Source: Patescibacteria group bacterium (GTDB lineage Bacteria; Patescibacteriota; Minisyncoccia; Portnoybacterales; UBA2143). From it: 64,000 nucleotides of DNA. The translations under genes were made by a program, and so were the position numbers. The notes below the pieces were generated by a model. The model was not told the origin of the DNA, made no database searches, and saw only the letters and a list, made by a program, of their open reading frames with translations. Location of the stretch: assembly GCA_018830295.1 (NCBI GenBank), contig JAHJSM010000002.1, positions 14,598-78,597 of the forward strand, written 5' to 3'. This document shows positions 1 through 64,000 of this stretch, piece after piece (within the stretch, counting starts at the first letter, position 1; the number at the start of each line of letters is the position of its first letter).

Positions 1-941
1 AACATTTAAAAGAATTGGCTGAACATAGCCAGGCGATCGCGCGACAATTCATTCCTTCTCGAGAAGAAGAAAAGAAGGGGAAGATAACGGTCGCCGACCC
101 GCTGTTGGAAGATGAGCATACAGCGGTCAGGGGTTTGGTGCATAAATATTCCAATCGCGCTTTGATTTTGCTAACGATGAATTGCGCGGCTTATTGCCGT
201 TTTTGCACGCGCCGACGGAGCGTTTCCGACATTCAAAAAGGCGTAATTTCCGACTATGATTTGGACCAGATGGTCAATTATCTTAAAAAAAATCCTAAGA
301 TAAAGGAGTTAATTTTATCGGGCGGAGATCCTTTAACCACGCCTCAAATTTTGGAAAAGGCGTTGCGAAAATTCACTAAATTGCCGCAGATAAAAATCAT
401 TCGCGTCGGGACGCGCTTGCCTGTCTCCGACCCTAAGATGGTGAACAGAAAAGTTTTGTCGGCTTTGAGCGTCGTCAAAAACCAACCCCTTTATCTGATG
501 CTCCATTTTGAGCACCCAGACGAAATTACGCCGGCGACAATCAAGGCGGTCAAAAAATTAAAACAGGTTTCAAGCATGATGTTTTCCCAATCGGTCTTTT
601 TGAAGGGGGTCAATGATGATGTTTATGTCTTATCTGAATTGTTTTCCAAATTGGTTGAGATCGGCGTCAAGCCGTATTATATCTATCGCTGCGATTATGT
701 TGAAGGAGCCGAACATTTTATTGTTGATTTTAACAAAGAAATTGAGATTATGAGCAAACTTCGCGCGCGGTTGAGCGGGTTGGCTTTTCCTTCTTATGTG
801 ATTGATATCGCTGGCGGAGAAGGAAAAATTCCAGTCCCGCTTGATTTTTGGAAGTTTGACCGAAACCGTTATCAAGATTTCACCGGTAAAAAAATCGCGC
901 GGCCAAAAAAAGCAGCCCTATGTTCGCGGGCTGCTTTTTGA
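1..941 (+). CDS. KamA/EpmB-family radical SAM protein (lysine 2,3-aminomutase-like), 5'-partial at window edge
   Basis: CAAYCRFCTRR matches the KamA-type CxxxCxxC cluster motif followed by RR; no in-frame stop between window start and the TTG at 15, so the N-terminus is probably outside the window. Confidence 0.7.
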   Translation, partial: HLKELAEHSQAIARQFIPSREEEKKGKITVADPLLEDEHTAVRGLVHKYSNRALILLTMNCAAYCRFCTRRRSVSDIQKGVISDYDLDQMVNYLKKNPKIKELILSGGDPLTTPQILEKALRKFTKLPQIKIIRVGTRLPVSDPKMVNRKVLSALSVVKNQPLYLMLHFEHPDEITPATIKAVKKLKQVSSMMFSQSVFLKGVNDDVYVLSELFSKLVEIGVKPYYIYRCDYVEGAEHFIVDFNKEIEIMSKLRARLSGLAFPSYVIDIAGGEGKIPVPLDFWKFDRNRYQDFTGKKIARPKKAALCSRAAF

Positions 942-1610
942 TTAAATCTTATACTTAATTATGATTCCATACTGTTCCAATTGGAAATCAGTTTGGCTTC
1001 CATCTCCTCCAAATTCTTTTTGAGTGTAAAACAATTCGAAATCAATTTTTCCTCGCGTCATCCCGGCGTTTATGGCTATTCCTAATTTTCCATCAGGTTC
1101 CTGGCCGCTGTCTGTGTCTGACCAAAAAGGCAAGAGACCTCCGGCTTCCAAATAATAATTTTTGTATTTCGCGCCAAGCCCGAAAAATGTTTTTATAAAG
1201 TTAAGATCTCCATAAAATCTGTCTTGGTCTCCGTCGTCAGGAGAATTTCTTCTCCATCTTTCAAATCCCAATCCCGCAAACGGATAGATCTCGGTCTCTG
1301 GATTAGGGTAAAAGCGGTAACTTAATTTTCCCGAAACATCAATCCCATCGTGCGGTATTTCTCGGTCTTCATCTGTTGGCTCTGTCATTGCCCAACATTC
1401 CGCGATAAGCTCCTTTCGCAATTTGCCGTCGGAGATTACATTTACTCCGACTCCCATCATGATTTTGTGGCCCGTAGCCATCTGATGGTCTTCTTCGGAA
1501 GCATCAATTGTTCCTAATTTGAAATACGGCTTAACATCAAACGCGCAAGCCGCACTTGCGATAACTGACAACATAACGAGCGAGAGAAAAATAACAAAAA
1601 AATTTTTCAT
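942..1610 (-). CDS. secreted hypothetical protein (N-terminal signal peptide; Gly/Tyr/Phe-rich, probably beta-rich)
   Basis: N-terminus MKNFFVIFLSLVMLSVIASAACA is a hydrophobic signal peptide; no recognisable catalytic motif. Confidence 0.4.
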   Translation of the reverse strand: MKNFFVIFLSLVMLSVIASAACAFDVKPYFKLGTIDASEEDHQMATGHKIMMGVGVNVISDGKLRKELIAECWAMTEPTDEDREIPHDGIDVSGKLSYRFYPNPETEIYPFAGLGFERWRRNSPDDGDQDRFYGDLNFIKTFFGLGAKYKNYYLEAGGLLPFWSDTDSGQEPDGKLGIAINAGMTRGKIDFELFYTQKEFGGDGSQTDFQLEQYGIIIKYKI

Positions 1611-1715
1611 TTCAACCTCCTTTTTGAGCGTTTAATTTAAAAAATTGATTATTGACAAGGAACTGTTTGAACCAGGATATACTACATTCTTTTTTATTTT
1701 TTGTAAAGACCTCGC

Positions 1716-1728
1716 GTGTGTGGTATAA
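1716..1728 (+). promoter_or_regulatory. extended -10 promoter element TGTGGTATAAT upstream of rlmN
   Basis: TGnTATAAT-like sequence 25 nt upstream of ATG at 1753; identical 21-nt TGGTATAATCAAAACATAATA recurs at 42340. Confidence 0.4.
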
Positions 1729-1752
1729 TCAAAACATAATATAAATAATTTT

Positions 1753-2778
1753 ATGAAAATAAAAGAAGTAAGCGAATTTTTGAAGAGCAATCAAGTCCCT
1801 GATTATAGATTAGGGCAGATTATTAAGGCCGTTTATCAGGACGGCGTTTCTGATTTTTCTGAAATTACGACCATTTCCAAAGAGTTGAGGGAAAAGATGG
1901 GACGGGAGATAAAAATGCTTTCTTTTGAAGTTAAGAAGGTTTTGGAATCGCGCGATAAAAAATCTTTTAAGGCGTTATTAAAATTGGCGGACGGCAATCA
2001 AATTGAAACGGTCTTATTGAGCGCTGTCAAAAATCATTGGTCGGCTTGCGTCTCATCTCAAGCGGGCTGCGCTTTGGGCTGCAGGTTTTGCGCGACAGGA
2101 AAATTGGGATTTAAAAGAAATTTAAAAAGCGAAGAGATAACCGACCAGGTTTTGTTTTGGAAACAGTACATCAGAAAGAATCATTTAGCCGGTAGTTTTC
2201 AAAGTATTGTTTTTATGGGCATGGGCGAGCCGTTTATGAATTACGAAGAGGTAAGCAAGAGCGTAAAAAAATTAATTGACGCAGGATTATTTAATTTCGG
2301 AGCAAGGCATATTTCCATATCTACCGCGGGATTGCCCAAAGGCATCAAGAGATTTGCTAAAGATTTTCCACAAGTCAATTTAGCGATTTCGTTGACGGCG
2401 GCTGATGATAAGAAGCGGTCCGATATTATGCCGATTAATAAAAGATATAAATTGTCGGAAATAAGAAGGGCCTTGGATTATTATTTTGAAAAAAACAACC
2501 GCAAAGTTTTTCTTGAATATATTATGCTGGAGGATGTGAACGACAAGCGCGAGGACGCGGATAATTTGATAGAATTTATCAATTCAAATTTAAAGCCGAG
2601 ACTTTTGCATGTTAATTTAATCCGCTATAATACGGCGGCGGGCGGGCTGAAGCCGTCAAACGAGGCGAAAGTGGATTGGTTTAAGGATTACTTAGGCAAA
2701 AATAAAATCAGCGCAACCGTAAGAAAAAGTTTAGGCGAAGAAATCAAAGCCGCCTGCGGACAATTGGCGGGAAAATAG
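1753..2778 (+). CDS. rlmN: 23S rRNA/tRNA adenine-C2 methyltransferase RlmN (radical SAM)
   Basis: GCALGCRFCATG CxxxCxxC motif plus C-terminal ...ACGQL typical of the RlmN/Cfr family; length 341 aa. Confidence 0.85.
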   Translation: MKIKEVSEFLKSNQVPDYRLGQIIKAVYQDGVSDFSEITTISKELREKMGREIKMLSFEVKKVLESRDKKSFKALLKLADGNQIETVLLSAVKNHWSACVSSQAGCALGCRFCATGKLGFKRNLKSEEITDQVLFWKQYIRKNHLAGSFQSIVFMGMGEPFMNYEEVSKSVKKLIDAGLFNFGARHISISTAGLPKGIKRFAKDFPQVNLAISLTAADDKKRSDIMPINKRYKLSEIRRALDYYFEKNNRKVFLEYIMLEDVNDKREDADNLIEFINSNLKPRLLHVNLIRYNTAAGGLKPSNEAKVDWFKDYLGKNKISATVRKSLGEEIKAACGQLAGK

Positions 2779-2781
2779 ATG

Positions 2782-2808
2782 TTCGGCTATCCGATAGCCG
2801 ACTTTTTA
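2782..2808 (+). terminator. hairpin TCGGCTATCCGATAGCCGA followed by a T-tract (intrinsic terminator; member of the TTCGGCT...AGCCGAA hairpin family)
   Basis: perfect inverted repeat directly after the rlmN stop, followed by CTTTTT. Confidence 0.5.
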
Positions 2809-2912
2809 AAGTTATACGGGGTTGTAATTTTTTTTTGATAATTTATAATAGAATAAAAACAAAAGGTCGAGTTTTAGTTGAGTTAATTTAATTTATTATT
2901 AAGAAACAAAAT

Positions 2913-5126
2913 ATGAAAAAAATTTTAATTTTTAGTTTAGTTTTGGGAGTAGCGTTAGTTGTTGGTTTGGTTGGCGGCGTCGGCGCGGTGACGCCAATTT
3001 ATGTTGATGACGATTGTGGAACAACACAAGACGGCACAATAGATAATCCTTATTGCACCATTAATGATGCGCTTGTTGCTGCAACTACTGGCGACACGAT
3101 TGAGGTCGCGGCTGGGACTTATACGAATGATATTTGGGATGGTTTGTTAACAGGAAACGATAGATATAGAATTAAAAAAAGTGTCACATTGCTCGGCGCT
3201 CAAGCAGGTGTTGACCCTAACGGACTTACAAGTAGAGGCGAAGAAACAATTCTTGTCAGGACTAACGGTGTTCAGTATTCATTATATGCTTCTGATATAA
3301 CTATTGATGGGTTTATGATTGGTAGTTCAGATGCGAATACTGGCGGACGATTAATAATTTCTGATGTAGCAGATAATGCAATAATAAGAAATTGTATTAT
3401 TCAGAACACGCCAAGCACATCTTCTGGTCATGGAGTTTATATCTATTCAGGAGCAGACAATGCTTTGGTTGAATATAATACATTCTCAAATACTGCATGG
3501 GAAGCTATCGCAAGTTATGGCGCTTCAAATGCTGTGATTACTCACAATTACATTTCCAACTCTGGACAACATGCGATACAATTTATGGGACATTCAGGAA
3601 GTGATAATGAAATCAGCTACAACCACATTTCAGGTATTGTTGACAAGAATGCCATACAGTACTGGGGTGGTTCAGGAGCTATTATAACTCATAACATGAT
3701 TGTCGGTGAAGGAACTATGTATGATGGAATATGGTTGGATGCTGCTGCTGACGAGAGTACTGTAAGTAACAACCAGATTTTCGATACAGTATATGCGGGA
3801 ATAAATGTAAGGGGTGATTGTACAGATGCAACTGTTACATATAATAATATTTCTGGTTGTGGAACGGGGGTAGATGTTGTGGGGTCAATAACCGGAACTG
3901 TAATAAACTTTAATGCCATTCATGGAAATGGAATGGGTGTCTCTAATTATTACAGCACTGATATAATCAATGCAGAATTCAACTGGTGGGGAGATGATAG
4001 TGGTCCAACTCACTCTACAAATCCATCTGGAATAGGTGATGCGGTTAGCGATAATGTGGATTTTACTCCATGGTGGAATGTTAGTAATGAGGAAGTTGTC
4101 AAAATAGATATTAAACCAGGAAGTGATACAAACAGTATAAATCTTGGTAGTAAGGGCGTTGTATCTGTGGCAGTATTAACTACAAATTACTTTGATGTTA
4201 GCACCATTAATGAGGCTACAGTAACATTTGCTGGTGCTCCACAAGTGAAGGTGATTTTGGAGGACAGGGATGGAGATGGTGATTTGGATATGGTATTTCA
4301 TTTTAGGACACAAGATTTGGGTTTAGATGAGAATAGCACTGAAGCCACTCTTTGTGGTGATTATTCTTATAATGAAATCCTGACACAATCTTTCCGTGGC
4401 ACAGATACGGTGAATATTGTACCGACAAAAACTTCTGCGAAAAAACAAAAACAGAACTCAATGATGAATCAGGATTCTGAAAGCGCGTCATATACGACAT
4501 ACCACGGCAATGGTATTTACAGCACTACACATTTGTTAAGAAAAGATGAGATAAAACCGGAAAAGGCTCCAAAGAAAGCAGTTACACAAGGTCCGACTCT
4601 TTACAAATTGATGGGGGTAAAATGGGCAAGTACGCCAGATTATGTGGCGCAGAGTGACTTGCTTGTTATAGCAGCAACAGCTTCTATAACAACATGGAAT
4701 AATGCAACTGAATTTGGTTTGCTTGGCGTTGGAAGTGTTAATGCAGACATCCCCTTTGAAGCGTTTGATGAAGACGGAAAATTAATAACTGATGGATTTA
4801 ATTCCTACACTTACGGAAATTATCCACTATCAGGCGTAATAGCGGTTTGTAGAACATGGTGGAATGCAGCTGGCGAAATCATTGAATATGATATTATGTT
4901 TGATGATGATTTTGCATGGGGAGATGCGACAGATGATTCAACAGTAATGGATTTGCAGAATATCGCGACGCATGAAATTGGTCACGCTTTTGGCTTGCTT
5001 GATTTGTATAATCGTCCATCCGTGGAGCAGACAATGTATGGATATAGCGGATATGGAGAAACCAAAAAGCGAGATTTAGAAGTAGGCGATATCGCAGGAA
5101 TTCAGGCATTGTACGGAAATAACTAA
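2913..5126 (+). CDS. secreted parallel beta-helix repeat protein with C-terminal metzincin-type zinc metalloprotease domain
   Basis: signal peptide; multiple NxxG/ITHN beta-helix-like repeats (AIITHNMIVG, NAVITHNYISN); C-terminal HEIGHAFGLLDLY equals HExxHxxGxxH followed by a Met-turn-like MYGY. Confidence 0.6.
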   Translation: MKKILIFSLVLGVALVVGLVGGVGAVTPIYVDDDCGTTQDGTIDNPYCTINDALVAATTGDTIEVAAGTYTNDIWDGLLTGNDRYRIKKSVTLLGAQAGVDPNGLTSRGEETILVRTNGVQYSLYASDITIDGFMIGSSDANTGGRLIISDVADNAIIRNCIIQNTPSTSSGHGVYIYSGADNALVEYNTFSNTAWEAIASYGASNAVITHNYISNSGQHAIQFMGHSGSDNEISYNHISGIVDKNAIQYWGGSGAIITHNMIVGEGTMYDGIWLDAAADESTVSNNQIFDTVYAGINVRGDCTDATVTYNNISGCGTGVDVVGSITGTVINFNAIHGNGMGVSNYYSTDIINAEFNWWGDDSGPTHSTNPSGIGDAVSDNVDFTPWWNVSNEEVVKIDIKPGSDTNSINLGSKGVVSVAVLTTNYFDVSTINEATVTFAGAPQVKVILEDRDGDGDLDMVFHFRTQDLGLDENSTEATLCGDYSYNEILTQSFRGTDTVNIVPTKTSAKKQKQNSMMNQDSESASYTTYHGNGIYSTTHLLRKDEIKPEKAPKKAVTQGPTLYKLMGVKWASTPDYVAQSDLLVIAATASITTWNNATEFGLLGVGSVNADIPFEAFDEDGKLITDGFNSYTYGNYPLSGVIAVCRTWWNAAGEIIEYDIMFDDDFAWGDATDDSTVMDLQNIATHEIGHAFGLLDLYNRPSVEQTMYGYSGYGETKKRDLEVGDIAGIQALYGNN

Positions 5127-5198
5127 GAATAGTTTTTCCTATGCGGGGGTGGGTTTTTTGGACCTGCTCCCGCGTTTGAGGAATTAGAAATACAAATT

Positions 5199-6314
5199 AT
5201 GAAAAAACAATTTAATATCTTGGCGGTTGGTATGGTTATGGTTGGATTAACCGCAGGTTTGCTTGGCATGGTTATGTTTTCTGAGGCGGCGTCGGTTGAT
5301 AAGAATCAGGATTCTTATCAAGAAGCGCCAAAACCCATACATGCCACTAATATAAAAATAGCTAAAAAAATTCCCGCTTCCTTGGTGGGAGAAGATGTAA
5401 GGGGTGTGTCAGAAGTTATTCCAAGGGAATATAATAAGCCCGATTTTTCAGAAAGAGTGGCAACGGGAGTTTTGGGACCGATAGCAATAGGCAATAAATA
5501 CGCCGTGGTGATCGGGATTTGTGATTATCCAGAAGGAGGAGAAATTAGCGATATTTGTCTTTCAGACGGCGATTCTTACAATATGGTAACAGCGCTTATT
5601 GAAAATTATGGATATGATCCAGAGAATATTTATTGGTTTAGAGATATGGGCGGCAAGATTGATGTTAATAATGTTAATATTAGCTATGGGATTCCTACTC
5701 ATGAGAATATCGGAAAAGCCGTGATGGAAATAAAAAATAAAATAAGTCCAAATGACGAAGTGGTGTTTTTCTTCAGCGGACACGGAGTAAGCGGAACAGT
5801 TAACGATGGCACTGTAGAATATGAAAATGACGGAGAAATTATAGACGAAGGAATTGTGGTTCATGACAGCGACGGAGAAATGGACGGAGATGGCTATTCA
5901 ACATTAGATTTTATTTGGGATGGGGAACTAAGAAGTTGGTTTTACGATTTCGGCACAGAAAGAATTGTTTTTATATTTGATACTTGTCTTGCGGGCGGGA
6001 TGAATGATGTGACTCGTGATGAGAATAATGAAATTTATAGCAATCGGATTATTGTTATGTCGTCTGAAGAAACTCAATCTTCTTATGTGTTTTCATACGG
6101 AGATTTTGGAGAAGGGATGTTTAGCCGCCATTTTGTTAACGAAGGAATGTTGCAGGGTTTAGCAGACGGGTATAATCAAATTCAAACAACAGATGGCAAT
6201 GTGGCTGTGGAAGAAGCGTTTGATTATGCTAAAGAAAATATGCCTTCTTATTTATTAAAGTTTAGACAGACACCTGTAATCAGCGATATGTTTGATAACG
6301 ATTTGGTTTTATAA
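5199..6314 (+). CDS. membrane-anchored/secreted caspase-like cysteine peptidase (clan CD, C14/C13-like)
   Basis: N-terminal hydrophobic segment; ordered His-Gly (FFFSGHGVSG) and Cys (FIFDTCLAGGM) catalytic dyad context as in the caspase/legumain/gingipain fold. Confidence 0.5.
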   Translation: MKKQFNILAVGMVMVGLTAGLLGMVMFSEAASVDKNQDSYQEAPKPIHATNIKIAKKIPASLVGEDVRGVSEVIPREYNKPDFSERVATGVLGPIAIGNKYAVVIGICDYPEGGEISDICLSDGDSYNMVTALIENYGYDPENIYWFRDMGGKIDVNNVNISYGIPTHENIGKAVMEIKNKISPNDEVVFFFSGHGVSGTVNDGTVEYENDGEIIDEGIVVHDSDGEMDGDGYSTLDFIWDGELRSWFYDFGTERIVFIFDTCLAGGMNDVTRDENNEIYSNRIIVMSSEETQSSYVFSYGDFGEGMFSRHFVNEGMLQGLADGYNQIQTTDGNVAVEEAFDYAKENMPSYLLKFRQTPVISDMFDNDLVL

Positions 6315-6426
6315 ACCACAAGAAATAGCCGCGCTGTTTGTAATTTTGACGGGCAAACAAACCAAAAACTACTTCTAAAGAACAGGAGTAGTTTTAGCTT
6401 TTGTAATTGCGCGCTGGGTGTATAAC

Positions 6427-6457
6427 GGGGGCTGCCCCCGCCGCGGGGGCAGCCCCC
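6427..6457. repeat. GC-rich paired palindrome GGGGGCTGCCCCC-GCCGC-GGGGGCAGCCCCC (repeat family copy 1)
   Basis: perfect 13-nt inverted arms; identical copy at 62789-62819. Confidence 0.8.
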
Positions 6458-6810
6458 AAGCAAGTTCCCTAATTTATTCCCAGTGAGCAGTTACATCTTT
6501 TTTAATTGACTTTTTGGGTGAAAGATTGTAGTTTGTTGTATGGGTTTATAAGCACATTAACATTAAAATAAAGGGGGTATAATATGCCAATGTCAGATGA
6601 TTTTAGAGAGAGATTGCGGGGAATTTTGCCGGAGATAATTAGAATTTTCAAGACGCCTTTTATCCTTTATGACGAGAAAGGAATCCGAAATGGATTTAGA
6701 AAAGTGTTTGAAAACTTTGAAGGCGTGATTCCTTTGATGACTATTTTTCCACACTGTCAGGAGGCAGTGTCGGAGCGATTTTTAAACCATGGAAATTATA
6801 GGAGGATAAA

Positions 6811-7998
6811 ATGGCGAGAGAAAGCAGATTGCCGAAAGGCGGAGAAAATCTTTTTCAGGAAATAAAAAGAGTGTGTTTGGAAGCGGAAGCGAAGGGCGTA
6901 AAATTGTTTCGGCTTTCTATTGGACAGCCGACGGGTCCGGCTTTATTGAGCGCGAGAGAAGGCGCGGCAGAGGCGATTATGAGCGATGAAGAGTCAATGC
7001 ATGAGTATCAGGATAATGGCGAGCCGGGAGTTCCCGGTTTTAGCAAAGCGTTTGTCCAGGCAAATGTGGGGGATTTTGATTTATCGTCTATTGACGATAT
7101 CGCGTATTTGCCAATTCCTGGCATTAAACCGATGCTTGGGCTGATTCCGATGGCGTGTGGGGAGAAAGTTGTTGTTCAAACAATGACGAAACCGGGCTAT
7201 CCCACGCCAGGTGTTTGGTGTGATTATCTTAATCTTCCAAATGAACCAATTTATTTTGCCTCATGGAGCAATTTTAGATTTGACCCCAACAGGAAGGTTT
7301 GTTCTGATGTAACTAATTTGTTAATGCTTAACTATCCTCATAATCCATCTGGGCAAATTGCGACGAAAGATTGGTGGAATGATTTGTGTATATTTTGCTA
7401 TAGGCGCGGTATCCGCATATTCAATGATGCGGCATATGCCATGCTGGCTCATTCATCGGAGGCCTGCACTTTAACTGAGGTGGCCGTTGGTTTTCCAAGT
7501 CTTTCATGGGCAGAGGCCTTTTCCGCTTCCAAGATGATTGGCAATGGGACCGGCTGGCGGATTGGAGCAATGGTTGGTTCGCCTGATTTTATTGGAGACA
7601 TTGCGACGATTAAGGGGAATACTGACAGTGGGTTTAATGCGGCGTTGGCAACGGGCGTTTTGCGGGCAATCAAGGAAGATATAGGAACCGTGCGTTTGGT
7701 TGGGTTAAAATACAAAGAGCGAATCAATCGTCTTATGCTTCTTTTAACTCAAAGAGGGATGCAATTAGCGGTGGAACCAAAGGCGGGATTTTTTACCCTT
7801 TGGAAATGTCCCAAAAGGGCATTTGGCGAGGAGGTCCGAGACGCGAAGCATTTTAACTTTATGATGATTGAGCGGACGGGTATCGTTGGGGTTCATTTTG
7901 ACCCATATATCAGATATGCTGTCGTTGCTCCGATTGAAAATCCGGAATTTATGAAGGCGATTAAAGCGGCCTTTGACGAAGCGGAGGTAGAATATTAA
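6811..7998 (+). CDS. class I/II PLP-dependent aminotransferase, LL-diaminopimelate aminotransferase (DapL)-like
   Basis: N-terminal GENLFQEI...KLFRLSIGQPTGP resembles the DapL N-terminal signature; NPSG; SKMIGNGTGWRIG (PLP lysine context); RBS AGGAGG 8 nt upstream. Confidence 0.65.
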   Translation: MARESRLPKGGENLFQEIKRVCLEAEAKGVKLFRLSIGQPTGPALLSAREGAAEAIMSDEESMHEYQDNGEPGVPGFSKAFVQANVGDFDLSSIDDIAYLPIPGIKPMLGLIPMACGEKVVVQTMTKPGYPTPGVWCDYLNLPNEPIYFASWSNFRFDPNRKVCSDVTNLLMLNYPHNPSGQIATKDWWNDLCIFCYRRGIRIFNDAAYAMLAHSSEACTLTEVAVGFPSLSWAEAFSASKMIGNGTGWRIGAMVGSPDFIGDIATIKGNTDSGFNAALATGVLRAIKEDIGTVRLVGLKYKERINRLMLLLTQRGMQLAVEPKAGFFTLWKCPKRAFGEEVRDAKHFNFMMIERTGIVGVHFDPYIRYAVVAPIENPEFMKAIKAAFDEAEVEY

Positions 7999-8001
7999 AA
8001 T

Positions 8002-8034
8002 AAATGGCGGGACAAATAAGTTCCGCCATTTTTT
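8002..8034 (+). terminator. intrinsic terminator hairpin AATGGCGGGAC...TTCCGCCATT plus T-tract after the aminotransferase
   Basis: 8-bp stem followed by TTTTT; a second TTCGGCTT-TGGTAA-AGCCGAA hairpin at 8034-8058. Confidence 0.55.
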
Positions 8035-8142
8035 AATTCGGCTTTGGTAAAGCCGAATGGTTGGAGGATTGATTTTTGGGCGGGGAGGGGGTAAAATATA
8101 GGATATAAACTTAAAAGCAAGGGCTATTGACATATATCATAC

Positions 8143-8523
8143 ATGATATACAATAATAAGTATAAAGTTTTTTATTACTGTAATGGACGAAATAAACGGG
8201 CGCCGGTTTTTGAATATATTAAAAAATTGTCGTCGAAAGATAGAGCAAAAGTTTTTAAGTATATTGATTTTCTTAGAGACAACAAGGGAGTGTTAGATGA
8301 GCCATACTCTAAACATATCAAAGACAAGATTAGAGAGTTGAGGGTAGATTTTTCTCGAAACAGGCATCGTGTTTTTTATGTGGTTGTGATAGAAAAGAGA
8401 ATTATTCTTTTAAGCGCCTTTTTCAAGAAAACATCTAAAACGCCAAAACAAGAAATTATTAGGGCATTAAATAATTTTGAAGATTATAAAGTAAATAAAA
8501 GTTTAATTGAATATGAAAAATAA
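8143..8523 (+). CDS. type II toxin, RelE/ParE superfamily (HigB/Gp49-like)
   Basis: 126 aa; KIRELRVDFSRNRHRVFYVV resembles the HigB/Gp49 core; overlaps the downstream XRE antitoxin gene by 17 nt (toxin-first order as in higBA). Confidence 0.5.
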   Translation: MIYNNKYKVFYYCNGRNKRAPVFEYIKKLSSKDRAKVFKYIDFLRDNKGVLDEPYSKHIKDKIRELRVDFSRNRHRVFYVVVIEKRIILLSAFFKKTSKTPKQEIIRALNNFEDYKVNKSLIEYEK

Positions 8524-8815
8524 AATTAAAAAAATTACATATTTGTCTTTTGATAAGCATCTTGCCGAGGAATTAAAAAATCCTGAATTTAAGAAGTATT
8601 ATAATGAATACGGCAAGCAGTTGGAGATTGCTTATCAAATTTTGCAATTAAGGAAAAAGAGCAAAATGTCTCAAGCGGAATTGGCTAAGAAAATAGGGAC
8701 AAAACAAAGCAATATCGCTAGAATGGAAAAAGGTCAGCAAAATTTTACGACTGAGACGCTTCAGAGAATCGCTTCGGCTCTTGGTCGCGAGTTGAGAATT
8801 GAATTTGTAAAATAA
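8507..8815 (+). CDS. XRE-family HTH antitoxin (HigA-like)
   Basis: MSQAELAKKIGTKQSNIARMEKGQQNFTTETLQRIASALG is a canonical XRE helix-turn-helix. Confidence 0.6.
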   Translation: MNMKNKIKKITYLSFDKHLAEELKNPEFKKYYNEYGKQLEIAYQILQLRKKSKMSQAELAKKIGTKQSNIARMEKGQQNFTTETLQRIASALGRELRIEFVK

Positions 8816-8817
8816 AT

Positions 8818-10617
8818 ATGAACTCAAAGGAAATTAGGCGGAGGTATTTGGAATTTTTTGAGGCGAGGGGGCATCGCGTTATTGGCGGGGCTTCTTTGAT
8901 TCCTGAAAATGATTCTTCCACGCTTTTTATCGGTTCGGGGATGCAGCCGCTTATACCGTATTTGCTTGGCGAAAAACATCCGAGCGGGACGCGGTTGGTT
9001 AATTCGCAGAAATGTTTTCGGGCGGAGGACATGGAGGAGGTGGGGGATAATCGCCACAATACTTTTTTTGAAATGCTTGGTAATTGGTCTTTGGGCGACT
9101 ATTTTAAAGAGGAGCAATTGGGATGGCTTTTTGAATTTTTAGTTGATGAATTAGGGTTTGACCCGTCGCGGATTTATGTTTCGGTTTATGGAGGGAATGA
9201 GGAAATTGGCGTTCCGAAGGATTTGGAGTCGGTTGAGATTTGGAAGAAATTGTTTGAAGGAGAGAGGATTTTCTATTACGGCGACGAGAAAAATTGGTGG
9301 TCGCGTTCGGGCGTTCCAGTTAAGATGCCTGTCGGCGAGCCAGGAGGACCCGATAGCGAATTATTTTACGATTTGGGCGCTCATTTGAAGCGGCATGAAA
9401 ATTCTGTTTGGAAAAATCAGCCCTGCCATATTAATTGCGATTGCGGGCGGTTTATTGAAGTTGGGAATAGTGTTTTTATGGAATATATCAAGACGGAAAA
9501 GGGCTTTGAAAAATTAAAACAAAGAAATGTTGATTTCGGCGGGGGACTGGAAAGAATGGCAATGGTGGCGCAAGGGAAGGATAATGTTTTTGAAACAGAT
9601 TTGTTTGTTAATATTTTGAATAAAATTGAGGAACTTTCGGGGGGCAAAAAATACAGGGATAATATGAAGTCGTTTGAGGTGATTGCCGACCACATTAAAG
9701 CGGCCGTCTTTATTATCGGTGATACGCGAGGCGTTTTACCGTCAAATCTCGGGCAAGGATATGTCGTTAGGCGGTTGATTCGCCGCGCGATTAGGTATGG
9801 TAGATTATTGGGAATTGACGGAGGCGACTGGATGAAAAAATTGGCAGCGGTTGTTTTGGACGACTACAAAGATGTTTATCCTGAATTAGACAAGAAAAGG
9901 GAATTTGTGATTAAAAATATAGTAGAAGAAGAAGAAAAATTCAGCAGGACGATAGAGAGAGGGTTGAAAGAATTTGAAAAAGTGGCGGGGGGCAAAATCA
10001 GCGGAATGGACGCTTTTAATTTGTATCAGAGTTATGGTTTTCCGATTGAAATGACGCGCGAGTTGGCGGAAGAAAAAGGGCTGGAAGTGGATGAAAATGG
10101 ATTTGGCGAGGAACTTAAAAAACACCAAGAACTGTCGCGAACTGCTTCGGCGGGCGAATTCAAAGGCGGGCTGGCGGACGCGGGCGAGGAAACTAAAAAA
10201 CTACACACGGCGGCGCATTTGCTTTTAGCGGCCTTGAGGAAGGTCTTAGGTGAGGGCGTGGAGCAAAAGGGAAGCAATATCACGGCGGAACGATTGCGGT
10301 TTGATTTTTCGTATTCGGATAAAATGACGGACGAGCAGAAAAAAGAAGTTGAGGATTTAGTCAACGAAGCGATTAAAAAAGATTTACCGGTAGTTTGCGA
10401 AGAAATGTCTTTGGAGGAAGCGAAAAAATCTGGCGCGGTCGGCGTTTTCGAATCCAAATATGGAGAAAAAGTTAAGGTTTATAAAATCGGAGATTTCTCA
10501 AAAGAAATTTGCGGAGGTCCGCATATAGAGCGAACAGGCGAATTGGGAGGATTTAAAATAGCAAAAGAGCAAAGTTCTTCGGCTGGCGTTCGGAGAATTA
10601 AGGCAGTTTTAAAATAA
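8818..10617 (+). CDS. alaS: alanyl-tRNA synthetase, compact form lacking the C-terminal C-Ala domain
   Basis: N-terminal RYLEFFEARGH...SLIP.NDSSTLF class II AlaRS signature; editing domain HTAAHLL...CGGPH; only 599 aa. Confidence 0.85.
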   Translation: MNSKEIRRRYLEFFEARGHRVIGGASLIPENDSSTLFIGSGMQPLIPYLLGEKHPSGTRLVNSQKCFRAEDMEEVGDNRHNTFFEMLGNWSLGDYFKEEQLGWLFEFLVDELGFDPSRIYVSVYGGNEEIGVPKDLESVEIWKKLFEGERIFYYGDEKNWWSRSGVPVKMPVGEPGGPDSELFYDLGAHLKRHENSVWKNQPCHINCDCGRFIEVGNSVFMEYIKTEKGFEKLKQRNVDFGGGLERMAMVAQGKDNVFETDLFVNILNKIEELSGGKKYRDNMKSFEVIADHIKAAVFIIGDTRGVLPSNLGQGYVVRRLIRRAIRYGRLLGIDGGDWMKKLAAVVLDDYKDVYPELDKKREFVIKNIVEEEEKFSRTIERGLKEFEKVAGGKISGMDAFNLYQSYGFPIEMTRELAEEKGLEVDENGFGEELKKHQELSRTASAGEFKGGLADAGEETKKLHTAAHLLLAALRKVLGEGVEQKGSNITAERLRFDFSYSDKMTDEQKKEVEDLVNEAIKKDLPVVCEEMSLEEAKKSGAVGVFESKYGEKVKVYKIGDFSKEICGGPHIERTGELGGFKIAKEQSSSAGVRRIKAVLK

Positions 10618-10618
10618 T

Positions 10619-11116
10619 ATGAGGCAGGTATCGCTTTGTTTGTTATTAAAAGAAAATCAGGATAAAAGAGAGATACTTTTGGCGATGAAGAAAAGGGGAT
10701 TTGGCGAGGGGCGGTGGAATGGATGCGGCGGGAAAATAGATATAGAAAAAGGAGACAAGAATGTTCTGGATTCGGCTTTGCGTGAGACGGAGGAGGAAAT
10801 AGGGGTTAAGATAAAAAATCCGGAAAAAGTCGCCATAATAGATTTTCATTTTCCAGAGGTTCCAAAAGAGAAGGGCTTTGACCAGCAGGTTCATATTTTT
10901 TTAGTCAGGGATTGGGAAGGGGAGCCGACGGAAAGTGAGGAGATGGCGCCTAAGTGGTTTGGCATGGAAGAAATTCCTTTTGATAAAATGTGGGAGGACG
11001 ATAAACATTGGCTACCCTATGTTTTAGAAAACAAAAAATTGAGAGGAAAATTTGTCTTTGATAAAGAGGATAAAATAACCGAACAGGTGATTGAGTTAGT
11101 GGAAGCGGTGGAGTAG
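10619..11116 (+). CDS. NUDIX hydrolase (MutT-like)
   Basis: Nudix box GGKIDIEKGDKNVLDSALRETEEEIGV (Gx5Ex7REUxEExGU). Confidence 0.8.
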   Translation: MRQVSLCLLLKENQDKREILLAMKKRGFGEGRWNGCGGKIDIEKGDKNVLDSALRETEEEIGVKIKNPEKVAIIDFHFPEVPKEKGFDQQVHIFLVRDWEGEPTESEEMAPKWFGMEEIPFDKMWEDDKHWLPYVLENKKLRGKFVFDKEDKITEQVIELVEAVE

Positions 11117-11145
11117 ACAAAACAAAAAAAGGGAGAGATTAAAGA

Positions 11146-11176
11146 TGGGGGCAGCCCCCGCAACGGGGGCTGCCCC
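11146..11176. repeat. GC-rich paired palindrome GGGGGCAGCCCCCG-CAA-CGGGGGCTGCCCCC (repeat family copy 2; terminator-like after the NUDIX gene)
   Basis: perfect inverted arms flanked by GAT/ATC, extending the palindrome to 17 nt per arm. Confidence 0.8.
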
Positions 11177-11230
11177 CATCGGGCAATTAAAGGTCGGGGA
11201 GGGGGATATAAATATAAATAAATAAAAAAT

Positions 11231-12052
11231 ATGAATATAGATAAAATTGTTGAGATTAATGAGAAAATTAGGAAGGTGGACGGGAAGAAGATTGTTTCTC
11301 GGATTATTATCGGGCTGTTTCTTTTTATGCTTTTCTTTGGCGCTTTTGGGACGATTGGCGCGGGGGAGCGAGGGGTTTTGCTTCAATTTGGAGCGGTTAA
11401 AGATAAAGTTTTTGGCGAAGGGTTGTATATTAAAATTCCTTTTGTCCAGCAGGTGGTTACAATGGATGTCAAACTTCAGAAAGATGAAATTCCGGCGAGC
11501 GCTTCTTCTAAGGACTTGCAGATTGTGACATCAAAAATCGCTTTGAATTATCATTTAGATCCAGCATCGGTTAATAGGGTTTGGCAAGAAGTGGGGAAGA
11601 ATTATAACGCTCGGATTATCGCGCCATCTATTCAGGAAGCGGTTAAAGCGGAAACAGCCAAATTTACGGCGGAGGAGTTGATTACGAAAAGAGAAATAGT
11701 CAAAGAGCAGATTAAAGCAAATCTCGCAGAAAGATTATTAGAGAATTCTATTATAGTTGACGAATTCAATATTATTGATTTTAGTTTTTCAGCGGCGTTT
11801 AACGACGCGATTGAAGCGAAGGTGACCGCGGAGCAGTTGAAGTTGAAGGCAGAAAGAGATTTGGAGAGAATTAAGATTGAGGCGGACCAGAAAATTGCTG
11901 AAGCGGAAGGAAAGGCGATTGCGATTAGAATTGAAGCGCAAGCGCTTTTACAGAACGCCAAAGTGGTTGAGTTGCGATGGATAGAAAAATGGAATGGCGA
12001 AGTCCCTCAATACTGGGGGCAAGCAAGTCCGTTTATCGGACTTAATCAGTAA
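11231..12052 (+). CDS. SPFH/band-7 (prohibitin/HflC-like) membrane protein
   Basis: N-terminal TM followed by an SPFH-like core and a long Ala/Glu-rich coiled coil (AEQLKLKAERDLERIKIEADQKIAEAEGKAIAIRIEAQA). Confidence 0.7.
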   Translation: MNIDKIVEINEKIRKVDGKKIVSRIIIGLFLFMLFFGAFGTIGAGERGVLLQFGAVKDKVFGEGLYIKIPFVQQVVTMDVKLQKDEIPASASSKDLQIVTSKIALNYHLDPASVNRVWQEVGKNYNARIIAPSIQEAVKAETAKFTAEELITKREIVKEQIKANLAERLLENSIIVDEFNIIDFSFSAAFNDAIEAKVTAEQLKLKAERDLERIKIEADQKIAEAEGKAIAIRIEAQALLQNAKVVELRWIEKWNGEVPQYWGQASPFIGLNQ

Positions 12053-12061
12053 AATAAGAAT

Positions 12062-12400
12062 ATGGAAAAGTATATAGAAAAAAGGCCTTGGGGGAGGTTT
12101 GAGAGGTTTTGTTTGAATCAACTTTGCACAGTGAAGATGATTTTTGTTTTGCCGGGGGAAGAGTTGAGTTTACAGAGGCATAATAAGAGGAGCGAGTTTT
12201 GGAGAGTTATTCGCGGCGGGGGAGAAATAACGGTTGGCGAGGCGGTTAAAAAAGCGGAAAAAGGAGAAGAATTTTTTATTGAGAAAAAAGCGAAGCATAG
12301 GGTTAAAGCGGGAGAAAAAGGAATTGAGATTTTGGAAATTTCTTTTGGGGAGTTTGATGAGGAGGACGAGGAGAGGTTAGAGGATAAGTATAAGAGATAA
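12062..12400 (+). CDS. cupin-domain protein (mannose-6-phosphate isomerase type II C-terminal-like)
   Basis: KRPWGRFE...VKMIFVLPGEELSLQRHNKRSEFWRVIRG matches the PMI-type cupin signature; stop overlaps the start of the downstream glycosyltransferase (ATAATG). Confidence 0.55.
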   Translation: MEKYIEKRPWGRFERFCLNQLCTVKMIFVLPGEELSLQRHNKRSEFWRVIRGGGEITVGEAVKKAEKGEEFFIEKKAKHRVKAGEKGIEILEISFGEFDEEDEERLEDKYKR

Positions 12401-14961
12401 TGCCGCAAAATAATAAGAAGACAATTTGTTTTGTCCACTATGGGATTGGTTGGAGAGATGGGGTGAATACAGTTATTAAGACCTTGGTTGATGGAATTCA
12501 GGAGGAGAATCCGCGGCTTGGGTTTCGTTTTATTGGAGGAGAAGTGAAAGAGCGATTTTTGGAAGGGGCTGATTATATAGAAATTCCCGAACTTTTGCCA
12601 GTAGAAGATGATTTAAATAAAAGCGAAATTGAAAAAAGGGGATTGGCGATTGCTCAAAAAATTGCCGAAGCGACAGAGGGGTCTGATGTCGTAGTAATTG
12701 AAAATCCTTTTGTCGGTGAATATCATTTGTCGGCAATGCTTGGTTTTTCTATTTACGCGAAGCAATTTAAGCCGTCTGGAACAAAAATATTTTTTAGAAT
12801 TCACGATTTGTATGTTGATAGTCCGCATTATCGCGACGGAGCGTGGAAATCTTTTTCTTCTTCGGAAATTGAAAATATTGTTAGGGGCGAAGGAGTTGAT
12901 GGTTTTTTAATCATTAATCACGAACTGAAGGAAAAATTAATTCAGGAAGGAGTTGCGGCAGAAAAAATATTTTATCTTTCAAATGGCGTTGATGGAGAAA
13001 AATTTAATCAACGATTAGAAAGCGAGGAGACCGAAGCAATTCGCGCGGGGCTGGGAATTTCAGACAAAGAGGCGAAGATTTTACTTTATCCTGTGCGAGT
13101 CGTGCCGAGAAAAAATATTGAAGAGGCGATTCTGCTTGTTAATTATGTTCGTCAAATTACGGGCGAAAACTATATTTTAGTTGTTCCAGGAAAAGTTGAT
13201 AAGTATGACCCCTTGAGCCAAGGTTATTATGATGTTTTGGAAAAAATTGTCTTGGTGGCCGGCTTTCCGATTATTTTTACAAAAAAGCCTTTGCCTTTGA
13301 AAAGAAGATACAGCGCGTCAGGGGCAGTTGAAGAGTATAGCGTTGGTGATTTATATCAAGCGTCTTTTGCTACGGTCATGACTAGTTTAAGAGAGGGGTT
13401 TGGTTATCCATTTTTAGAATGTTGGTTCGCGGGGAAAATTGTTGTTGGGCGAAGAATACAAAATATTGTTGACGATTTTGAAAAAAGCGGACTTTCTTTT
13501 GAATGGCTTTATGATAATTTTTTGCTTAATAATAGAGATGTCGTAAACGCCGAAGATGAGAAAAGTTTTAAGAGGGCAAAAAGGGTTTTGGAAATTTTTA
13601 GGGACAAGGAGCTGAAGGAGCGGATATTGGAGTTAAATAAAGATGATGTTTTGAAGCAAGTTGAAGTTTTGCGGGATAGGACGCGACGGGAGAAAATCAT
13701 TAAGGAGAATTTGGAGGCGGCTAAAAATATTTATGAAGTGTCGGAGGTCGCGAAACAATTTTTAGAGTTAATACAGGGGGCTGCCCCCGTTGCGGGGGCA
13801 GCCCCCTTGGGACATTACAAAAGTTGCGAGATTGTGGTTGGAATTCCTTCATATAACGAGGCGGATTCCATTTCTAATGTCGTGAAGGTGGTTGATGAGG
13901 GGCTTGTTAAATATTTTAGCGGTCGGCGGGCGGTGATTATTAACAGCGATAATAATTCTTCGGATGGAACGAGCGAAGTTTTTTTAGGGGTTAAAACGAA
14001 GACGCCTAAAATATATATTTCCACGCCGCCGGGCGTTAAAGGAAAGGGAAATAATTTTAGAAATTTATTTTTGAAAATGAAAGAATTGGGCGCGGACGCG
14101 ACGATGGTTGTTGACGCTGATTTGAAAAGCATTACTCCAGAATGGGTAAAATGTTTAATAGAGCCGATGATGGACGGCTATGATTACATCACGCCGATTT
14201 ACGCGCGCGATAAATATGACGGGTCTATTACGAATCATCTTTGCTATCCTATAGTTTATGGACTTTTGGGATATGATATTCGCCAACCGATTGGCGGGGA
14301 TTTTGGGTTTTCGGGGAGGATGGCTGATTACTGGCTGGAGCAAGAATGGACAGAGGAAGTTGGGAAGTTTGGAATTGATATTTTTATGACTATGAACGCG
14401 ATTAAGTTTGGCGCGAAGTTAGGACAGGTTGATTTGGGATTTAAAATTCATAAAACCAGCGCTCCGAAATTGGATAATATGTTTTTAGAAGTCGCGAGTT
14501 CTCTTTTTTCGTTTTTACCCAAAGAGAGAGCGGCGGAAATTCAAAAACCTCCCTTGGTTTGTAGTATTAGCGATGAAGAGGGTTTTTCTTTGGATGATTT
14601 TAACCAAAAAGAAAGTACGGCTCGCGAAAAAGAGGAAATTAACGAGAAAATAGCGGTGGAGTTTAAGGAGAATTATAGCGTTTTGAAGTCGTTTATTCCC
14701 GAAGAAATTCGCGTTGGTTTAGAGCGAGAGTTTTTTGAGGAAAAATCTTTTGGGATAGACGGCGAACTTTGGGCGAAATCGGTTTATTGTTTGTTGGGCG
14801 CTTTTAGGGATGGCGCGGATAAAAAGGCGGTATTAAAATTGTTAAGAGCGCTGTTTTTCGCGAGGAGGAATGTTTTTGTTGAGGAGATTAGAGGTAAGAG
14901 CTATAATGATTTAGAAAAGATAATTCAAAGAGAGGCGAATTATTTTTTGGATTTGTTGTAA
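12400..14961 (+). CDS. fused glycosyltransferase: N-terminal GT4-like domain plus C-terminal GT2/GT81 glucosyl-3-phosphoglycerate synthase-like domain, joined by an in-frame copy of the GC palindrome repeat
   Basis: GT4-like EGFGYPFLECWFAGKIVVG; C-terminal half CEIVVGIPSYNEADSI...DADL (DxD)...IGGDFGFSGRMADYW resembles GpgS/MpgS-type GT2; linker QGAAPVAGAAPLG encoded by the repeat at 13776-13806. Confidence 0.6.
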   Translation: MPQNNKKTICFVHYGIGWRDGVNTVIKTLVDGIQEENPRLGFRFIGGEVKERFLEGADYIEIPELLPVEDDLNKSEIEKRGLAIAQKIAEATEGSDVVVIENPFVGEYHLSAMLGFSIYAKQFKPSGTKIFFRIHDLYVDSPHYRDGAWKSFSSSEIENIVRGEGVDGFLIINHELKEKLIQEGVAAEKIFYLSNGVDGEKFNQRLESEETEAIRAGLGISDKEAKILLYPVRVVPRKNIEEAILLVNYVRQITGENYILVVPGKVDKYDPLSQGYYDVLEKIVLVAGFPIIFTKKPLPLKRRYSASGAVEEYSVGDLYQASFATVMTSLREGFGYPFLECWFAGKIVVGRRIQNIVDDFEKSGLSFEWLYDNFLLNNRDVVNAEDEKSFKRAKRVLEIFRDKELKERILELNKDDVLKQVEVLRDRTRREKIIKENLEAAKNIYEVSEVAKQFLELIQGAAPVAGAAPLGHYKSCEIVVGIPSYNEADSISNVVKVVDEGLVKYFSGRRAVIINSDNNSSDGTSEVFLGVKTKTPKIYISTPPGVKGKGNNFRNLFLKMKELGADATMVVDADLKSITPEWVKCLIEPMMDGYDYITPIYARDKYDGSITNHLCYPIVYGLLGYDIRQPIGGDFGFSGRMADYWLEQEWTEEVGKFGIDIFMTMNAIKFGAKLGQVDLGFKIHKTSAPKLDNMFLEVASSLFSFLPKERAAEIQKPPLVCSISDEEGFSLDDFNQKESTAREKEEINEKIAVEFKENYSVLKSFIPEEIRVGLEREFFEEKSFGIDGELWAKSVYCLLGAFRDGADKKAVLKLLRALFFARRNVFVEEIRGKSYNDLEKIIQREANYFLDLL
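13776..13806. repeat. GC-rich paired palindrome GGGGGCTGCCCCC-GTTGC-GGGGGCAGCCCCC located in frame inside a CDS (repeat family copy 3)
   Basis: translates as GAAPVAGAAP between the two glycosyltransferase domains; the same repeat elsewhere is intergenic. Confidence 0.8.
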
Positions 14962-15045
14962 AACTTAAAATGGTGTATAATTTAATAAGGTCGTACTAAA
15001 TTTAATAAATAAAAAAATAAAAAAATAAAATAAATAAACAAAAAT

Positions 15046-15756
15046 ATGAAAAAAATATTTATCTATACAGTTATTAGTTCGTTTGTTTTTGTCGCTCTTT
15101 GCTCGGTGGTTTATGGAGCGAACACAAATCAAGGAGATCAAACTCAAAATCAAGATCAAACCCAAACACAAGATCAAACTCAAACTCAAGACGGAGAAGG
15201 CATAATGATAATGACCCAAGAAAGACAACAGATTAAAGCTCAAACAAAGGTTGAGTTAAATCAAATGATACAAGAGAGAAAACAGGAAATGGATCAAGAG
15301 ATGGACGAAACAGAGGAAGATATTAAAGGAGTTTATCAAAATCAAAATCAAGTTAAATTAATGGTTCATTCTTTGCTTGCCTCCGAGGAATTGGTGGGTG
15401 GTATTGGTCCACAAGTTTCCGAAGTCGCGCGCGGGTTTAATAATTCGGTTCAGGCGACAATTCTGGCGGAGGAGAAAATTAATTCAAGAAGCAGATTGGT
15501 CAAGTTATTTATGGGCGGGGATGATGAGGCGGCAGATGAAATAGAGCAAGAAGTGAACGCGAATCACGCAAGAATTATGACGCTTAAGCAATTAATGACA
15601 CAATGTGAATGTGATGAAGAAGTTAGAAACACAATACAGGAGCAGATAATGAATACTGAACAAGAGCAGATTAGATTAGAGGAATTAGCTGCTGGCGAGA
15701 AAGCGAAAAAAGGATTATTTGGTTGGATGAAGAATATTTTTAGGTTTGGGAGGTAA
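15046..15756 (+). CDS. secreted low-complexity/coiled-coil protein (QDQTQTQ repeats)
   Basis: signal peptide MKKIFIYTVISSFVFVALCSVVYG; Q/D/T/E-rich repeats. Confidence 0.4.
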   Translation: MKKIFIYTVISSFVFVALCSVVYGANTNQGDQTQNQDQTQTQDQTQTQDGEGIMIMTQERQQIKAQTKVELNQMIQERKQEMDQEMDETEEDIKGVYQNQNQVKLMVHSLLASEELVGGIGPQVSEVARGFNNSVQATILAEEKINSRSRLVKLFMGGDDEAADEIEQEVNANHARIMTLKQLMTQCECDEEVRNTIQEQIMNTEQEQIRLEELAAGEKAKKGLFGWMKNIFRFGR

Positions 15757-15761
15757 AAAAT

Positions 15762-16703
15762 ATGACTCAACAAAATAACGCGGCGAAATATGCTTTCTTC
15801 TATATGCTGTCTTTGGTGTCTTTGATTTTTATGTCCTTGGCGACGGGGATGATTGTTTTTCAGATTATCAATAAAAAAATAGTGGATGTAATCCAGTCCC
15901 GCGGTCAATTTTCGTCGGACCAGTTAAAATTCGCGATTTCGGCTTTAATAGTTTCGGCTCCTATTTTCTATATCACCGCGAGGCAGATTTTCAAGAATTT
16001 ATTTTCAGGCGCTTTAGACAAAGATTCTCAAATTCGCAAATGGCTGACTTATTTTATCTTGCTAATTTCTTCGGTCGTGATGACAGGGTGGCTTATCGCG
16101 GTTGTTAATGCTTTTTTGGACGGCGAATTAACTCTTAAATTTATCTTGAAGGCCTTGACGGCTATTGGCATCGCGGCGATTGTTTTTACATTTTATCTTT
16201 ACGATATTAAACGGGAAAATGTGATGGGAGCGAAAGATAATGTGATTCGGGCGTATTTTTACGGTTCGTTGGCAATTGTGATTGCTGTTTTTGCTTCGTC
16301 TCTTTTTATCGTGGAATCGCCGACAGCAACAAGGGATAGAAAAATGGACAATGAGGTTTTGTCAAAATTACAGAGTTTAGATAATTCTATTAGAAATTAT
16401 TATCTTGAAAACGAGAAATTGCCTGTTGATTTTGGAGAATTGATGGCGGAGTTTAGTTATTTGGGCTATTTGGGCGATAAAGATTTTGAGAATTCTGCGA
16501 CTGGCGAAAGGTTTGAATATATAGTTAAGGAAGAAAAAACTTTTGAACTTTGCGCTAATTTTAGAATATCCAATGAAGACGAATCGGATATTTCTCATGA
16601 CATTTACGGCAAAGAGTGGAGGCATGACGCGGGTCGTCAATGTTTTGAGCGGAAAATCAGAGAGACAGATATTATAGGCGAGCCGAGATTAAAAATTGAT
16701 TAA
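15762..16703 (+). CDS. integral membrane protein, unknown function
   Basis: about 5 predicted TM helices followed by a soluble C-terminal domain. Confidence 0.4.
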   Translation: MTQQNNAAKYAFFYMLSLVSLIFMSLATGMIVFQIINKKIVDVIQSRGQFSSDQLKFAISALIVSAPIFYITARQIFKNLFSGALDKDSQIRKWLTYFILLISSVVMTGWLIAVVNAFLDGELTLKFILKALTAIGIAAIVFTFYLYDIKRENVMGAKDNVIRAYFYGSLAIVIAVFASSLFIVESPTATRDRKMDNEVLSKLQSLDNSIRNYYLENEKLPVDFGELMAEFSYLGYLGDKDFENSATGERFEYIVKEEKTFELCANFRISNEDESDISHDIYGKEWRHDAGRQCFERKIRETDIIGEPRLKID

Positions 16704-16708
16704 ATTTT

Positions 16709-17503
16709 ATGTGGGAACAGATTGTTTTGGGCATTGTTCAAGGGGTTGTTGAGTGGTTGCCGGTTAGTTCGGAGGGCGTTATCTTTTTGGTCATTAAGAA
16801 TTTTTTTGACGCAGAGGCAGGAATGGGCGCGATTATTCATCGCGCCCTTTTTCTTCACTTAGGCACTTTTCTCGCCGCCTTGGTTTATTTCCGCAAAGAT
16901 GTCGCCTCATTATTTAAGGCGTTATTTAATTACAAATCATCTGATTTAGAAACGAAGAAGATTTTTAATTTTCTTTTGACCGCTACTCTGATTAGCGGTT
17001 TTTTAGGTTTTGTTTTAGTTAAAGCGTTTATCGTGTTAGAAGAGCAATTGGTTTTATCAGCGCAAGCGGTTACCGCGGCGGTCGGTTTACTTTTACTGAT
17101 TACGGGCTGGCTCCAAATAAAAACGAAAAAAGACGGAGTTAAAAAAGTTAAAGAATTAAGCGGAAGGGACGGGATTTTGCTTGGGTTGGTTCAGGGGTTC
17201 GCGGCGTTGCCTGGGTTGTCGCGTTCAGGGCTAACCGTCTCGGTTCTGCTTTTGAGAAAATTTAGCGGGGCAAGCGCTTTAAAGTTGAGTTTTCTAATGA
17301 GTTTGCCGATTGTTTTGGTCGGCAATCTTGTTTTAAATTTTAACGACTTCGCCTTTTCAAAAGAAGCGGCAGTCGGATTATTTTTCGCTTTTCTTTTCGG
17401 GATTTTAACCATTGACCTACTTCTAAAAATAGCCAAAAAATTTGAATTCGGCTGGTTCGTCTTGGGTTTTGGTATTTTGGTTGTTCTGTCGGCGATGGTT
17501 TGA
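16709..17503 (+). CDS. uppP: undecaprenyl-diphosphatase UppP/BacA
   Basis: WLPVSSEG (WLPVSSSGH-like) and PGLSRSGLT (PGxSRSG) BacA motifs; polytopic membrane protein. Confidence 0.8.
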   Translation: MWEQIVLGIVQGVVEWLPVSSEGVIFLVIKNFFDAEAGMGAIIHRALFLHLGTFLAALVYFRKDVASLFKALFNYKSSDLETKKIFNFLLTATLISGFLGFVLVKAFIVLEEQLVLSAQAVTAAVGLLLLITGWLQIKTKKDGVKKVKELSGRDGILLGLVQGFAALPGLSRSGLTVSVLLLRKFSGASALKLSFLMSLPIVLVGNLVLNFNDFAFSKEAAVGLFFAFLFGILTIDLLLKIAKKFEFGWFVLGFGILVVLSAMV

Positions 17504-17507
17504 GATT

Positions 17508-17577
17508 AATTCGGCTATAGGATAGCCGAATTATTTGCGGCTGGGTCTGAATGACTTGGCCGCTTTTTTGTTTTTTG
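17508..17577 (+). terminator. tandem hairpins after uppP: AATTCGGCTATAGGATAGCCGAATT (family hairpin), then GCGGCTGGGTCTGAATGACTTGGCCGC plus T-tract
   Basis: perfect inverted repeats; second hairpin followed by TTTTTTGTTTTTT. Confidence 0.6.
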
Positions 17578-17737
17578 AGGGGTTTAAATCACAATTCAAG
17601 GTCAGACCTTCTGAGCGCGACCTTCGGAAATGTCGCTACTCGAAAGGTCTGACCTTTAATTGCTGAGAGCGACTTTTGAGGACTAATACTGGGGATAATT
17701 TGTTGTTTTTGGTTGGGTTTTGTGGTAGAATTTTTAT

Positions 17738-18235
17738 ATGGCTTCTAAGAAAAAATTGGTTAAGGAGTTGGAGGGGTTGACGGGGCGGTTTATTGAGCCG
17801 AAGGGGAGAGGCGCGCTTTTTGCTTCTTTGGAAGGGGATAAGACGGAGTGGTTTCAGTGGGTCTCGCAGATGAGAATGGTTTTGAAGGGACTAGATAAGG
17901 CGGACGCTTTGAAGTTTTCAGGGTTTTTATTGCTTTTGGAGAGGGACGCCGAAAGTCGTTTTCATCAGGATAATTTAAAAAAGTTTTTAATAGAGAAAAC
18001 GGAATTTTATAAATATTACGATTTTGATTTGGATAAGGAGTTGAATAAGCAGAAGATAGCGAGGAAAAATCTTTGGACGAGCAAAATTTTAAGGATGTTT
18101 ATTAGTCGTTCTTTTTTGGGGATTTTGATTTTGGCGATGGTTCTTGGGTTTATTGGTTGGTTTTACGCGGATAAGGAGAGTTGTTTGGAATTTGTTCAAA
18201 AGGTTGTCGGACCGTTTTTTAAGGCAATAAATTAA
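17738..18235 (+). CDS. hypothetical protein with C-terminal TM segment
   Basis: ORF with extended -10 TGTGGTAGAAT ending 8 nt before the ATG (possible leaderless transcript); no recognisable domain. Confidence 0.35.
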   Translation: MASKKKLVKELEGLTGRFIEPKGRGALFASLEGDKTEWFQWVSQMRMVLKGLDKADALKFSGFLLLLERDAESRFHQDNLKKFLIEKTEFYKYYDFDLDKELNKQKIARKNLWTSKILRMFISRSFLGILILAMVLGFIGWFYADKESCLEFVQKVVGPFFKAIN

Positions 18236-18238
18236 GAT

Positions 18239-18269
18239 GGGGGCAGCCCCCGTTGCGGGGGCTGCCCCC
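18239..18269. repeat. GC-rich paired palindrome (repeat family copy 4)
   Basis: GGGGGCAGCCCCC-GTTGC-GGGGGCTGCCCCC flanked by GAT/AT. Confidence 0.8.
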
Positions 18270-18289
18270 ATTAGATAATTAATAAAAAT

Positions 18290-19090
18290 ATGAAAAACTT
18301 TTGTAGGGAAGATTTTAAAAATTGCGGGCATAAGGTTTTATGCGCGCTGGCTGGTGTTTTGATTTTGTTTTTGGGGGTTTTGACTGTTTCGGCCGCGGTT
18401 GGGATTAGCAATAAAATCAAAGAAGGGAGATACATTGGGCAGGAAATAGAATCAAAAAATACGATTACTGTTTCGGGGCAGGCGGAGGTTTATGCCAAGC
18501 CGGATTTGGCTTTGGTTGTTTTTTCGGTTGTGACAGAAGCGAAAACGGTCGCGCAGGCGATGACGCAAAACACTTCTAAAATGAATGCGGTGATTGATTC
18601 TGCGAAGGGGATGGGCGTTGAGGAGAAGGATTTAAAAACAACATCTTTTAATATTTATCAGCGATATGAATATCGGACGAGCAGTCTTTATCCATCAGGG
18701 AATAGGGTTTTAGTTGGATATGAGGTTTCGCAGTCGCTTCAGGTCAAGATTAGGGATTTAGGGAAAATCGGGCAAATTATTGAAGGGGCAACTGACGCGG
18801 GGGCGAACCAGGTTGGAAATTTACAATTTACGATTGATGACCAAGACGCGCTAAAGGCGCAAGTAAGGGAAGAGGCGATTAAATCGGCGCGCGCGAAGGC
18901 GGAGAAAATAGCCGATGAACTTGGAGTGAGCTTAGTTCGTATTGTTGGGTTTAGCGAAAACTTGGCGGCGGTTCGTTATGATTACGCTTTGAAGGCGGAG
19001 GCCATGGGCGGAGGGGGAGAGGTTCCGCAGATAGAGACGGGGGAGAATAAGGTGGAGACGACGGTGAGTGTTGTTTATGAGATTAATTAA
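18290..19090 (+). CDS. SIMPL/DUF541-domain secreted protein
   Basis: N-terminal TM/signal; DUF541-like core (ITVSGQAEVYAKPDLALVVFSV...GYEVSQSLQVKIRDLGKIGQII). Confidence 0.6.
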   Translation: MKNFCREDFKNCGHKVLCALAGVLILFLGVLTVSAAVGISNKIKEGRYIGQEIESKNTITVSGQAEVYAKPDLALVVFSVVTEAKTVAQAMTQNTSKMNAVIDSAKGMGVEEKDLKTTSFNIYQRYEYRTSSLYPSGNRVLVGYEVSQSLQVKIRDLGKIGQIIEGATDAGANQVGNLQFTIDDQDALKAQVREEAIKSARAKAEKIADELGVSLVRIVGFSENLAAVRYDYALKAEAMGGGGEVPQIETGENKVETTVSVVYEIN

Positions 19091-20673
19091 TGAAAAAAAT
19101 TATTATCATTATTAGTATTATCATTATTTTGACTGGGGGGTATTTTGCTTATCAAGGTTTTTTTGGCGAGGGGGATTCCGCTTATGAAACAGTTGCTGTC
19201 GCGCGCGGAGAGATTATTCAGAATGTTTCGGCTACGGGGACGGTTGTGCCCGCGAAGCAGATTGATTTACAATTTGAAAATTCGGGAAAGATTAACAAGG
19301 TTGAAGTCGGGATTGGCGACAAGGTAGTCGCGGGGCAGGTTTTGGTTCGACTCAATGTCGCGGAATTAAGCGCTCAAATTCAGTCGTATTACGCCGCTTT
19401 GAATATCGCGCAGGCGAAGTTGGCGCAGATTTTAGCGGGCAACAGGGAAGAAGATATTCGAATTTACCAAACGGCCGTTTCGAATGCTGAAGTTGATATT
19501 GTCAATAAAGAACAGGCCTTGGACGATGTGGAAATTGACGCTGAGAATGATTTAGAAGAAGCATACGAGGACGCGTTGGATGCCGTAAAAACATCATACA
19601 CGAAAGCCGACAAGGCGCTTTTAATTACTTTTGCCGAAATAAAGGAAGAATATTTTAACGGCAACGACCAAATTGACTCTAATGTTAAGAGTTGGGAGCA
19701 AATTGCTAAAAATGATTTAAGTTCGGCAAAGACCTACAATAATATTGAGGCGGTTTTGGAAGAGATGAAATCGGCGTTGACTACGATTAGGGACGCTTTG
19801 GCATATTTGCGGCTGGCGATGAATGACGCAAGCGTTAAAAGTTCTGTTTCTTCAACGCATAAGACAAGCGTTGATACAGAGAGGACGAATATTGATACAG
19901 AAATAGTCGCTCTGACTGCGGCTGAACAGGGGATTAAGTCGGTCGCGATCACGAACCAAATAAACATTAATGCCGCGCGCGCCGATTTAGTGACGGCGGA
20001 GTCGGTTCTTCAAAAAGCCAAGGACGAATTGGCTTTGAAAAAAGCGGATCCTCGCCAGACCGATATTGATTTGGCAGAAGCGGAAATTAAACAGGCGAGA
20101 GCGAATATTTTGCAAATTCAGGAAAAAATAAATAAAAATATTTTAAGAGCGCCGACCGATGGAACTATTACCGCGCTCGCAAAAGAGGAAGGGGAGATAG
20201 CTGCGGCAAACTCAACGGTTGTCTCTATGATTAATTCGGGACGATTTCAAATTGAAGCGAATATTTCAGAAACGGAAATCGCCAAGGTTGATTTGGGCGA
20301 CAAAGTGGAAATGACATTGGACGCTTTGGGTCCTGCGGAAAAATTTGTCGGAGAGATTATTAAAATTGACCCGGCGGAAACAATTATTTCGGGCGTGATT
20401 TATTATAAAATTACTTCTGTTTTTGATGTAGAGGATGGAAGAATTAAGTCGGGGATGACGGTTAATCTTGATATTCAGACCGACAAAAAAGAGAATGTTC
20501 TTTATTTGCCGTATTATGTTGTTAAAGGTATAAACGGCGATAAATTTGTTAATCTTCTGAAAGATGGGGAAGTTGTTGAGCTAATTATCAAAACCGGTTT
20601 GGAAGGCGAGAATAGAATTGAAATTGTTGAGGGGCTGGAAGAGGGGGAAGAAGTGGTAATGGAGGCGCGATAA
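19090..20673 (+). CDS. HlyD-family periplasmic adaptor / membrane fusion protein (MacA-like)
   Basis: N-terminal TM; biotin-lipoyl-like GTVVPAKQIDLQFENSGKINKVEVGIGDKVVAGQVLVRLN; long coiled coil; C-terminal beta-barrel region. Confidence 0.7.
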   Translation: MKKIIIIISIIIILTGGYFAYQGFFGEGDSAYETVAVARGEIIQNVSATGTVVPAKQIDLQFENSGKINKVEVGIGDKVVAGQVLVRLNVAELSAQIQSYYAALNIAQAKLAQILAGNREEDIRIYQTAVSNAEVDIVNKEQALDDVEIDAENDLEEAYEDALDAVKTSYTKADKALLITFAEIKEEYFNGNDQIDSNVKSWEQIAKNDLSSAKTYNNIEAVLEEMKSALTTIRDALAYLRLAMNDASVKSSVSSTHKTSVDTERTNIDTEIVALTAAEQGIKSVAITNQININAARADLVTAESVLQKAKDELALKKADPRQTDIDLAEAEIKQARANILQIQEKINKNILRAPTDGTITALAKEEGEIAAANSTVVSMINSGRFQIEANISETEIAKVDLGDKVEMTLDALGPAEKFVGEIIKIDPAETIISGVIYYKITSVFDVEDGRIKSGMTVNLDIQTDKKENVLYLPYYVVKGINGDKFVNLLKDGEVVELIIKTGLEGENRIEIVEGLEEGEEVVMEAR

Positions 20674-20677
20674 AAAT

Positions 20678-21394
20678 ATGCTGATTCAACTTGAGAATGT
20701 GGTTAAAAATTATGTGGACGATGAATTGGTGACCCCGGCTTTGCGCGGGGTTTCTTTTGAGATTAAAGAAGGCGCGTTTGTCGCGGTGACAGGCTCTTCG
20801 GGTTCAGGCAAATCAACTTTGATGCATATTATCGGTTTTTTGGATAAGTTGACGAGCGGAGAATATTTTTTTGACGGGGAAAATGCGAGCCATTTTGATG
20901 ACGATAAATTGGCTGAAATTAGAAATCAAAAAGTTGGTTTTGTTTTTCAATCGTATAATCTTTTGCCGCGGACTTCTGTTTTAGACAATGTTTTATTGCC
21001 GACTATTTATACGCCGCGATTAGATAAAAAAGAGACCGAAAACAGGGCGCGCTATCTTTTAGAAAAAGTGGGTCTTTCTCATCGCGTCAATCATCGTCCG
21101 AATCAACTTTCGGGTGGGGAACAGCAAAGGGTGGCGATTGTTCGCGCGTTAATTAACCGTCCGCGACTGATTCTTGCCGACGAGCCGACGGGAAATTTGG
21201 ATAGCAAATCAGGACAGGAAGTAATGGAAGTTTTACAGGATTTGAATGAAGAGGGGCACACGATTTTAATGGTAACCCATGAAAAATATGTCGCTGAATG
21301 CGCGAAAAGAATTATAGATTTGAAGGATGGCAGAGTTCTCACCGACACAAAAGTGAACGAAAGACATATCGCGAAGAATGGGATAGAGAAATAA
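20678..21394 (+). CDS. ABC transporter ATP-binding protein (MacB/LolD-like)
   Basis: Walker A GSSGSGKST, signature LSGGEQQRVAIVRAL, Walker B ILADEPTGNLD. Confidence 0.85.
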   Translation: MLIQLENVVKNYVDDELVTPALRGVSFEIKEGAFVAVTGSSGSGKSTLMHIIGFLDKLTSGEYFFDGENASHFDDDKLAEIRNQKVGFVFQSYNLLPRTSVLDNVLLPTIYTPRLDKKETENRARYLLEKVGLSHRVNHRPNQLSGGEQQRVAIVRALINRPRLILADEPTGNLDSKSGQEVMEVLQDLNEEGHTILMVTHEKYVAECAKRIIDLKDGRVLTDTKVNERHIAKNGIEK

Positions 21395-21395
21395 C

Positions 21396-22628
21396 ATGTA
21401 TTTCTTTAATGTTCTAAAACTTACTTTTCAGAATCTGCTCTTGAGAAAGAGCCGTTCTTTTTTGACGATGCTGGGCATTATTATCGGAGTTGCCGCTGTT
21501 ATTTCAATTATGGCGGTGGGGGCGAGCGCGCAGGACTTGCTTTTGGCGCAGGTAAGGGCGATGGGGAGTGATTTAATCGGTGTTCTACCAGGCATGTCCG
21601 AAGAAGGCGGACCGCCGGCGGCTGTGTTTGGGATTGAAATAACAACTCTCACTTATGAAGACGCTTTGGCGATTGAAGAGTTGCCGCGCGTAGTTGCCGC
21701 TTGCTCTTATGTTAAAGGGCGAGGGACAATGAGTTTTCTAAATGAAATACACGATTTTGATTATACGGGTATTTCTTCTAATTATTTAGAAGTTGAAGAT
21801 ACTTCTATCGCGCAAGGGCGGTTTATTAAACAGGATGAAGTTAACGGCTTGGCGAGAGTCGCGGTTTTAGGGAGCCGGGTCAAAGAAGAATTGTTTGGCG
21901 AGGACAATCCGATTGACCAAAGGATTAAAATCAATCAGGTTAGTTTTAGAGTCATCGGGGTGATGAAAGAAAGAGGAACGGCGGCTTTTCAAAATCAAGA
22001 CGAACAGGTCTTTGTCCCTGTCAAAACGGCTCAAAAAATACTTTTAGGGATTGACCATGTTGCCCTTATCCGCGCCAAGGTTTCTGGGGCGGATAATATT
22101 GATTTGGTTATTTCTCAAGTTGAAAATATTCTTCGTTTCCGCCATCACATTAAAGACCCGCTTAAAGATGACTTTACTGTTATGAACGCCGCGCAAGCCC
22201 TTGATATTTTAGGCGCGATCACGCAGGCGCTTAAAATGTTTTTGGCGATGGTGGCGGCGATTTCCTTGATTGTCGGCGGGATTGGGATTATGAACATTAT
22301 GTTTGTGGTCGTGAATGAAAGGACAAGGGAAATTGGTTTGCGCAAAGCGTTGGGCGCTAAAAGAAAAAGCATCCTTTTTCAATTTTTAATAGAAAGCGCG
22401 ACAATGACATTGCTTGGCGGGGTGATTGGAATTGTTTTAGGAATTTTAATCGCTTATACTGTGACTGTCGGCGTGAATTATTTTGGATATGATTGGAAAT
22501 TTATTGTTACGCCTCTTTCAGTTTTTGTTTCTTCTTTTATGGCCGTGAGTATTGGTTTAATCTTCGGTTTATGGCCGGCCAATCGCGCTTCTAAATTAAA
22601 TCCGATTCAGGCGTTGAGATATGAATAA
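21396..22628 (+). CDS. ABC transporter permease, FtsX/MacB-type
   Basis: N-terminal TM, large periplasmic domain, C-terminal 3-TM FtsX-like region (GIGIMNIM...REIGLRKALGA). Confidence 0.75.
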   Translation: MYFFNVLKLTFQNLLLRKSRSFLTMLGIIIGVAAVISIMAVGASAQDLLLAQVRAMGSDLIGVLPGMSEEGGPPAAVFGIEITTLTYEDALAIEELPRVVAACSYVKGRGTMSFLNEIHDFDYTGISSNYLEVEDTSIAQGRFIKQDEVNGLARVAVLGSRVKEELFGEDNPIDQRIKINQVSFRVIGVMKERGTAAFQNQDEQVFVPVKTAQKILLGIDHVALIRAKVSGADNIDLVISQVENILRFRHHIKDPLKDDFTVMNAAQALDILGAITQALKMFLAMVAAISLIVGGIGIMNIMFVVVNERTREIGLRKALGAKRKSILFQFLIESATMTLLGGVIGIVLGILIAYTVTVGVNYFGYDWKFIVTPLSVFVSSFMAVSIGLIFGLWPANRASKLNPIQALRYE

Positions 22629-22638
22629 GGGATGAAAT

Positions 22639-23898
22639 ATGAATTTAACTGTCGCGGCTAAACAATCGGTGATTGCTTTGAGGGCGAATAAATTGCGCAG
22701 TATTTTTTCTATTTTGGGGATTGTTATTGGCGTGGCGGCGGTCGTAATTATTCTTTCTTTGGGACAAGGGTTGAAGGGGCTGGTGACAGGCGAGGTTGAG
22801 GCGTTCGGGCCAAATATGATTGATATCGCGGTTAAGATTCCTGGCGCGGGTCAAGTTGGAAGCGTTATCTCAATGGCGCAAGGGATTAAAATAACCACAC
22901 TTAAAACAAAAGATATTAAGGCGTTAGAGGATAAACAAAAATTTCCATATATTGAAGCGGTGACGGGACAAGCGTTCGGGCAGGAGTGGGCGAATTACAA
23001 AGACAAGGAAAAGAAAACAATTGTTTATGGCTGCAACGCCGATTTTCCCTTGGTCATGAAAACGGCTCAAACTAAACAGGGGAGGTTTTTTACGGAGAGC
23101 GAGGACGAGAGTTTAGCGAAGGTTGTTGTTTTAGGAAGCGGTTTGGCTGAAACATTTTTTGGGCAAAGCGAACCGATTGGGGAGAAAATAAAAATCAAGG
23201 GACAGAATTTTAAAGTTGTCGGCGTTTTGGAAGAGCAGAATATAATTTCTGTCGGCGGGATTGATATGAATGATTTCGCCTATATCCCAGTAGAAACAGC
23301 CCTGAAAGAGGTTTTGGGGATTAACTATCTGTCAGAAATAATATTAACCGTTACGGACGCGAGCTATCTCACCCGGGCAATTCCAGAAATTTCTCAAATG
23401 TTGAGGCGCAACCACAATATTAAAGACCCCGAAAAGGACGATTTTCAAATTACGACTATGGAGGAAATTTTGGATCAAATTAACGACATGATGGTTATTT
23501 TAAATTTGCTTTTGGGATTTTTAGCAGCGATTTCTTTGTTGGTTGGCGGAATTGGAATTATGAATATTATGCTTGTCTCTGTCTCTGAACGAACGCATGA
23601 GATTGGATTGCGCAAGTCGCTGGGGGCGAGTAGGCGAGATATTCTTTGGCAATTTTTAATTGAGAGTTTGACAGTGACTGGTTTGGGCGGATTAATTGGG
23701 ATTTTGTTTGGCATCGGCGTGTCTTTAATCAGCGCTGTTGGCGCGCGGGCTTACGGACTATCTTGGCCTTTGACGGTTTCTTGGTTGGCGATTATAATTG
23801 CTTTTTTTGTGTCTATGATGATTGGTTTGGTTTTTGGGATTTACCCCGCTCAAAAAGCGGCGCGATTAAGTCCGATTGAGGCGATGAGGAAAGAGTAA
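22639..23898 (+). CDS. ABC transporter permease, FtsX/MacB-type (second paralogue)
   Basis: same architecture (GIGIMNIMLVSVSERTHEIGLRKSLGA). Confidence 0.75.
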   Translation: MNLTVAAKQSVIALRANKLRSIFSILGIVIGVAAVVIILSLGQGLKGLVTGEVEAFGPNMIDIAVKIPGAGQVGSVISMAQGIKITTLKTKDIKALEDKQKFPYIEAVTGQAFGQEWANYKDKEKKTIVYGCNADFPLVMKTAQTKQGRFFTESEDESLAKVVVLGSGLAETFFGQSEPIGEKIKIKGQNFKVVGVLEEQNIISVGGIDMNDFAYIPVETALKEVLGINYLSEIILTVTDASYLTRAIPEISQMLRRNHNIKDPEKDDFQITTMEEILDQINDMMVILNLLLGFLAAISLLVGGIGIMNIMLVSVSERTHEIGLRKSLGASRRDILWQFLIESLTVTGLGGLIGILFGIGVSLISAVGARAYGLSWPLTVSWLAIIIAFFVSMMIGLVFGIYPAQKAARLSPIEAMRKE

Positions 23899-23900
23899 TT

Positions 23901-24488
23901 ATGAATCAAGTGACTAAACAACTTAAAAAAATAAAAGACGAGGTAGTAAAGTGCAAGAAATGCGCGCTTTGCAAGACGCGGATTTTACCCGTGGTTGGGC
24001 AGGGGAGCCATAAGGCAAAAGCAGTTTTTGTGGGCGAAGCGCCTGGGGCGAATGAGGATAAAACGGGTCTTCCTTTTTGTGGGAATTCGGGCAAGATTTT
24101 GGATGAACTTTTTGTTTCAATCGGATACAAAAGAGAAGACGCTTACATTTGCAACATTCTTAAATGCCGTCCGCCCAGTAATCGCGACCCTTTGCCAGCA
24201 GAGAAGGCGGCTTGCGTTCCTTATTTAATCAAGCAGATAGAGGCGATTAAACCAAAAGTGATTTGTCCAATGGGCAATCATGCGGCTTCGTTTCTTTTGG
24301 CGGAATTTGGGCTTGCGGATGAAGTCGCGGGCATTAGTAAAATGCACGGAAAAATTTTTGAAGTGAAAACGAGTTTTGGCAAAATTAAAATTATTCCTCT
24401 CTATCATCCCGCGGTATCGGTTTACAACGCTAATACGAAGGATGTTTTGAAAAAGGACTTTGGGATTTTGAAGAAGTTTTTAAAGTAG
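23901..24488 (+). CDS. uracil-DNA glycosylase, family 4 (Fe-S)
   Basis: CKKCALCKTR...VFVGEAPGANEDKTGLPFCGNSGKILD matches the UDG family 4 signature. Confidence 0.8.
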   Translation: MNQVTKQLKKIKDEVVKCKKCALCKTRILPVVGQGSHKAKAVFVGEAPGANEDKTGLPFCGNSGKILDELFVSIGYKREDAYICNILKCRPPSNRDPLPAEKAACVPYLIKQIEAIKPKVICPMGNHAASFLLAEFGLADEVAGISKMHGKIFEVKTSFGKIKIIPLYHPAVSVYNANTKDVLKKDFGILKKFLK

Positions 24489-24496
24489 CCAGTAAA

Positions 24497-24526
24497 TGGG
24501 GACTGTCCCCAAGAGGGGACAGTCCC
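24497..24526. repeat. GC-rich paired palindrome variant GGGGACTGTCCCC-AAGA-GGGGACAGTCCCC (repeat family copy 5)
   Basis: perfect inverted arms between UDG stop and mnmA start. Confidence 0.8.
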
Positions 24527-24536
24527 CATTTTAAAA

Positions 24537-25586
24537 ATGAATATTGATAGTAAGAAAACTGTTTTAGTCGGACTATCTGGGGGAGTTGATTCTTCGGTTG
24601 CTTTGGCGATTTTAAAAAAGCAGGGGCTCAAGCCGATTGGGGTTTCTTTTAGACATTCCGTTTGTTCGGAAAATAATTTTGCGATTGCCAAAAAAATTTG
24701 CCAAAAACTTAAAGTTCCATATCATATTATTGACGCGCGGCTTGATTTTAACGAAAAAGTAATTGGCTATTTTCTGTCCGAGTTGAAAGATAACAGGACG
24801 CCCAGTCCTTGTTTAATTTGCAATCGGTTTGTTAAATTTCAGGGCTTGTTTGATTTCGCACGAGCAGAGGGGATTGAATATGTAGCCACGGGGCATTATG
24901 CGCGGATTAAAAAAAATGAAAAGACGGGAGAGTATGAATTATTAAAAGGGGTTGATAAGATGAAAGACCAAAGTTATTTTCTTTCCCTTTTGGAGCAGGA
25001 GCAGTTGGGGAAGATAATTTTTCCTCTAGGGGAATACACTAAAAAAGAGGTTTATCAGATAGCCGCGCAAGAGGGCTTTAAATTTTTTTCTGAAATCAAA
25101 CAAAGCCAAGATTTATGTTTTGTGGGCAAAAAAGCTTTACCCTTTTATTTGGATGAAAAATTAGGCGTTCAACCAGGCGATATTGTTGATAAAAAGGGGA
25201 ATGTTCTGGGGCGACATAAGGGATTGTTTCATTATACGATTGGGCAACGAAAAGGGATTAATGTTTCGGGTGGTCCTTGGCGGGTGGTTGATTTGGATAA
25301 AAAGAAGAATCGGATTATAATAACTAATAAAGAAAACGACCCGGCGCTTTTCCGCAAAACAATTTCTCTTGCTCGATGTCATTTTATTTCCGGCGTTAAG
25401 CCAAAAGGGGAAATAAAGGTTATGGCGAAAATCAGATTTAACCAAAAGGCGTCGCGCGCGAGATTAAGCGTTGTCGGGAACAAAGCGAAATTGATTTTTG
25501 AAAAACCGCAAAAAGCGGCGACACCGGGACAGTTCGCGGTTTTTTATAAAGGGAATGTTTGTTTAGGTGGTGGAGCGATTTGTTAA
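24537..25586 (+). CDS. mnmA: tRNA-specific 2-thiouridylase MnmA
   Basis: PP-loop SGGVDSSV; family-typical length (349 aa) and C-terminal region. Confidence 0.85.
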   Translation: MNIDSKKTVLVGLSGGVDSSVALAILKKQGLKPIGVSFRHSVCSENNFAIAKKICQKLKVPYHIIDARLDFNEKVIGYFLSELKDNRTPSPCLICNRFVKFQGLFDFARAEGIEYVATGHYARIKKNEKTGEYELLKGVDKMKDQSYFLSLLEQEQLGKIIFPLGEYTKKEVYQIAAQEGFKFFSEIKQSQDLCFVGKKALPFYLDEKLGVQPGDIVDKKGNVLGRHKGLFHYTIGQRKGINVSGGPWRVVDLDKKKNRIIITNKENDPALFRKTISLARCHFISGVKPKGEIKVMAKIRFNQKASRARLSVVGNKAKLIFEKPQKAATPGQFAVFYKGNVCLGGGAIC

Positions 25587-25613
25587 GACCTCGGAGGTCT
25601 AACATCAAGAAAT

Positions 25614-25718
25614 ATGGTTAAAAAAGAAAAAAATTACGCTTTTATAGATAACCAGAATTTGAATTTAGGGATACAGAGTTTGGGCTGGAAATTGGACTAT
25701 AAAAAGAAAAAACACCGC
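25614..25718 (+). pseudogene. 34-codon remnant resembling the N-terminus of an NYN/LabA-like domain protein
   Basis: MVKKEKNYAFIDNQNLNLGIQSLGWKLDYKKKKHR resembles the NYN N-terminal block (..AFIDGxNL..) but terminates after 34 codons. Confidence 0.25.
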
Positions 25719-25810
25719 TAAAGGACGGAACCAGTAGAGGTGTTTTTTATGTGTATTCTATTTCAAATATAACAAAGAGAAAACTGCTTGTCAATAGTAG
25801 ATCAAAAACA

Positions 25811-25833
25811 ATTCGGCTATCCGAAAGCCGAAT
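25811..25833 (+). repeat. hairpin ATTCGGCT-ATCCGAA-AGCCGAAT (TTCGGCT/AGCCGAA family)
   Basis: 8-bp perfect stem; related copies at 2782, 8034 and 17508. Confidence 0.6.
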
Positions 25834-25921
25834 AGGGTGTTTTTCAAAGGTCGGGACTTGGCGGGAGGCGGAGGTTTGTTGGTAGGTTTAGACGGGCGAT
25901 GAATAAGAGAATGTTGAATTT

Positions 25922-27115
25922 ATGAAAAAGATTCTAATTTTTGTTTTAATTTTGTTTGGGGTTTTGGGGATGGGTGGTTTTGCGTTGGCTGATGAGAGCG
26001 CGAAGGCGGTTGATTTGTATTTTTTTTATGGGGAGACATGCCCGCATTGCAAGAAGGCGGAAGTTTTTTTGGAGGGGGTAGCGGTGGATTATCCGGGGCT
26101 TGAGATTCATTCTTATGAGGTTTTTGGGGATAAGGGGAACGCTCAATTATTGGTTGAATTTCTTAAGTCGTGCGGCAAGGAGGCGACTGTGAGAGTGCCG
26201 GCTATTTTTATCGGCGAGGAGGTAATGATTGGTTATTTGAGCGATGAAACGACGGGCGGGAAGATTTTGAGGGCGGTTGAAAATTGTTCGGCGCAGGGGT
26301 GTTCTGACCTAATGGAAAAAGTGGATAGAGAAAAATGTTCCGTTCAGGTCAGCGCGGAAGAGCAAATTATTGATTATCCTTTTATCGGGAAATTAAATCT
26401 TTCTAAATTGTCTTTGCCTGTCTTAACGATCGCGCTTGCCGCGATTGATGGATTTAATCCTTGCGCGATGTGGGTTTTGCTTTTTCTTTTAGCTTTACTG
26501 ATTAGCGTTCGTTCGCGGAAAAGAATGATTTGGATTGGCGGCGCGTTTATTCTCGCTTCGGGCGTTGTTTATTATCTTCTTTTGTCCGCTTGGCTAAATT
26601 TATTTTTGGCGATTAGTTATGTTAATTTAATTAGGACGATTATTGGGGTTTTGGCTTTGGGGGCGGGGGTTTGGCAAATTAAACATTTTATTACCTTTAA
26701 GCCGGGCGTTTGCGAGATCGCGCCCATTGGAAGCAAGTGGAACGAAAAAATCACCCAAAAAGCAAATCAGGTGGTTAATTCAACTGCTTTGCCAGCCGCG
26801 TTTTTAGGAATAGTCGTTTTGGCGTTTGGGGTGAATTTAGTTGAGTTTTTTTGTTCAGCTGGATTGCCCGCGATTTATACGCAGGTCTTGTCTTTGAATA
26901 ATTTAAGTTCAGTAAATTATTATCTATATCTCTTGCTTTATACTTTTGTCTTTATGCTTGACGATGTTATTATTTTTACAATCGCGGCCGTCACTTTAAG
27001 CAAACTTGGCTTTACGGATAAGTACGCGAAATACAGCGCTCTAATCGGAGGGCTTGTTATTTTCGCCATGGGGCTTTTGCTGATTTTCAAGCCGGACTTT
27101 TTAATGTTTGGGTAA
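25922..27115 (+). CDS. thioredoxin-fold domain fused to CcdA/DsbD-like transmembrane thiol-disulfide transporter
   Basis: signal/TM, thioredoxin motif TCPHC, then multi-TM region with conserved Cys in NPCAMW and FFCSAGLP as in CcdA/DsbD-beta. Confidence 0.6.
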   Translation: MKKILIFVLILFGVLGMGGFALADESAKAVDLYFFYGETCPHCKKAEVFLEGVAVDYPGLEIHSYEVFGDKGNAQLLVEFLKSCGKEATVRVPAIFIGEEVMIGYLSDETTGGKILRAVENCSAQGCSDLMEKVDREKCSVQVSAEEQIIDYPFIGKLNLSKLSLPVLTIALAAIDGFNPCAMWVLLFLLALLISVRSRKRMIWIGGAFILASGVVYYLLLSAWLNLFLAISYVNLIRTIIGVLALGAGVWQIKHFITFKPGVCEIAPIGSKWNEKITQKANQVVNSTALPAAFLGIVVLAFGVNLVEFFCSAGLPAIYTQVLSLNNLSSVNYYLYLLLYTFVFMLDDVIIFTIAAVTLSKLGFTDKYAKYSALIGGLVIFAMGLLLIFKPDFLMFG

Positions 27116-27285
27116 ACGCTTGACTTGTTTTTGTCTTTCGTGTAATATCTTTTCGGGAGGAGCGATTAATAACTTCAATTTGGTTTTTTTTGTTACATAT
27201 AAATGACACCCTGCTCCTCCCGACCACCTTCGCAAAGCGGAGGTTTTTTATTTGGGAAATTTGGTTTTTGTGATACAATAAAAAT

Positions 27286-28050
27286 ATGAAAAATATTAAT
27301 GAAATTACTAAGGAGGAGTTGGGGGAGTTGAAGGTTGTTGTTTTTGATATTGACGGGGTTGTTGTTCCAGTGGGGACGGAGTTGAGGGAGAATCAGGACG
27401 GGACGGAGTTGTTAATGAAATCAAAACAATTGTCGCGGGAGTTTATTGAGAATTTAAAAAAATTGAAGAAGTATTTGAAAATTGGTTTTTCTTCGGGGAG
27501 GAATATTCTTTATTTGAAAAGTTTAACGAATGAGATTTTTGATAATCGGGTTATTTTACAAGCGGAGAATGGAAATATTACATTTTTAGAGAATAAGATT
27601 GTTCATCCAGTTTATCCCGATGAATACTTTGGCAAATTGCGGGATATTAAGGAGAAGATAAAGGAGATAATGGCGGGGGATACGAGAATTAGAGGGTTTG
27701 AACCAAAACTTTTTATTCTGACGGTTCATTGCGATAAGATAGAGGAAATACCTGCTTTAGTTAAGAAGATGGGCGGAGATGATTTGTATTGCCTTTGGAC
27801 AAATGAGGGATACGATATTGGAAGCAAAGAAATGTCAAAGGGCGTGGCGATTGCCAGTTTGGCAGAGCAACTTGGAGTCGGACCGAAGCAGATTATGACG
27901 ACGGGGAATAATTACAACGACGCGGAGATGTTAAAGATAGGCAAAGGCGTTTCGGTTCTTCCGGAAAGAGTTGAGGGCGAGTATTTTATTAAAGGAGAAA
28001 AATTGGGCGGAGAGTTGCTGGCGGAGTTTCTGCTGGAGTATTTTGAGTAA
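27286..28050 (+). CDS. HAD-superfamily hydrolase (Cof/YedP/MPGP-like phosphatase)
   Basis: motif I FDIDGVV; C-terminal TTGNNYNDAEM (GDxxND motif IV). Confidence 0.6.
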   Translation: MKNINEITKEELGELKVVVFDIDGVVVPVGTELRENQDGTELLMKSKQLSREFIENLKKLKKYLKIGFSSGRNILYLKSLTNEIFDNRVILQAENGNITFLENKIVHPVYPDEYFGKLRDIKEKIKEIMAGDTRIRGFEPKLFILTVHCDKIEEIPALVKKMGGDDLYCLWTNEGYDIGSKEMSKGVAIASLAEQLGVGPKQIMTTGNNYNDAEMLKIGKGVSVLPERVEGEYFIKGEKLGGELLAEFLLEYFE

Positions 28051-28057
28051 CTAAGAC

Positions 28058-28090
28058 GGGGGCAGCCCCCGAGGACGGGGGACTGCCCCC
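28058..28090. repeat. GC-rich paired palindrome GGGGGCAGCCCCC-GAGGAC-GGGGGACTGCCCCC (repeat family copy 6)
   Basis: near-perfect inverted arms after HAD gene stop; additional single arm GGGGACTGTCCCC at 28142-28154 abutting the trpS stop. Confidence 0.75.
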
Positions 28091-28154
28091 TTGGGACTTT
28101 TTTAATATTTCAACCAGAAAAGGTCTAACCTTTTAGAAAAACGGGGACTGTCCC

Positions 28155-29138
28155 CTAAATTAGGCCCATTTTTTGTTTTGCTTCTTTGAGGGTTTTTTGG
28201 GCTTTTACTTTTGCTTGTTTGGCGCCTTCTTGGAGGATTTTTTCTAATTTTTTAGGATTTTTTTCTAAGGCGGCTTTCTTTTCTTGGAATGATTTTAGTC
28301 CCAGAATGATTGTTTCAGCCAAGCCCTCTTTGAATTGGGCGTATCCTTTGTTTTTGTATTTTTTCTCAATATCGTCAAAAGATAAATCGGAAAAATGTTT
28401 GTAAATAGTCATAAGGTTGGCGATGGCTGGCCTTTTTAAATCATATTCTATGGTAGTTCCAGAATCCGTGACCGCTTTCTTTATTTTTTGCTCAATAACG
28501 GCGGGGGAGTCAGTTAGGGAGATATAATTGTTTGAATTGGCGGCGCTTTTTGACATCTTCTTTAATGGATTATCAAGTCCCATAATTCTGGCGGTTTCTT
28601 TGTTGATGAGCGGCTGGGGGACGGTGAACGATTTTCCGTAGAGATGGTTAAAGCGTCGCGCCAACGATCGCGCCAGTTCAATGTGCTGTTTTTGGTCTTC
28701 GCCAACAGGAACGGCGTCGGTTTGGTAAAGCAAAATGTCGGCTGCCATGAGGACAGGGTAATCAAAAAGTCCGACATTAACTTTGTTTTTATGCTGTTCG
28801 GATTTGTCCTTGAATTGCGTCATCCATTCTAATTCGGGGATTTTCGTGATTGTGTTTAAAAGCCATGCCAATTCGGAGTGTTCGGAAAGATGGGACTGGA
28901 CGAAAACAACACTTTTTTTATGGTCAATTCCAGCCGCTAAATAGATCGCTGCCATTTCTAAAACGGCTTTTCTTAATTTTTGAGGGTCTTGGGGAACGGT
29001 TATAGCGTGCAAATCAACGACGCAAAAAATAGAATTATATTCGTTTTGGAGTTCAACCCAGTTTTTGATGGCGCCCAGGTAGTTGCCGATATGGGCGATG
29101 CCAGTTGGCTGAACGCCGCTGAAGATGGTTTTTTTCAT
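28155..29138 (-). CDS. trpS: tryptophanyl-tRNA synthetase
   Basis: GVQPTG..HIGNYLGA (HIGH-like) and KMSKS motifs; 327 aa. Confidence 0.85.
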   Translation of the reverse strand: MKKTIFSGVQPTGIAHIGNYLGAIKNWVELQNEYNSIFCVVDLHAITVPQDPQKLRKAVLEMAAIYLAAGIDHKKSVVFVQSHLSEHSELAWLLNTITKIPELEWMTQFKDKSEQHKNKVNVGLFDYPVLMAADILLYQTDAVPVGEDQKQHIELARSLARRFNHLYGKSFTVPQPLINKETARIMGLDNPLKKMSKSAANSNNYISLTDSPAVIEQKIKKAVTDSGTTIEYDLKRPAIANLMTIYKHFSDLSFDDIEKKYKNKGYAQFKEGLAETIILGLKSFQEKKAALEKNPKKLEKILQEGAKQAKVKAQKTLKEAKQKMGLI

Positions 29139-29857
29139 TTTTTTTGAAAGGCCTTGATAATTGGTTTCAGGTCGCCTTCTATGATTTTTTCCAAATTATG
29201 CCAGGATTTATTAATGCGATGGTCGGTGACGCGGTTTTGGGGGAAGTTGTAGGTGCGGATTTTTTCGGCTCGCATCGCGGAACCGATTTGCTCGCGTCGT
29301 TCGGCGCTTTCCTTTGCCATTTCTTCTGATTGCTTTTTCGCCAAAAGGCGAGCCCGCAAAACATTCATTGCTATTTCTTTGTTGTGTTGTTGAGACCTTC
29401 CTTCTTGGCAGTTAACCATAATACCTGTCGGCTTGTGGATAATTCTGACGGCGGATTCGGTTTTATTGACATGCTGTCCGCCTGGTCCCGAGGAACGCAG
29501 AACATCAATCCTTAAATCGCGCGGGTCAATTTTTAATTCTGTTTCGGCGACTTCGGGCATAATAGCGACCGAAGCAGTTGAGGTGTGAATTCTTCCCGAT
29601 TTTTCCGTGGTCGGAATTCGCTGGACGCGATGAACGCCAGCTTCTTGCTTAAGTTTATCATACACATCATCGCCCTTTATTCCAAAAATGATTTCGCGGC
29701 AGCCGCCTGCTTCTTTAATGTGTCTTTCAATTAAATTGGTTTTCCAACCTTGTTTTTCCGCGAAACGGGAATACATCCGAAAAAGATCGGACGCGAAAAA
29801 CGCCGCTTCCTCTCCGCCGGCGCCAGCTCTGATTTCAATGATGATGCCTTTGCTCAT
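29135..29857 (-). CDS. prfA: peptide chain release factor 1, truncated form lacking N-terminal domain 1
   Basis: GGQ motif (SSGPGGQHVNKT); tripeptide PTT at the PxT position in the RF1 domain-2 context RVQRIPTTEKSGRIHTS; 240 aa; immediately downstream of rpmE (L31) with 4-nt overlap. Confidence 0.7.
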   Translation of the reverse strand: MSKGIIIEIRAGAGGEEAAFFASDLFRMYSRFAEKQGWKTNLIERHIKEAGGCREIIFGIKGDDVYDKLKQEAGVHRVQRIPTTEKSGRIHTSTASVAIMPEVAETELKIDPRDLRIDVLRSSGPGGQHVNKTESAVRIIHKPTGIMVNCQEGRSQQHNKEIAMNVLRARLLAKKQSEEMAKESAERREQIGSAMRAEKIRTYNFPQNRVTDHRINKSWHNLEKIIEGDLKPIIKAFQKK

Positions 29858-29860
29858 TTT

Positions 29861-30091
29861 TTATTTTTTGAGTTTGAGTCCTGCTTTCTTATCCTTTTGG
29901 GCCATTCTTTGTTTGAATTTTTCTATTTGGCCTGTTTCAATGACTCGTTCTTTGCCTGTATAGAAAGGATGACAAGCGGAACAGATTTCCACTTCCATTT
30001 CAGGAACAGTTGAGCCAAATTCAAACTTAGCGCCGCAAACGCATTTGACTTTTGCTTTGGGATAATATTTAGGATGTATATCTTTTTTCAT
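29861..30091 (-). CDS. rpmE: 50S ribosomal protein L31
   Basis: [10 protein letters not shown]...[12 protein letters not shown]...[10 protein letters not shown] zinc-ribbon L31 signature. Confidence 0.85.
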
Positions 30092-30228
30092 ATTACGGGT
30101 AATATATCAGATAAAGATGGATTGAGCAAGAGCTGAGGACGGGAGCAAGTGCTTGCCTTAATTTTAAATTATGATATACTTTCCGCAGGCCTCTTATAAA
30201 AAAACTTCAAAAGGGGGTTGTTAAATTT

Positions 30229-30966
30229 ATGAAAAAAAAGATTGTAAAAAAGATTGTTGAGAAAAAAGTTGTTAAGGTGACCGACAAGACGGTCAAAAGC
30301 GCTCTTCCGAGTTTGGAAGATATGCTTGGCGCGGGAGTCCATTTCGGTCATCGGGCGTCCAAGTGGAATCCAAAAATGAAGCCGTATGTTTTTACTACTC
30401 GCAGCAATGTTCACATTATTGATTTAGAAAAGACGGCGGCGAAGTTTGAGAAGGCATTGGAATTTTTGCGCCAAATCAAAAAGCAAAATGGAACGATTAT
30501 TTTCGTCGGAACAAAAATCGCCGCGAAAGATATTGTTAAAAAGACGGCCGAGGAATGCGCGATGCCTTTCGTGACGGAAAGATGGATCGGGGGAACGCTG
30601 ACTAACTTTAAGGTTATTTCAAAACGACTCAAGCATTACCGTGATTTAGAAAATGACCAGAAAACAGGGGAGTTGAAAAAATACACCAAGAAAGAACAGC
30701 ATGATTTCGGAGTTCAATTACAACGGCTTGACCTGCAGTTTGGCGGCATCAAAAATTTAACCAAAATGCCAGACGCGCTTTTGATTATTGACACCCACAA
30801 AGAGCAATTAGCGTTAAAAGAAGCGAGGGCGAAGGGGATTTTGACGGTTGGATTGTGTGACACAGACGCCGATCCAACGCTGGTGGATTATCCAATTCCC
30901 GCGAACGATGACGCGATTTCGTCTTTGAAATTAATTTTAGGCGCGATCGAGAAGGTCTTAAAATAA
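30229..30966 (+). CDS. rpsB: 30S ribosomal protein S2 (with short Lys-rich N-terminal extension)
   Basis: GVHFGHRASKWNPKMKPYVF...NVHIIDLEKT S2 signature. Confidence 0.85.
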   Translation: MKKKIVKKIVEKKVVKVTDKTVKSALPSLEDMLGAGVHFGHRASKWNPKMKPYVFTTRSNVHIIDLEKTAAKFEKALEFLRQIKKQNGTIIFVGTKIAAKDIVKKTAEECAMPFVTERWIGGTLTNFKVISKRLKHYRDLENDQKTGELKKYTKKEQHDFGVQLQRLDLQFGGIKNLTKMPDALLIIDTHKEQLALKEARAKGILTVGLCDTDADPTLVDYPIPANDDAISSLKLILGAIEKVLK

Positions 30967-30970
30967 AACT

Positions 30971-31420
30971 ATGATTTCAATGGAACAAATTAAACAATTG
31001 CGCGAAGAAACCAATGTTTCTGTTATGGAGTGCAAGAACGCCTTAGAAGAGGCGGGCGGCGACATGAAAAAAGCGCTGGAGATTTTGAAAGAAAAAGGCA
31101 AAGCAAAAGCGTTAAAGAAGGCGGGTCGGGAAGCGAAACAAGGTTTAGTTGAAGCGTATATTCACAACAATGGCAAAATCGGCGTTGTTTTGGAGTTAAA
31201 CTGCGAAACAGATTTTGTCGCTAGAAACGAGGACTTTAAAGCGCTGGCGCACGATATTGCGATGCATATCGCGGCGATTGCCCCAAAAGACAAGGAGGAA
31301 CTTTTACAGCAACCCTTTATTAAGGACGAAAAGCAAAAAATTGAGGACTTGATAAATGGCGCGATTGCTAAATTGGGAGAAAATATTAGAATAGGGGAAT
31401 TTTCAAGGTTGGAGATATAA
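30971..31420 (+). CDS. tsf: elongation factor Ts, short (149 aa) form
   Basis: N-terminal UBA-like IKQLREETNVSVMECKNALEEAGGDMKKALEILKEKG; directly downstream of rpsB as in the rpsB-tsf operon. Confidence 0.75.
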   Translation: MISMEQIKQLREETNVSVMECKNALEEAGGDMKKALEILKEKGKAKALKKAGREAKQGLVEAYIHNNGKIGVVLELNCETDFVARNEDFKALAHDIAMHIAAIAPKDKEELLQQPFIKDEKQKIEDLINGAIAKLGENIRIGEFSRLEI

Positions 31421-31428
31421 TTTTCGTT

Positions 31429-32121
31429 ATGCTCACAATTATTCTTTATTTTCTCATTACTTTTAGTTTAATTGGTTTAGGGGTTATTCTTTACCGTAAA
31501 ATCCCTGTTTTGGCGAATCTTTCAGAGGAGGAGATTATGATTTTGTCCAGAAAGAAGGGAGTAATTGAACGATTTCGGGGGATAGATTATAAACAGCATG
31601 GATTTAATTTGATGATTTTTTTAGAAAAACTTTTAAGGCGAATCAAAATCGTGTTTTTGAAAATAGAAAATTTGCTTAACAAATGGATTAAGGGATTGAG
31701 GACGCAGTCGCAAATTATGGCCCAGAAGTCCAAAGAGTGGATCAGGCAAAGAGAGATGAAGCGGAGAGAAAAGCAAACGGTTTCGTCCGACAAGACAAAC
31801 GATGAGGTTTCTATTAGAATAAACGATAAAAAAGAAGACGATTCGCAGTTTGAGAAGAAAATGGACGAAATGGCTCTTGATGATTTAAAAAAACCGATTA
31901 AGGAAGAGCAAAAATGGATTGACCTGATTATTGAAAATCCTAAAAATATTACCGCGTATAAGTTTTTGGGATTGTTCTATTGGAAACAGCACAATCACGC
32001 CGATGCGAAAGCGTCGTTGGAGATGGCGGTCAAGTTGGGCTCCAAGGACAAAAAAGTAAAAGAAATTTTAAGGGAGATGAAAGAGGCGGAGGAAGAATCG
32101 GCCCATGTAGCTCAGGGGTAG
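31429..32121 (+). CDS. membrane-anchored hypothetical protein with C-terminal TPR-like region
   Basis: N-terminal TM; C-terminal YKFLGLFYWKQHNHADAKASLEMAVKLG; 3' end overlaps tRNA-Thr by about 20 nt so the true stop is uncertain. Confidence 0.35.
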   Translation: MLTIILYFLITFSLIGLGVILYRKIPVLANLSEEEIMILSRKKGVIERFRGIDYKQHGFNLMIFLEKLLRRIKIVFLKIENLLNKWIKGLRTQSQIMAQKSKEWIRQREMKRREKQTVSSDKTNDEVSIRINDKKEDDSQFEKKMDEMALDDLKKPIKEEQKWIDLIIENPKNITAYKFLGLFYWKQHNHADAKASLEMAVKLGSKDKKVKEILREMKEAEEESAHVAQG

Positions 32122-32172
32122 AGCAACTGTTTTGTAAACAGTCGGTCGGCGGTTCGAATCCGTCCATGGGCT
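32101..32172 (+). tRNA. tRNA-Thr (anticodon UGU)
   Basis: manual cloverleaf: acceptor GCCCATG/CATGGGC, D-stem GCTC/GAGC, anticodon stem ACTGT/ACAGT with loop TTTGTAA, T-arm GGCGG-TTCGAAT-CCGTC. Confidence 0.8.
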
Positions 32173-32180
32173 CTGGGTTC

Positions 32181-32253
32181 CCAGCGGTGGCAGAACGGTT
32201 TATGCGCTGGTCTGTAAAACCAGTTTAAGTAGGTTCGACCCCTACCCGCTGGA
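32181..32253 (+). tRNA. tRNA-Tyr (anticodon GUA), class I (5-nt variable loop) with C1:G72 and A73, i.e. archaeal/eukaryal-type identity set
   Basis: acceptor CCAGCGG/CCGCTGG (C1:G72), discriminator A, anticodon stem CTGGT/ACCAG with loop CTGTAAA, variable TTTAA, T-arm GTAGG-TTCGACC-CCTAC. Confidence 0.65.
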
Positions 32254-32262
32254 CAGGATAAA

Positions 32263-33390
32263 ATGAATACAGAAGAAAAAACAAAACTTATTTCCCGCTT
32301 TACGGAAGAGGTTATGACGCCGGATGATTTGGCGGAACTTCTGTCTAAGAATGTTTCTCTTAATCACTACATCGGATTTGAAATTTCCGGAAAAATCCAC
32401 CTTGGGACGGGTTTAATGTGCATGCAGAAAGTTAAAGATTTCCATGACGCGGGCGTAAAGTGCCATATTTTTTTGGCTGACTGGCATACTTGGATTAACG
32501 ACAAACTTGGCGGGGACAGAGAGGCGATCGGAAGAGTCGCGGTTGGATATTTTAAGGAAGGAATGAGCGCCGCTTATGAATGTCTTGGCGGCAATCCTGA
32601 AGATTTGAATTTTATTCTTGGCTCGGAATTGTATCACGGCAATGATGATTATTGGAAGACGATGATTGAAGTGAGCAAACACACGAGTTTGAGCAGAATG
32701 CAAAGGAGTATTGACATTTTAGGGCGGAAAGAAGGACAGGCGGTTGATTTCGCTAAATTGATTTATCCAGCAATGCAGGTGGCTGATATTTTCGCGATGC
32801 AGATTCATTTTCCGCACGCCGGGTCGGACCAAAGAAAGGCGCAAGTAATCGCGCGCGATGTCGCGAAAAAACTGACAATTATGCCGCTTAAGGCGGGGGA
32901 AGAAATCGTTAAGCCGGCGGCTGTCCATCATCATTTAATTTTAGGACTGCAAAAGCCAGCGATTTGGCCCATTCCTTCGGAAATTGACAAGCATGAACTT
33001 TGGTCATCAATGAAAATGAGCAAATCAAAGCCCGATAGCGCCGTTTTTATTCACGATTCCGAGGATGAGATAAAACGAAAAGTCATGAAGGCCTTTTGCC
33101 CAGAAAAGGAAACTGACTTCAATCCGATTATTGATTGGGCGGAATATTTGATTTTTACGCGAGAAAAGAGTATAACCATAAGGCGAGAGGAAGCGCATGG
33201 AGGGAATTTGGAAATTAAAGATATTGAAGAATTAAAAGAACTTTTCCAAAAAGGCGAACTTCACCCCCAAGACCTCAAAAAATTTGTCGCGGAATATTTA
33301 TCTGATTTGCTCAAGCCAATCAGAGACCGCTTCAGCAAAGGCAAGCCAAAAGAAATGCTGGAGGAATTAGAAACAGTTTTGAAGGGGTAA
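32263..33390 (+). CDS. tyrS: tyrosyl-tRNA synthetase, archaeal/eukaryal type (no C-terminal S4 domain)
   Basis: YIGFEISGKIHLGTGL...HIFLADWHTWIN, LIYPAMQVADI, KMSKSK and C-terminal ELHPQDLKKFVAEYLSDLLKPIRDRF are each close to M. jannaschii TyrRS blocks; distinct from the bacterial TrpRS at 28155. Confidence 0.8.
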   Translation: MNTEEKTKLISRFTEEVMTPDDLAELLSKNVSLNHYIGFEISGKIHLGTGLMCMQKVKDFHDAGVKCHIFLADWHTWINDKLGGDREAIGRVAVGYFKEGMSAAYECLGGNPEDLNFILGSELYHGNDDYWKTMIEVSKHTSLSRMQRSIDILGRKEGQAVDFAKLIYPAMQVADIFAMQIHFPHAGSDQRKAQVIARDVAKKLTIMPLKAGEEIVKPAAVHHHLILGLQKPAIWPIPSEIDKHELWSSMKMSKSKPDSAVFIHDSEDEIKRKVMKAFCPEKETDFNPIIDWAEYLIFTREKSITIRREEAHGGNLEIKDIEELKELFQKGELHPQDLKKFVAEYLSDLLKPIRDRFSKGKPKEMLEELETVLKG

Positions 33391-33399
33391 TTTAATAAT

Positions 33400-33987
33400 A
33401 TGATAAACGAGCAGAAATTAAAAAAATTATACGCGGACGGATTGTCTATGCAAGAAATATCGGAGAAAATGGATTGGGGATACAAAAAGGTAGTTTATTG
33501 GATGAGCAAGTATGGTATTTTAAGAAGAACAAGAAGCGAAGCCACTTATGTAAAGAAAAATCCAAACGGAGATCCTTTTAAAATTAAACAAAAATTAAGT
33601 TTGAGAGAAAAAGAATTAAAGAGCATGGGGTTAGGATTGTATTGGGGCGAGGGGGACAAAAGCGATTATTCATCTGTTAGATTAGGAAATACCGATTCAC
33701 GATTGATTAAGAAATTTATAGAGTTTTTAATTCAAATATGCGGCGTTAAGAAAGAAAAACTAAAGTATGAACTCCAAATATTTAATGATGCTGACCAGCA
33801 AAAGGCGATTAAATTTTGGATGAAAGAATTAGGAATAAGAAAAGATGATTTTACACAAATAATCAATCATCCACCAAGAGGGGATGGCACATACAGAAAT
33901 AAAAATCAAACGGGTGTCTTAATAGTTTATTGCCACAATAAAAAACTTAAGAAAGAGATTATAAAAATGTTAGAACAAGTATTGTAG
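33400..33987 (+). CDS. LAGLIDADG-like homing endonuclease candidate with N-terminal HTH
   Basis: single motif GLGLYWGEGDKS followed by I-CreI-like LIKKFIEFLIQICGVK; N-terminal LYADGLSMQEISEKMDWGYKKVVYWMSKYGI HTH. Confidence 0.4.
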   Translation: MINEQKLKKLYADGLSMQEISEKMDWGYKKVVYWMSKYGILRRTRSEATYVKKNPNGDPFKIKQKLSLREKELKSMGLGLYWGEGDKSDYSSVRLGNTDSRLIKKFIEFLIQICGVKKEKLKYELQIFNDADQQKAIKFWMKELGIRKDDFTQIINHPPRGDGTYRNKNQTGVLIVYCHNKKLKKEIIKMLEQVL

Positions 33988-34003
33988 TTTAATAATTTAA
34001 TAA

Positions 34004-34289
34004 GCCGATGTAGCTCAGTTGGTAGAGCACCTCCATGGTAAATCTCAAATTTTGCCCATTTTAGCGGAAACGCTGGAATGAATCCCGAATTACGGTTAAA
34101 AGCCCAGTACAGGGTTAAGACCGTGGCGTCAATCAAAATTGATACGCCCGAACGACTGACAAGGGAAGCTAAGCTTTGACACAGTGTCAAAGTATGCTTA
34201 AGATACAGTCTATCCCTCTAATATGTGCTTATAAAAAATAGGGGCGTACGAGAAGGAGATGGTCCTCGGTTCAAATCCGAGCATCGGCT
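34004..34289 (+). tRNA. tRNA-Thr (anticodon GGU) interrupted by a group I intron between positions 36 and 37 (exons 34004-34039 and 34253-34289)
   Basis: exon junction restores a 73-nt cloverleaf: acceptor GCCGATG/CATCGGC, D GCTC/GAGC, anticodon stem CCTCC/GGAGA with loop ATGGT|AA, T-arm CTCGG-TTCAAAT-CCGAG; 5' exon ends in U, intron ends in G. Confidence 0.6.
34040..34252 (+). ncRNA. group I self-splicing intron (213 nt) within tRNA-Thr(GGU)
   Basis: P1: exon AUGGU plus intron AAA pairs with IGS UUUGCCCAU (U.G at splice site); GCGGAAACGC GNRA hairpin; R-like CGAACGACTGACA (34149-34161) pairs with S-like AAGATACAGTC (34200-34210) to form P7; P8 hairpin CTTTGACACAGTGTCAAAG; terminal omega-G. 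Confidence 0.55.
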
Positions 34290-34334
34290 CAAGGAGGAAG
34301 TTAGGCCTTCTGAGTAGTAAATAAAATAAAAAAT

Positions 34335-34493
34335 ATGCCACAAGATCACTTAATCAAATTTCAATGTGACGAGTGTAAGAGAATTAACTATTACTCGCGC
34401 AAAAATAAAAAGTCAGTTCAAAAGAAATTAGAACTGAAAAAGTTTTGTAATTGGTGTAGGAAGCATACGATTCATAAAGAGTTGAAGAAATAA
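34335..34493 (+). CDS. rpmG: 50S ribosomal protein L33 (Cys4 zinc-ribbon type); not in the ORF track (<60 aa)
   Basis: MPQDHLIKFQCDECKRINYYSRKNKKSVQKKLELKKFCNWCRKHTIHKELKK; KLELKKF...H.I.KE matches the L33 C-terminus; CxxC...CxxC. Confidence 0.75.
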   Translation: MPQDHLIKFQCDECKRINYYSRKNKKSVQKKLELKKFCNWCRKHTIHKELKK

Positions 34494-34569
34494 GGGCGCG
34501 TCCGTTAATTGGTTAAACGGCTGGTCTCCAAAACCGGTCCTGCAGGTTCGAGTCCTGCCGCGCCTGCCA
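34494..34569 (+). tRNA. tRNA-Trp (anticodon CCA), CCA encoded
   Basis: acceptor GGGCGCG/CGCGCCT (G1.U72), D CGTT/AACG, anticodon stem CTGGT/ACCGG with loop CTCCAAA, T-arm GCAGG-TTCGAGT-CCTGC. Confidence 0.8.
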
Positions 34570-36084
34570 ATGGGTCAGGTTAGAACCTTTAGTTTTATTA
34601 AGTTCTGCCACGAAATTAAAGGGTTCTTTAAGGTCAAAATTCAGTAACCCATCTCTTAGTATAAAGTTTTTGCCAACAGCCCTTAGAAGGGCTTTTTTGT
34701 CTTCAATACTGCCCTCCTCAAACACTTTATAAGCATGGTTGGTTTGGATAATTAGGTTTTCCGCATAATCATGCCACGCTTGATTGGTTTTATCATGGGC
34801 TTCCAATTTTTCTTTGGCTTCCATTTTGGCGTCTAAAATTTCTCTTTTTTTCTTGCCGTACTCTTCTTTTTCAATTAAGCCGTCAGTATAAAGATTAAGC
34901 AATCTATCTAGTCTGTCCTCGCATTTGTTAAATATATTTTGCCAATACTTAATACTATTTAAATATAATTCTTTTTCGTTATTGTGGCTTTTTTTGACAG
35001 CCGTCATTAAAAGTTCTTTAACCATGTCGCCAATAGTGATTTCCTTTATTTTCAACCTTAATTGTTTTTCAATTTCTTCTTCTCTTAAATAGGGTTGAGC
35101 ACATTTTCCTCTTTTTTGGGTGCAGTGGTAATAAACATGTCCTTTTTTCTCTTCGGCTGTAATTGAGCATCCGCAATAACTACATTTGATGATTCCTCTG
35201 AAGGCGAATTGCCAGCGTTGAGAAATGGGGCGGCTATTCTGGCGGAGGACTTCTTGGATTCGATCAAAGATTACTTTACTGATAAGCGGTTCATGATTTC
35301 CTTCGTATTGTTCGTTTTTCATAACCATCATTCCGTAGTAAAATGGATTTCGAAGTAATCGGGCTAAAACACTTTTACTAACTTTTTTATTTTTTAATTT
35401 ACCCCTTAAGTCAAGCTGGTAAGATTTTTCTGCCATTGTTTCCAAATTGAAGTTTCCGGTGGCATATTCCTCAAAAATTTTCTTAATTATCGAACCTTGG
35501 ATAGGATCAATTTCTATCCGTTTTAATACTTTGTTTTCCTTTTCTAAAAGCCGTTGTTTGTGTTTGTCATAACTTTTGCCCGCGATAACGCCTTTTCCGT
35601 CCATATTAATATATCCTATCGGCGCTAAACCTGGCCATTCCTTTTTAGTAGTTAGCTTATGCCTAAAACCTCTTTTAGTGTTAAAACTTAAATCATCAAC
35701 ATATTTTGTAGCCATGCCGAATTCAATTTGCATTAGAAATTTATCATTAACGCCTTCGTAAGTTTTTTCAGCAGTGACAATTTTTGAAATAGTGCCCTTG
35801 CCTAGCCAATAAATAATTCTGCCTCCATCAAGTTCATTTCTAGCTAGTCGGTCTAATTTCCAAGCGATGATCCCGCAATTTCCAGTTTCTATTTTTTCCA
35901 TCATTTCATTAAAAACAGGTCTGCCAATATCTTTGGCTGACCTGGATTCTTTGAATATCTCTACAATGTTTAATCCTTCCTTTTGCGCTAACTGAGTTAA
36001 TTCCCTAATTTGAGAATCAATTGAGAGTATTTGACGATCTTCCTCTTCTGAAGACTTGCGAACATAAAGAAAATATTGGTTCAT
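34513..36084 (-). CDS. large serine recombinase (phage-type serine integrase)
   Basis: N-terminal resolvase catalytic domain YVRKSSEEEDRQILSIDSQ (Ser nucleophile), recombinase domain, zinc ribbon CSYCGCSITAEEKKGHVYYHC, C-terminal coiled coil; last 18 codons (WQARQDSNLQDRFWRPAV) are encoded on the antisense strand of tRNA-Trp nt 34513-34569. Confidence 0.8.
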   Translation of the reverse strand: MNQYFLYVRKSSEEEDRQILSIDSQIRELTQLAQKEGLNIVEIFKESRSAKDIGRPVFNEMMEKIETGNCGIIAWKLDRLARNELDGGRIIYWLGKGTISKIVTAEKTYEGVNDKFLMQIEFGMATKYVDDLSFNTKRGFRHKLTTKKEWPGLAPIGYINMDGKGVIAGKSYDKHKQRLLEKENKVLKRIEIDPIQGSIIKKIFEEYATGNFNLETMAEKSYQLDLRGKLKNKKVSKSVLARLLRNPFYYGMMVMKNEQYEGNHEPLISKVIFDRIQEVLRQNSRPISQRWQFAFRGIIKCSYCGCSITAEEKKGHVYYHCTQKRGKCAQPYLREEEIEKQLRLKIKEITIGDMVKELLMTAVKKSHNNEKELYLNSIKYWQNIFNKCEDRLDRLLNLYTDGLIEKEEYGKKKREILDAKMEAKEKLEAHDKTNQAWHDYAENLIIQTNHAYKVFEEGSIEDKKALLRAVGKNFILRDGLLNFDLKEPFNFVAELNKTKGSNLTHWQARQDSNLQDRFWRPAV

Positions 36085-36184
36085 GTTTGTATGTTAATAG
36101 TCATAAAGTCATACTTAAGGCAAAAAGTAGGGGATTGTTCTTTGTTTGTTTATACTCAGCGGTAACGGAGTTCTTAATTTTTAT

Positions 36185-36670
36185 TTACCAAATATTTAAG
36201 ATTTTCCAATTATTTTTGTAAGGTTTGCCAAATTCTAAATCATCTTTATTATTTCTTTGCGGGTCAAAACAACGAACGGAATTGTCTTTGCGAGGACGAC
36301 CGCCACGGCCCGGGGTTCTTAGCCATTTGCGATGTTTTTGATAAAGATATTTACAAAATGTTTTTTGAGGGAATATATAATATTCTGGTAGTTTGTTTGG
36401 CCCCAAAAGGTCTACTAAAACAACATAATGATTAATTAGTCCTGCATCTTCTTCGGTGCTTTTTGCTAAGTTCCATCCTTGATTGTTCTCAACCGACATG
36501 GTTTTGGTTTGGATTGAAATTGATTTACCATTGTCGGGGTTAGTAACCAATAAATCAACTTTAGGCGTATTTTTCAAAGTAATTGTGGCGATCAAACCCC
36601 TTTGAGATAATTCCGCAGCCACAAAATATTCTCCCGCTATTCCAACAATATTTGGGCGTTTTTTAATCAT
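36185..36670 (-). CDS. hypothetical protein (possible PD-(D/E)xK-like fold)
   Basis: VDLLVTNPDNGKSISIQTK loosely resembles a D...(E/Q)xK nuclease motif; otherwise no match. Confidence 0.3.
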   Translation of the reverse strand: MIKKRPNIVGIAGEYFVAAELSQRGLIATITLKNTPKVDLLVTNPDNGKSISIQTKTMSVENNQGWNLAKSTEEDAGLINHYVVLVDLLGPNKLPEYYIFPQKTFCKYLYQKHRKWLRTPGRGGRPRKDNSVRCFDPQRNNKDDLEFGKPYKNNWKILNIW

Positions 36671-36675
36671 AGTTT

Positions 36676-36930
36676 TTATTTAAGTAATTTTTTAATATTT
36701 TTGAGTTGAAATTTTTGAGCTTCTTTTTGAAGTTCTTTTATTTTCTCGATAACTTTCAAGGATTTTTCATGGTCATAAAGCCGATGTTTTCCCGGCGTAT
36801 GTCCGGATGGCTTCAACAGCCCCTTTTGAGTATAAAATTTAATTTCCGAGACGGTAGACCCGACTTCTTTGGCTAATTGTCCAATTTTAATAAGTTTTTT
36901 GTTCATAGATTGGCGTGCACCATGGTGCAC
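36676..36930 (-). CDS. MerR-type HTH protein (candidate excisionase/recombination directionality factor)
   Basis: MNKKLIKIGQLAKEVGSTVSEIKFYTQKGLL helix-turn-helix; real start probably the Met at 36906. Confidence 0.45.
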   Translation of the reverse strand: MHHGARQSMNKKLIKIGQLAKEVGSTVSEIKFYTQKGLLKPSGHTPGKHRLYDHEKSLKVIEKIKELQKEAQKFQLKNIKKLLK

Positions 36931-37011
36931 ATTAGAATTAGGAATTACTAATTACTATTTTAGTTGAAAAAATAAAAAGGTCAAGGTTTTAGTACGGTGC
37001 GAATAATAAGG

Positions 37012-37788
37012 CTATTGAGACAACGAATCGCATTTTTGTTCTAATAATAAATATTGCTCTTTGATAGAAATAGCCTCACTGACTTTTTCCGAAGCCTCCT
37101 CTAATCTGGATTGTTGATCTTCTATTTGGCTTTTCCTTGAAACATAGAGTTTTTCAAGTTCTAAATGCCTATAAAGTTCCCCTTTACATTCAGCTGTTAG
37201 ATTTGTATAGCAGCCACTTGGGATATTTTCAAACTCGCTAGATGAAATATTAGAGAATGGAATTGGCATATTACTCCCTCGCTGACTGCGTAAAATTTCT
37301 AATTCAGTTTTGGTAGCTTCAAATTGTTCAAAATCTGGATCCCAATAATGAGTAGGGTCAATCACGGTTATATCGTCATTTTCGATTCTTTGAATTTCAG
37401 AGGTAGCCTGGTCTAAATTTTTCTGCCAGCGAGCGACTTCATTAAGTTGGTGGGATATTTCATCAAGTATGCTTTGATAACCCGAATAACCCCTATCTAA
37501 TAGATAATTTCTCGCTTCATTACATGATTGTTCCTTCAAAATAAGATTTGCTTGCTGATTAATAATATTTTGTAATTCTGAGACAGTCTGCTCTTGTTCG
37601 GTTTGTTTAGTTTCTACAACTTCCACTCGTCCAATCAAAATATCCATCTGCTCGGCTATAATTTGGACCGCCTCAGCTGGGGTCTTGCCCTGAATCAAGC
37701 TAACCACGAAAGAGCCGCCCAGCGTGACAGTAGGGAAGACTATAAGTCCGACAATGATACCAATTAAGATTTTTTGATATGTTTTCAT
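37012..37788 (-). CDS. membrane-anchored coiled-coil protein, unknown function
   Basis: N-terminal TM then Gln/Glu-rich coiled coil. Confidence 0.3.
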   Translation of the reverse strand: MKTYQKILIGIIVGLIVFPTVTLGGSFVVSLIQGKTPAEAVQIIAEQMDILIGRVEVVETKQTEQEQTVSELQNIINQQANLILKEQSCNEARNYLLDRGYSGYQSILDEISHQLNEVARWQKNLDQATSEIQRIENDDITVIDPTHYWDPDFEQFEATKTELEILRSQRGSNMPIPFSNISSSEFENIPSGCYTNLTAECKGELYRHLELEKLYVSRKSQIEDQQSRLEEASEKVSEAISIKEQYLLLEQKCDSLSQ

Positions 37789-37799
37789 GAATAACTAAA

Positions 37800-38063
37800 T
37801 CAAACATTAAATTTTGTTCTACAATAAGGACAAATTTCAGCTTTTAATGAAATTCTTTTTTGGCATTTTGGGCAAACCTTCCCTCCGCTTTTACAAAATA
37901 TATAATAGAGAAAAGCAAAAAATCCAAATATTAAGCCCATAAAGAAAGCAACACCAGCGCTCCTTTCTTTTCTTTGAGCTATAAAAAAGCATATCATGCC
38001 CCAAATAACGCCAAAGATGATTATGCCTATAAAGAAAGATTCAAATATATAACTTAAAAACAT
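37800..38063 (-). CDS. small membrane protein with C-terminal zinc ribbon
   Basis: two TM helices then CPKCQKR...CPYCRTKF. Confidence 0.35.
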   Translation of the reverse strand: MFLSYIFESFFIGIIIFGVIWGMICFFIAQRKERSAGVAFFMGLIFGFFAFLYYIFCKSGGKVCPKCQKRISLKAEICPYCRTKFNV

Positions 38064-38081
38064 AATTATTTTAGTTCTTTT

Positions 38082-38741
38082 TTATCTTTCTTCAAGTTTA
38101 ATAACTACCGTTTCAAAATCAGAAGAAAGCCATGAATCATCAAGATAGACCAACTCTAAAGTATCCAGATTTATATTGTTGGGCACTTCATAGGTGATAT
38201 ATCCTCTCATTTTTCTTGTTGGCGCTAATTCAATACTTTCAAATTTTGGTTCTTTTTCGTAAATAGATCTCTCATAAATATGTCCTTGGTTATCATAAAG
38301 CTCAAAATCATATGTACTGTAATATTTAGGATTATCTGTGATATTGGTAAGTTCTATATCAATTGCAATATATTTATTACCTAGTGATGGCTGACGCCAA
38401 GAGTCAGATTCTTGATGTTTAGATATGCCGTATGCGATTATTTTACAGTTTTTTAACCATGCTTCTTTTTTAAGATATACTGTAATAATCTGAGATTTTT
38501 CAGGAGCAAGAGATTGAGTTGTTTCTTTCTTTTTGCTTCCATCTCCATCAATAAAAATAATAATAACAATGACAAAGACGATAAGCCCTAAAACAGCCAA
38601 ACAGCCATAACCTTGCTTTTCTTGCTCTTTTTTCTTAATCTCTTTTTCTGCTTTAACCCTCGCCTCTACTCGCATTTTTTCTTCCATTTCTATTTCTTCT
38701 TGTTTTGATAAATTTTCGCTTTTCTTTTTTTCTTCGTTCAT
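38082..38741 (-). CDS. membrane-anchored DUF4352-like protein
   Basis: charged N-terminus, TM, C-terminal block resembling DUF4352 (GNKYIAIDIELTNITDNPKYYSTYDFELYDNQGHIYE). Confidence 0.35.
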   Translation of the reverse strand: MNEEKKKSENLSKQEEIEMEEKMRVEARVKAEKEIKKKEQEKQGYGCLAVLGLIVFVIVIIIFIDGDGSKKKETTQSLAPEKSQIITVYLKKEAWLKNCKIIAYGISKHQESDSWRQPSLGNKYIAIDIELTNITDNPKYYSTYDFELYDNQGHIYERSIYEKEPKFESIELAPTRKMRGYITYEVPNNINLDTLELVYLDDSWLSSDFETVVIKLEER

Positions 38742-38931
38742 ATTTTTTTATTTATATTTTAATTATGTCCAAAAACACAAAGCCCCCCACGAGTGATAGT
38801 CCTTTCGGACCATCCAATAGCCTTTCGACCATTGACCCAATCACGAGTACTCAATGAGGAGCTTAATATCGTGATTGGGGTTTTATGCCATATCCCTATG
38901 AGACGAGACTTAGGCAAATTAAATTGTCTGA

Positions 38932-39870
38932 TTATAGATTATCTTTTTTATTCTTTTTAGTCAACCGCTTGTCGTGGAATTTGTGATAGGCTTCTTTTAG
39001 AAAATTGTTTGAGACACTTAAGTATCTTTCGGTTGTGGAAATTGAGCTATGTCCAAGTAATTTTTGGACAAAGTAAAGATTACAGCCGTTGTTGAGCAAA
39101 TCCACGGCGAAAGACCTCCTCATTGTATGAGGCGTGACTTTTTTGACAATCTTGGCTAATTTGCTATATTTGGTTATCAGTAATTGAACGCCCCGAGGTG
39201 ATAGCCGGGCTATTATATCCCTATCATGACGGACAAATAGGGCAGGACAATTATCTTTTCTTGCCTTAAGGTAATTTTCAAGACCATCAATGGCATTTCC
39301 GGACAGAAAAACCAGTCTAATCTTGCCTCCCTTGCCTATGATTGCGAGCTCTTTTTGTTTAAAATTAATTTGTTCCTTATTTAAATTAGTTAGTTCGAAA
39401 AGCCGGAGCCCAGTTGAAAATAAAAGTTCTAAAATTGCTTTATCTCGCAAATTGATTATTGGCTTGGCTTGGTATCTAAGTGGAGCTTTTAGTAATTTCC
39501 TCAATTCGGACCTATCTAAAAAAGTTACTTCTCTGTCACTAATTTTAGGCAATTCAATGATTTGAGGCGTAATAGCTATTTTATAATCTTGTTTTTGAAG
39601 ATGGGCAATAAAACTGCGGATTATTATTAAATAATGCGATTGGGTGGCTAAACTCAAATTTTGGCTTGATTTGCCTTTTAATTTGCTCAACCACAATTGA
39701 TAATTAATTAAATTTCTTTTAGTAATTTGGTCAATTGGAATATTGCCAAGTTGCTTTTTAAAAAGATCTAAGCCACGGCTATAACTAATTAGCGTGTGAT
39801 GACTTTTGCCTCTAATTTTTAGATATTCCAAAAAATTTTTAATGGATTGTGTTAATTTTATTGTTTCCAT
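38932..39870 (-). CDS. tyrosine recombinase (XerC/XerD-like integrase family)
   Basis: C-terminal catalytic block TPHTMRRSFAVDLLNNGCNLYFVQKLLGHSSISTTERYLSV (R...HxxR...Y). Confidence 0.8.
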   Translation of the reverse strand: METIKLTQSIKNFLEYLKIRGKSHHTLISYSRGLDLFKKQLGNIPIDQITKRNLINYQLWLSKLKGKSSQNLSLATQSHYLIIIRSFIAHLQKQDYKIAITPQIIELPKISDREVTFLDRSELRKLLKAPLRYQAKPIINLRDKAILELLFSTGLRLFELTNLNKEQINFKQKELAIIGKGGKIRLVFLSGNAIDGLENYLKARKDNCPALFVRHDRDIIARLSPRGVQLLITKYSKLAKIVKKVTPHTMRRSFAVDLLNNGCNLYFVQKLLGHSSISTTERYLSVSNNFLKEAYHKFHDKRLTKKNKKDNL

Positions 39871-39920
39871 AATTTAGGAGCGCGTATCGCGCGCGCGTTA
39901 TAAAACGAACTTATTGGCAA

Positions 39921-40352
39921 TTAATCCGTTATTAACCCTTTTTCCTTAAAAGAAAAGTAATCGTTCTTTAAATTAATTATTATGTGGTCGAACAATTCGA
40001 TTCCCAGTATTTTGCCAGCTTCCGCTATCCTTTTTGTTGTCTTCAAGTCGTCCTCTGACGGCTCAATTTCTCCGCTTGGGTGATTATGTAAAATGATCAA
40101 GCTAGCAGATGATGCCGTTATGGCAGGTCTAAAGGTTTCTCTTGGGTGGATTAAGCCAGCATTCAATACTCCCAGACCTATTAATTCAATCCGTGTTATG
40201 GCATTTCTGGCGTTCAAATATACTGCCCAAAAATGCTCCTTCATTCTGTCGTCTTTTTCTTCTGACTTAAGGACTTCTGTCAAAATCTTAGCTATCTTTT
40301 TAGGATCGCTAATTTTTGTTTTTCTTATTTTATCGCTTATTTTTATTCTCAT
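39921..40352 (-). CDS. RadC-like JAB/MPN domain protein
   Basis: LIILHNHPSGEIEPSEDDLKTTKRI is the JAMM-like HNHPSG motif of RadC (UPF0758). Confidence 0.75.
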   Translation of the reverse strand: MRIKISDKIRKTKISDPKKIAKILTEVLKSEEKDDRMKEHFWAVYLNARNAITRIELIGLGVLNAGLIHPRETFRPAITASSASLIILHNHPSGEIEPSEDDLKTTKRIAEAGKILGIELFDHIIINLKNDYFSFKEKGLITD

Positions 40353-40379
40353 GTTTTGGCTCCTTTCTAAAATTTAAAT

Positions 40380-42330
40380 TATATTTTGGACGCAAAACAA
40401 AAACCCCGGCCGTACAAAATCGACCGGGGCCCTCAACCTCGAAAGGCTGAGACCCAACCTTAAAAAGGTTGAGATGGTTCTATCATACCAAAACCAAAGA
40501 GCGTTTGGCAAATAGAAAAGACCTTAAGTTTTGTAACGGCGCGAACAACGCGCCCAAAAGGCAAATATTCAAGTAAAGATTTTTTAAGTTTCTACCTCCA
40601 TTTTAAGCGATTTTCGGATGAGAGTCAATAGGTCCGAATGGGGATAAACACGCACTGGTAAACGCTTTATAGCGTTTTTGAGGATTGAAGTTGGGTTCAC
40701 ATAATCGGCATTATGAGATTAGCTATAATGTTGGTTTTGAGGTGTTTTGAGCCAGAAAAAAAAGACCGAAGCATAAGAGGACACTTAGCGTTCAAAGGCA
40801 TCTGCGACACGATCTCCAAAAACGCCAGGCAAGTACGTAGTTTATACCGTTTGAGCGATGAACGGGGATATATCTTCAGAATATTAAACTATCCCATTTT
40901 GGCGTTCTACGCTAGTCAGTCTGGGATCGTATGAATTAGGTCATCTTGGATCGAAAAACCCCTTATATGGCTGTTTTTATATCAAAAATCGCCTTCCTCA
41001 GCTACTTTTCTTCTGGGTTGGACAACCGATAGAGTTGTTCGACCAGCGTTGATCGATGTTTTTTGCCATAATCGCCCTTATCAATGAGTCGGTTGAACCA
41101 TTGAGCAATAGCCGGACGACCAAAGTTTCTGTCTTTGACGGTTTCGGCAAAACAAGTAAAACTAGACCAATATGGGTTTTGGTTTGATATTGTATTGAAT
41201 ACTCGATAAATAGATCGCATAGTTAATTTTATATGGGTTTGTTTGATATTGAAGGGCTAACCGAGGGGCTAAGGCACTATCTGTGGTCAGGCTCCTTGCT
41301 GATCAACCTGGGCATTCATCTACCATCTTTTACCATTTTCCCTAGTTAGTTGGCTAACCTCTCTTCATCTTCCCTTACACACCAACCCCCGTTTAGAATA
41401 GCAACGGCTTCCAAAGCCTGTCTATTAGCCTGGAGTACCGCAATCCCTAGGAATCCATTATTTCGTGGTAGGGTCTTGATTGACTGTAGTTGGAATATGA
41501 TGTCCAGCTGTTAAACTTTCATCCATCACCCACCAACCCGAATTCTTTATCGCCCAATCTTTTTACGGTTTAACGATAAAGCAATGTAGACCATAACGCT
41601 CTACTGCGCGGAAATTACGATGCTACCCCCTTATCGTCAGTAGTGTCCGTATTCCTTTATCCCAGCTGTCTTTTATTAAGACAGTAGCTAACAGGTAGCT
41701 ATACTTAGTGGCACTAATGGGCGGCATCCTGGGTTCGCCTTACCACACCCCATTAGGTTTTTAAGAGTTTTATTAGAGCTCTATTGTAATTAAACAATTT
41801 TTTACCAACAACATCGTCAAGGCGAACCTGCTATTGAATCTAAACGATGTTGCTAGTAAAAAACTGATTATTAACAATCTGGCTAAACTTTAAATCTTCA
41901 TATTCTTTTTTTTGTGTTCTAACTGGCTGTTTTCTGTTGATTCTAAATTTGTCTGATTTTTATTTTTAGCGAACTGGACAAAGACATTGGCTATGTCTTG
42001 GATATTTTTTGCAATTTCAATAATCTCCTTTTCTGAGGGGTCAAGTCCATATTTTTCAAGAATTTTTTTGTAATCTGTATTATCGAAGTCCATGATTGTG
42101 AAAATAAAAAAGCCGCCAACGCTATTCAGGCTGGTGGTTTAGAAATAAAAAAAGACTACTAATCAAAACCCAGCACTGAATTGTGCCAGTCCGATGGTAG
42201 TCTTGTGCGCCTCAGTGGACTTAATAAGAGGAGCGACTTGAGGAATATTTAGTTTTATATCTTATTGAGATATTACTTTAGATTACCCAAAGGGTCAAAT
42301 ATTTGTTTTTTTGGCTTTTCAAACGAGCGG
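40380..42330. other. about 2-kb ORF-poor region inside the island with locally elevated GC (about 47% vs about 38% flanks) and multiple hairpins; candidate structured non-coding RNA(s) or decayed genes
   Basis: only three 60-75 aa ORFs in 1.95 kb; hairpins at 40397-40430 and 40432-40484; 21-nt direct repeat at 41171 and 41231; no rRNA, tRNA or group II domain V signature recognised. Confidence 0.3.
41171..41251. repeat. two copies of direct repeat TATGGGTTT(T)GGTTTGATATTG spaced 60 nt apart
   Basis: copies at 41171-41193 and 41231-41251 flank the start of the 72-aa ORF 41002-41220. Confidence 0.5.
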
Positions 42331-42339
42331 ATTTTTGGT

Positions 42340-42361
42340 ATAATCAAAACATAATACTTCA
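42340..42361 (+). promoter_or_regulatory. promoter-like TGGTATAATCAAAACATAATA, 21-nt identical to the rlmN upstream element
   Basis: exact copy of 1718-1738; contains a TATAAT -10 hexamer; 40 nt upstream of the 42402 start. Confidence 0.4.
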
Positions 42362-42401
42362 GTTTAGCATCAATAAAAAGAGGACTTGATTAAATAATTT
42401 T

Positions 42402-43190
42402 ATGGCAAAAGAAATAACAACTAAATATTTTAAGCAATACAGACAAAAATTAGGTTTTGCCAATCAAATGGATGTTAAAAAGTTTTTTGGAGCCAAGGAT
42501 GTTCTCCCGACCGTAGATTTTAGCTACATAAAGTTATTAAACAAGAGACTTTACGAAATAGTTGATTTAATAAACGCTGTCGTTGCTGATAATATAAAGG
42601 TTGATGATCTGCTTTCGTTTAAAAAAGAAGAGATAGACCATTCTTTTGAGATAATGAAAAAAAACAAAATTTTGCCGAGATTAAATAATCTTGGCAGAAG
42701 ACCCGAACAAGTTTATTTTTCTTGGATGAGGGGCTATGTAATTTCCAGTTTTTTCTTAAAGGCATTGGGCATAGTCTTTGAGGTAGATACTTCAAAAATA
42801 GACCTAATTGGAGATGATGATTTGAGAAATATTGAAACTTTCAGAAGGACTCCAAAAGCGGATTTGGAAATTAAATTAAACGGTAAAGAAAAGGTTAGAA
42901 TAGAAATACAATCTGGTTTTACCGGTATAAATGATATAAAACAACACAAAGTGTTAGAATCAAAACGCATTTTTAGAGATTTGGGAATTCATACATTGGC
43001 AATTCATTTTGATTTATACAACGGACAAGTGGCATTTGTAAAACTAGACGAGATAGAAGACAGAAATATCAATTGGATTACAAGGCAGCAAATGGAAGGG
43101 CAAACGGTTTTTAACATAAATCAGAATTATTTCGTGTGGAAAATTACGCAGAAGCCAATCAAATATAAAAAAATCAAATTTGATTTATGA
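42402..43190 (+). CDS. candidate type II restriction endonuclease (PD-(D/E)xK-like), partner of the adjacent C5-methyltransferase
   Basis: IGDDD...PKADLEIKLNGKEKVRIEIQ fits D-x(n)-ExK; stop overlaps the MTase start (ATGA) implying co-translation. Confidence 0.35.
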   Translation: MAKEITTKYFKQYRQKLGFANQMDVKKFFGAKDVLPTVDFSYIKLLNKRLYEIVDLINAVVADNIKVDDLLSFKKEEIDHSFEIMKKNKILPRLNNLGRRPEQVYFSWMRGYVISSFFLKALGIVFEVDTSKIDLIGDDDLRNIETFRRTPKADLEIKLNGKEKVRIEIQSGFTGINDIKQHKVLESKRIFRDLGIHTLAIHFDLYNGQVAFVKLDEIEDRNINWITRQQMEGQTVFNINQNYFVWKITQKPIKYKKIKFDL

Positions 43191-44314
43191 GTAAAAAAAT
43201 CAAAATAATAGATTTGTTTTCTGGAGTTGGGGGGTTGAGTTATGGCTTTGCTCGCGATGACAATTTTGAGATAGTAGCAGCAAATGAGATTTTGGAAAAT
43301 ATGGCTAAGGCCTATTTGTTAAATCATCCAGGAGTAAAAGTTTATGTTGACGACATAAAGAATTTTAACGCGAAAATTATTAAGGGTGATCTGCGAATTA
43401 AAACAGGGAAAATTGATATAATTGTTGGCGGACCGCCTTGTCAGGCCTATTCAACAGTTGGCAAAAGATTAATTAACGATTCGCGAGGAAAACTTTTTCA
43501 AGAATATTATCGGGTTTTGAAGGAATTCAATCCGAAATTTTTTCTTTTTGAAAATGTAAAAGGATTGCTATCTATGCAAGGAGGAGAATTATTGAAAACA
43601 ATTATGTCGCTTTTTGAATCGTTGGGATACGAGACGCAATATAAGGTTTTAAACGCGGCTGACTACGGCGCGCCGCAAATAAGAGAAAGAGTCATAATTA
43701 TAGGGTCAAAATTAAAAACTAAATTTCAGTATCCAAAACCCACACATTATGATTCGAAAGAAAAACAAAGTTTGTTTAATGATAATTTGCTTCCTTATTT
43801 AACTCTTGAGGACGCCATAAGTGATTTGCCATTTATTAAAGCGGGAGAGGAAATTTTTGAATATATCTCGGAGCCAAAAAACGATTTTCAGAAAATTATG
43901 AGAGAAAATGTTCAGGAAAAGTTGATGGATCATAACGCTCCAAAAAACAACGAAAGATTAATTAAGATAATGGAATTGTTACCGGATGGCGGCACACCTG
44001 AAGATTTGCCGAAAGAGTTGCGACCAACATCGGGATTTAAAAATACTTACTGTCGTTTGTGGTGGAAACGACCATCAACTACAATTACGAGAAATTTAGG
44101 CACACCATCATCTTCCAGGTGTATTCATCCGAAAGCGCCAAGGCCGTTAACCACAAGAGAGGGGGCAAGAATTCAATGTTTTCCAGATGATTATCAATTT
44201 TATGGTTCAAGGGGCGACAGGAACTTACAAATAGGAAATGCCGTTCCGACATTTCTTTCTGTCGCGTTGGCAAAATCGATTTTAAACAATTTTCAAACAG
44301 AAAAATTGATTTAA
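43187..44314 (+). CDS. DNA (cytosine-5)-methyltransferase
   Basis: motif I DLFSGVGG, motif IV GGPPCQAYS, motif VI ENV, motif X QIGNAVP. Confidence 0.85.
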   Translation: MSKKIKIIDLFSGVGGLSYGFARDDNFEIVAANEILENMAKAYLLNHPGVKVYVDDIKNFNAKIIKGDLRIKTGKIDIIVGGPPCQAYSTVGKRLINDSRGKLFQEYYRVLKEFNPKFFLFENVKGLLSMQGGELLKTIMSLFESLGYETQYKVLNAADYGAPQIRERVIIIGSKLKTKFQYPKPTHYDSKEKQSLFNDNLLPYLTLEDAISDLPFIKAGEEIFEYISEPKNDFQKIMRENVQEKLMDHNAPKNNERLIKIMELLPDGGTPEDLPKELRPTSGFKNTYCRLWWKRPSTTITRNLGTPSSSRCIHPKAPRPLTTREGARIQCFPDDYQFYGSRGDRNLQIGNAVPTFLSVALAKSILNNFQTEKLI

Positions 44315-44408
44315 TTTACAGAAAAAGGTTTCTAGCATCTTTTTATGCAGATGCGCCTGGCGTTTCGTTGGACGATCTAATGAAATAATCAATGAATATA
44401 TTTTATTT

Positions 44409-47400
44409 ATGGCAACTTATTATCAAAACAGATATAGATATCGAGGAGGATATAATAAAAGAGCTTCGGCTAATATTAGAACAAAAGAAAACAAAGCGCC
44501 GATAGTCCATACTGATCCAACATCTTCTCGTTGGCAGAATCTTCTTAAATATTATGGAGCCTGTATTTCGGTTGAGAATTCTGGAGAAATTACGCTTTTT
44601 TCTTTTAAAGAAGGGACAGAATTTTTACAAGTGCCAGTAATGGATAAAGAGTGGGTTGCGTCTGGGAAAGAGCGATTAGAGTTTGAAGGGCAAAATGAAA
44701 AAATACAAACATTAATCAACGGGCCACGGTGGAGTCGGAGCCCGCTTTCTTTTTTTTACGGTTTTCCATGCCACATCAAACATATTGAACAATCAAGGCG
44801 CGGCTGGTCAGGTCAAATTATTCAGCCGATTTTGATTTTCGGCGTTGATCTAATACGGACGGAAACTGGGTACGCGTTTGTATTACAATCAGATAGACCA
44901 AGAATAAATTCAGCTTTTCTTACTGATAAAAGTTTATTAACCAGTGTTGAGGAAAGAAAACAAGTAGCTGAAGCGGTTTTGGGGGCATGGGACGAAGAAA
45001 AAAGCAGAGAGCAGAACCTTAAAACCATTCTTAGCGCATTTGCCGAATTACTACCGCAAGAGGTTTTATTTTCAAAAGATATTTTACGCGACAAAACGAC
45101 TGAATTGAAAGCAGAAAACAGTATTTTGCCTCTTGGAATAATTTTTCGAAGCGTGGATTCAAAATATACATACGGATTAGAACAGGAGTTGAGCGAACTG
45201 CGGGGCGTTGCCACTCCGAATGATGTTTGGCGCGTCATTTTGGACCGAAATACAGAAGATGGAAAAAATAACAAGAATGACGAGTTTTTGGAAATAACTG
45301 GACTGAACGATGAACAGCGCGGAGCGGTCAAAAGTGCTTTTAATAATATAGTTAGCGTAATCACAGGGCCGCCAGGAACTGGAAAATCGCAAATTGTCCT
45401 CAATATTATTGCTAATGCCTTATTACATAACGAGAGCGTCTTGTTCGGAAGTAAAAATCATAAGGCAGTTGATGTTGTTATTGAACGGTTGTTGCGACTA
45501 CAGTCAGAACCAGTCATTTTAAAATATGGGCAAAAAGAACGAGAGGTTGAGTTTGCAGAAGCGCTTTTATCTGCGATTGAGCGCGCATCAAGTTATGACA
45601 GTCAAATATTAGAACGCGAAATCGGAGAATATAAGAAAAAATTAGAATTAATCAGAGAGGAAGAAGAAGAGGCGAAAAAATCTCTTTTTCGTATTCTTGA
45701 CCGGAGAAATCGCATCAGCCATCTTGATGCCGTTCTTGAATTAATTAAAACGGAGTTGCCTTCACCAATTTCTAAAAATTTAAAGCAGTATAAAAAGATT
45801 GAAAGAAATTATAACTTTAATAGATTACTTGGTCTTTTGGGTCGTTTGATAAAAGAAATTGATGGGGACTTGAGTTTTGTTTCGCGCATCCTTTCTTTTT
45901 TTGGTTTAACCATAGAGAAGCGGGTATTGAAAGCTTCAAAGTCTTTGCTTATTGTTATGCCTATTCAGGGCATTTCTTTTCCGATCAAATCAGAACATAA
46001 TTGCAGGGAGATTTTGACTGTTGCGCGTTTACTGAAGCGATGGATGGATAATCAATCAGAACTTCTAAGCGTTGTGCGCGAAAATGAAAATGAACAACGA
46101 ATAGAAATTTTACGAGAGAGAATAACAAAAAGTAAAGAGCGCGCAATTGATGTCAGTATCAGATATGTTGATGCGCTGATGAAGCGTCGCTTGAAATCAT
46201 TAGGAAGTAAGGAGCGACGCGATATTGCTGATTATGTAAGTATTGTTCGGCGACTAGAAGGCGATGTAATTGGCGGCGATTTTGCCAAAAGATTATACAA
46301 TGAAAGAAAGCGGATGTTTAAGAGCGTGGTTAGAGCATTTCCGGCAATGGCTGTAACAAACCTGTCTGTACGCCATGCGCTTCCATTAAGCGCTGATGTT
46401 GTTGATATAGTGGTTATTGACGAAGCGTCGCAATGCGATATTGCATCAGCACTTCCGCTCCTGTATAGAGCAAAACGGGCTGTAATTATTGGAGATCCGA
46501 ATCAGCTTACCCATATTTCTCTTTTACATCGCGCAGACGATCAGCAATTGCAGCAACAGATGGGGTTAACCTCCACGGATGACCAGCGTTTTCTTTACAG
46601 CATCAACTCTCTTTTTGAACTTGCAAGAAGTACTGTTGGCACAGGAGCAAAGTTTACGCACCTGCTTGAACATTATCGTAGTCGCGCAGAGATTATTGGA
46701 TTTTCAAATAAAAGATTTTACGGCAATAGGTTGAGCGTGTGGACGGATTATAGGCGATTGCGCGGAACAGGACATCCAGACGCTGTTGTTTGGCATGATG
46801 TTGTTGGAGAAGTTATTCGTCCATCTGTCGGAAGCGCTTATAATCTTGATGAAGCAAAAGAAATTGTTGTGTTGATTGAGGAGATTATTAAAAGAATTGC
46901 GGCGCATGGCGATGATTATTCTGTATCGCTTGGCGTCGTGACTCCATTCAGGGAACAAGCGAATAAGATTAGAGATTTAATAGGGCAAAAAATAGATGCA
47001 GCTCAGCTACGAAAGTTGGATTTTATAGTCGAAACTGCTCATAAATATCAAGGCGATGAGAAAGATATAATGATTTTCTCCCCCGTAGTATCCCGTAAAA
47101 TTCAAAAACGCTCACTCGGATTTTTAGGTAGTACGGTTAATTTATTTAATGTAGCGATTACTCGCGCGCGGGCAGAATTACATATTGTCGGTGATAGAGT
47201 TGCTTGTGCTCAATCGGGCATTCTACATCTTTCGAAGTTTGTGCAATATGTCGATGAATTAGAGCCAGAAAATAAAGACCAAAAAGGTGGAAAATTTGAG
47301 TCGCCATGGGAGGAAGTTTTGTACGATGCGCTCGCTCGGAAAGGGATTAAGACAATCCCTCAATATCCTCTCCATCAATATCGTCTTGATCTTGCTATCG

Positions 47401-47606
47401 TTGATTCAGAAATTCCCATTGATATAGAAATTGATGGAGAGATGTGGCATCGTGATATTGATGGGGGGCGATTGCTTTCAGATTTAAAGCGGGACCAACA
47501 TCTTATTATGTACGGCTGGCAAGTTAAGCGGTTTTGGGTGTATCAGCTCCAAAATGACTTAGAACAATGCGTGCAAGAAATAAAGGAAATCATTAAGAAA
47601 AAATGA
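44409..47606 (+). CDS. SF1 (Upf1/DNA2-like) helicase fused to C-terminal DUF559/Vsr-like endonuclease domain; unknown about 300-aa N-terminal domain
   Basis: Walker A TGPPGTGKSQ, motif II VVIDEASQ, AAA_12-like C-lobe (FSPVVSR...GSTVNLFNVAITRARAELHIVGD); C-terminal ...YPLHQYRLDLAIVDSEIPIDIEIDGEMWH resembles the DUF559 (PD-(D/E)xK) fold. Confidence 0.7.
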   Translation: MATYYQNRYRYRGGYNKRASANIRTKENKAPIVHTDPTSSRWQNLLKYYGACISVENSGEITLFSFKEGTEFLQVPVMDKEWVASGKERLEFEGQNEKIQTLINGPRWSRSPLSFFYGFPCHIKHIEQSRRGWSGQIIQPILIFGVDLIRTETGYAFVLQSDRPRINSAFLTDKSLLTSVEERKQVAEAVLGAWDEEKSREQNLKTILSAFAELLPQEVLFSKDILRDKTTELKAENSILPLGIIFRSVDSKYTYGLEQELSELRGVATPNDVWRVILDRNTEDGKNNKNDEFLEITGLNDEQRGAVKSAFNNIVSVITGPPGTGKSQIVLNIIANALLHNESVLFGSKNHKAVDVVIERLLRLQSEPVILKYGQKEREVEFAEALLSAIERASSYDSQILEREIGEYKKKLELIREEEEEAKKSLFRILDRRNRISHLDAVLELIKTELPSPISKNLKQYKKIERNYNFNRLLGLLGRLIKEIDGDLSFVSRILSFFGLTIEKRVLKASKSLLIVMPIQGISFPIKSEHNCREILTVARLLKRWMDNQSELLSVVRENENEQRIEILRERITKSKERAIDVSIRYVDALMKRRLKSLGSKERRDIADYVSIVRRLEGDVIGGDFAKRLYNERKRMFKSVVRAFPAMAVTNLSVRHALPLSADVVDIVVIDEASQCDIASALPLLYRAKRAVIIGDPNQLTHISLLHRADDQQLQQQMGLTSTDDQRFLYSINSLFELARSTVGTGAKFTHLLEHYRSRAEIIGFSNKRFYGNRLSVWTDYRRLRGTGHPDAVVWHDVVGEVIRPSVGSAYNLDEAKEIVVLIEEIIKRIAAHGDDYSVSLGVVTPFREQANKIRDLIGQKIDAAQLRKLDFIVETAHKYQGDEKDIMIFSPVVSRKIQKRSLGFLGSTVNLFNVAITRARAELHIVGDRVACAQSGILHLSKFVQYVDELEPENKDQKGGKFESPWEEVLYDALARKGIKTIPQYPLHQYRLDLAIVDSEIPIDIEIDGEMWHRDIDGGRLLSDLKRDQHLIMYGWQVKRFWVYQLQNDLEQCVQEIKEIIKKK

Positions 47607-47755
47607 AAAATAAGGCAGGAAATCAGTCAAACCTGAAGTCGAGCTGATAGGCTTTTAGAAACAGCTAATGATCAAATCGAGAAAATATTAAATTAGGGAA
47701 TTACTTTGGTTTATTTTACTATGAATAATATGCAAGAATCAGTCGCGTTGTTTGC

Positions 47756-47785
47756 TATTGACTTTTTTATCTAATATGATATTAT
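47756..47785 (+). promoter_or_regulatory. sigma-70-like promoter TTGACA-18-TATTAT, about 230 nt upstream of the subtilase gene (long structured 5' leader)
   Basis: consensus -35 and near-consensus -10; leader contains an 11-bp hairpin CATCTACATA...TATGTAGATG (47865-47910) and a GC hairpin plus T-tract near 47925-47965. Confidence 0.4.
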
Positions 47786-48016
47786 ACCGATAGAGAAAGT
47801 GAGTAACAATTTGATAACCTAACCTTTGAGCTTTTCGCTTGGAGTATGGTTTAAATCCATCTACATAAAAACGGTCTTCTGGCCGGCACTATGTAGATGG
47901 TCTTTGTCCGAAAGGGCATTGGGTGATCTGAAAGGATTGCCGCCGACGGAAGGCCTTTTTTGTTGGCAAAATTTATTGGGGGAAATCAATTTAAATAATT
48001 TAATAATCAAAAAAAT

Positions 48017-51000
48017 ATGAACAAAAAAACAATAAAAAAATACATGGCGGGGTTTATGGTGATAGCGTTTCTTACGGGAACGCTGGCGCCAATGTCGTTG
48101 GTTTTTGCGGCGGATGAAAAAATAACAAAAGGTGAATTAGAATTAAAAAAATTAACAACTGGGAAGTTAATAAATTTTGATGGCGAGGAAAAAGTAGAAA
48201 CCTTTAGCGCGAATGAGAATTTAAAAAAGTCGGCGGATGTAAAACAATCGCAAAAACAAAATTATGTAGAGGGCGAGGTTTTAGTGAAATTTAAGGAACA
48301 GAAAATAAATTTAGAGCAGTTGTCTGGCAGAATGAAATCCGCGTGGTTTGCCACTGGAAAAAATTTAGATAAAAAAGAAGATATTAGAAAAAGTAATATC
48401 TCTGTTTTCAAAACAAAAAGTGATGAGTCGGCGGAGGCAATGGTTGAGAGATTAAAGAATGATTCGAATGTAGAATATGCTGAACCGAATTATATACGAC
48501 AATGGACATCAATAACTCCAAATGATACTGATTTCAGTAAACTATGGGGATTACATAACACAACCAATGATGCTGATATTGATGCTCCAGAGGCATGGGA
48601 TATTTTTACAGGATCTAATTCTGTTGTTGTGGCGGTTTTAGATTCCGGCATTGCTTATAATCATCCTGATTTGATAAATAATATGTGGAATGGGAACACT
48701 AACCATGGTTGGGATTTTTTTAATGATGATGATAATCCACTTGATGATAATGGTCATGGAACTCATGTGGCTGGAACTATTGGAGCTGAAGGCAATAATG
48801 GTATTGGCATAACTGGAGTTAATTGGGATGTAAAATTAATGGCATTAAAAGTGGGAAGTTATGATGGTAATGTTGGTGATATCGTAGAAGCAATTGATTT
48901 TGCTATAAATAATGGTGTTAAAATAATCAATGCAAGTTTTAGCGGTTCCGAAAATTCACAAGCAGAATATGATGCAATAGACCGTTTTAGACAAGCTGGC
49001 GGAATTTTCATCGCGGCGGCTGGGAATGGTGGCGCTGATCAAATTGGTGATAATAACGATTCAAGTCCACAATATCCAGCTGACTATGCTTTGGATAATA
49101 TTATTTCCGTTGCTGCTACAGATCAAAATGATAATTTAACTGAATGGTCTAACTATGGTGTTGCTGCTGTTGATGTTGGAGCTCCTGGGGTGAATATTTA
49201 TAGTATGGTTGCGGACACCAATGTTTTTTCTGAAAATTTTGAAGATGATATTTATAAAGTTGGGCATGGCGGTACGGATAGTCATTGGATAATAGGTTAT
49301 GATGGATTTTCTAAAGTTGCTTATTCTGATAGTTCTTATCCTTATTCGCCAGACGCATATACTTGGTTAATGCAAAAAGAAGATTTAGATCTTTCGGACA
49401 GTTCTATTGTTGGAGCTACATTAGGTTTTACTATATGGTGCGATACTCCGATTAGTGCAACTTTTGATGATTATATATATACTTCTTATCGTTCGGGCGG
49501 AAGTTGGTATTATTCAACAAAATATGATGAACTACAAATTAATTTAGATGGAGGTAGTAGTTGGATAGACAATGGTCATACGGGTTATTATAAAAGATAT
49601 ACTGAAAATATTTCAGATTACCTTACAAATGATTTTAATTTTAGTTTTGATTGGATTACGGATTCTTCTATCGATTATAACTATGGATGTACAATTGATG
49701 ATATTGTAATCACAAAATACACCGATGGTTCAGATGAAAATTATGATTATGCCGACGGCACTTCAATGGCCGCTCCTCATGTTACAGGACTGGCGGCTTT
49801 GATTTGGGGATATAAATCGGAGCTTTCTTATGCTGAAGTTAAAAATGTTATTTTGACTACTGGGGATAATTTATCTTCTCTTGCTAACAAAACCGTAACC
49901 GGAAAAAGAATTAATGCTTTTAACGCTCTCAATTCTTTGATAGATTTAACTGCTCCAGAATTAAGTGAAGTAAATCCAGTGCCAACGCTGACCAATGATA
50001 ATGCTCCTGATTATACATTCAGTTCAACCGAAGCGGGAACAATCAATTATAGCGGCGGATGCGTTAGTGATACCACCGATGCGGCTGAAGGCGATAACGC
50101 AATAACCTTTAATGAGTTAGATGATGGAGTTTATGGTGGATGCGCGATTACAGTAACTGATGCCAACAATAACGAAAGCGCGCCTTTGGCTATAACTACA
50201 TTTACCATAGACACAACCTCGCCAGTAATTACTTTATCTGGTATTAATCCAGTTGAACTTCTTTTAGATGAGGATTACACAGAATATGGCGCTACTGCCG
50301 AAGACAATATTGATGGAGATATTTCAGGGGAAATAGAAATTGACGATAGTTCAATTGATACATCCACAACAGGAACTTATGAAGTAACTTACAATGTTTC
50401 AGATGCGGCAGGGAATGAGGCAGATGAAGTAATAAGAACTGTTAATGTTGGCGAGATTCCCAACACTCCGCCAGTAATGGAATCAATAACTTTAGAGCCA
50501 AATCCCGCATATACAAATACTGACATTACCGCAACGGCAGTTGCTTCTGATGGTAATGGCGATATAGTTACTTTTTCTTACCAATGGGAAAAGAATGGCG
50601 AGAATATGGGAGATGACAGCGATACATTGCTAAGCGATAATTTTGTCAAAGGCGATACAATAAAAGTTGAAGTTATTCCGAATGATGGAACTATTGATGG
50701 CGACTCAATGGAATCAGACCCGATAACAATTTCAAACTCAATTCCAACTCAACCAACGGTTTCTATTTCGCCGAATCCAGCTTATGCGAATAATGACTTA
50801 ACTTGTACTCCAAATGGCTCAACTGACGCTGATAGTGATGGATTTAACTATGTATATCAATGGTATAAAGATGATGTTATTCAAGAAGGTTATACTTCAA
50901 ACACAGTGCTTGCATCGCAAATTGCCGCAGGCGATGTTTGGAAATGCTCGGTTGTCGCGGATGACGGCGAGGCGCAAAGCGTTACTGGCGAAGATTCCGT

Positions 51001-53836
51001 TACCATATTGGAAGTTCCGGACACAACCCCGCCAATCATCACTTTGATTGGAGAAAACACAGTAACTTTGGAAGTCGGCGCGGAATACAATGACGCTGGC
51101 GCCACCGCGACTGATAATGTTGACGGTGATGTTAGCGTATCCATTATCGCTGGCGGAGATACGGTTGATGCGGACACACTGGGAACTTACACCATAACCT
51201 ATAATGTTTCGGATAGCGCTGGTAATCCTGCCACAGAAGTAACCCGAACTGTAAATGTAGTTGACACCACCGCACCAGTAATTACTCTACTCGGCGACAA
51301 CCCAGTTAATCTTGAAGTTGGCGCGATTTATAACGACGCTGGGGCAACAGCCAGTGATAACTATGACGGAAACATTACCGCCAACATAATTACTGTAAAT
51401 CCTGTTAATTCAAGCATAATCGGCGCGTACACTGTGACTTATAATATTACCGACTCTTCTGGCAATACAGCCGATGAAGTCAACAGAACGGTCAATGTAG
51501 TTGATACTACTGTACCGATTATCACATTACTCGGAGAAAATCCTTTCACAATAGCGGTTAATTCGACTTACGAAGATGCCGGTGCCACTGCTCTTGATAA
51601 CTATGATGGCGATCTAACCGCAAATATTGTAACGGTTAATTCTGTGGATATTAATAATGTTGGTGCCTATCAAGTCACCTACAATGTCACTGATGTCGCA
51701 GGTAATTCCGCCGTTGAAGTCGCAAGAACTGTTAATGTGGTGGATGTTTCAACTCCAATTATTACCTTACTCGGCGACAACCCGACAACTGTTGAGTTTG
51801 GCACTGAATATGAAGACGCTGGCGCCACTGCCGCGGACGATGTTGACGGCGATATTACTGATAGTATTGTGGCCGTAAATAATGTTGATACAAGTATTTT
51901 GGGTTCGTATTCTGTAACCTATAATGTTATTGATTCCTCGAGCAATCAAGCGCCCGAAGTCGTGAGAACTGTAAATGTAGTAGATACTGTAGTTCCTGTT
52001 ATGACTTTAATTGGGGATGATGCCGTTGATGTTGAAGTTGGCTATGAATATAATGATAAAGGAGCCACTGCTTCCGATAATTACGACGGAGATATTACGG
52101 ATAGTATAGCGACAGTAAACAATGTTGATACAAATACAGTTGGAACATATTCAGTCACTTATAATGTTTCTGATTCTTCAGGAAACGCTGCTACTGAAGT
52201 AATTAGAACGGTAATAGTCGGACCCGATTTAACTTCTCCTGTAATTACTTTAAATGGAGGAGACATGAATATTTATGATGGATCAACATATATTGACTCA
52301 GGAGCCACTGCTTCTGATAATATTGATGGAGATATTACTGGCAGTATAGTGATAGTAGATAATGTTGACGCAAATACAGTTGGAACATATTCAGTCACTT
52401 ATAATGTTTCCGACATAGCTGGCAATTCAGCTGACGAAGTAGTCAGGATAATAACCGTTTTGCCCGTAGAAGAAGAGCAAGTAATGATTGCTGCCGATAT
52501 GGATATAAGTTCAAGTTTTCAAGAAATTTTAATTGGCAGTAACGCTCCTGCAACTTCCAATATTAATGTTCCATCCGACGCCACAAACGCAAAATTAAAT
52601 GTTTCAGCTTTAATGAGTGGCACTGATGTTACCTTACCGACTGGTCTTACTATTAATTCAGAAACAAGTATTGGTGAAGTAAATGTTCAAATTCCGCAAA
52701 GCACTTTGATTTCTGGCGAAGCTGGCTGGACAGGCGAAATTAATTTGCCGCAAGTTCAGGAAAATTCCAGCGTAAGCGCTACTCCTGATTCCGGCAATAC
52801 CGCGACAGTATCATCGGTTATAGAAATAGGTTTTGGCGATACTTTATTGAATTTTGATAAAGCCGTGAGGATAAAAATAACTGGTCAAGCGGGTAAATAT
52901 GTTGGATATTCGCGCAATGGTGTTTTTACTCCGATTACAAATGTTTGCAGCGCTGACTCGCAAGTCGTTGGCGATGCTTTGGCGGAAGGGAGTGAATGTA
53001 AAATAAATGTTGGTTCGGATTTAGTGATTTGGACTAAACACTTTACTAAGTTTGCTACTTATACGCAGACTGCTATACCTGGTAGTGGCGGAGGCGGTGG
53101 AGGTGGAGGTGGAGGTGGAGGCGTTTCAGTTATCACACCAACTAATTATTCAGTTAAAATAAATAGTAATGCGACTTCTACTGATAATCGGAATGTGAGA
53201 TTAACTTTAGCGGCAACTAATGCTGTATCAATGGCAGTTTCCAATGAGCCAACCTTTACGGGTATTAGTTTTGAAACTTATGCCACAACTAAAGACTGGA
53301 CATTAAGTGAAGGCGTGGGACAAAAAACCGTTTATGTTCGTTTCCGAAGTTCAAGCGGTGTAACGGTGAATACTTCTGTATCTATAAATTTGACTGCTTC
53401 TGTCTTGATGCCTTTAACGCCATCTATTGCAAGCAGCGCGTCGCAAGGTCAAGTTTTGGGTGAGCAAAAATTCGCCGAAGGAGCTTTAATTCGAGCCATT
53501 GGCGATATTGATGTCTATATTGTTAAATACATAAGCGAAAAACAATTCAAGAGATTGATTTTAAGCCCATCTGTCTTTAATAGTTATCAGCATTTAGAAT
53601 GGAGCGACATACTTGATATAGAAAAGAGCGTGGTTGATTCTTTCGCCACTTCCGAATTAGTAAGAGCCGTTAATGATGATAAGGTATATAAATTATATCC
53701 GAATGGAGATATAGGTGAGAAATGTTGGATTGAAACTAGCGAGGTGTTTATTGAGAATGGTTTTGACTGGGATGCTGTTTATGAAATTAATGCGTTTGAT
53801 AGAGATTCTTATATCACAGGACAAAATATAAAATAA
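48017..53836 (+). CDS. giant secreted subtilisin-like serine protease (peptidase S8) with I9 propeptide, about 8 tandem Ig-like (DUF5011/HYR-like) domains, poly-Gly linker and C-terminal domain
   Basis: signal peptide; catalytic triad contexts VVAVLDSGIAYNHPD (Asp), DDNGHGTHVAGTIGA (His), GTSMAAPHVTGLAALI (Ser); repeated about 80-aa units P(V/I)ITL.G(D/E)N...E.G..Y.D.GATA.D..DGD(I/L)T...; GSGGGGGGGGGGGGV. Confidence 0.8.
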   Translation: MNKKTIKKYMAGFMVIAFLTGTLAPMSLVFAADEKITKGELELKKLTTGKLINFDGEEKVETFSANENLKKSADVKQSQKQNYVEGEVLVKFKEQKINLEQLSGRMKSAWFATGKNLDKKEDIRKSNISVFKTKSDESAEAMVERLKNDSNVEYAEPNYIRQWTSITPNDTDFSKLWGLHNTTNDADIDAPEAWDIFTGSNSVVVAVLDSGIAYNHPDLINNMWNGNTNHGWDFFNDDDNPLDDNGHGTHVAGTIGAEGNNGIGITGVNWDVKLMALKVGSYDGNVGDIVEAIDFAINNGVKIINASFSGSENSQAEYDAIDRFRQAGGIFIAAAGNGGADQIGDNNDSSPQYPADYALDNIISVAATDQNDNLTEWSNYGVAAVDVGAPGVNIYSMVADTNVFSENFEDDIYKVGHGGTDSHWIIGYDGFSKVAYSDSSYPYSPDAYTWLMQKEDLDLSDSSIVGATLGFTIWCDTPISATFDDYIYTSYRSGGSWYYSTKYDELQINLDGGSSWIDNGHTGYYKRYTENISDYLTNDFNFSFDWITDSSIDYNYGCTIDDIVITKYTDGSDENYDYADGTSMAAPHVTGLAALIWGYKSELSYAEVKNVILTTGDNLSSLANKTVTGKRINAFNALNSLIDLTAPELSEVNPVPTLTNDNAPDYTFSSTEAGTINYSGGCVSDTTDAAEGDNAITFNELDDGVYGGCAITVTDANNNESAPLAITTFTIDTTSPVITLSGINPVELLLDEDYTEYGATAEDNIDGDISGEIEIDDSSIDTSTTGTYEVTYNVSDAAGNEADEVIRTVNVGEIPNTPPVMESITLEPNPAYTNTDITATAVASDGNGDIVTFSYQWEKNGENMGDDSDTLLSDNFVKGDTIKVEVIPNDGTIDGDSMESDPITISNSIPTQPTVSISPNPAYANNDLTCTPNGSTDADSDGFNYVYQWYKDDVIQEGYTSNTVLASQIAAGDVWKCSVVADDGEAQSVTGEDSVTILEVPDTTPPIITLIGENTVTLEVGAEYNDAGATATDNVDGDVSVSIIAGGDTVDADTLGTYTITYNVSDSAGNPATEVTRTVNVVDTTAPVITLLGDNPVNLEVGAIYNDAGATASDNYDGNITANIITVNPVNSSIIGAYTVTYNITDSSGNTADEVNRTVNVVDTTVPIITLLGENPFTIAVNSTYEDAGATALDNYDGDLTANIVTVNSVDINNVGAYQVTYNVTDVAGNSAVEVARTVNVVDVSTPIITLLGDNPTTVEFGTEYEDAGATAADDVDGDITDSIVAVNNVDTSILGSYSVTYNVIDSSSNQAPEVVRTVNVVDTVVPVMTLIGDDAVDVEVGYEYNDKGATASDNYDGDITDSIATVNNVDTNTVGTYSVTYNVSDSSGNAATEVIRTVIVGPDLTSPVITLNGGDMNIYDGSTYIDSGATASDNIDGDITGSIVIVDNVDANTVGTYSVTYNVSDIAGNSADEVVRIITVLPVEEEQVMIAADMDISSSFQEILIGSNAPATSNINVPSDATNAKLNVSALMSGTDVTLPTGLTINSETSIGEVNVQIPQSTLISGEAGWTGEINLPQVQENSSVSATPDSGNTATVSSVIEIGFGDTLLNFDKAVRIKITGQAGKYVGYSRNGVFTPITNVCSADSQVVGDALAEGSECKINVGSDLVIWTKHFTKFATYTQTAIPGSGGGGGGGGGGGGVSVITPTNYSVKINSNATSTDNRNVRLTLAATNAVSMAVSNEPTFTGISFETYATTKDWTLSEGVGQKTVYVRFRSSSGVTVNTSVSINLTASVLMPLTPSIASSASQGQVLGEQKFAEGALIRAIGDIDVYIVKYISEKQFKRLILSPSVFNSYQHLEWSDILDIEKSVVDSFATSELVRAVNDDKVYKLYPNGDIGEKCWIETSEVFIENGFDWDAVYEINAFDRDSYITGQNIK
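51020..52460 (+). repeat. tandem about 240-bp (about 80 aa) repeats encoding Ig-like domains within the subtilase gene
   Basis: units starting near 51020, 51260, 51500, 51740, 51980, 52220 (and diverged copies at 50210 and 50990) all begin TT(A/P)P(V/I)ITL(L/I)G(D/E)N. Confidence 0.7.
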
Positions 53837-53855
53837 TGAATTGTTAGAAATATTA

Positions 53856-53888
53856 AAAGACTTGCTCTTACCGCAAGTCTTTTTTTTG
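53856..53888 (+). terminator. intrinsic terminator AAGACTTGC...GCAAGTCTT plus T8
   Basis: 9-bp stem followed by TTTTTTTT right after the subtilase stop. Confidence 0.7.
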
Positions 53889-53911
53889 TGCTATAATACT
53901 AACAGGGTATT

Positions 53912-54880
53912 ATGATAAAGAATTTTAAGAAATATTTTATTCCGAACAAGGGCAATAGTCACAAGCCGCGCATTTTGAGGTGGAAGGTGGCGTTAGTAAT
54001 ATTGAGTTTTATTTTGTTCGTTGAAGTTTGTTTTTTAGTTCAGGTTCTTTGGTTTATCCCGCAAGGCAATTTTTTTGCTTCAGTCGCGCCTATGGCTATT
54101 GAAGGATTTACTAATCAAAACCGTCTAAGTAATAATTTAGAGTCGCTTAAAACTAATTCTTTATTGGAAAAAGCTGCCCAACTTAAGGCAGAAGATATGG
54201 CTACCAAGGGCTATTTTGCTCATACTAGCCCCGAAGAAGGTCTGACGCCTTGGTATTGGTTGGATAAGGTTGGTTATGAATATGTTTTGGCTGGTGAAAA
54301 TTTAGCGATTAATTTCGTGGATTCTCAAGATGCCATTAATGCATGGATGAATTCGCCAACCCACAAGGCTAATATTTTAAATAATAATTTTGTTGAGATT
54401 GGCGTTGGCGCGGCCAAAGAGATATATGAAGGCAAGGAGACAATTTTTATTGTTCAGCTTTTCGGTCGCCCGGTAACAATGACTGCTCAATCAGTTGCTG
54501 TCGCGCAAGAAAAAAAACAGTCAGTTCCGCCTACCGTAGAGATCTCCAATGAATCGATTGTCGGAGATTCAACTGCTGTCAAAGGAGAAGTAAAAAATTC
54601 TATTATGCCCGATGATTCAGGTTTTGTCGGGTTAGTAGTTAGAGAGAATTTGTCGCCGAGTATCGTTAGTCGATTTTTATCAACGCCTCGCGCTATTAGT
54701 AATTATTTCTATTTTGTTTTGTTCACTATTTTGGCGTTGGCTTTGTTATTGAGTATTTTCATTAAAATTAAAATTCAGCACCCGGCGTTAATTGTTAATG
54801 GCGTTGTTCTGCTTATTGTGATTTCGGCGATAATCTGGATAAATCAATATATTGTTTTTGCGCAGGCGAAGATAATTTAG
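53912..54880 (+). CDS. membrane-anchored CAP (SCP/PR-1-like) domain protein
   Basis: N-terminal TM; GYFAHTSPEEGLTPWYWL...AGENLA...AINAWMNSPTHKANIL CAP signature; C-terminal TM segments. Confidence 0.65.
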   Translation: MIKNFKKYFIPNKGNSHKPRILRWKVALVILSFILFVEVCFLVQVLWFIPQGNFFASVAPMAIEGFTNQNRLSNNLESLKTNSLLEKAAQLKAEDMATKGYFAHTSPEEGLTPWYWLDKVGYEYVLAGENLAINFVDSQDAINAWMNSPTHKANILNNNFVEIGVGAAKEIYEGKETIFIVQLFGRPVTMTAQSVAVAQEKKQSVPPTVEISNESIVGDSTAVKGEVKNSIMPDDSGFVGLVVRENLSPSIVSRFLSTPRAISNYFYFVLFTILALALLLSIFIKIKIQHPALIVNGVVLLIVISAIIWINQYIVFAQAKII

Positions 54881-55431
54881 GGATTATATGGGATTGACTA
54901 AGATAATAATTAAGTGGTAAAATTATAGCATAGATGAGGCGTAGCCTCCCTCCTTTGTTTTTTGTCATTCATGATTTCGATTACTCTCGCACAAGTAGCG
55001 GTATTAGCAGAGCCGCAAAAAACGGCGAGAAGGAAGTAGTCGAGCCTTCTTTACTAAGCACTCTTGCCGAGGTAAAGCAAGATAAAAATTATGAGTTGCA
55101 AAAACGACGCGCCAGGCATGAAGGGCTGTCGATCTCGCAACAAAGATGGTCAATTGCGTGATAAGCGCGATGATACCCATGTGGGGACTATCGAGAAGCG
55201 ATACGACAGAAACCTTAATGCCAGGTCTGATATGCATCTTGGGACTTATCTTAAGAAGCATAAAATAAAATCCCTCAACGATCTGATTACAGGTCAATAA
55301 GGGATTTTAGGGTAAGGATGGGGCTATCGCCTCATCTTTTCATATTATATAATATAAACCGAATATTTAGTAATTAGATTATCCACAACCACAAACAAGT
55401 TTAGTATTGCCAGCTGGCAAAAGAGAATTTG

Positions 55432-56263
55432 TCAAAATACCAAGTTCTAACTTCTCTTCAGAGGATCAAGTGTTTCATCCGCGGAGCAAATGTCTAAGAA
55501 CGGTCTAAAAGGAGAATAGTTTATAAAAAACTATGAATAATCAAACACCAAACAGCAGAAAACAAAAACCACCTTTTTATAAGTCATGGTGGATGAAGTC
55601 TTTTGTTTATCCTGTCTTGTTGACCAGCATTGTTGGCAGTTATCTAATCTACGAGAGCATCAATAGTCGTAATGAGCAATTTATTGACGGAAATGAGAAT
55701 ATACAAGTAGAAAAAAGCCAATCTATGCAAGGCGATGGGAATATTCAAGCCGAGGGCGATAGTGCGATAATCCAAAACAGTGAAGTAACAATAAATATAA
55801 ACAGAGCCGAATTGCCAGAGGGTTTATTGAACCAAGATTGGAAACTGGATAAAACTGAACGAGAATTCTTTGAAACAATAAAATCTATTTTTAACTGTCG
55901 TCTTGATAATGGCATTGTTTGTGCTATGAATTTTTTGCCGGTTTATGATCAAACAGGAGAAAGAACTCTGAAAAATACAAAAGTAGTTTTAATAATCAAG
56001 GAAAAAAACTACGAACTTTTTTTGAGCAAACTAGACGGTGAACCAAGAATTGTAGGTCAGTGTAATTGCGACTTTTCTGAATGTTTTATTTCTCCCTATT
56101 ATCTCTTAAAAAATAACCAAGATAAGCAAATAGAAAACTGTATTGTGATAAAATATAATTAAGGGAAAAGGGGGTTAGAAGAATTTTTTGTCCTAACAAA
56201 TGGGTTCCAACCCTGTCCGACCAATGGAAGGGGATTTCTCAAAATACCAGGTTCTAACTTTGT
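55432..56263. repeat. 22-26-nt direct repeat TCAAAATACCARGTTCTAACTT flanking ORF 55533-56162 (copies 55432-55457 and 56238-56263)
   Basis: 22/24 identities between the two copies, one 75 nt upstream of the ORF start and one 76 nt after its stop. Confidence 0.5.
55533..56162 (+). CDS. hypothetical membrane-anchored protein
   Basis: N-terminal TM; no recognisable domain. Confidence 0.3.
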   Translation: MNNQTPNSRKQKPPFYKSWWMKSFVYPVLLTSIVGSYLIYESINSRNEQFIDGNENIQVEKSQSMQGDGNIQAEGDSAIIQNSEVTININRAELPEGLLNQDWKLDKTEREFFETIKSIFNCRLDNGIVCAMNFLPVYDQTGERTLKNTKVVLIIKEKNYELFLSKLDGEPRIVGQCNCDFSECFISPYYLLKNNQDKQIENCIVIKYN

Positions 56264-56282
56264 CCCACCCTCGCTGCCATAT

Positions 56283-56310
56283 CAAAAAAGCCGCTCAAGA
56301 GCGGCTTTTT
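56283..56310. terminator. bidirectional intrinsic terminator AAAAAAGCCGCTCAAGAGCGGCTTTTTT
   Basis: 8-bp GC stem flanked by A-tract and T-tract, between convergent genes. Confidence 0.7.
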
Positions 56311-56327
56311 TGTATCTTACAAAGAGT

Positions 56328-56612
56328 TTATCTTTGGTAACTGTTTTGTCCTTGAGGACGTTGTTCCATCGGGCGAGCCTCATTGACTGTGAGGTTGCGT
56401 CCTTCAAACTCTTTGCCATTCCACATTTCGATCGCTTTTGGAGCGTCTTCGTCGTTTGTCATTTCGACGAAACCGAAACCTCTGGAACGGCCTGACATTT
56501 TGTCGGTGATGATTGCAGTTGAATCAACAGCTCCGGCTTTTTCGAAGGCCTCTTTCAAGGTATCTTCGGTGGTGCTGTAAGGCAATCCGCCAACATATAA
56601 TTTTTTAGACAT
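56328..56612 (-). CDS. RRM-type RNA-binding protein
   Basis: RNP-2 KLYVGGL and RNP-1 RGFGFVEM. Confidence 0.75.
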   Translation of the reverse strand: MSKKLYVGGLPYSTTEDTLKEAFEKAGAVDSTAIITDKMSGRSRGFGFVEMTNDEDAPKAIEMWNGKEFEGRNLTVNEARPMEQRPQGQNSYQR

Positions 56613-56839
56613 TTTTTTCTTCTTAATAAACTTGAACTATAGCTCGACCTTTCTTCCCGTTTCGCTAAAACTTTTACTTGAATGAAGATACAGGACGAAC
56701 CTAATCCTACTAAGAAAAGAAAGCTGACCGAGAACTTTATGTTGGGAGTATAAACCTTATTGTTTAGGAAGTCAAGTGTTTCTGACCTGTGGATTTTTTG
56801 CTTGTCATTTTTGATTTGTTTGTGGTATGATTTGACGGA

Positions 56840-57568
56840 ATGAATAAAAAAGAAATCAAAAATATTCCTAATCATATTGTTGTTGTCCCTGATGGCAATC
56901 GGCGTTGGGCTAAGAAGCGAGGGTTGTCTCCTTGGGAGGGGCATTTGGAGGGAGCAAGAAATACGGAGAAATTAGTAGAGGCGGCTTTTGATATGGATAT
57001 TAAATGTTTTTCTTTGTGGGGAAGTTCTTGGGCGAATTTGACCGAGCGGCCTAAGGCGGAAGTGAAGGCGCTTGTGAAAATATATGAACGATATTTTCGC
57101 AAATTGATTAAGAATAAGAAAATTTATCAAAATGGCGCGCGCGTTAATATTATCGGACGGTGGCGCGAGGTTTTGCCGGAGAAATGCGCGCGAGCGGCCG
57201 ATGACTTGATTAAGGCGACCAAAGACCATAGCGAGCGGTTGCTTAATATTTTTATCGCCTATAACGGCACTGATGAAATGTTGGCGGCGATTAAAGATAT
57301 TGTCAAGGAAGGGCGAGAGAACAAGGGGTTGAAAATTACGGGCGCCTTGCTTAAGAAGCATCTTTGGAGCGGGGATTTGCCGTTGGTTGATTTTTTAATT
57401 AGAACGGGGAGCGGGGACGACCCGCATAATAGCGCCGGGTTTATGATGTGGGGTTGCGCTAACAGCCAATTGTATTTCGCGAAGGAATTTTATCCTGATT
57501 TTGACGAGAAGAAGTTCACGGCGGCGGTTAATGATTTCGCAAAAAGACAAAGGCGTTATGGAAAATAA
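56840..57568 (+). CDS. uppS: undecaprenyl-diphosphate synthase (cis-isoprenyl transferase)
   Basis: HIVVVPDGNRRWAKKRGL (DGNRRWA), GRWREV..; extended -10 TGTGGTATGAT ends 9 nt before the ATG. Confidence 0.85.
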   Translation: MNKKEIKNIPNHIVVVPDGNRRWAKKRGLSPWEGHLEGARNTEKLVEAAFDMDIKCFSLWGSSWANLTERPKAEVKALVKIYERYFRKLIKNKKIYQNGARVNIIGRWREVLPEKCARAADDLIKATKDHSERLLNIFIAYNGTDEMLAAIKDIVKEGRENKGLKITGALLKKHLWSGDLPLVDFLIRTGSGDDPHNSAGFMMWGCANSQLYFAKEFYPDFDEKKFTAAVNDFAKRQRRYGK

Positions 57569-58616
57569 AAATTTAAAATTATTTAACGAGGTTTTAGGGA
57601 GATATCGGCGGGGGATTGATTTGGAAATTGAAAGATTTTTTGGGCGGAAGATTAAGGAGACAGGACTTATTTCCAAATCGGCGGCGGAGACGATTAAGGT
57701 TTTGCGCGAGTTTAATTTAAGGGGCGGCAAGAGAGCGCGCCCTGTTTTAGTTATCGTTGGATATTTTTTGGCGGGCGGGAAGGATAAAAAAGCGATTTTG
57801 AAAGCGTCGCTCTGCGTGGAGTTGGTTCACAATTTCTTTTTAATTCATGATGACATTATTGACCGAGACGAAACAAGGCGCGGGAAGCCGTCTCTTTACG
57901 CTTTTTACAAAAAGAAATTTGGCGGCGATTTGCATAAGGGGATTTCTTTCGCTCTGATAGCGGGCGATATTAGCAATGTTTTGGGATGTCAGATTTTGAC
58001 GGAAAGTGATTTTGACGAAAAAAATAAAACGCGGGCGTTGGGTATTTTAAATAAAACAATTGAGGGGACTTGTCATGGGGAAATGCTGGAAATGTTTTTG
58101 AAAGAGAAAAAGAATATAAGCGAGGGTGAGATAGAAAGTGTTTTAAGGCATAAGACGGCATATTATTCTTTTGCCGCTCCGCTTAAAATAGGCGCGGCTT
58201 TGGCGGGAGGGAGCGCGCGGCTTTTAGAGAAGTTGGAGCGGTTTGCTTTGCCAATTGGCGTCGCTTTTCAAATTCAAGATGATATTTTAGGAATTTTTGG
58301 CTCGCGGGAGAAAATAGGCAAGCCGATTTGTTCAGACATCAGGGAGAGCCAGCCAAATCTTTTAATTTTTAAAACGATCGCTTTTACAAAGGGAAACCCT
58401 TTAAAGAAATATTTGGGCAAGCAGGAAATTAGCCGGGGTGATGTTGTCGCGATAAGGCGGATAGTTAAGGAGAGTGGCGCTTTGGATTATTGTCGCGCGA
58501 AGGCGGAGGGATTGATTGAAGAGGCAAAAGCGATAATCGCGAAGATTGATATGCCGCGCGAGGAGAAAGAGTTTCTTTTAGGGCTGGCGGATTTTGTAGT
58601 AAGAAGGGAGATGTAG
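57557..58616 (+). CDS. trans-polyprenyl diphosphate synthase (GGPP/octaprenyl synthase family)
   Basis: first DDxxD LIHDDIIDRD, second FQIQDDILG; ORF track start 57501 overlaps uppS by 68 nt, Met at 57557 (12-nt overlap) preferred. Confidence 0.75.
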
Positions 58617-58624
58617 TTAAGACG

Positions 58625-58657
58625 GGAGCAGCCCCCGAAGACGGAGGACTGCCCCCT
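58625..58657. repeat. degenerate GC-rich paired palindrome GGGAGCAGCCCCC-GAAGAC-GGAGGACTGCCCCC (repeat family copy 7)
   Basis: same subfamily as 28058-28090 (GACGGGGGCAGCCCCCGARGACGGRGGACTGCCCCC). Confidence 0.6.
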
Positions 58658-58678
58658 TTTCCGCCTACTTTTAATTTT

Positions 58679-59308
58679 ATGGAAAAACTGATTAACCAAC
58701 TTATTCGAGACGGGTATCTAAAAACCCCTGGGATTATTGACGCTTTTCGGGAGATTCGACGAGCTGATTTTGTTCCCGCGGAGATTATTAGGGAGCAGGG
58801 TGAGGATTTTGTGAATGAATATAACGCGCCTTTGTCAATTGGTTTTGACCAGACGATTTCTCAACCGCTGACAGTCGCTTTTATGTTAGAATTGCTTCAG
58901 CCAGAGGAGGGACATAATGTTTTGGATGTTGGTTCAGGTTCGGGATGGCAGACGGCTTTGCTTTGTCAAATTGTCGGCGCTAAGGGATTTGTGAACGCGA
59001 TTGAGTTTATTCCCAAATTAAAAAAGTTTGGAGAAAACAATATTAAGAAGTATAATTTTAATAATGTTAAGTTTACTTGCGGCGACGGCTCAAAGGGGCT
59101 GGGAGAGAAAGCGCCTTTTGATAGAATTATCGCCGCCGCTTCAGGGAAGAAGATACCGCAGGCCTGGAAAGAGCAATTGAAAATTGGTGGGCGATTGGTG
59201 GCGCCGGTTGAAAATAGCATTTGGCTTTTGGTTAAAAAAAGCGCGAGGAAGTTTGAAGAGAAGGAATATCCGGGATTTGCTTTTGTCCCTTTGGTGACAG
59301 GGAAATGA
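58679..59308 (+). CDS. pcm: protein-L-isoaspartate O-methyltransferase
   Basis: FDQTISQPLTVAFMLELL and SAM-binding VLDVGSGSGWQTALL. Confidence 0.8.
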   Translation: MEKLINQLIRDGYLKTPGIIDAFREIRRADFVPAEIIREQGEDFVNEYNAPLSIGFDQTISQPLTVAFMLELLQPEEGHNVLDVGSGSGWQTALLCQIVGAKGFVNAIEFIPKLKKFGENNIKKYNFNNVKFTCGDGSKGLGEKAPFDRIIAAASGKKIPQAWKEQLKIGGRLVAPVENSIWLLVKKSARKFEEKEYPGFAFVPLVTGK

Positions 59309-59409
59309 GTCGGTGAAAAACCGCGTTTAAATTTTTTTGAACGCTTTAGCCCTAAAGGGCGCCCCACGCGTATCAAAAAAATCTAAAATGCTTTGCCCCC
59401 TATGATTAT

Positions 59410-60366
59410 ATGAGTACTAGGTTTTTTTTATCATCTGTTCTTTTGATATTCGTTTTGGGCGGATTGTTTTTGGCTTTGGTTGGTTTTCAATTTAATATTC
59501 CTCTTGAGAGAGAGCCAACGGAGCAGGGGTTTGTTGTTAAAAAAGGGGATAGTTTAAGGATGATTGCCGCTGATTTGGAAAATGAGGGTTTGATTAGGGA
59601 CAAGATTTGGTTTGTTGGTTATGTTCTTTATCAGGGCTGGGCGGCTAAATTACAGGCGGGACAATATATTTTGAGCCCTTCTTTAAATATTAAACAAATC
59701 GCCGAGAAAATGGCGAAGGGAGAGGCGATTTCGCAAGATGTTGAAATTACTATTCCCGAGGGATTTACTTTGAAAAAAATAGACGCGCGTTTGGCAAAGG
59801 CAGGTCTGATTGAGGCGGGCGAACTTATAATATATCCAAAGTTAGAGGGGTATTTGTTTCCGGATACTTATCGTTTTAATGTCGCGAGCGAGTTGAGGGA
59901 TATTGTTTACAAAATGAAGGATAATTTTGATAAGAAGTTGGATAATAGTTTACGGGCTGAAATCAAGAAGCAAGGGAAAACGGTTGAGGAAGTTGTGATT
60001 ATGGCGAGCATCCTTGAGAAAGAAGTGAGAACTGACCGAGATAGACGAATTGCTTCGGGGATTTTTTGGAGGCGGCTCGGAAACAATTATCCTTTGCAGT
60101 CCTGCGCGACAATCGCCTATATTTTAGACGAGGATAAGTGGCGTTATTCCACGGAGGATACAAAAGTTGATTCGCCGTATAATTCGTATCAGAATGTCGG
60201 TTTGCCGAAGGGGCCGATTTGCAACCCGGGGCTTTCGGCGATTCGCGCCGCGATTAACCCGCAGGAGAATGATTATAATTTCTTTTTATCAAAGCCAGAC
60301 GGAGAAACGGTTTTTAGCAAGACATTGGATGAGCATAATATGAATAAGGCGAAGTGGTTGGAGTAA
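59410..60366 (+). CDS. mltG: endolytic murein transglycosylase MltG (YceG-like)
   Basis: N-terminal TM, YceG-like core ending ...EVRTDRDRRIASGIFWRRLGNNYPLQSCATIAYIL. Confidence 0.7.
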   Translation: MSTRFFLSSVLLIFVLGGLFLALVGFQFNIPLEREPTEQGFVVKKGDSLRMIAADLENEGLIRDKIWFVGYVLYQGWAAKLQAGQYILSPSLNIKQIAEKMAKGEAISQDVEITIPEGFTLKKIDARLAKAGLIEAGELIIYPKLEGYLFPDTYRFNVASELRDIVYKMKDNFDKKLDNSLRAEIKKQGKTVEEVVIMASILEKEVRTDRDRRIASGIFWRRLGNNYPLQSCATIAYILDEDKWRYSTEDTKVDSPYNSYQNVGLPKGPICNPGLSAIRAAINPQENDYNFFLSKPDGETVFSKTLDEHNMNKAKWLE

Positions 60367-60372
60367 AAAACT

Positions 60373-60915
60373 ATGACTAAAAATTTAAACAAAAAGATAG
60401 CGATGGTGATTGCTTTTTCAGATTTTAAGGATGAGGAATATTTTATTCCGCGGGAGATTTTTGAACGGGCGGGGGTTGAGGTCGCGACGGTTAGCAACAA
60501 AAGTGGAATGGCGCGCGGGGTGAGCGGGGCGGAGGTGGCGGTTGATGTTAAGTTAGATAATTTGGAAGTGGCGGATTATGACGGGGTGGTTTTCGTGGGT
60601 GGTTCGGGATGTTTGGAAAATCTTGATAATGAGTCGTCATATAGTATCGCGCGGGAGGCGGTTGAGCGGGGCAAGGTTTTGGCGGCGATTTGTATTTCTC
60701 CTATTATTTTAGCCAAAGCGGGTGTTTTGGAAGGAAAAAAAGCGACGGTTTGGTTTGACCCTTTGTACAAGGAACCGATTAAAATTCTTAAGGAAAATGG
60801 AGCTGTCTATCAAGAAAAAAGTGTTACCGCGGACGGAAAAATAGTCACCGCCAACGGACCGCAATCAGCAGAGGATTTTGCGGAAGCGGTGTTGGAGGTC
60901 TTGACAAGGGATTAA
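60373..60915 (+). CDS. DJ-1/PfpI family protein
   Basis: nucleophile elbow context AAICISPIILAKAG; class I glutamine amidotransferase-like fold. Confidence 0.75.
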   Translation: MTKNLNKKIAMVIAFSDFKDEEYFIPREIFERAGVEVATVSNKSGMARGVSGAEVAVDVKLDNLEVADYDGVVFVGGSGCLENLDNESSYSIAREAVERGKVLAAICISPIILAKAGVLEGKKATVWFDPLYKEPIKILKENGAVYQEKSVTADGKIVTANGPQSAEDFAEAVLEVLTRD

Positions 60916-60944
60916 AAAAGGATTAGGGTGGAGATAATAACAAA

Positions 60945-61030
60945 TGAATAGCCATAGACAATAGGCAGGCGATAAGTCCTATCGAGGTAAAGAAGTTTTG
61001 GGATTTTTGGTCTGTCTATGGTTGACGGAC
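60945..61030 (+). promoter_or_regulatory. candidate ribosomal protein L10 leader (autoregulatory structured 5' UTR)
   Basis: nested stems CCATAGACA...TGTCTATGG and ATAGG...CCTAT immediately upstream of rplJ; no covariance model run. Confidence 0.4.
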
Positions 61031-61037
61031 TTTTTTT

Positions 61038-61556
61038 ATGATTACAAAAGAAAAGAAAAAGGAAATTGTGGATGGTTTGACGGATAAACTTTCGCGGCAG
61101 ACAGCGGTTGTTTTTTTTGATTATACTGGACTGAAAGTTAATCAGGTTCAGAAATTGCGCGAGAAGTTGAGGGGGGAAGAAATAGATTGTCAGGCGAGCA
61201 AAAAAACATTGATTGATTTGGCTTTGGGCAAGGCAGGATTAAGCGGAGTTAAGATTAAGGATTTACCCGGGCAGGTCGCGATGGTTCTTGGGTATAAAGA
61301 TGAGGTTGCGCCGGCTAAGATTTTGTATGATTTTTCAAAAGGTAATGAAAATTTGAAGATTTTGTCTGGTTTTGTTCAGGGAGAGTATTTGGGAAATGAT
61401 GCGATTTTAAGTTTGGCTAAACTTCCGTCTAAGCAAGAATTGTTAGGAAAATTGGTTGGCAGTATCGCGTCGCCTTTGTCGGGCATGGTTAATGTTTTGC
61501 AGGGCAATTTGAGAGGATTAATTTGTGTATTAAAACATAAGGGATTAAAAGCGTAG
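61038..61556 (+). CDS. rplJ: 50S ribosomal protein L10
   Basis: L10 N-terminal KKEIVDGLTDKLSRQTAVVFFDYTGLKVNQVQKLR; followed by rplL. Confidence 0.85.
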   Translation: MITKEKKKEIVDGLTDKLSRQTAVVFFDYTGLKVNQVQKLREKLRGEEIDCQASKKTLIDLALGKAGLSGVKIKDLPGQVAMVLGYKDEVAPAKILYDFSKGNENLKILSGFVQGEYLGNDAILSLAKLPSKQELLGKLVGSIASPLSGMVNVLQGNLRGLICVLKHKGLKA

Positions 61557-61607
61557 GGCTTGAAATTAAATTTCAAGTTTTAGTTTGTAATTTCTATAAT
61601 AAAAAAA

Positions 61608-62039
61608 ATGACTGAAGAAAAAAAAGTAGAAGAAAAAGTTGAAGAGAAAGTTGAAGTTCCAGCGAAGTTTAAGGACTTAGTCAAACAGATTGAGGAATTA
61701 AGCGTTTTGGATTTGGCAGAATTGGTTAAGGTTTTAGAAGAAAAGTTCGGCGTTAGTTCTACTCCGATGATGGCGATGCAGGCGGCGGGCGGAGCGGCAG
61801 CGGGCGGAGAAGCCGCGGCGGAAGAAAAGAGTTCTTACAATGTGGAATTGAAAGCCGCGGGCGAACAGAAAATTTCTGTGATTAAGGCGGTTAAAGAAAT
61901 TACGGGATTAGGTCTTAAAGAGGCCAAGGATTTAGTTGATGGCGCGCCGAAAATGATCAAAGAAGGCGTCAAAAAAGAAGAAGCCGAAGAGATGAAGAAG
62001 AAGTTAGAAGAAGCAGGCGCGGTGGTGGAGTTAAAATAA
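61608..62039 (+). CDS. rplL: 50S ribosomal protein L7/L12
   Basis: Ala/Gly-rich hinge and C-terminal [56 protein letters not shown]. Confidence 0.85.
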
Positions 62040-62057
62040 TCTAATAGCAAAAAAAAT

Positions 62058-62633
62058 ATGGCTAAGGAAATTTTGGAACAACTTTTTGACTCTCCGGTCA
62101 AAGTAAAACTTCTGAAGCTGTTTTTGAGGAATCCTGAAAAATCCTTTGAGTTAAAGGAAATAGTTGAGCGCGCGAAGACCGATGTTTCGGCTTCGCGTCG
62201 GCAGGTGGCAAAGTTGGAAAGTATTAAGCTCATTACCTGTCGATTAAAAAACAAAAAGAAATTGTATTCAATCAATCCTGATTTTGATTTTTACAACGAA
62301 TTAAAGACGCTCGTTTTGAAATCTAGTCCGGCGTCTAAAAATAAAATATTAAAGCGGTTAAAAATACTGGGAAGAATTAACTTGGCTGTTCTTTCCGGTA
62401 TTTTTGTTAACGCGGAAAACGCGCGCGTTGATATAATGATCGTGGGTGATAACATTAAACAAAGCAGATTGTCGGTTTTCATGAAAGACCTGGAAGCGGA
62501 AGTCGGCAAGGAAATTGATTATGTTGTTTTATCCACGGAGGACTTCAAATATCGCTACGATATGTTTGACCGGTTCATCAAGGATGTTCTTGAAAAACCG
62601 CACGAGAAGTTGATCAATAGGTTGAAGTTGTAG
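62058..62633 (+). CDS. hypothetical protein (possible winged-helix N-terminus)
   Basis: ORF with good coding periodicity; no confident domain. Confidence 0.3.
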   Translation: MAKEILEQLFDSPVKVKLLKLFLRNPEKSFELKEIVERAKTDVSASRRQVAKLESIKLITCRLKNKKKLYSINPDFDFYNELKTLVLKSSPASKNKILKRLKILGRINLAVLSGIFVNAENARVDIMIVGDNIKQSRLSVFMKDLEAEVGKEIDYVVLSTEDFKYRYDMFDRFIKDVLEKPHEKLINRLKL

Positions 62634-62634
62634 G

Positions 62635-62706
62635 GGGCGCATGGCTCAATGGTAGAGCGTCGCGTTCACATCGCGAAGATCTCTGGTTCGATCCCAGATG
62701 CGCCCA
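62635..62706 (+). tRNA. tRNA-Val (anticodon CAC)
   Basis: acceptor GGGCGCA/TGCGCCC, D GCTC/GAGC, anticodon stem TCGCG/CGCGA with loop TTCACAT, T-arm TCTGG-TTCGATC-CCAGA, discriminator A. Confidence 0.75.
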
Positions 62707-62723
62707 CGTAACTTAATTAAGAC

Positions 62724-62756
62724 GGGGACAGTCCCTCGCCGCGAGGGACTGTCCCC
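62724..62756. repeat. GC-rich paired palindrome variant GGGGACAGTCCCTCG-CCG-CGAGGGACTGTCCCC (repeat family copy 8)
   Basis: perfect 15-nt inverted arms after tRNA-Val. Confidence 0.8.
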
Positions 62757-62788
62757 TCGGGATGGGAATAAGGTTGTGCGGCGGAGAT

Positions 62789-62819
62789 GGGGGCTGCCCC
62801 CGCCGCGGGGGCAGCCCCC
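62789..62819. repeat. GC-rich paired palindrome GGGGGCTGCCCCC-GCCGC-GGGGGCAGCCCCC (repeat family copy 9; identical to copy 1)
   Basis: identical to 6427-6457; followed by terminator hairpin AGCCGTTTT-ATAAAACGGCT plus T-tract at 62829-62862. Confidence 0.8.
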
Positions 62820-62951
62820 ATCGGTGAGATAGCCGTTTTTATAAAACGGCTGTTTTTATTTCTAAAAAATTGGACAGACATTGACTTTTGTGTTGCGATA
62901 TGGTAAGTTGGCTGGAGTTGACAATTTGTACTTTGATAACTAAATAACGAA

Positions 62952-63251
62952 TTGAAAGGGGGTAGAATTATGTTTGCGCAATTTATTATAACTAGCGTTT
63001 TGGTAATTGGAATTGGTTATCTTCTTTGGAAGTATGTTGGCAAACCGTATATTAAAAATTATGGTATTGATGAAGAATCTACAGAAGATGATTTGCCGAC
63101 TCTCCAGAGAAAGATACGAGAGCTTGAATGGAAAAAGGCGGAGATAATATCTTTGACGCAAGAAATTGAGACGACGGTTAATCTTAATGAAATTAATGAT
63201 CAACTTGCTGAGCTTCGCGTTAATCTTGCGAATCTTGAATCAAAACAATAA
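62952..63251 (+). CDS. small membrane-anchored coiled-coil protein
   Basis: N-terminal TM then heptad-like charged region. Confidence 0.3.
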   Translation: MKGGRIMFAQFIITSVLVIGIGYLLWKYVGKPYIKNYGIDEESTEDDLPTLQRKIRELEWKKAEIISLTQEIETTVNLNEINDQLAELRVNLANLESKQ

Positions 63252-63266
63252 AAGGAGGATAGACCG

Positions 63267-64000
63267 ATGGAAGGGAAAATAGGAAAAAATCAAATCAAAA
63301 TAGCAGTAGTGGTAGTAACGGTGATATTATCTCTTTTGTTTGGCAGTAAGATCTTTGAAACTGTTAAAAAAGGGACATACCAAATCAAGCAGGCGGCTGT
63401 TACCGGCAAAATGAGCGCCAAAATGGTTCCTGGTCTTTGGCTCCAGCTATTTGGAGATATTCAAGTTTGGCCAAAGGCAGATACTTTCTATTTTACTGCT
63501 GATAGTGAAGAAGGAGAAGGTAAGGACCAAAGCATAGAGGTAAGGTTTAACGATGGGTCTTTGAGTAGAATTTCAGGAACTGTCAGAATAACCATGCCGA
63601 CTTCAGAAGAACAAGTTTTATCGCTCATAACAGAGAAGGGATACAAGAGTTTTGTAGATTTAGAGCAAAAACTCATACTTCCGCATGTTAGAAATTCTTT
63701 GCGTTTAGCGGCTAATCTAATGTCTGCAAGGGAGTCCTATGCCGAGAAAAGACCAGATTACATCAGTTGGACATGGGATCAAATACAGAATGGGGTCTAT
63801 AAAACAAAAGAAGAGGAACGTAAGGTTAAAGATCTTCTTAGCGGAGAAGAAATAACAAAATTGTTTAAAACTATCAAAGAAGATAAAGACGGTAATCCGC
63901 TAAGAGAAGTCAGTCCCTTGGATGATCTTGGAATTATAATTAGTAATTTCGAGGTTAAAAAGTTTATTTATTCAGATAAGGTTCAAGAACAGATAGCTAC
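63267..64000 (+). CDS. membrane-anchored protein, 3'-partial (possible SPFH/band-7-like); not in ORF track because it runs off the window
   Basis: RBS AAGGAGG 8 nt upstream of ATG 63267; open frame to window end; N-terminal TM. Confidence 0.4.
   Translation, partial: MEGKIGKNQIKIAVVVVTVILSLLFGSKIFETVKKGTYQIKQAAVTGKMSAKMVPGLWLQLFGDIQVWPKADTFYFTADSEEGEGKDQSIEVRFNDGSLSRISGTVRITMPTSEEQVLSLITEKGYKSFVDLEQKLILPHVRNSLRLAANLMSARESYAEKRPDYISWTWDQIQNGVYKTKEEERKVKDLLSGEEITKLFKTIKEDKDGNPLREVSPLDDLGIIISNFEVKKFIYSDKVQEQIA

What the first reader, a model, noticed from the sequence alone, without database searches (positions are those of the whole stretch)
42402..47606. Candidate defence module: restriction endonuclease/Dcm pair followed by an SF1 helicase-DUF559 nuclease fusion
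A putative PD-(D/E)xK restriction endonuclease (262 aa) is translationally coupled (ATGA) to a C5-cytosine methyltransferase with all canonical motifs. 95 nt later comes a 1065-aa protein combining an unknown about 300-aa N-terminal domain, a Upf1-like SF1 helicase core (GTGKS, DEAS) and a C-terminal DUF559/Vsr-like endonuclease domain. Single-protein helicase-nuclease fusions of this kind resemble Nhi-type anti-phage effectors. Together with the R-M pair on a mobile element this looks like a defence islet, possibly a helicase-assisted restriction system.
Basis: partly seen in the sequence, partly recalled or inferred. Interest (0 to 1): 0.55.

Follow-up and report, generated by a model that had tools for sequence, protein, structure and literature searches.

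The report
Restriction-modification pair beside solo helicase-nuclease
A Patescibacteria chromosome carries an ordinary two-gene restriction-modification system (probably cutting ACGT) next to an unrelated, self-contained helicase-nuclease whose closest described relatives are the helicases of the predicted "CoCoNuT" anti-virus systems. The two are neighbours, not one machine.

Summary
All three ORFs are real and at the stated coordinates. The 262-aa and C5-methyltransferase genes form a self-contained Type II R-M cassette. In 80 metagenomic loci the 262-aa gene is followed by the Dcm gene in 78 and by the helicase in none. ACGT is the most depleted of all 256 tetramers in the window (4 seen, 83 expected) and in cassette-carrying contigs, so ACGT is the likely target. 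The nuclease fold of the 262-aa protein could not be shown: there is no Pfam or PDB match and the model is weak.

The 1065-aa protein has a family-specific N-domain, a Upf1-like SF1 helicase with a large insertion, and a Vsr-like MTES_1575 nuclease. It is not Nhi, Hhe or Mokosh. Its N-domain profile matches every helicase found in cnuH-cnuA-cnuB(McrB)-cnuC(McrC) operons, which are Type III-B CoCoNuT. The window protein lacks those partners, as do 30 of 36 relatives with enough flanking DNA. Close homologues (73-81% identical) sit in different neighbourhoods, often beside recombinases or defence genes.

Verdict: a plausible defence islet of two independent modules. "Helicase-assisted restriction" is not supported. 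Interest is moderate.

The parts
42316..42344 (+). Promoter-like site (TTTTCA-17-TGgTATAAT) upstream of the R-M pair
   Evidence: This is a consensus match only; the number of such sites in the region is no higher than in shuffles.
42402..43190 (+). 262-aa putative Type II restriction endonuclease (family without a Pfam model or solved structure)
43187..44314 (+). C5-cytosine DNA methyltransferase (Dcm-type), overlapping the RE stop by ATGA
44409..47606 (+). 1065-aa stand-alone CnuH-like SF1 helicase-nuclease
44514..45296 (+). Family-specific N-terminal domain (aa 36-296); aa 1-35 form a basic Tyr/Arg-rich, low-confidence tail
45297..47273 (+). Upf1/Dna2-like SF1 helicase core (aa 297-955). 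Walker A is at 45366-45389 and Walker B (DE) at 46419-46424. An unmatched insertion of roughly 250 aa (about aa 401-660, nt 45609-46388) lies between them.
   Evidence: AAA_11 is split into 2 stretches. PDB matches cover aa 297-401 and 614-938 only.
47310..47594 (+). C-terminal Vsr-like PD-(D/E)xK nuclease domain (MTES_1575/DUF559, aa 968-1062)
   Evidence: D994, E1007, D1009, H1014, D1025 and R1028 are at least 90% conserved.
34513..36084 (-). Context: large serine recombinase whose 3' end overlaps tRNA-Trp (34494-34569)
38932..39870 (-). Context: tyrosine recombinase (Xer/phage-integrase type)
39921..40352 (-). Context: RadC-like JAB domain protein

Best explanation
Two independent defence modules lie side by side in a variable, recombinase-bearing stretch of a Patescibacteria chromosome.

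(1) A Type IIP restriction-modification cassette. The C5-methyltransferase marks the host's own sites, most likely A(m5C)GT, and the 262-aa enzyme cuts unmethylated incoming DNA at the same site. The gene pair, the methyltransferase and the ACGT avoidance are shown. The nuclease chemistry and the exact site are inferred.

(2) A single-polypeptide helicase-nuclease belonging to a stand-alone lineage that is sister to the CnuH helicases of Type III-B CoCoNuT systems. By analogy with Upf1/Dna2-type SF1B enzymes, it would load on single-stranded RNA or DNA of an invader. It would translocate 5'->3' using ATP (Walker A K326, DE671-672). Its own C-terminal Vsr-like nuclease would cut the substrate. 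The N-terminal domain and the insertion would act as the substrate-recognition or regulatory parts. Here the architecture, family relationships and genomic contexts are shown, while activity, substrate and the defence role are inferred.

The three genes may be co-transcribed, because no terminator-like site separates them, but they do not form an obligate system.
For: R-M module. Dcm follows the RE in 78 of 80 loci and the two exceptions are contig ends. The methyltransferase is bona fide. The RE family has 1152 close homologues, many of them 70-89% identical, in Patescibacteria and other lineages. It is small, with 159 clusters at 50% identity among 1.84 billion proteins. ACGT is the lowest of 256 tetramers in the window (obs/exp 0.05) and in pooled cassette contigs (0.21, median 0.11). 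The ratio is 0.79 in CPR-like contigs without the cassette and 0.98 in other phyla. ACGT is a known m5C Type II site, M.Hpy99XI.

Helicase module. Full-length homologues at 26-83% identity occur in many bacterial phyla and in archaea. The N-domain profile hits all 8 helicases sitting in helicase / coiled-coil / AAA_5(McrB) / DUF2357(McrC) operons. Those operons match the published Type III-B CoCoNuT layout. The window clade is a solo lineage in the NJ tree, and 30 of 36 well-flanked loci lack CnuB/C. No neighbour gene recurs. Neighbours include Type I R-M, PtuA, MADS, AriA, PD-T4-6, integrases and TraG. Close homologues sit beside a Type ISP R-M, ThsB-TIR, serine recombinase plus HTH_17, or SMC plus PDDEXK. 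The catalytic residues of both helicase and nuclease are conserved.

Independence. No co-occurrence was found in either direction.
Confidence: 0.6

Rival explanations
1. The three genes form one functional system. The helicase-nuclease assists or extends restriction, for example by processively degrading DNA cut by the REase, or as a two-pronged DNA plus RNA restriction as proposed for CoCoNuT/R-M super-islands.
For: The genes share a strand, are separated by 94 nt, and have no terminator-like or promoter-like site between Dcm and the helicase. The CoCoNuT paper notes higher-order association of CnuH-containing systems with DNA restriction systems. One relative (L011) sits inside a Type I R-M operon and another is next to a Type ISP R-M.
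Against: None of the 78 intact R-M loci has the helicase. None of 80 GTDB helicase loci has this RE or Dcm within 10 kb. The close-homologue contigs show other neighbours. The arrangement was seen only in this genome (L001).
Confidence: 0.1
2. The helicase-nuclease is a DNA repair or recombination enzyme of these reduced genomes (Dna2/AddAB-like end processing, possibly working with exonuclease VII). It is not a defence gene.
For: It has sequence similarity to DNA2 (5eax, 8.5e-16). xseA-xseB lie directly adjacent in three different CPR contigs, on either side of the gene. Housekeeping genes are common neighbours.
Against: No xseA was found in the window or in any other locus fetched up to that search (the GTDB, metagenome, IMG/VR and first close-homologue loci). 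Homologues 73-81% identical occupy unrelated chromosomal positions. They are often accompanied by serine recombinase plus HTH_17, which fits a mobile cargo gene. The best library matches are all to anti-phage helicases (MkoC, PDC-S37, MkoA, Hhe, ProA). The sister clade is embedded in McrBC-type operons.
Confidence: 0.15
3. The helicase's Vsr-like domain performs very-short-patch repair of T:G mismatches created by deamination of the m5C made by the neighbouring Dcm, like dcm-vsr in E. coli.
For: It lies directly downstream of a Dcm gene. JGI annotates homologues as 'very-short-patch-repair endonuclease'.
Against: The domain matches MTES_1575/DUF559; no Pfam Vsr model is among the 19 families matched. 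No Dcm homologue lies within 10 kb in 80 family loci. No ATGT/ACAT excess signals heavy deamination. A 1000-aa helicase is not needed for VSP repair.
Confidence: 0.03
4. The 262-aa protein is not an endonuclease, for example a regulator or another accessory of an orphan methyltransferase.
For: No nuclease family, PADLOC REase model or solved structure matches it. The fold search is inconclusive.
Against: Its pairing with Dcm is strict. It shows strong purifying selection (73-89% identity across phyla). The order of conserved acidic and basic residues on an alpha-beta-beta-beta-alpha-beta core fits PD-(D/E)xK. ACGT avoidance is extreme, as expected from a cutting enzyme and not from methylation alone.
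Confidence: 0.1

Closest known systems
CnuH helicase of Type III-B CoCoNuT systems (Bell, Koonin et al., eLife 2024; PMC11090510)
   Same: Both have a UPF1-like SF1 helicase, a large insertion after Walker A and a directly fused Vsr-like PD-(D/E)xK nuclease. The domain preceding the helicase is homologous: the A3 profile hits all 8 CnuH-type proteins found here, with E from 1e-30 to 2e-9. Identity over the core is 35-41%.
   Different: The window has no cnuA, cnuB (McrB GTPase) or cnuC (McrC). The window protein has no N-terminal wHTH. It falls in a separate, solo clade. The CoCoNuT function itself is only predicted.
Hhe (Gao et al. 2020) and the NCBIfam 'ProA' anti-phage proteins (about 1800-2200 aa, DUF4011 proteins)
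   Same: Both are single-gene systems combining an AAA_11/AAA_12 helicase with an MTES_1575/Vsr-like nuclease. Partial matches cover aa 635-1064.
   Different: The window protein is half the size and has no DUF4011 or DUF3320. It scores 122 and 213 bits against cut-offs of 2000 and 1500. The N-domain profile does not hit the DUF4011 proteins. Only a 36-column motif is shared, at hhalign probability 12%.
Mokosh (MkoA/MkoC) and PADLOC candidate PDC-S37
   Same: Best PADLOC scores to the helicase C-terminal half (MkoC 196 bits, PDC-S37 180 bits).
   Different: The matches are partial (aa 573-942 and 652-1064). There is no PLD nuclease, which is the Mokosh effector.
Nhi (nuclease-helicase immunity; recalled from Bari et al. 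2022, not read here)
   Same: A single polypeptide combining a Upf1-like SF1 helicase with a nuclease.
   Different: In Nhi the nuclease is N-terminal and of a different family (my recollection, not tested). No PADLOC family named Nhi is among the 18 matched.
ACGT-specific m5C Type II R-M systems (M.Hpy99XI; HpyCH4IV/MaeII/TaiI isoschizomers)
   Same: A C5 methyltransferase paired with a small REase, and extreme ACGT under-representation as reported for H. pylori.
   Different: No sequence comparison with those enzymes was possible because REBASE was not available. The specificity here is inferred from k-mer avoidance only.

Membership tests
Type II restriction-modification system (m5C) | C5-cytosine methyltransferase with the canonical catalytic motifs | tested here: met
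   PF00145 at 1.4e-76; TIGR00675 at 230 bits against a cut-off of 100.65; M.HaeIII at 1e-40. Motifs I, IV, VI, VIII and X are readable.
Type II restriction-modification system (m5C) | Cognate endonuclease gene adjacent and inherited together with the methyltransferase | tested here: met
   78 of 80 loci have RE followed by Dcm; the other 2 end at a contig edge.
Type II restriction-modification system (m5C) | Endonuclease fold or catalytic motif in the partner protein | tested here: inconclusive
Type II restriction-modification system (m5C) | Site-specific cleavage blocked by cognate methylation | not testable with these tools
   Indirect only: ACGT obs/exp is 0.05 in the window and 0.21 in cassette contigs, against 0.79 in controls.
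Type III-B CoCoNuT | CnuH: UPF1-like SF1 helicase with a helical insertion and a fused Vsr-like nuclease | tested here: met
   The N-domain is homologous to that of the CnuH proteins found in cnuHABC operons.
Type III-B CoCoNuT | CnuB (McrB-type GTPase with coiled coil) and CnuC (McrC, DUF2357) encoded alongside | tested here: not met
   tblastn with CnuA/B/C from L017 and L034 finds nothing in the 64-kb window. Downstream of the helicase lie a LOOT RNA and an S8 peptidase gene.
Type III-B CoCoNuT | wHTH at the CnuH N-terminus | tested here: not met
   Residues 1-35 are a low-confidence basic tail and the domain starts at about residue 36. Some distant relatives do carry wHTH-like or Zn-ribbon extensions.
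Hhe / DUF4011 helicase-nucleases (including NCBIfam ProA) | DUF4011 N-terminal domain and a full-length match to the equivalog model | tested here: not met
   No PF13195 hit. Hhe scores 122 of 2000 bits and ProA 213 of 1500 bits. hhalign probability is 12% over 36 columns. A genuine DUF4011 protein (L077) scores 5.7e-52.
Mokosh type II (MkoC) | Helicase fused to a PLD-family nuclease | tested here: not met
   No PLD domain; the nuclease is MTES_1575. The MkoC match covers only the helicase part.
Nhi | N-terminal nuclease followed by a C-terminal SF1 helicase; match to an Nhi model | tested here: not met
   The nuclease is C-terminal. No Nhi family is among the PADLOC matches at E<=0.1. Whether that PADLOC release holds an Nhi model was not verified.
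Dcm-Vsr very-short-patch repair pair | Vsr-family endonuclease linked to dcm | tested here: not met
   The domain matches MTES_1575/DUF559, and no Pfam Vsr model is among the 19 matched families. No Dcm is near 80 family members.

The most novel reading that the evidence does not exclude
The stand-alone CnuH-like helicase-nuclease is an autonomous single-gene immune effector, widespread from Patescibacteria to DPANN archaea. In this reading it uses a previously unseen N-terminal fold to recognise invader RNA or ssDNA. It would also represent the core from which Type III-B CoCoNuT systems were built by recruiting McrBC.
Probability: 0.3. Interest if true: 0.55.

Novelty: new variant of a known kind. 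Interest (0 to 1): 0.36.

Why it matters
First, the work identifies a compact one-gene relative of the still untested CoCoNuT helicases. It would be far easier to express and assay than the five-gene systems, and it could settle whether this helicase class attacks RNA or DNA. Second, it points to a restriction-enzyme family with no Pfam model or structure that is widespread in Candidate Phyla Radiation bacteria. It comes with a concrete, testable prediction of its site (ACGT), which is useful for understanding gene flow and phage resistance in these uncultured, reduced-genome organisms. Neither point overturns current ideas.

Tried and rejected
- Searched for a conserved three-gene unit. It was rejected by reciprocal synteny checks.
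- Searched for a recurrent partner gene of the helicase by all-against-all BLAST of 138 neighbours. None was found.
- Tested xseA as a partner. It appears only in three related CPR contigs.
- Searched the PDB with a profile of 46 diverse RE homologues and scanned each of them against Pfam. Nothing was found.
- Tested N-domain homology to DUF4011. Only a short shared motif (P-L-x-L-x-P-V ... P-R-[IF]-N-x-x-L) emerged, which is insufficient.
- Searched plasmids and IMG/VR. The RE family is absent from PLSDB and IMG/VR. No full-length helicase relative is on plasmids, and only about five are on viral contigs.
- Looked for island borders. There is no repeat of the tRNA-Trp 3' end in the window. 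The two inverted LOOT matches that bracket the island turned out to be leaders of the flanking genes, not element ends.
- Tested deamination as the cause of ACGT loss. There is no ATGT/ACAT excess.
- Literature searches for 'ProA' and 'MTES_1575' gave nothing specific on this family.
Full report
**Observation.** The first two overlap by ATGA. The third starts 94 nt after the Dcm stop. The 375-aa protein is a clear C5-cytosine methyltransferase. It matches PF00145 at 1.4e-76, TIGR00675 at 230 bits and M.HaeIII at 1e-40, and all its catalytic motifs are visible. The 1065-aa protein carries AAA_11 and AAA_12 (Upf1/Dna2-type SF1 helicase) plus MTES_1575/DUF559 at residues 968-1062. GPPGTGKSQ and DEASQ are invariant in 50 homologues. 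An identical copy of the 262-aa protein is on record from a 'Patescibacteria group bacterium' contig of 744,622 bases.

**The R-M pair.** The 262-aa protein has no hit in Pfam, NCBIfam, PADLOC or PDB sequences. That holds even with a profile of 46 diverse homologues. It belongs to a small but widely transferred family. There are 1152 close homologues, many of them 70-89% identical, in Patescibacteria, Desantisbacteria, Ignavibacteria and others, several named 'restriction endonuclease' by NCBI. Yet only 159 clusters at 50% identity exist among 1.84 billion proteins.

In 80 metagenomic loci fetched with this protein, a Dcm homologue at 71-87% identity follows it directly in 78. The two exceptions stop at a contig end. 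That is the signature of a two-gene R-M cassette.

**Likely specificity.** ACGT occurs 4 times in the 64-kb window against 83 expected from a maximal-order Markov model. That makes it the lowest of all 256 tetramers. In the pooled 701 kb of cassette-carrying contigs it is again the lowest, at 201 observed against 935 expected, a ratio of 0.21. The median ratio is 0.11 in the 36 loci of 10 kb or more, and 10 of those have none. In ten CPR-like contigs without the cassette the ratio is 0.79, and in the helicase loci from other phyla it is 0.98.

ATGT and ACAT are not enriched, so the loss looks like avoidance of cutting rather than m5C deamination. ACGT is a known m5C Type II motif, M.Hpy99XI. 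I therefore predict A(m5C)GT specificity with moderate confidence. The control set is small, and other depleted palindromes (GGCC, CTAG, TCGA, GATC, AGNCT) show that this genome hosts or has hosted several systems.

**The helicase-nuclease.** Full-length homologues at 26-83% identity occur in many bacterial phyla and in archaea. PADLOC and NCBIfam give only partial matches, all to anti-phage helicases: MkoC, PDC-S37, MkoA, Hhe and ProA. These cover the second helicase lobe and the nuclease, and score far below the curated cut-offs (ProA 213 of 1500, Hhe 122 of 2000).

**Link to CoCoNuT.** The decisive lead came from the literature. Type III-B CoCoNuT systems contain CnuH, a UPF1-like helicase with a large helical insertion after Walker A and a directly fused Vsr-like nuclease. 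They also contain CnuA (coiled coil), CnuB (McrB GTPase) and CnuC (McrC).

Among the fetched relatives, L017 (Rhizobiaceae) and L034 (Opitutaceae) show this order. The helicase comes first, then a coiled-coil protein, then a coiled-coil plus AAA_5 protein. In L017 a 528-aa DUF2357 protein follows, and L034 has a tblastn match to it. tblastn finds the same CnuB/CnuC pair in six more loci. A profile of our N-domain hits all eight of those helicases nearly end to end (E from 1e-30 to 2e-9). In total it hits 60 of 115 helicase ORFs, but none of the roughly 2000-aa DUF4011 proteins.

In a rough NJ tree the McrBC-linked helicases form one clade. The window protein and its CPR relatives form a separate solo clade, next to other solo forms. 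Of 36 loci with at least 4 kb on both sides, 30 lack CnuB/C. The window also has none. The window protein is therefore a stand-alone member of the CnuH(Vsr) family, not a CoCoNuT system.

**Are the modules coupled?** They are not obligately coupled. None of the 78 R-M loci has the helicase. None of 80 GTDB helicase loci has this RE or Dcm within 10 kb. No neighbour gene recurs among 15 full-length relatives.

Homologues 73-81% identical sit in unrelated places. They are found next to xseAB with HTH_17 and a serine recombinase. Others lie beside a Type ISP R-M, the glycine-cleavage genes with a Type IIG-like enzyme nearby, SMC plus PDDEXK proteins and LepA. Pooled neighbours of distant relatives include Type I R-M, PtuA, MADS, AriA, PD-T4-6, integrases and TraG, but also housekeeping genes. 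This pattern fits a horizontally moving single-gene cassette that tends to land in variable or defence regions.

In the window there is no terminator-like site between Dcm and the helicase, and a promoter-like site lies at 42316-42344. Co-transcription is therefore possible, but that does not make the genes a system.

**Setting.** The region from 34.5 to 47.6 kb has lower GC (0.33-0.37 against 0.40-0.43). It holds a large serine recombinase whose end overlaps tRNA-Trp, a tyrosine recombinase and RadC. No att-like repeat was found, so the borders of any element remain undefined.

**Verdict.** This is a plausible defence islet made of two independent modules. One is an ordinary Type II R-M from an uncharacterised REase family, with a testable ACGT prediction. 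The other is a solo variant of the CnuH helicase-nuclease. The 'helicase-assisted restriction' idea and the Nhi label are not supported. Nothing here is experimentally established. Interest is moderate.

Noticed in passing
window 38795-38916 (-) and 47816-47941 (+): Two Rfam LOOT RNA matches (73.9 and 67.6 bits; gathering score 46.4) in inverted orientation bracket the island. Each is followed by a GC-rich stem plus a T run. About 50-75 nt further on comes the start of a secreted or membrane protein gene: the DUF4352 protein at 38741 (-) and the 1939-aa S8 peptidase at 48017 (+). The second copy also has a promoter-like site at 47758-47785. This looks like a cis-acting leader (riboswitch-like) rather than a free sRNA, and it places LOOT in a Patescibacteria genome.
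   Followed up: partly
window 40353-41889: A stretch of about 1.5 kb has no ORF over 73 aa on either strand. Its GC is higher (about 0.40) than the flanks. Nothing there reaches an Rfam gathering score; the best sub-threshold match is anti-hemB at 26 bits. It has no similarity in any fetched locus except the same genome (L001). It could be a decayed gene or an unknown RNA.
   Followed up: partly
whole window: Besides ACGT (0.05), several other palindromes are strongly under-represented: GGCC 0.31, CTAG 0.33, TCGA 0.34, GATC 0.35, CCGG 0.45 and AGNCT 0.30. This suggests a history of many R-M systems in this lineage.
   Followed up: partly
L162 6211-11243; L165 3055-8174; L214 4447-9430: In three CPR contigs the close helicase homologue lies directly next to xseA-xseB, upstream in one and downstream in two. 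In two of them a small HTH_17 gene abuts its start, and a large serine recombinase lies within a few kb in all three. This may be an insertion hot spot or a lineage-specific link to exonuclease VII. It is not seen in the window or in any other locus fetched up to that search.
   Followed up: partly
window 34494-36084: The 3' end of a 523-aa large serine recombinase gene (-) overlaps tRNA-Trp (+) by 57 nt, as expected for an element integrated at a tRNA gene. No repeat of the tRNA end was found elsewhere in the window.
   Followed up: partly
L011 6994-18747 (Ohtaekwangia koreensis): A full-length relative of the helicase sits inside a same-strand run with HsdS, an AAA_21/AAA_15 ATPase, an HNH protein and HsdM. 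In other words it is embedded in a Type I R-M / ATPase-nuclease cluster.
   Followed up: no
helicase homologues P0167, P0171, P0175, P0185-P0209, P0172, P0211: Family members carry variable N-terminal add-ons ahead of the conserved N-domain. These include a topoisomerase-type zinc ribbon (PF01396), a wHTH-like segment and WYL (PF13280), which suggests interchangeable sensor or regulatory heads.
   Followed up: no
window 48017-53836: The 1939-aa surface protein (S8 subtilase plus seven Ig-like repeats) contains a run of 12 glycines near residue 1600. It is immediately followed by a CAP-domain secreted protein.
   Followed up: no

Follow-up and report, generated by a model that had tools for sequence, protein, structure and literature searches.

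A secreted Patescibacteria subtilase with a predicted self-cleaving MAIN-type module, a likely envelope anchor and a LOOT RNA leader

The window, a 64,000-nucleotide stretch of DNA from a Patescibacteria group bacterium analysed here as a whole, contains one gene that is well above all others in size (Table 1). Its reading frame encodes a protein of 1939 aa with exactly the boundaries first assigned to it, and the next largest product of the window has 1065 aa. Judged from its sequence, the product is a secreted pre-pro-subtilase of a Patescibacteria (CPR) bacterium with predicted proteolytic activity. The strong promoter described in the initial annotation was recovered as the top-ranked site of our scan, with 10 of 12 matches and TATTAT preceded by TG. 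With a terminator-like hairpin following the stop codon, the subtilase unit looks monocistronic.

Table 1. Features of the subtilase gene, its leader and the second LOOT RNA of the window (residues refer to the 1939-aa protein)
Feature	Position	Strand	Details
Second LOOT RNA of the window	38769..38916	-	RF03000 match 38795-38916, 73.9 bits; same 3' tail
Sigma-70-type promoter-like site TTGACT-16-(TG)TATTAT	47758..47785	+	~30 nt upstream of LOOT RNA
LOOT RNA	47816..47963	+	RF03000 match 47816-47941 plus conserved 3' tail
LOOT 3' tail CGCCGACGGAAGGCCTTTTTTGT	47941-47963	+	outside Rfam model; pairs with P3 apex 47864-47888
Subtilase reading frame	48017..53836	+	stop codon included
Signal peptide	48017..48109	+	residues 1-31, MNKKTIKKYMAGFMVIAFLTGTLAPMSLVFA/ADEK; Sec-type, judged by eye from sequence
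Propeptide	48233..48490	+	residues 73-158; PF22148
Peptidase S8 catalytic domain	48584..49936	+	residues ~190-640; PF00082, triad alignment
Catalytic codons	D209 48641-48643, H247 48755-48757, N337 49025-49027, S583 49763-49765	+
Beta-rich insert in S8 domain	49217-49741	+	~175 aa, residues 401-575
Big_13 bacterial Ig-like domain	49943..50215	+	residues 643-733; E 6.8e-7, 30.1 bits vs 27
PF16403 (Bact_surface_Ig-like / DUF5011) repeat 1	50222..50449	+	residues 736-811; Pfam, motif anchors
Two ~90-aa modules	50459..51016	+	residues 815-1000; Y-x-W...G/C motif; probably PKD-like beta-sandwiches
PF16403 repeats 2-7	51032..52459	+	residues 1006-1481; head to tail, period ~80 aa
GAIN-B/ZU5-like ("MAIN"-like) beta-sandwich	52460..53080	+	residues 1482-1688; structure model
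Predicted autoproteolysis site H1675-F1676/T1677	53039-53047	+	turn between last two strands
Gly13 hinge	53084..53122	+	residues 1690-1702; GGTGGA-type hexanucleotide repeat; TRF repeat nt 53085-53121
Beta-sandwich-like module	53123..53416	+	residues 1703-1800; no family match above cut-off
C-terminal domain	53447..53833	+	residues 1811-1939; two tandem beta-beta-beta-alpha-beta-alpha repeats
Intrinsic-terminator-like 11-bp hairpin + T run	53855..53890	+	19 nt after subtilase stop

The S8 assignment and the intact triad were borne out by a PF00082 match of 182.8 bits (cut-off 21.8), which falls into two stretches, one on each side of an insert. The residues D209 (VLDSG), H247 (GHGTH) and S583 (GTSMAAPH), along with the oxyanion residue N337 (AAGN), were placed by alignment to deseasin MCP-01, thermitase and subtilisins. 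At E≤1e-5, 141 PDB subtilases match the protein, with deseasin MCP-01 (3vv3) as the best at E 2e-58. The signal peptide, read by eye, has a K-rich n-region, a hydrophobic core and a VFA/A cleavage site. Of the propeptide described as I9-like, the propeptide itself stands and its family does not, as it matches the Fervidolysin_NPro-like family PF22148 (E 8.6e-13, 48.9 bits, cut-off 21) instead, and no Pfam match to I9 (PF05922) was obtained at E≤0.01. The insert weakly resembles the InhA-like MAM family (PF20773, E 0.01, below cut-off) and is retained in the relatives, which span 76-94% of the query. Searches with the head gave more than 7,700 homologs, belonging where named to Patescibacteria, Paceibacterota and similar groups, and the nearest relatives of the subtilase are Patescibacteria proteins throughout. 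An exact look-up of the product in public assemblies gave no record. The S8 fold and triad are held in common with deseasin MCP-01, fervidolysin and thermitase, the propeptide being of the fervidolysin type, and the enzyme is otherwise ordinary within a very large family.

The stalk comprises eleven beta-sandwich modules. About eight consecutive repeats had been proposed for it; the ~80-aa repeats are present, but Pfam resolves seven PF16403 units (407 bits in total over seven stretches) in a 1+6 arrangement, which are not all consecutive because the two ~90-aa modules separate unit 1 from unit 2. Motif anchors place the units at residues 736-811, 1006-1081, 1087-1161, 1167-1241, 1247-1321, 1327-1401 and 1408-1481, and HYR, InlK_D3, LapB_rpt_80 and OmpL47 gave weaker matches overlapping them. 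For the two intervening modules the family search returned only Ig_2 at E 0.011, below cut-off, and the PDB sequence search no significant relative. The copies had been called diverged, and their pairwise identity of 51-65% in protein and 56-73% in DNA agrees with this; they are therefore old duplications rather than assembly artefacts. An origin by recent duplication is excluded along with the artefact by the same DNA identities, and TRF detects no long-period array in the gene.

Residues 1482-1688 were modelled at pLDDT 96, with a fold like that of the ZU5 and GAIN-B autoproteolytic domains. MAIN (microbial GAIN) domains have been shown experimentally to cleave at HX(S/T), as at HF/S in YfkN, after which the fragments remain associated and the surface proteins are released; their usual order is signal peptide, payload, MAIN domain and wall anchor (Brogan & Rudner, bioRxiv, May 2026; 10.64898/2026.05.12.724683). 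The window protein combines two features of MAIN domains, namely a beta-sandwich of the GAIN-B/ZU5 type and an HX(S/T) motif in the last-strand turn, and the order signal peptide, payload, MAIN-like module and predicted anchor was observed in it. In the module model strands E187-195 and E197-205 flank H1675-F1676-T1677, which sits at the last beta-turn. Among 90 homologs of the module the motif occurs 83 times, as HFT (76), HFS (5) or HLT (2), and W-T-K-H-x-T-x-F is invariant. By analogy with MAIN domains and from the structure model, residues 1482-1688 probably self-cleave between F1676 and T1677, which would allow shedding of the protease.

Many ZU5 domains, for example those of ankyrin and UNC5B, do not cleave, and the protease could instead stand on a fixed stalk as a single chain, with the module serving as a structural beta-sandwich or a binding domain. 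We consider this rather unlikely, as H, a hydrophobic residue and T/S are kept in 83/83 motif occurrences despite an identity of only ~47% in the remainder of the module, the motif lies exactly where GAIN and MAIN domains are cut, and, as in the MAIN architecture, the module comes before a linker of flexible type and then a terminal module. A sequence link to validated MAIN or GAIN domains was not obtained: the module profile found nothing significant among PDB sequences, and only 43 mostly short fragments, with no named MAIN protein, in a set of 5.8 billion proteins.

A self-cleaving module would place the subtilase beside MAIN proteins such as Bacillus subtilis YfkN, which, compared by its preprint description, has the domain order seen here if the terminal domain is an anchor as predicted (10.64898/2026.05.12.724683). 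Common to both are an enzymatic or Ig-like payload, a GAIN-B-like beta-sandwich and HX(S/T) at the last beta-turn, and the predicted cut after the Phe of H-F-T parallels that of YfkN. The subtilase is likewise large, with 206 kDa where MAIN proteins average 158 kDa (10.64898/2026.05.12.724683). The window protein differs in its S8 payload, putative Thr nucleophile, poly-Gly hinge and unannotated tandem-repeat domain as predicted anchor. MAIN proteins are anchored by LPXTG, SLH or known wall-binding domains, none of which was found in it, and Patescibacteria go unmentioned in the preprint's main text (10.64898/2026.05.12.724683). Compared with the eukaryotic GAIN domains of adhesion GPCRs and the ZU5/FIIND domains of ankyrin, UNC5, CARD8 and NLRP1, the module is without a helical GAIN-A part or a 7TM partner and has no detectable sequence similarity, and its C-terminal fragment would be a wall-binding stub and not a receptor. 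In lactococcal PrtP and streptococcal C5a peptidase ScpA, too, an insert separates the oxyanion region from the catalytic Ser, and the protein has a stalk of beta-sandwiches and is anchored at its C-terminus. The window subtilase recalls this layout of insert, stalk and (predicted) anchor but departs from the cell-envelope subtilases in that its insert is no PA domain, its stalk is made of PF16403 and Big_13 without Fn3, its predicted anchor is without LPXTG and a predicted self-cleaving release module is added.

Beyond the module lies the run of 13 Gly residues reported at the outset, which is no isolated oddity because Gly-rich linkers follow the MAIN-like module in most homologs; 43/81 have 5 or more consecutive G, and the relative L002 has 10. 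The beta-sandwich-like module after the hinge is conserved jointly with the tail in two relatives (P0121 and P0122). A distinct C-terminal domain had also been recognised correctly, and it measures 129 aa. Residues 1703-1939 have no Pfam or NCBIfam match even at E≤10, and the profile of the C-terminal domain found nothing significant among PDB sequences. This domain is a terminal module, so far without annotation, that belongs to secreted proteins of Patescibacteria: its family counts ~2,450 cluster representatives, it is terminal in 126/130 proteins checked, and at these extreme protein ends it is 60-76% identical across many species. The heads joined to it include cohesin, CAP, M23, CHAP-like, trypsin, transglutaminase and S8 domains. 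Its fold resembles the wall-binding modules of PlyCB/endolysins and the periplasmic repeats of EccB1.

Of the sortase, S-layer or other cell-wall signals that had been suggested for this region none was found, as it has no LPXTG, SLH, LysM, PG_binding, CW_binding or choline-binding motif, and the protein end (...YITGQNIK) has no hydrophobic tail. By the modelled fold and by analogy, the C-terminal domain is likely an envelope anchor. The MAIN-like module stands ahead of it in 10/10 proteins that have both, and in other homologs PG_binding_1, SLH or dockerin comes after the module. The same fold recalls phage endolysin modules that bind foreign or host walls, and the terminal domain might instead bind the envelope of a host or prey, so that a released weapon or adhesin would bridge to or attack a partner cell. 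Patescibacteria are commonly episymbionts, the domain is also carried by M23 peptidase, CHAP-like, trypsin and transglutaminase heads, and it is N-terminal in 34/130 proteins, thus it need not be the base of a stalk. Even so, we find such targeting quite improbable: the post-cleavage module of MAIN proteins is a producer-side anchor, PG_binding_1 and SLH, which bind the producer's own wall, take the position of the domain in paralogs, and its identity across many species suits a conserved self ligand more than diverse hosts.

Upstream of the gene, the leader that had been described as structured folds with a z-score of -4.8 and was identified as a LOOT RNA (RF03000; 67.6 bits, E 1.2e-12, gathering score 46.4, model positions 1-121 matched). 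RF03000 is classed by Rfam among the sRNAs, with a model of 121 positions that stops before the conserved tail. Here a ~20-bp helix between the P3 apex and this tail replaces the inner P3 hairpin of the model. Across 77 LOOT copies this helix covaries strongly, with 90.2% of cells paired, compensatory changes in 19/20 pairs and a covariation score of 0.588 against at most 0.209 with the partner slid. The cognate duplex has -26.7 kcal/mol compared with -16.1 for non-cognate pairs. The inner P3 hairpin of Rfam is 66.5% paired on the same copies with covariation no greater than in shuffles, and the helix of apex and tail is preferred. A classical compact terminator just after LOOT was also considered, as the scan reported a hairpin at 47942-47967; its U run lies inside the stem, and the hairpin is more readily accounted for by the 3' strand of the long-range LOOT helix.

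LOOT copies usually precede a co-oriented accessory gene by 30-100 nt, in many cases with a gene for a large serine recombinase nearby, and for 63/85 a co-oriented ORF starts at a distance of -10 to 130 nt. In 62/75 copies elsewhere a -10-like hexamer falls in the 45 nt before the CCTAA motif, by an uncontrolled count. The second LOOT of the window precedes a gene for a DUF4352 membrane protein (38082..38741, -) by ~54 nt and follows a tyrosine recombinase gene at a distance of 16 nt. The closest protein relatives (L001 and L002) have no LOOT in their loci. On viral contigs a loose LOOT pattern, later replaced by a 22-base one, gave no sign of LOOT among the matches listed. The main text of Weinberg et al. 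2017 (PMC5737381), the reference for the LOOT motif, contains no description of it.

As first suggested, the subtilase gene could be cargo and not a resident chromosomal gene; the neighbouring integrative island extends from the tRNA-Trp / serine recombinase at 34.5 kb through the R-M and helicase genes up to 47.6 kb. The subtilase gene directly follows the defence genes of the island and shares a LOOT leader with the DUF4352 gene inside it; the genes behind LOOT leaders are accessory ones, for instance for DNA methylases, for nucleases or for small membrane proteins, and a large serine recombinase homolog falls inside the 8-kb locus in 29/83 LOOT loci. Against cargo status, the composition of the gene is like that of its flanks, and between the tRNA-Trp region and the subtilase there are no att-type direct repeats, only short AT-rich chance matches. 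In a related genome (L185) LOOT and the orthologous S8 gene adjoin murA, ispG and ispH, and the 3.5 kb there contain no recombinase; in L002 the tail cassette and the downstream CAP gene are syntenic (58% identity) without the S8 head or island genes on a 6-kb contig. On balance cargo status seems possible but less likely than not. It concerns the origin of the gene only and is compatible with a sheddable protease.

The initial annotation had proposed a secreted cell-surface protease or adhesin, which fits the signal peptide, triad, stalk, terminal module and Patescibacteria relatives; it overlooked the MAIN-like release module, the widespread terminal module and the LOOT identity of the leader. 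With these added, we consider it reasonably probable that the gene encodes a Sec-secreted subtilase on an Ig-like stalk with a self-cleaving MAIN-type module and an envelope anchor, its expression gated by LOOT. Transcription from the strong promoter would run through the LOOT leader, where pairing of the P3 apex with the GC-rich 3' tail ending in a U tract may form a terminator- or pseudoknot-like gate before the ORF. After export, removal of the N-terminal propeptide, as in other subtilases, would yield an active S8 protease with its jelly-roll-like insert, held at the tip of a long stalk of Big_13, seven PF16403 units and two unassigned beta-sandwiches. In the MAIN-like module H1675 would act as the base and T1677 as the nucleophile of an N-O acyl shift that breaks the F1676/T1677 bond of the backbone. 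The strand TKFATYTQ, now N-terminal, would remain inserted in the sandwich, leaving two chains joined non-covalently: an upper fragment of ~160-175 kDa with the protease and adhesin parts, and a 28-kDa stub comprising this strand, the Gly13 hinge, a beta-sandwich and the tandem PlyCB/EccB-like domain. The terminal domain of the stub would hold the complex on the cell envelope until shear or unfolding frees the protease.

A further and more tentative proposal, which we put forward as a possibility, is that LOOT is no free-standing sRNA but a cis-acting leader, acting as a pseudoknot or terminator gate and possibly responsive to a ligand or protein, of accessory units of serine-recombinase islands in Patescibacteria, here controlling a force-releasable MAIN-type protease anchored by a novel domain that serves the envelope throughout Patescibacteria. 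If true, this would describe a regulated, sheddable protease/adhesin system at the symbiont-host interface. The episymbiotic role first suggested for the subtilase stands as an inference. The orphan LOOT RNA gains structural and genomic context from this gene, and its covarying helix outside the Rfam model, fixed place before accessory genes and proximity to serine recombinases make its function experimentally approachable. Patescibacteria are tiny, mostly uncultured and surface-attached, and their envelope proteins are largely unannotated. A probable MAIN release module in this group, with a protease payload and an invariant HFT site, would extend force-releasable surface enzymes to the CPR, and if the 129-residue domain is the general envelope anchor of the phylum, its surface proteomes would become predictable from sequence.

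The subtilase ORF, the largest in the window, was placed exactly where the initial annotation had it; it starts with ATG, and the next largest ORF codes for 1065 aa. The N-terminus (MNKKTIKKYMAGFMVIAFLTGTLAPMSLVFA/ADEK) reads by inspection as a Sec signal peptide. The propeptide that had been called I9-like is present, its Pfam family being Fervidolysin_NPro-like. Deseasin MCP-01 (E 2e-58), thermitase and subtilisins served as alignment references for the active site: D209, H247 and S583 form the Asp/His/Ser triad, which is confirmed as intact, and N337 is the oxyanion residue. The catalytic domain is split between GAPGVNIYS and GTSMA by an insert of ~175 residues (401-575) that is kept in relatives and for which the single hint is a sub-threshold match to an InhA-like MAM domain (E 0.01). 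The NCBIfam scan of the protein gave nothing beyond sub-threshold subtilase and LapB-repeat matches. At E<=1e-10, over 7,700 homologs match the first 740 residues, the top one with 64% identity; where named, the homologs belong to Patescibacteria, Paceibacterota, Saccharibacteria and similar groups, are usually 700-1290 aa long and vary widely in their C-terminal domain sets. No exact copy of the window protein was found in the public gene index.

Features of the subtilase gene, its product and its surroundings
Feature	Position	Strand	Remarks
tRNA-Trp	34494-34569	opposite to serine recombinase	overlaps 3' end of the serine recombinase ORF
Large serine recombinase	34513-36084	-	
Small membrane/secreted-protein and HTH genes		co-oriented	led by LOOT copy 2; DUF4352 gene first, array ends at serine recombinase
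LOOT RNA copy 2 (RF03000)	38795-38916 by Rfam; 38769-38916 overall	-	73.9 bits
Tyrosine recombinase	38932-39870	-	
RadC	island		grouped with tyrosine recombinase, ahead of the ORF-poor stretch in gene order
ORF-poor stretch	40353-41890		inside the island; ~1.5 kb, no ORF >73 aa
Defence-type cluster	42402-47606		directly upstream of subtilase promoter
LOOT RNA copy 1 (RF03000)	47816-47941		subtilase leader; Rfam, 67.6 bits
Subtilase ORF	48017-53836	+	1939 aa
Propeptide, Fervidolysin_NPro-like	residues 73-158		Pfam
Peptidase_S8	two stretches		Pfam, 182.8 bits
Big_13	residues 643-733		Pfam
PF16403 (Bact_surface_Ig-like, formerly DUF5011)	7 stretches		Pfam, 407 bits in all
CAP/SCP-domain protein	53912-54880		C-terminal transmembrane segments; downstream of subtilase
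Ribosomal protein L10 leader (RF00557)	60934-61045		46.2 bits, just above gathering score of 44

The stalk had been described as about eight consecutive Ig-like repeats, to be assigned to a family by Pfam. Tandem Ig-like units are present and belong to PF16403, but they number seven and form a broken series, with one at 736-811 and the other six in tandem at 1006-1481, separated by two modules of ~90 aa each without family assignment (815-1000). As the units share 51-65% protein identity and 56-73% DNA identity, the divergence already remarked upon, and TRF found no long-period array in the gene, they are ancient duplications rather than assembly artefacts. A subtilase head with an Ig-like stalk is ordinary for the phylum.

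Residues 1482-1688 had no match in Pfam, NCBIfam and PDB sequence searches. They resemble an internal module of many Patescibacteria proteins at 45-67% identity, a range shared by some archaeal-labelled proteins and one Desulfocucumaceae protein. The fold class of this module, a GAIN-B/ZU5-like beta-sandwich in the structure model, includes the GAIN, FIIND and Nup98 autoproteolytic domains. The sole long invariant stretch in the module alignment is W-T-K-H-F-T-x-F (residues 1672-1679, with F1676 replaced by Leu in one member), which the model places at the turn joining the last two strands. Among 90 fetched homologs the motif occurs 83 times, as HFT (76), HFS (5) or HLT (2). Widespread among bacteria and archaea, GAIN-like 'MAIN' domains lie between adhesion or enzymatic payloads and a cell-surface anchor and cleave themselves at HX(S/T), the site in B. 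subtilis YfkN being mapped between HF and S, after which the two fragments remain associated (Brogan & Rudner, May 2026 preprint, 10.64898/2026.05.12.724683). The main text of the preprint mentions neither Patescibacteria nor peptidases. The window protein follows this layout, with a predicted anchor as its last module, from which we infer self-cleavage and predict the cut between F1676 and T1677. Such a cut would yield an N-terminal fragment of residues 32-1676, at 175 kDa if the propeptide is counted and ~160 kDa if it is not, plus a C-terminal fragment of residues 1677-1939 (28 kDa).

Directly past the predicted cleavage strand lies the previously recognised run of 13 Gly (1690-1702), coded by a hexanucleotide repeat at 53085-53121. 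Across homologs, the 30 residues past the last strand of the module are rich in G (24%), S (17%) and T (12%), and a run of at least five Gly follows the module in 43 of 81; thus the poly-glycine hinge is a family feature.

The last 129 residues (1811-1939), singled out from the start as a distinct C-terminal domain, recur at 60-76% identity at the very C-terminal end of over 80 proteins whose heads are unrelated (cohesin, CAP, M23, trypsin, transglutaminase, S8 and fn3). Against 1.84 billion representatives, a profile of the domain recovered 2,454 proteins at E<=1e-3, 1,499 of them with E<=1e-10. Among 130 of these, it was C-terminal in 84, N-terminal directly after the signal peptide in 34, the whole of a short protein in 8 and internal in 4. 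Pfam, NCBIfam and motif scans of the window protein for a sortase, S-layer or other wall-anchoring signal, as had been proposed, gave no LPXTG, hydrophobic tail, SLH, LysM or PG_binding. Sister proteins carry PG_binding_1, SLH or dockerin at the equivalent place after the MAIN-like module, and the module precedes the C-terminal domain in all 10 proteins having both. The domain is probably the envelope anchor of the C-terminal stub.

In the closest relative (locus L001, 10001-16401), separate neighbouring genes encode the S8 head (841 aa) and a He_PIG/Big_6/PF16403 protein of 1278 aa that includes the MAIN-like module, which suggests gene fusion or fission within the family. At another locus, L002, a 699-aa protein represents the tail alone (residues 1404-1939, 62% identity, 10-Gly linker) and the CAP-domain gene after it shares 58% identity with the one downstream of the subtilase. 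Judged from these arrangements, the 1939-aa protein looks like a fusion of shuffled cassettes. In other genomes, fusions of a CAP domain to the C-terminal domain of the subtilase are frequent.

The top promoter-like site of the region, TTGACT-16-TATTAT with TG upstream (47758-47785), and a 234-nt leader from ~47792 to the start codon (folding z = -4.8) bear out the promoter and ~230-nt structured leader noted earlier. The leader contains a LOOT RNA, and a second copy begins 16 nt past the tyrosine recombinase stop and precedes a DUF4352 membrane-protein gene by 54 nt; both copies have a promoter ~30 nt upstream and agree in the RNA's 3' part and in the AAAAAAATATGAAC start region. Scanning one genome per species with a 22-base pattern gave 108 loci, of which 75, mostly from Patescibacteria, have a CCTAA motif absent from the pattern; these were analysed together with 8 loci LOOT-like by eye and the two window copies (n=85). 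In 63 of 85, an ORF in the same orientation begins -10 to 130 nt past the LOOT end, with a peak at 30-100 nt, versus 26 of 85 in the divergent-strand control. The genes that follow (60 scanned) are diverse and mostly accessory, R-M methylases included: DUF6804 (4), DNA methylases (3), DUF4352 (3), S8 (2), SNase (2), assorted nucleases and many small membrane proteins. Three LOOT-downstream proteins (L125, L136 and L225) have the C-terminal-type domain. At locus L185 the LOOT-led gene codes for an ortholog-like large S8 (43% identity over residues 1-991) that runs off the contig, and its LOOT and leader share 71% DNA identity with those of the window. The S8 ortholog there (DAOWHA010000052.1, reverse strand 3743-6835) has a called ORF of just 535 aa, yet one tblastn alignment carries the similarity up to the contig end; the ORF could be cut short by a sequencing error or an in-frame stop, or the gene could be a pseudogene. 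A conserved box ACAATTNAAT (e.g. AACAATTTGATAA, AACAATTTAATAG), found directly 5' of LOOT helix P1 (47803-47815 in the window) in many of the 40 copies with upstream sequence and usually 5-15 nt past a -10-like hexamer, may be the transcript 5' end or an operator.

In every copy, a conserved 3' tail of ~24 nt past the end of the Rfam model is complementary to the P3 hairpin apex (47864-47888 with 47941-47963 in the window). The mean duplex energy of cognate apex and tail is -26.7 kcal/mol versus -16.1 for non-cognate and -11.6 for shuffled tails. In a 77-sequence alignment (L124-L229), the resulting 20-pair helix is 90.2% paired versus 47-56% with a slid partner, changes on both sides occur in 19 of 20 pairs, and the covariation score is 0.588 versus at most 0.209 for slid partners. 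The inner P3 hairpin of Rfam, which competes for the same bases, finds no support (66.5% paired, with covariation no better than shuffles), and the long-range helix displaces it. As the helix terminates in A-tract:U-tract pairing, it looks like a fold-completing pseudoknot or a terminator-type gate. LOOT may regulate the subtilase gene in cis.

The overlap of tRNA-Trp with the serine recombinase ORF and a GC skew that goes negative from ~34 to 42 kb would fit an integrative element that inserted at the tRNA gene or beside it. By raw count, 29 of 83 LOOT loci include a homolog of this large serine recombinase within their 8 kb, in varying orientation and sometimes only ~230 nt away. The defence-type cluster encodes an unannotated 262-aa protein (candidate restriction enzyme), a protein judged by eye to be a C5 DNA methyltransferase and, third, a 1065-aa protein that joins an SF1 helicase (AAA_11/AAA_12) to a DUF559/MTES_1575 nuclease domain. 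The 2-kb bin that contains the ORF-poor stretch has 40% GC versus 33% in the bins on either side, and Rfam gave no match to the stretch close to gathering score; decayed genes or a large non-coding RNA could explain the stretch. The subtilase gene shares with the island cargo a single feature, the LOOT leader, and may itself be either cargo or a resident chromosomal gene. No att-like repeats were found, its base composition does not stand out, the LOOT-S8 unit of L185 adjoins murA/ispG/ispH, and the tail cassette and CAP gene of L002 are syntenic with the window.

What lifts the subtilase above the routine are three features: a predicted self-cleavage module of GAIN/MAIN type followed by a Gly hinge, the C-terminal domain that is without annotation yet very widespread, and a LOOT leader for which a long-range helix and a characteristic genomic setting are newly described.
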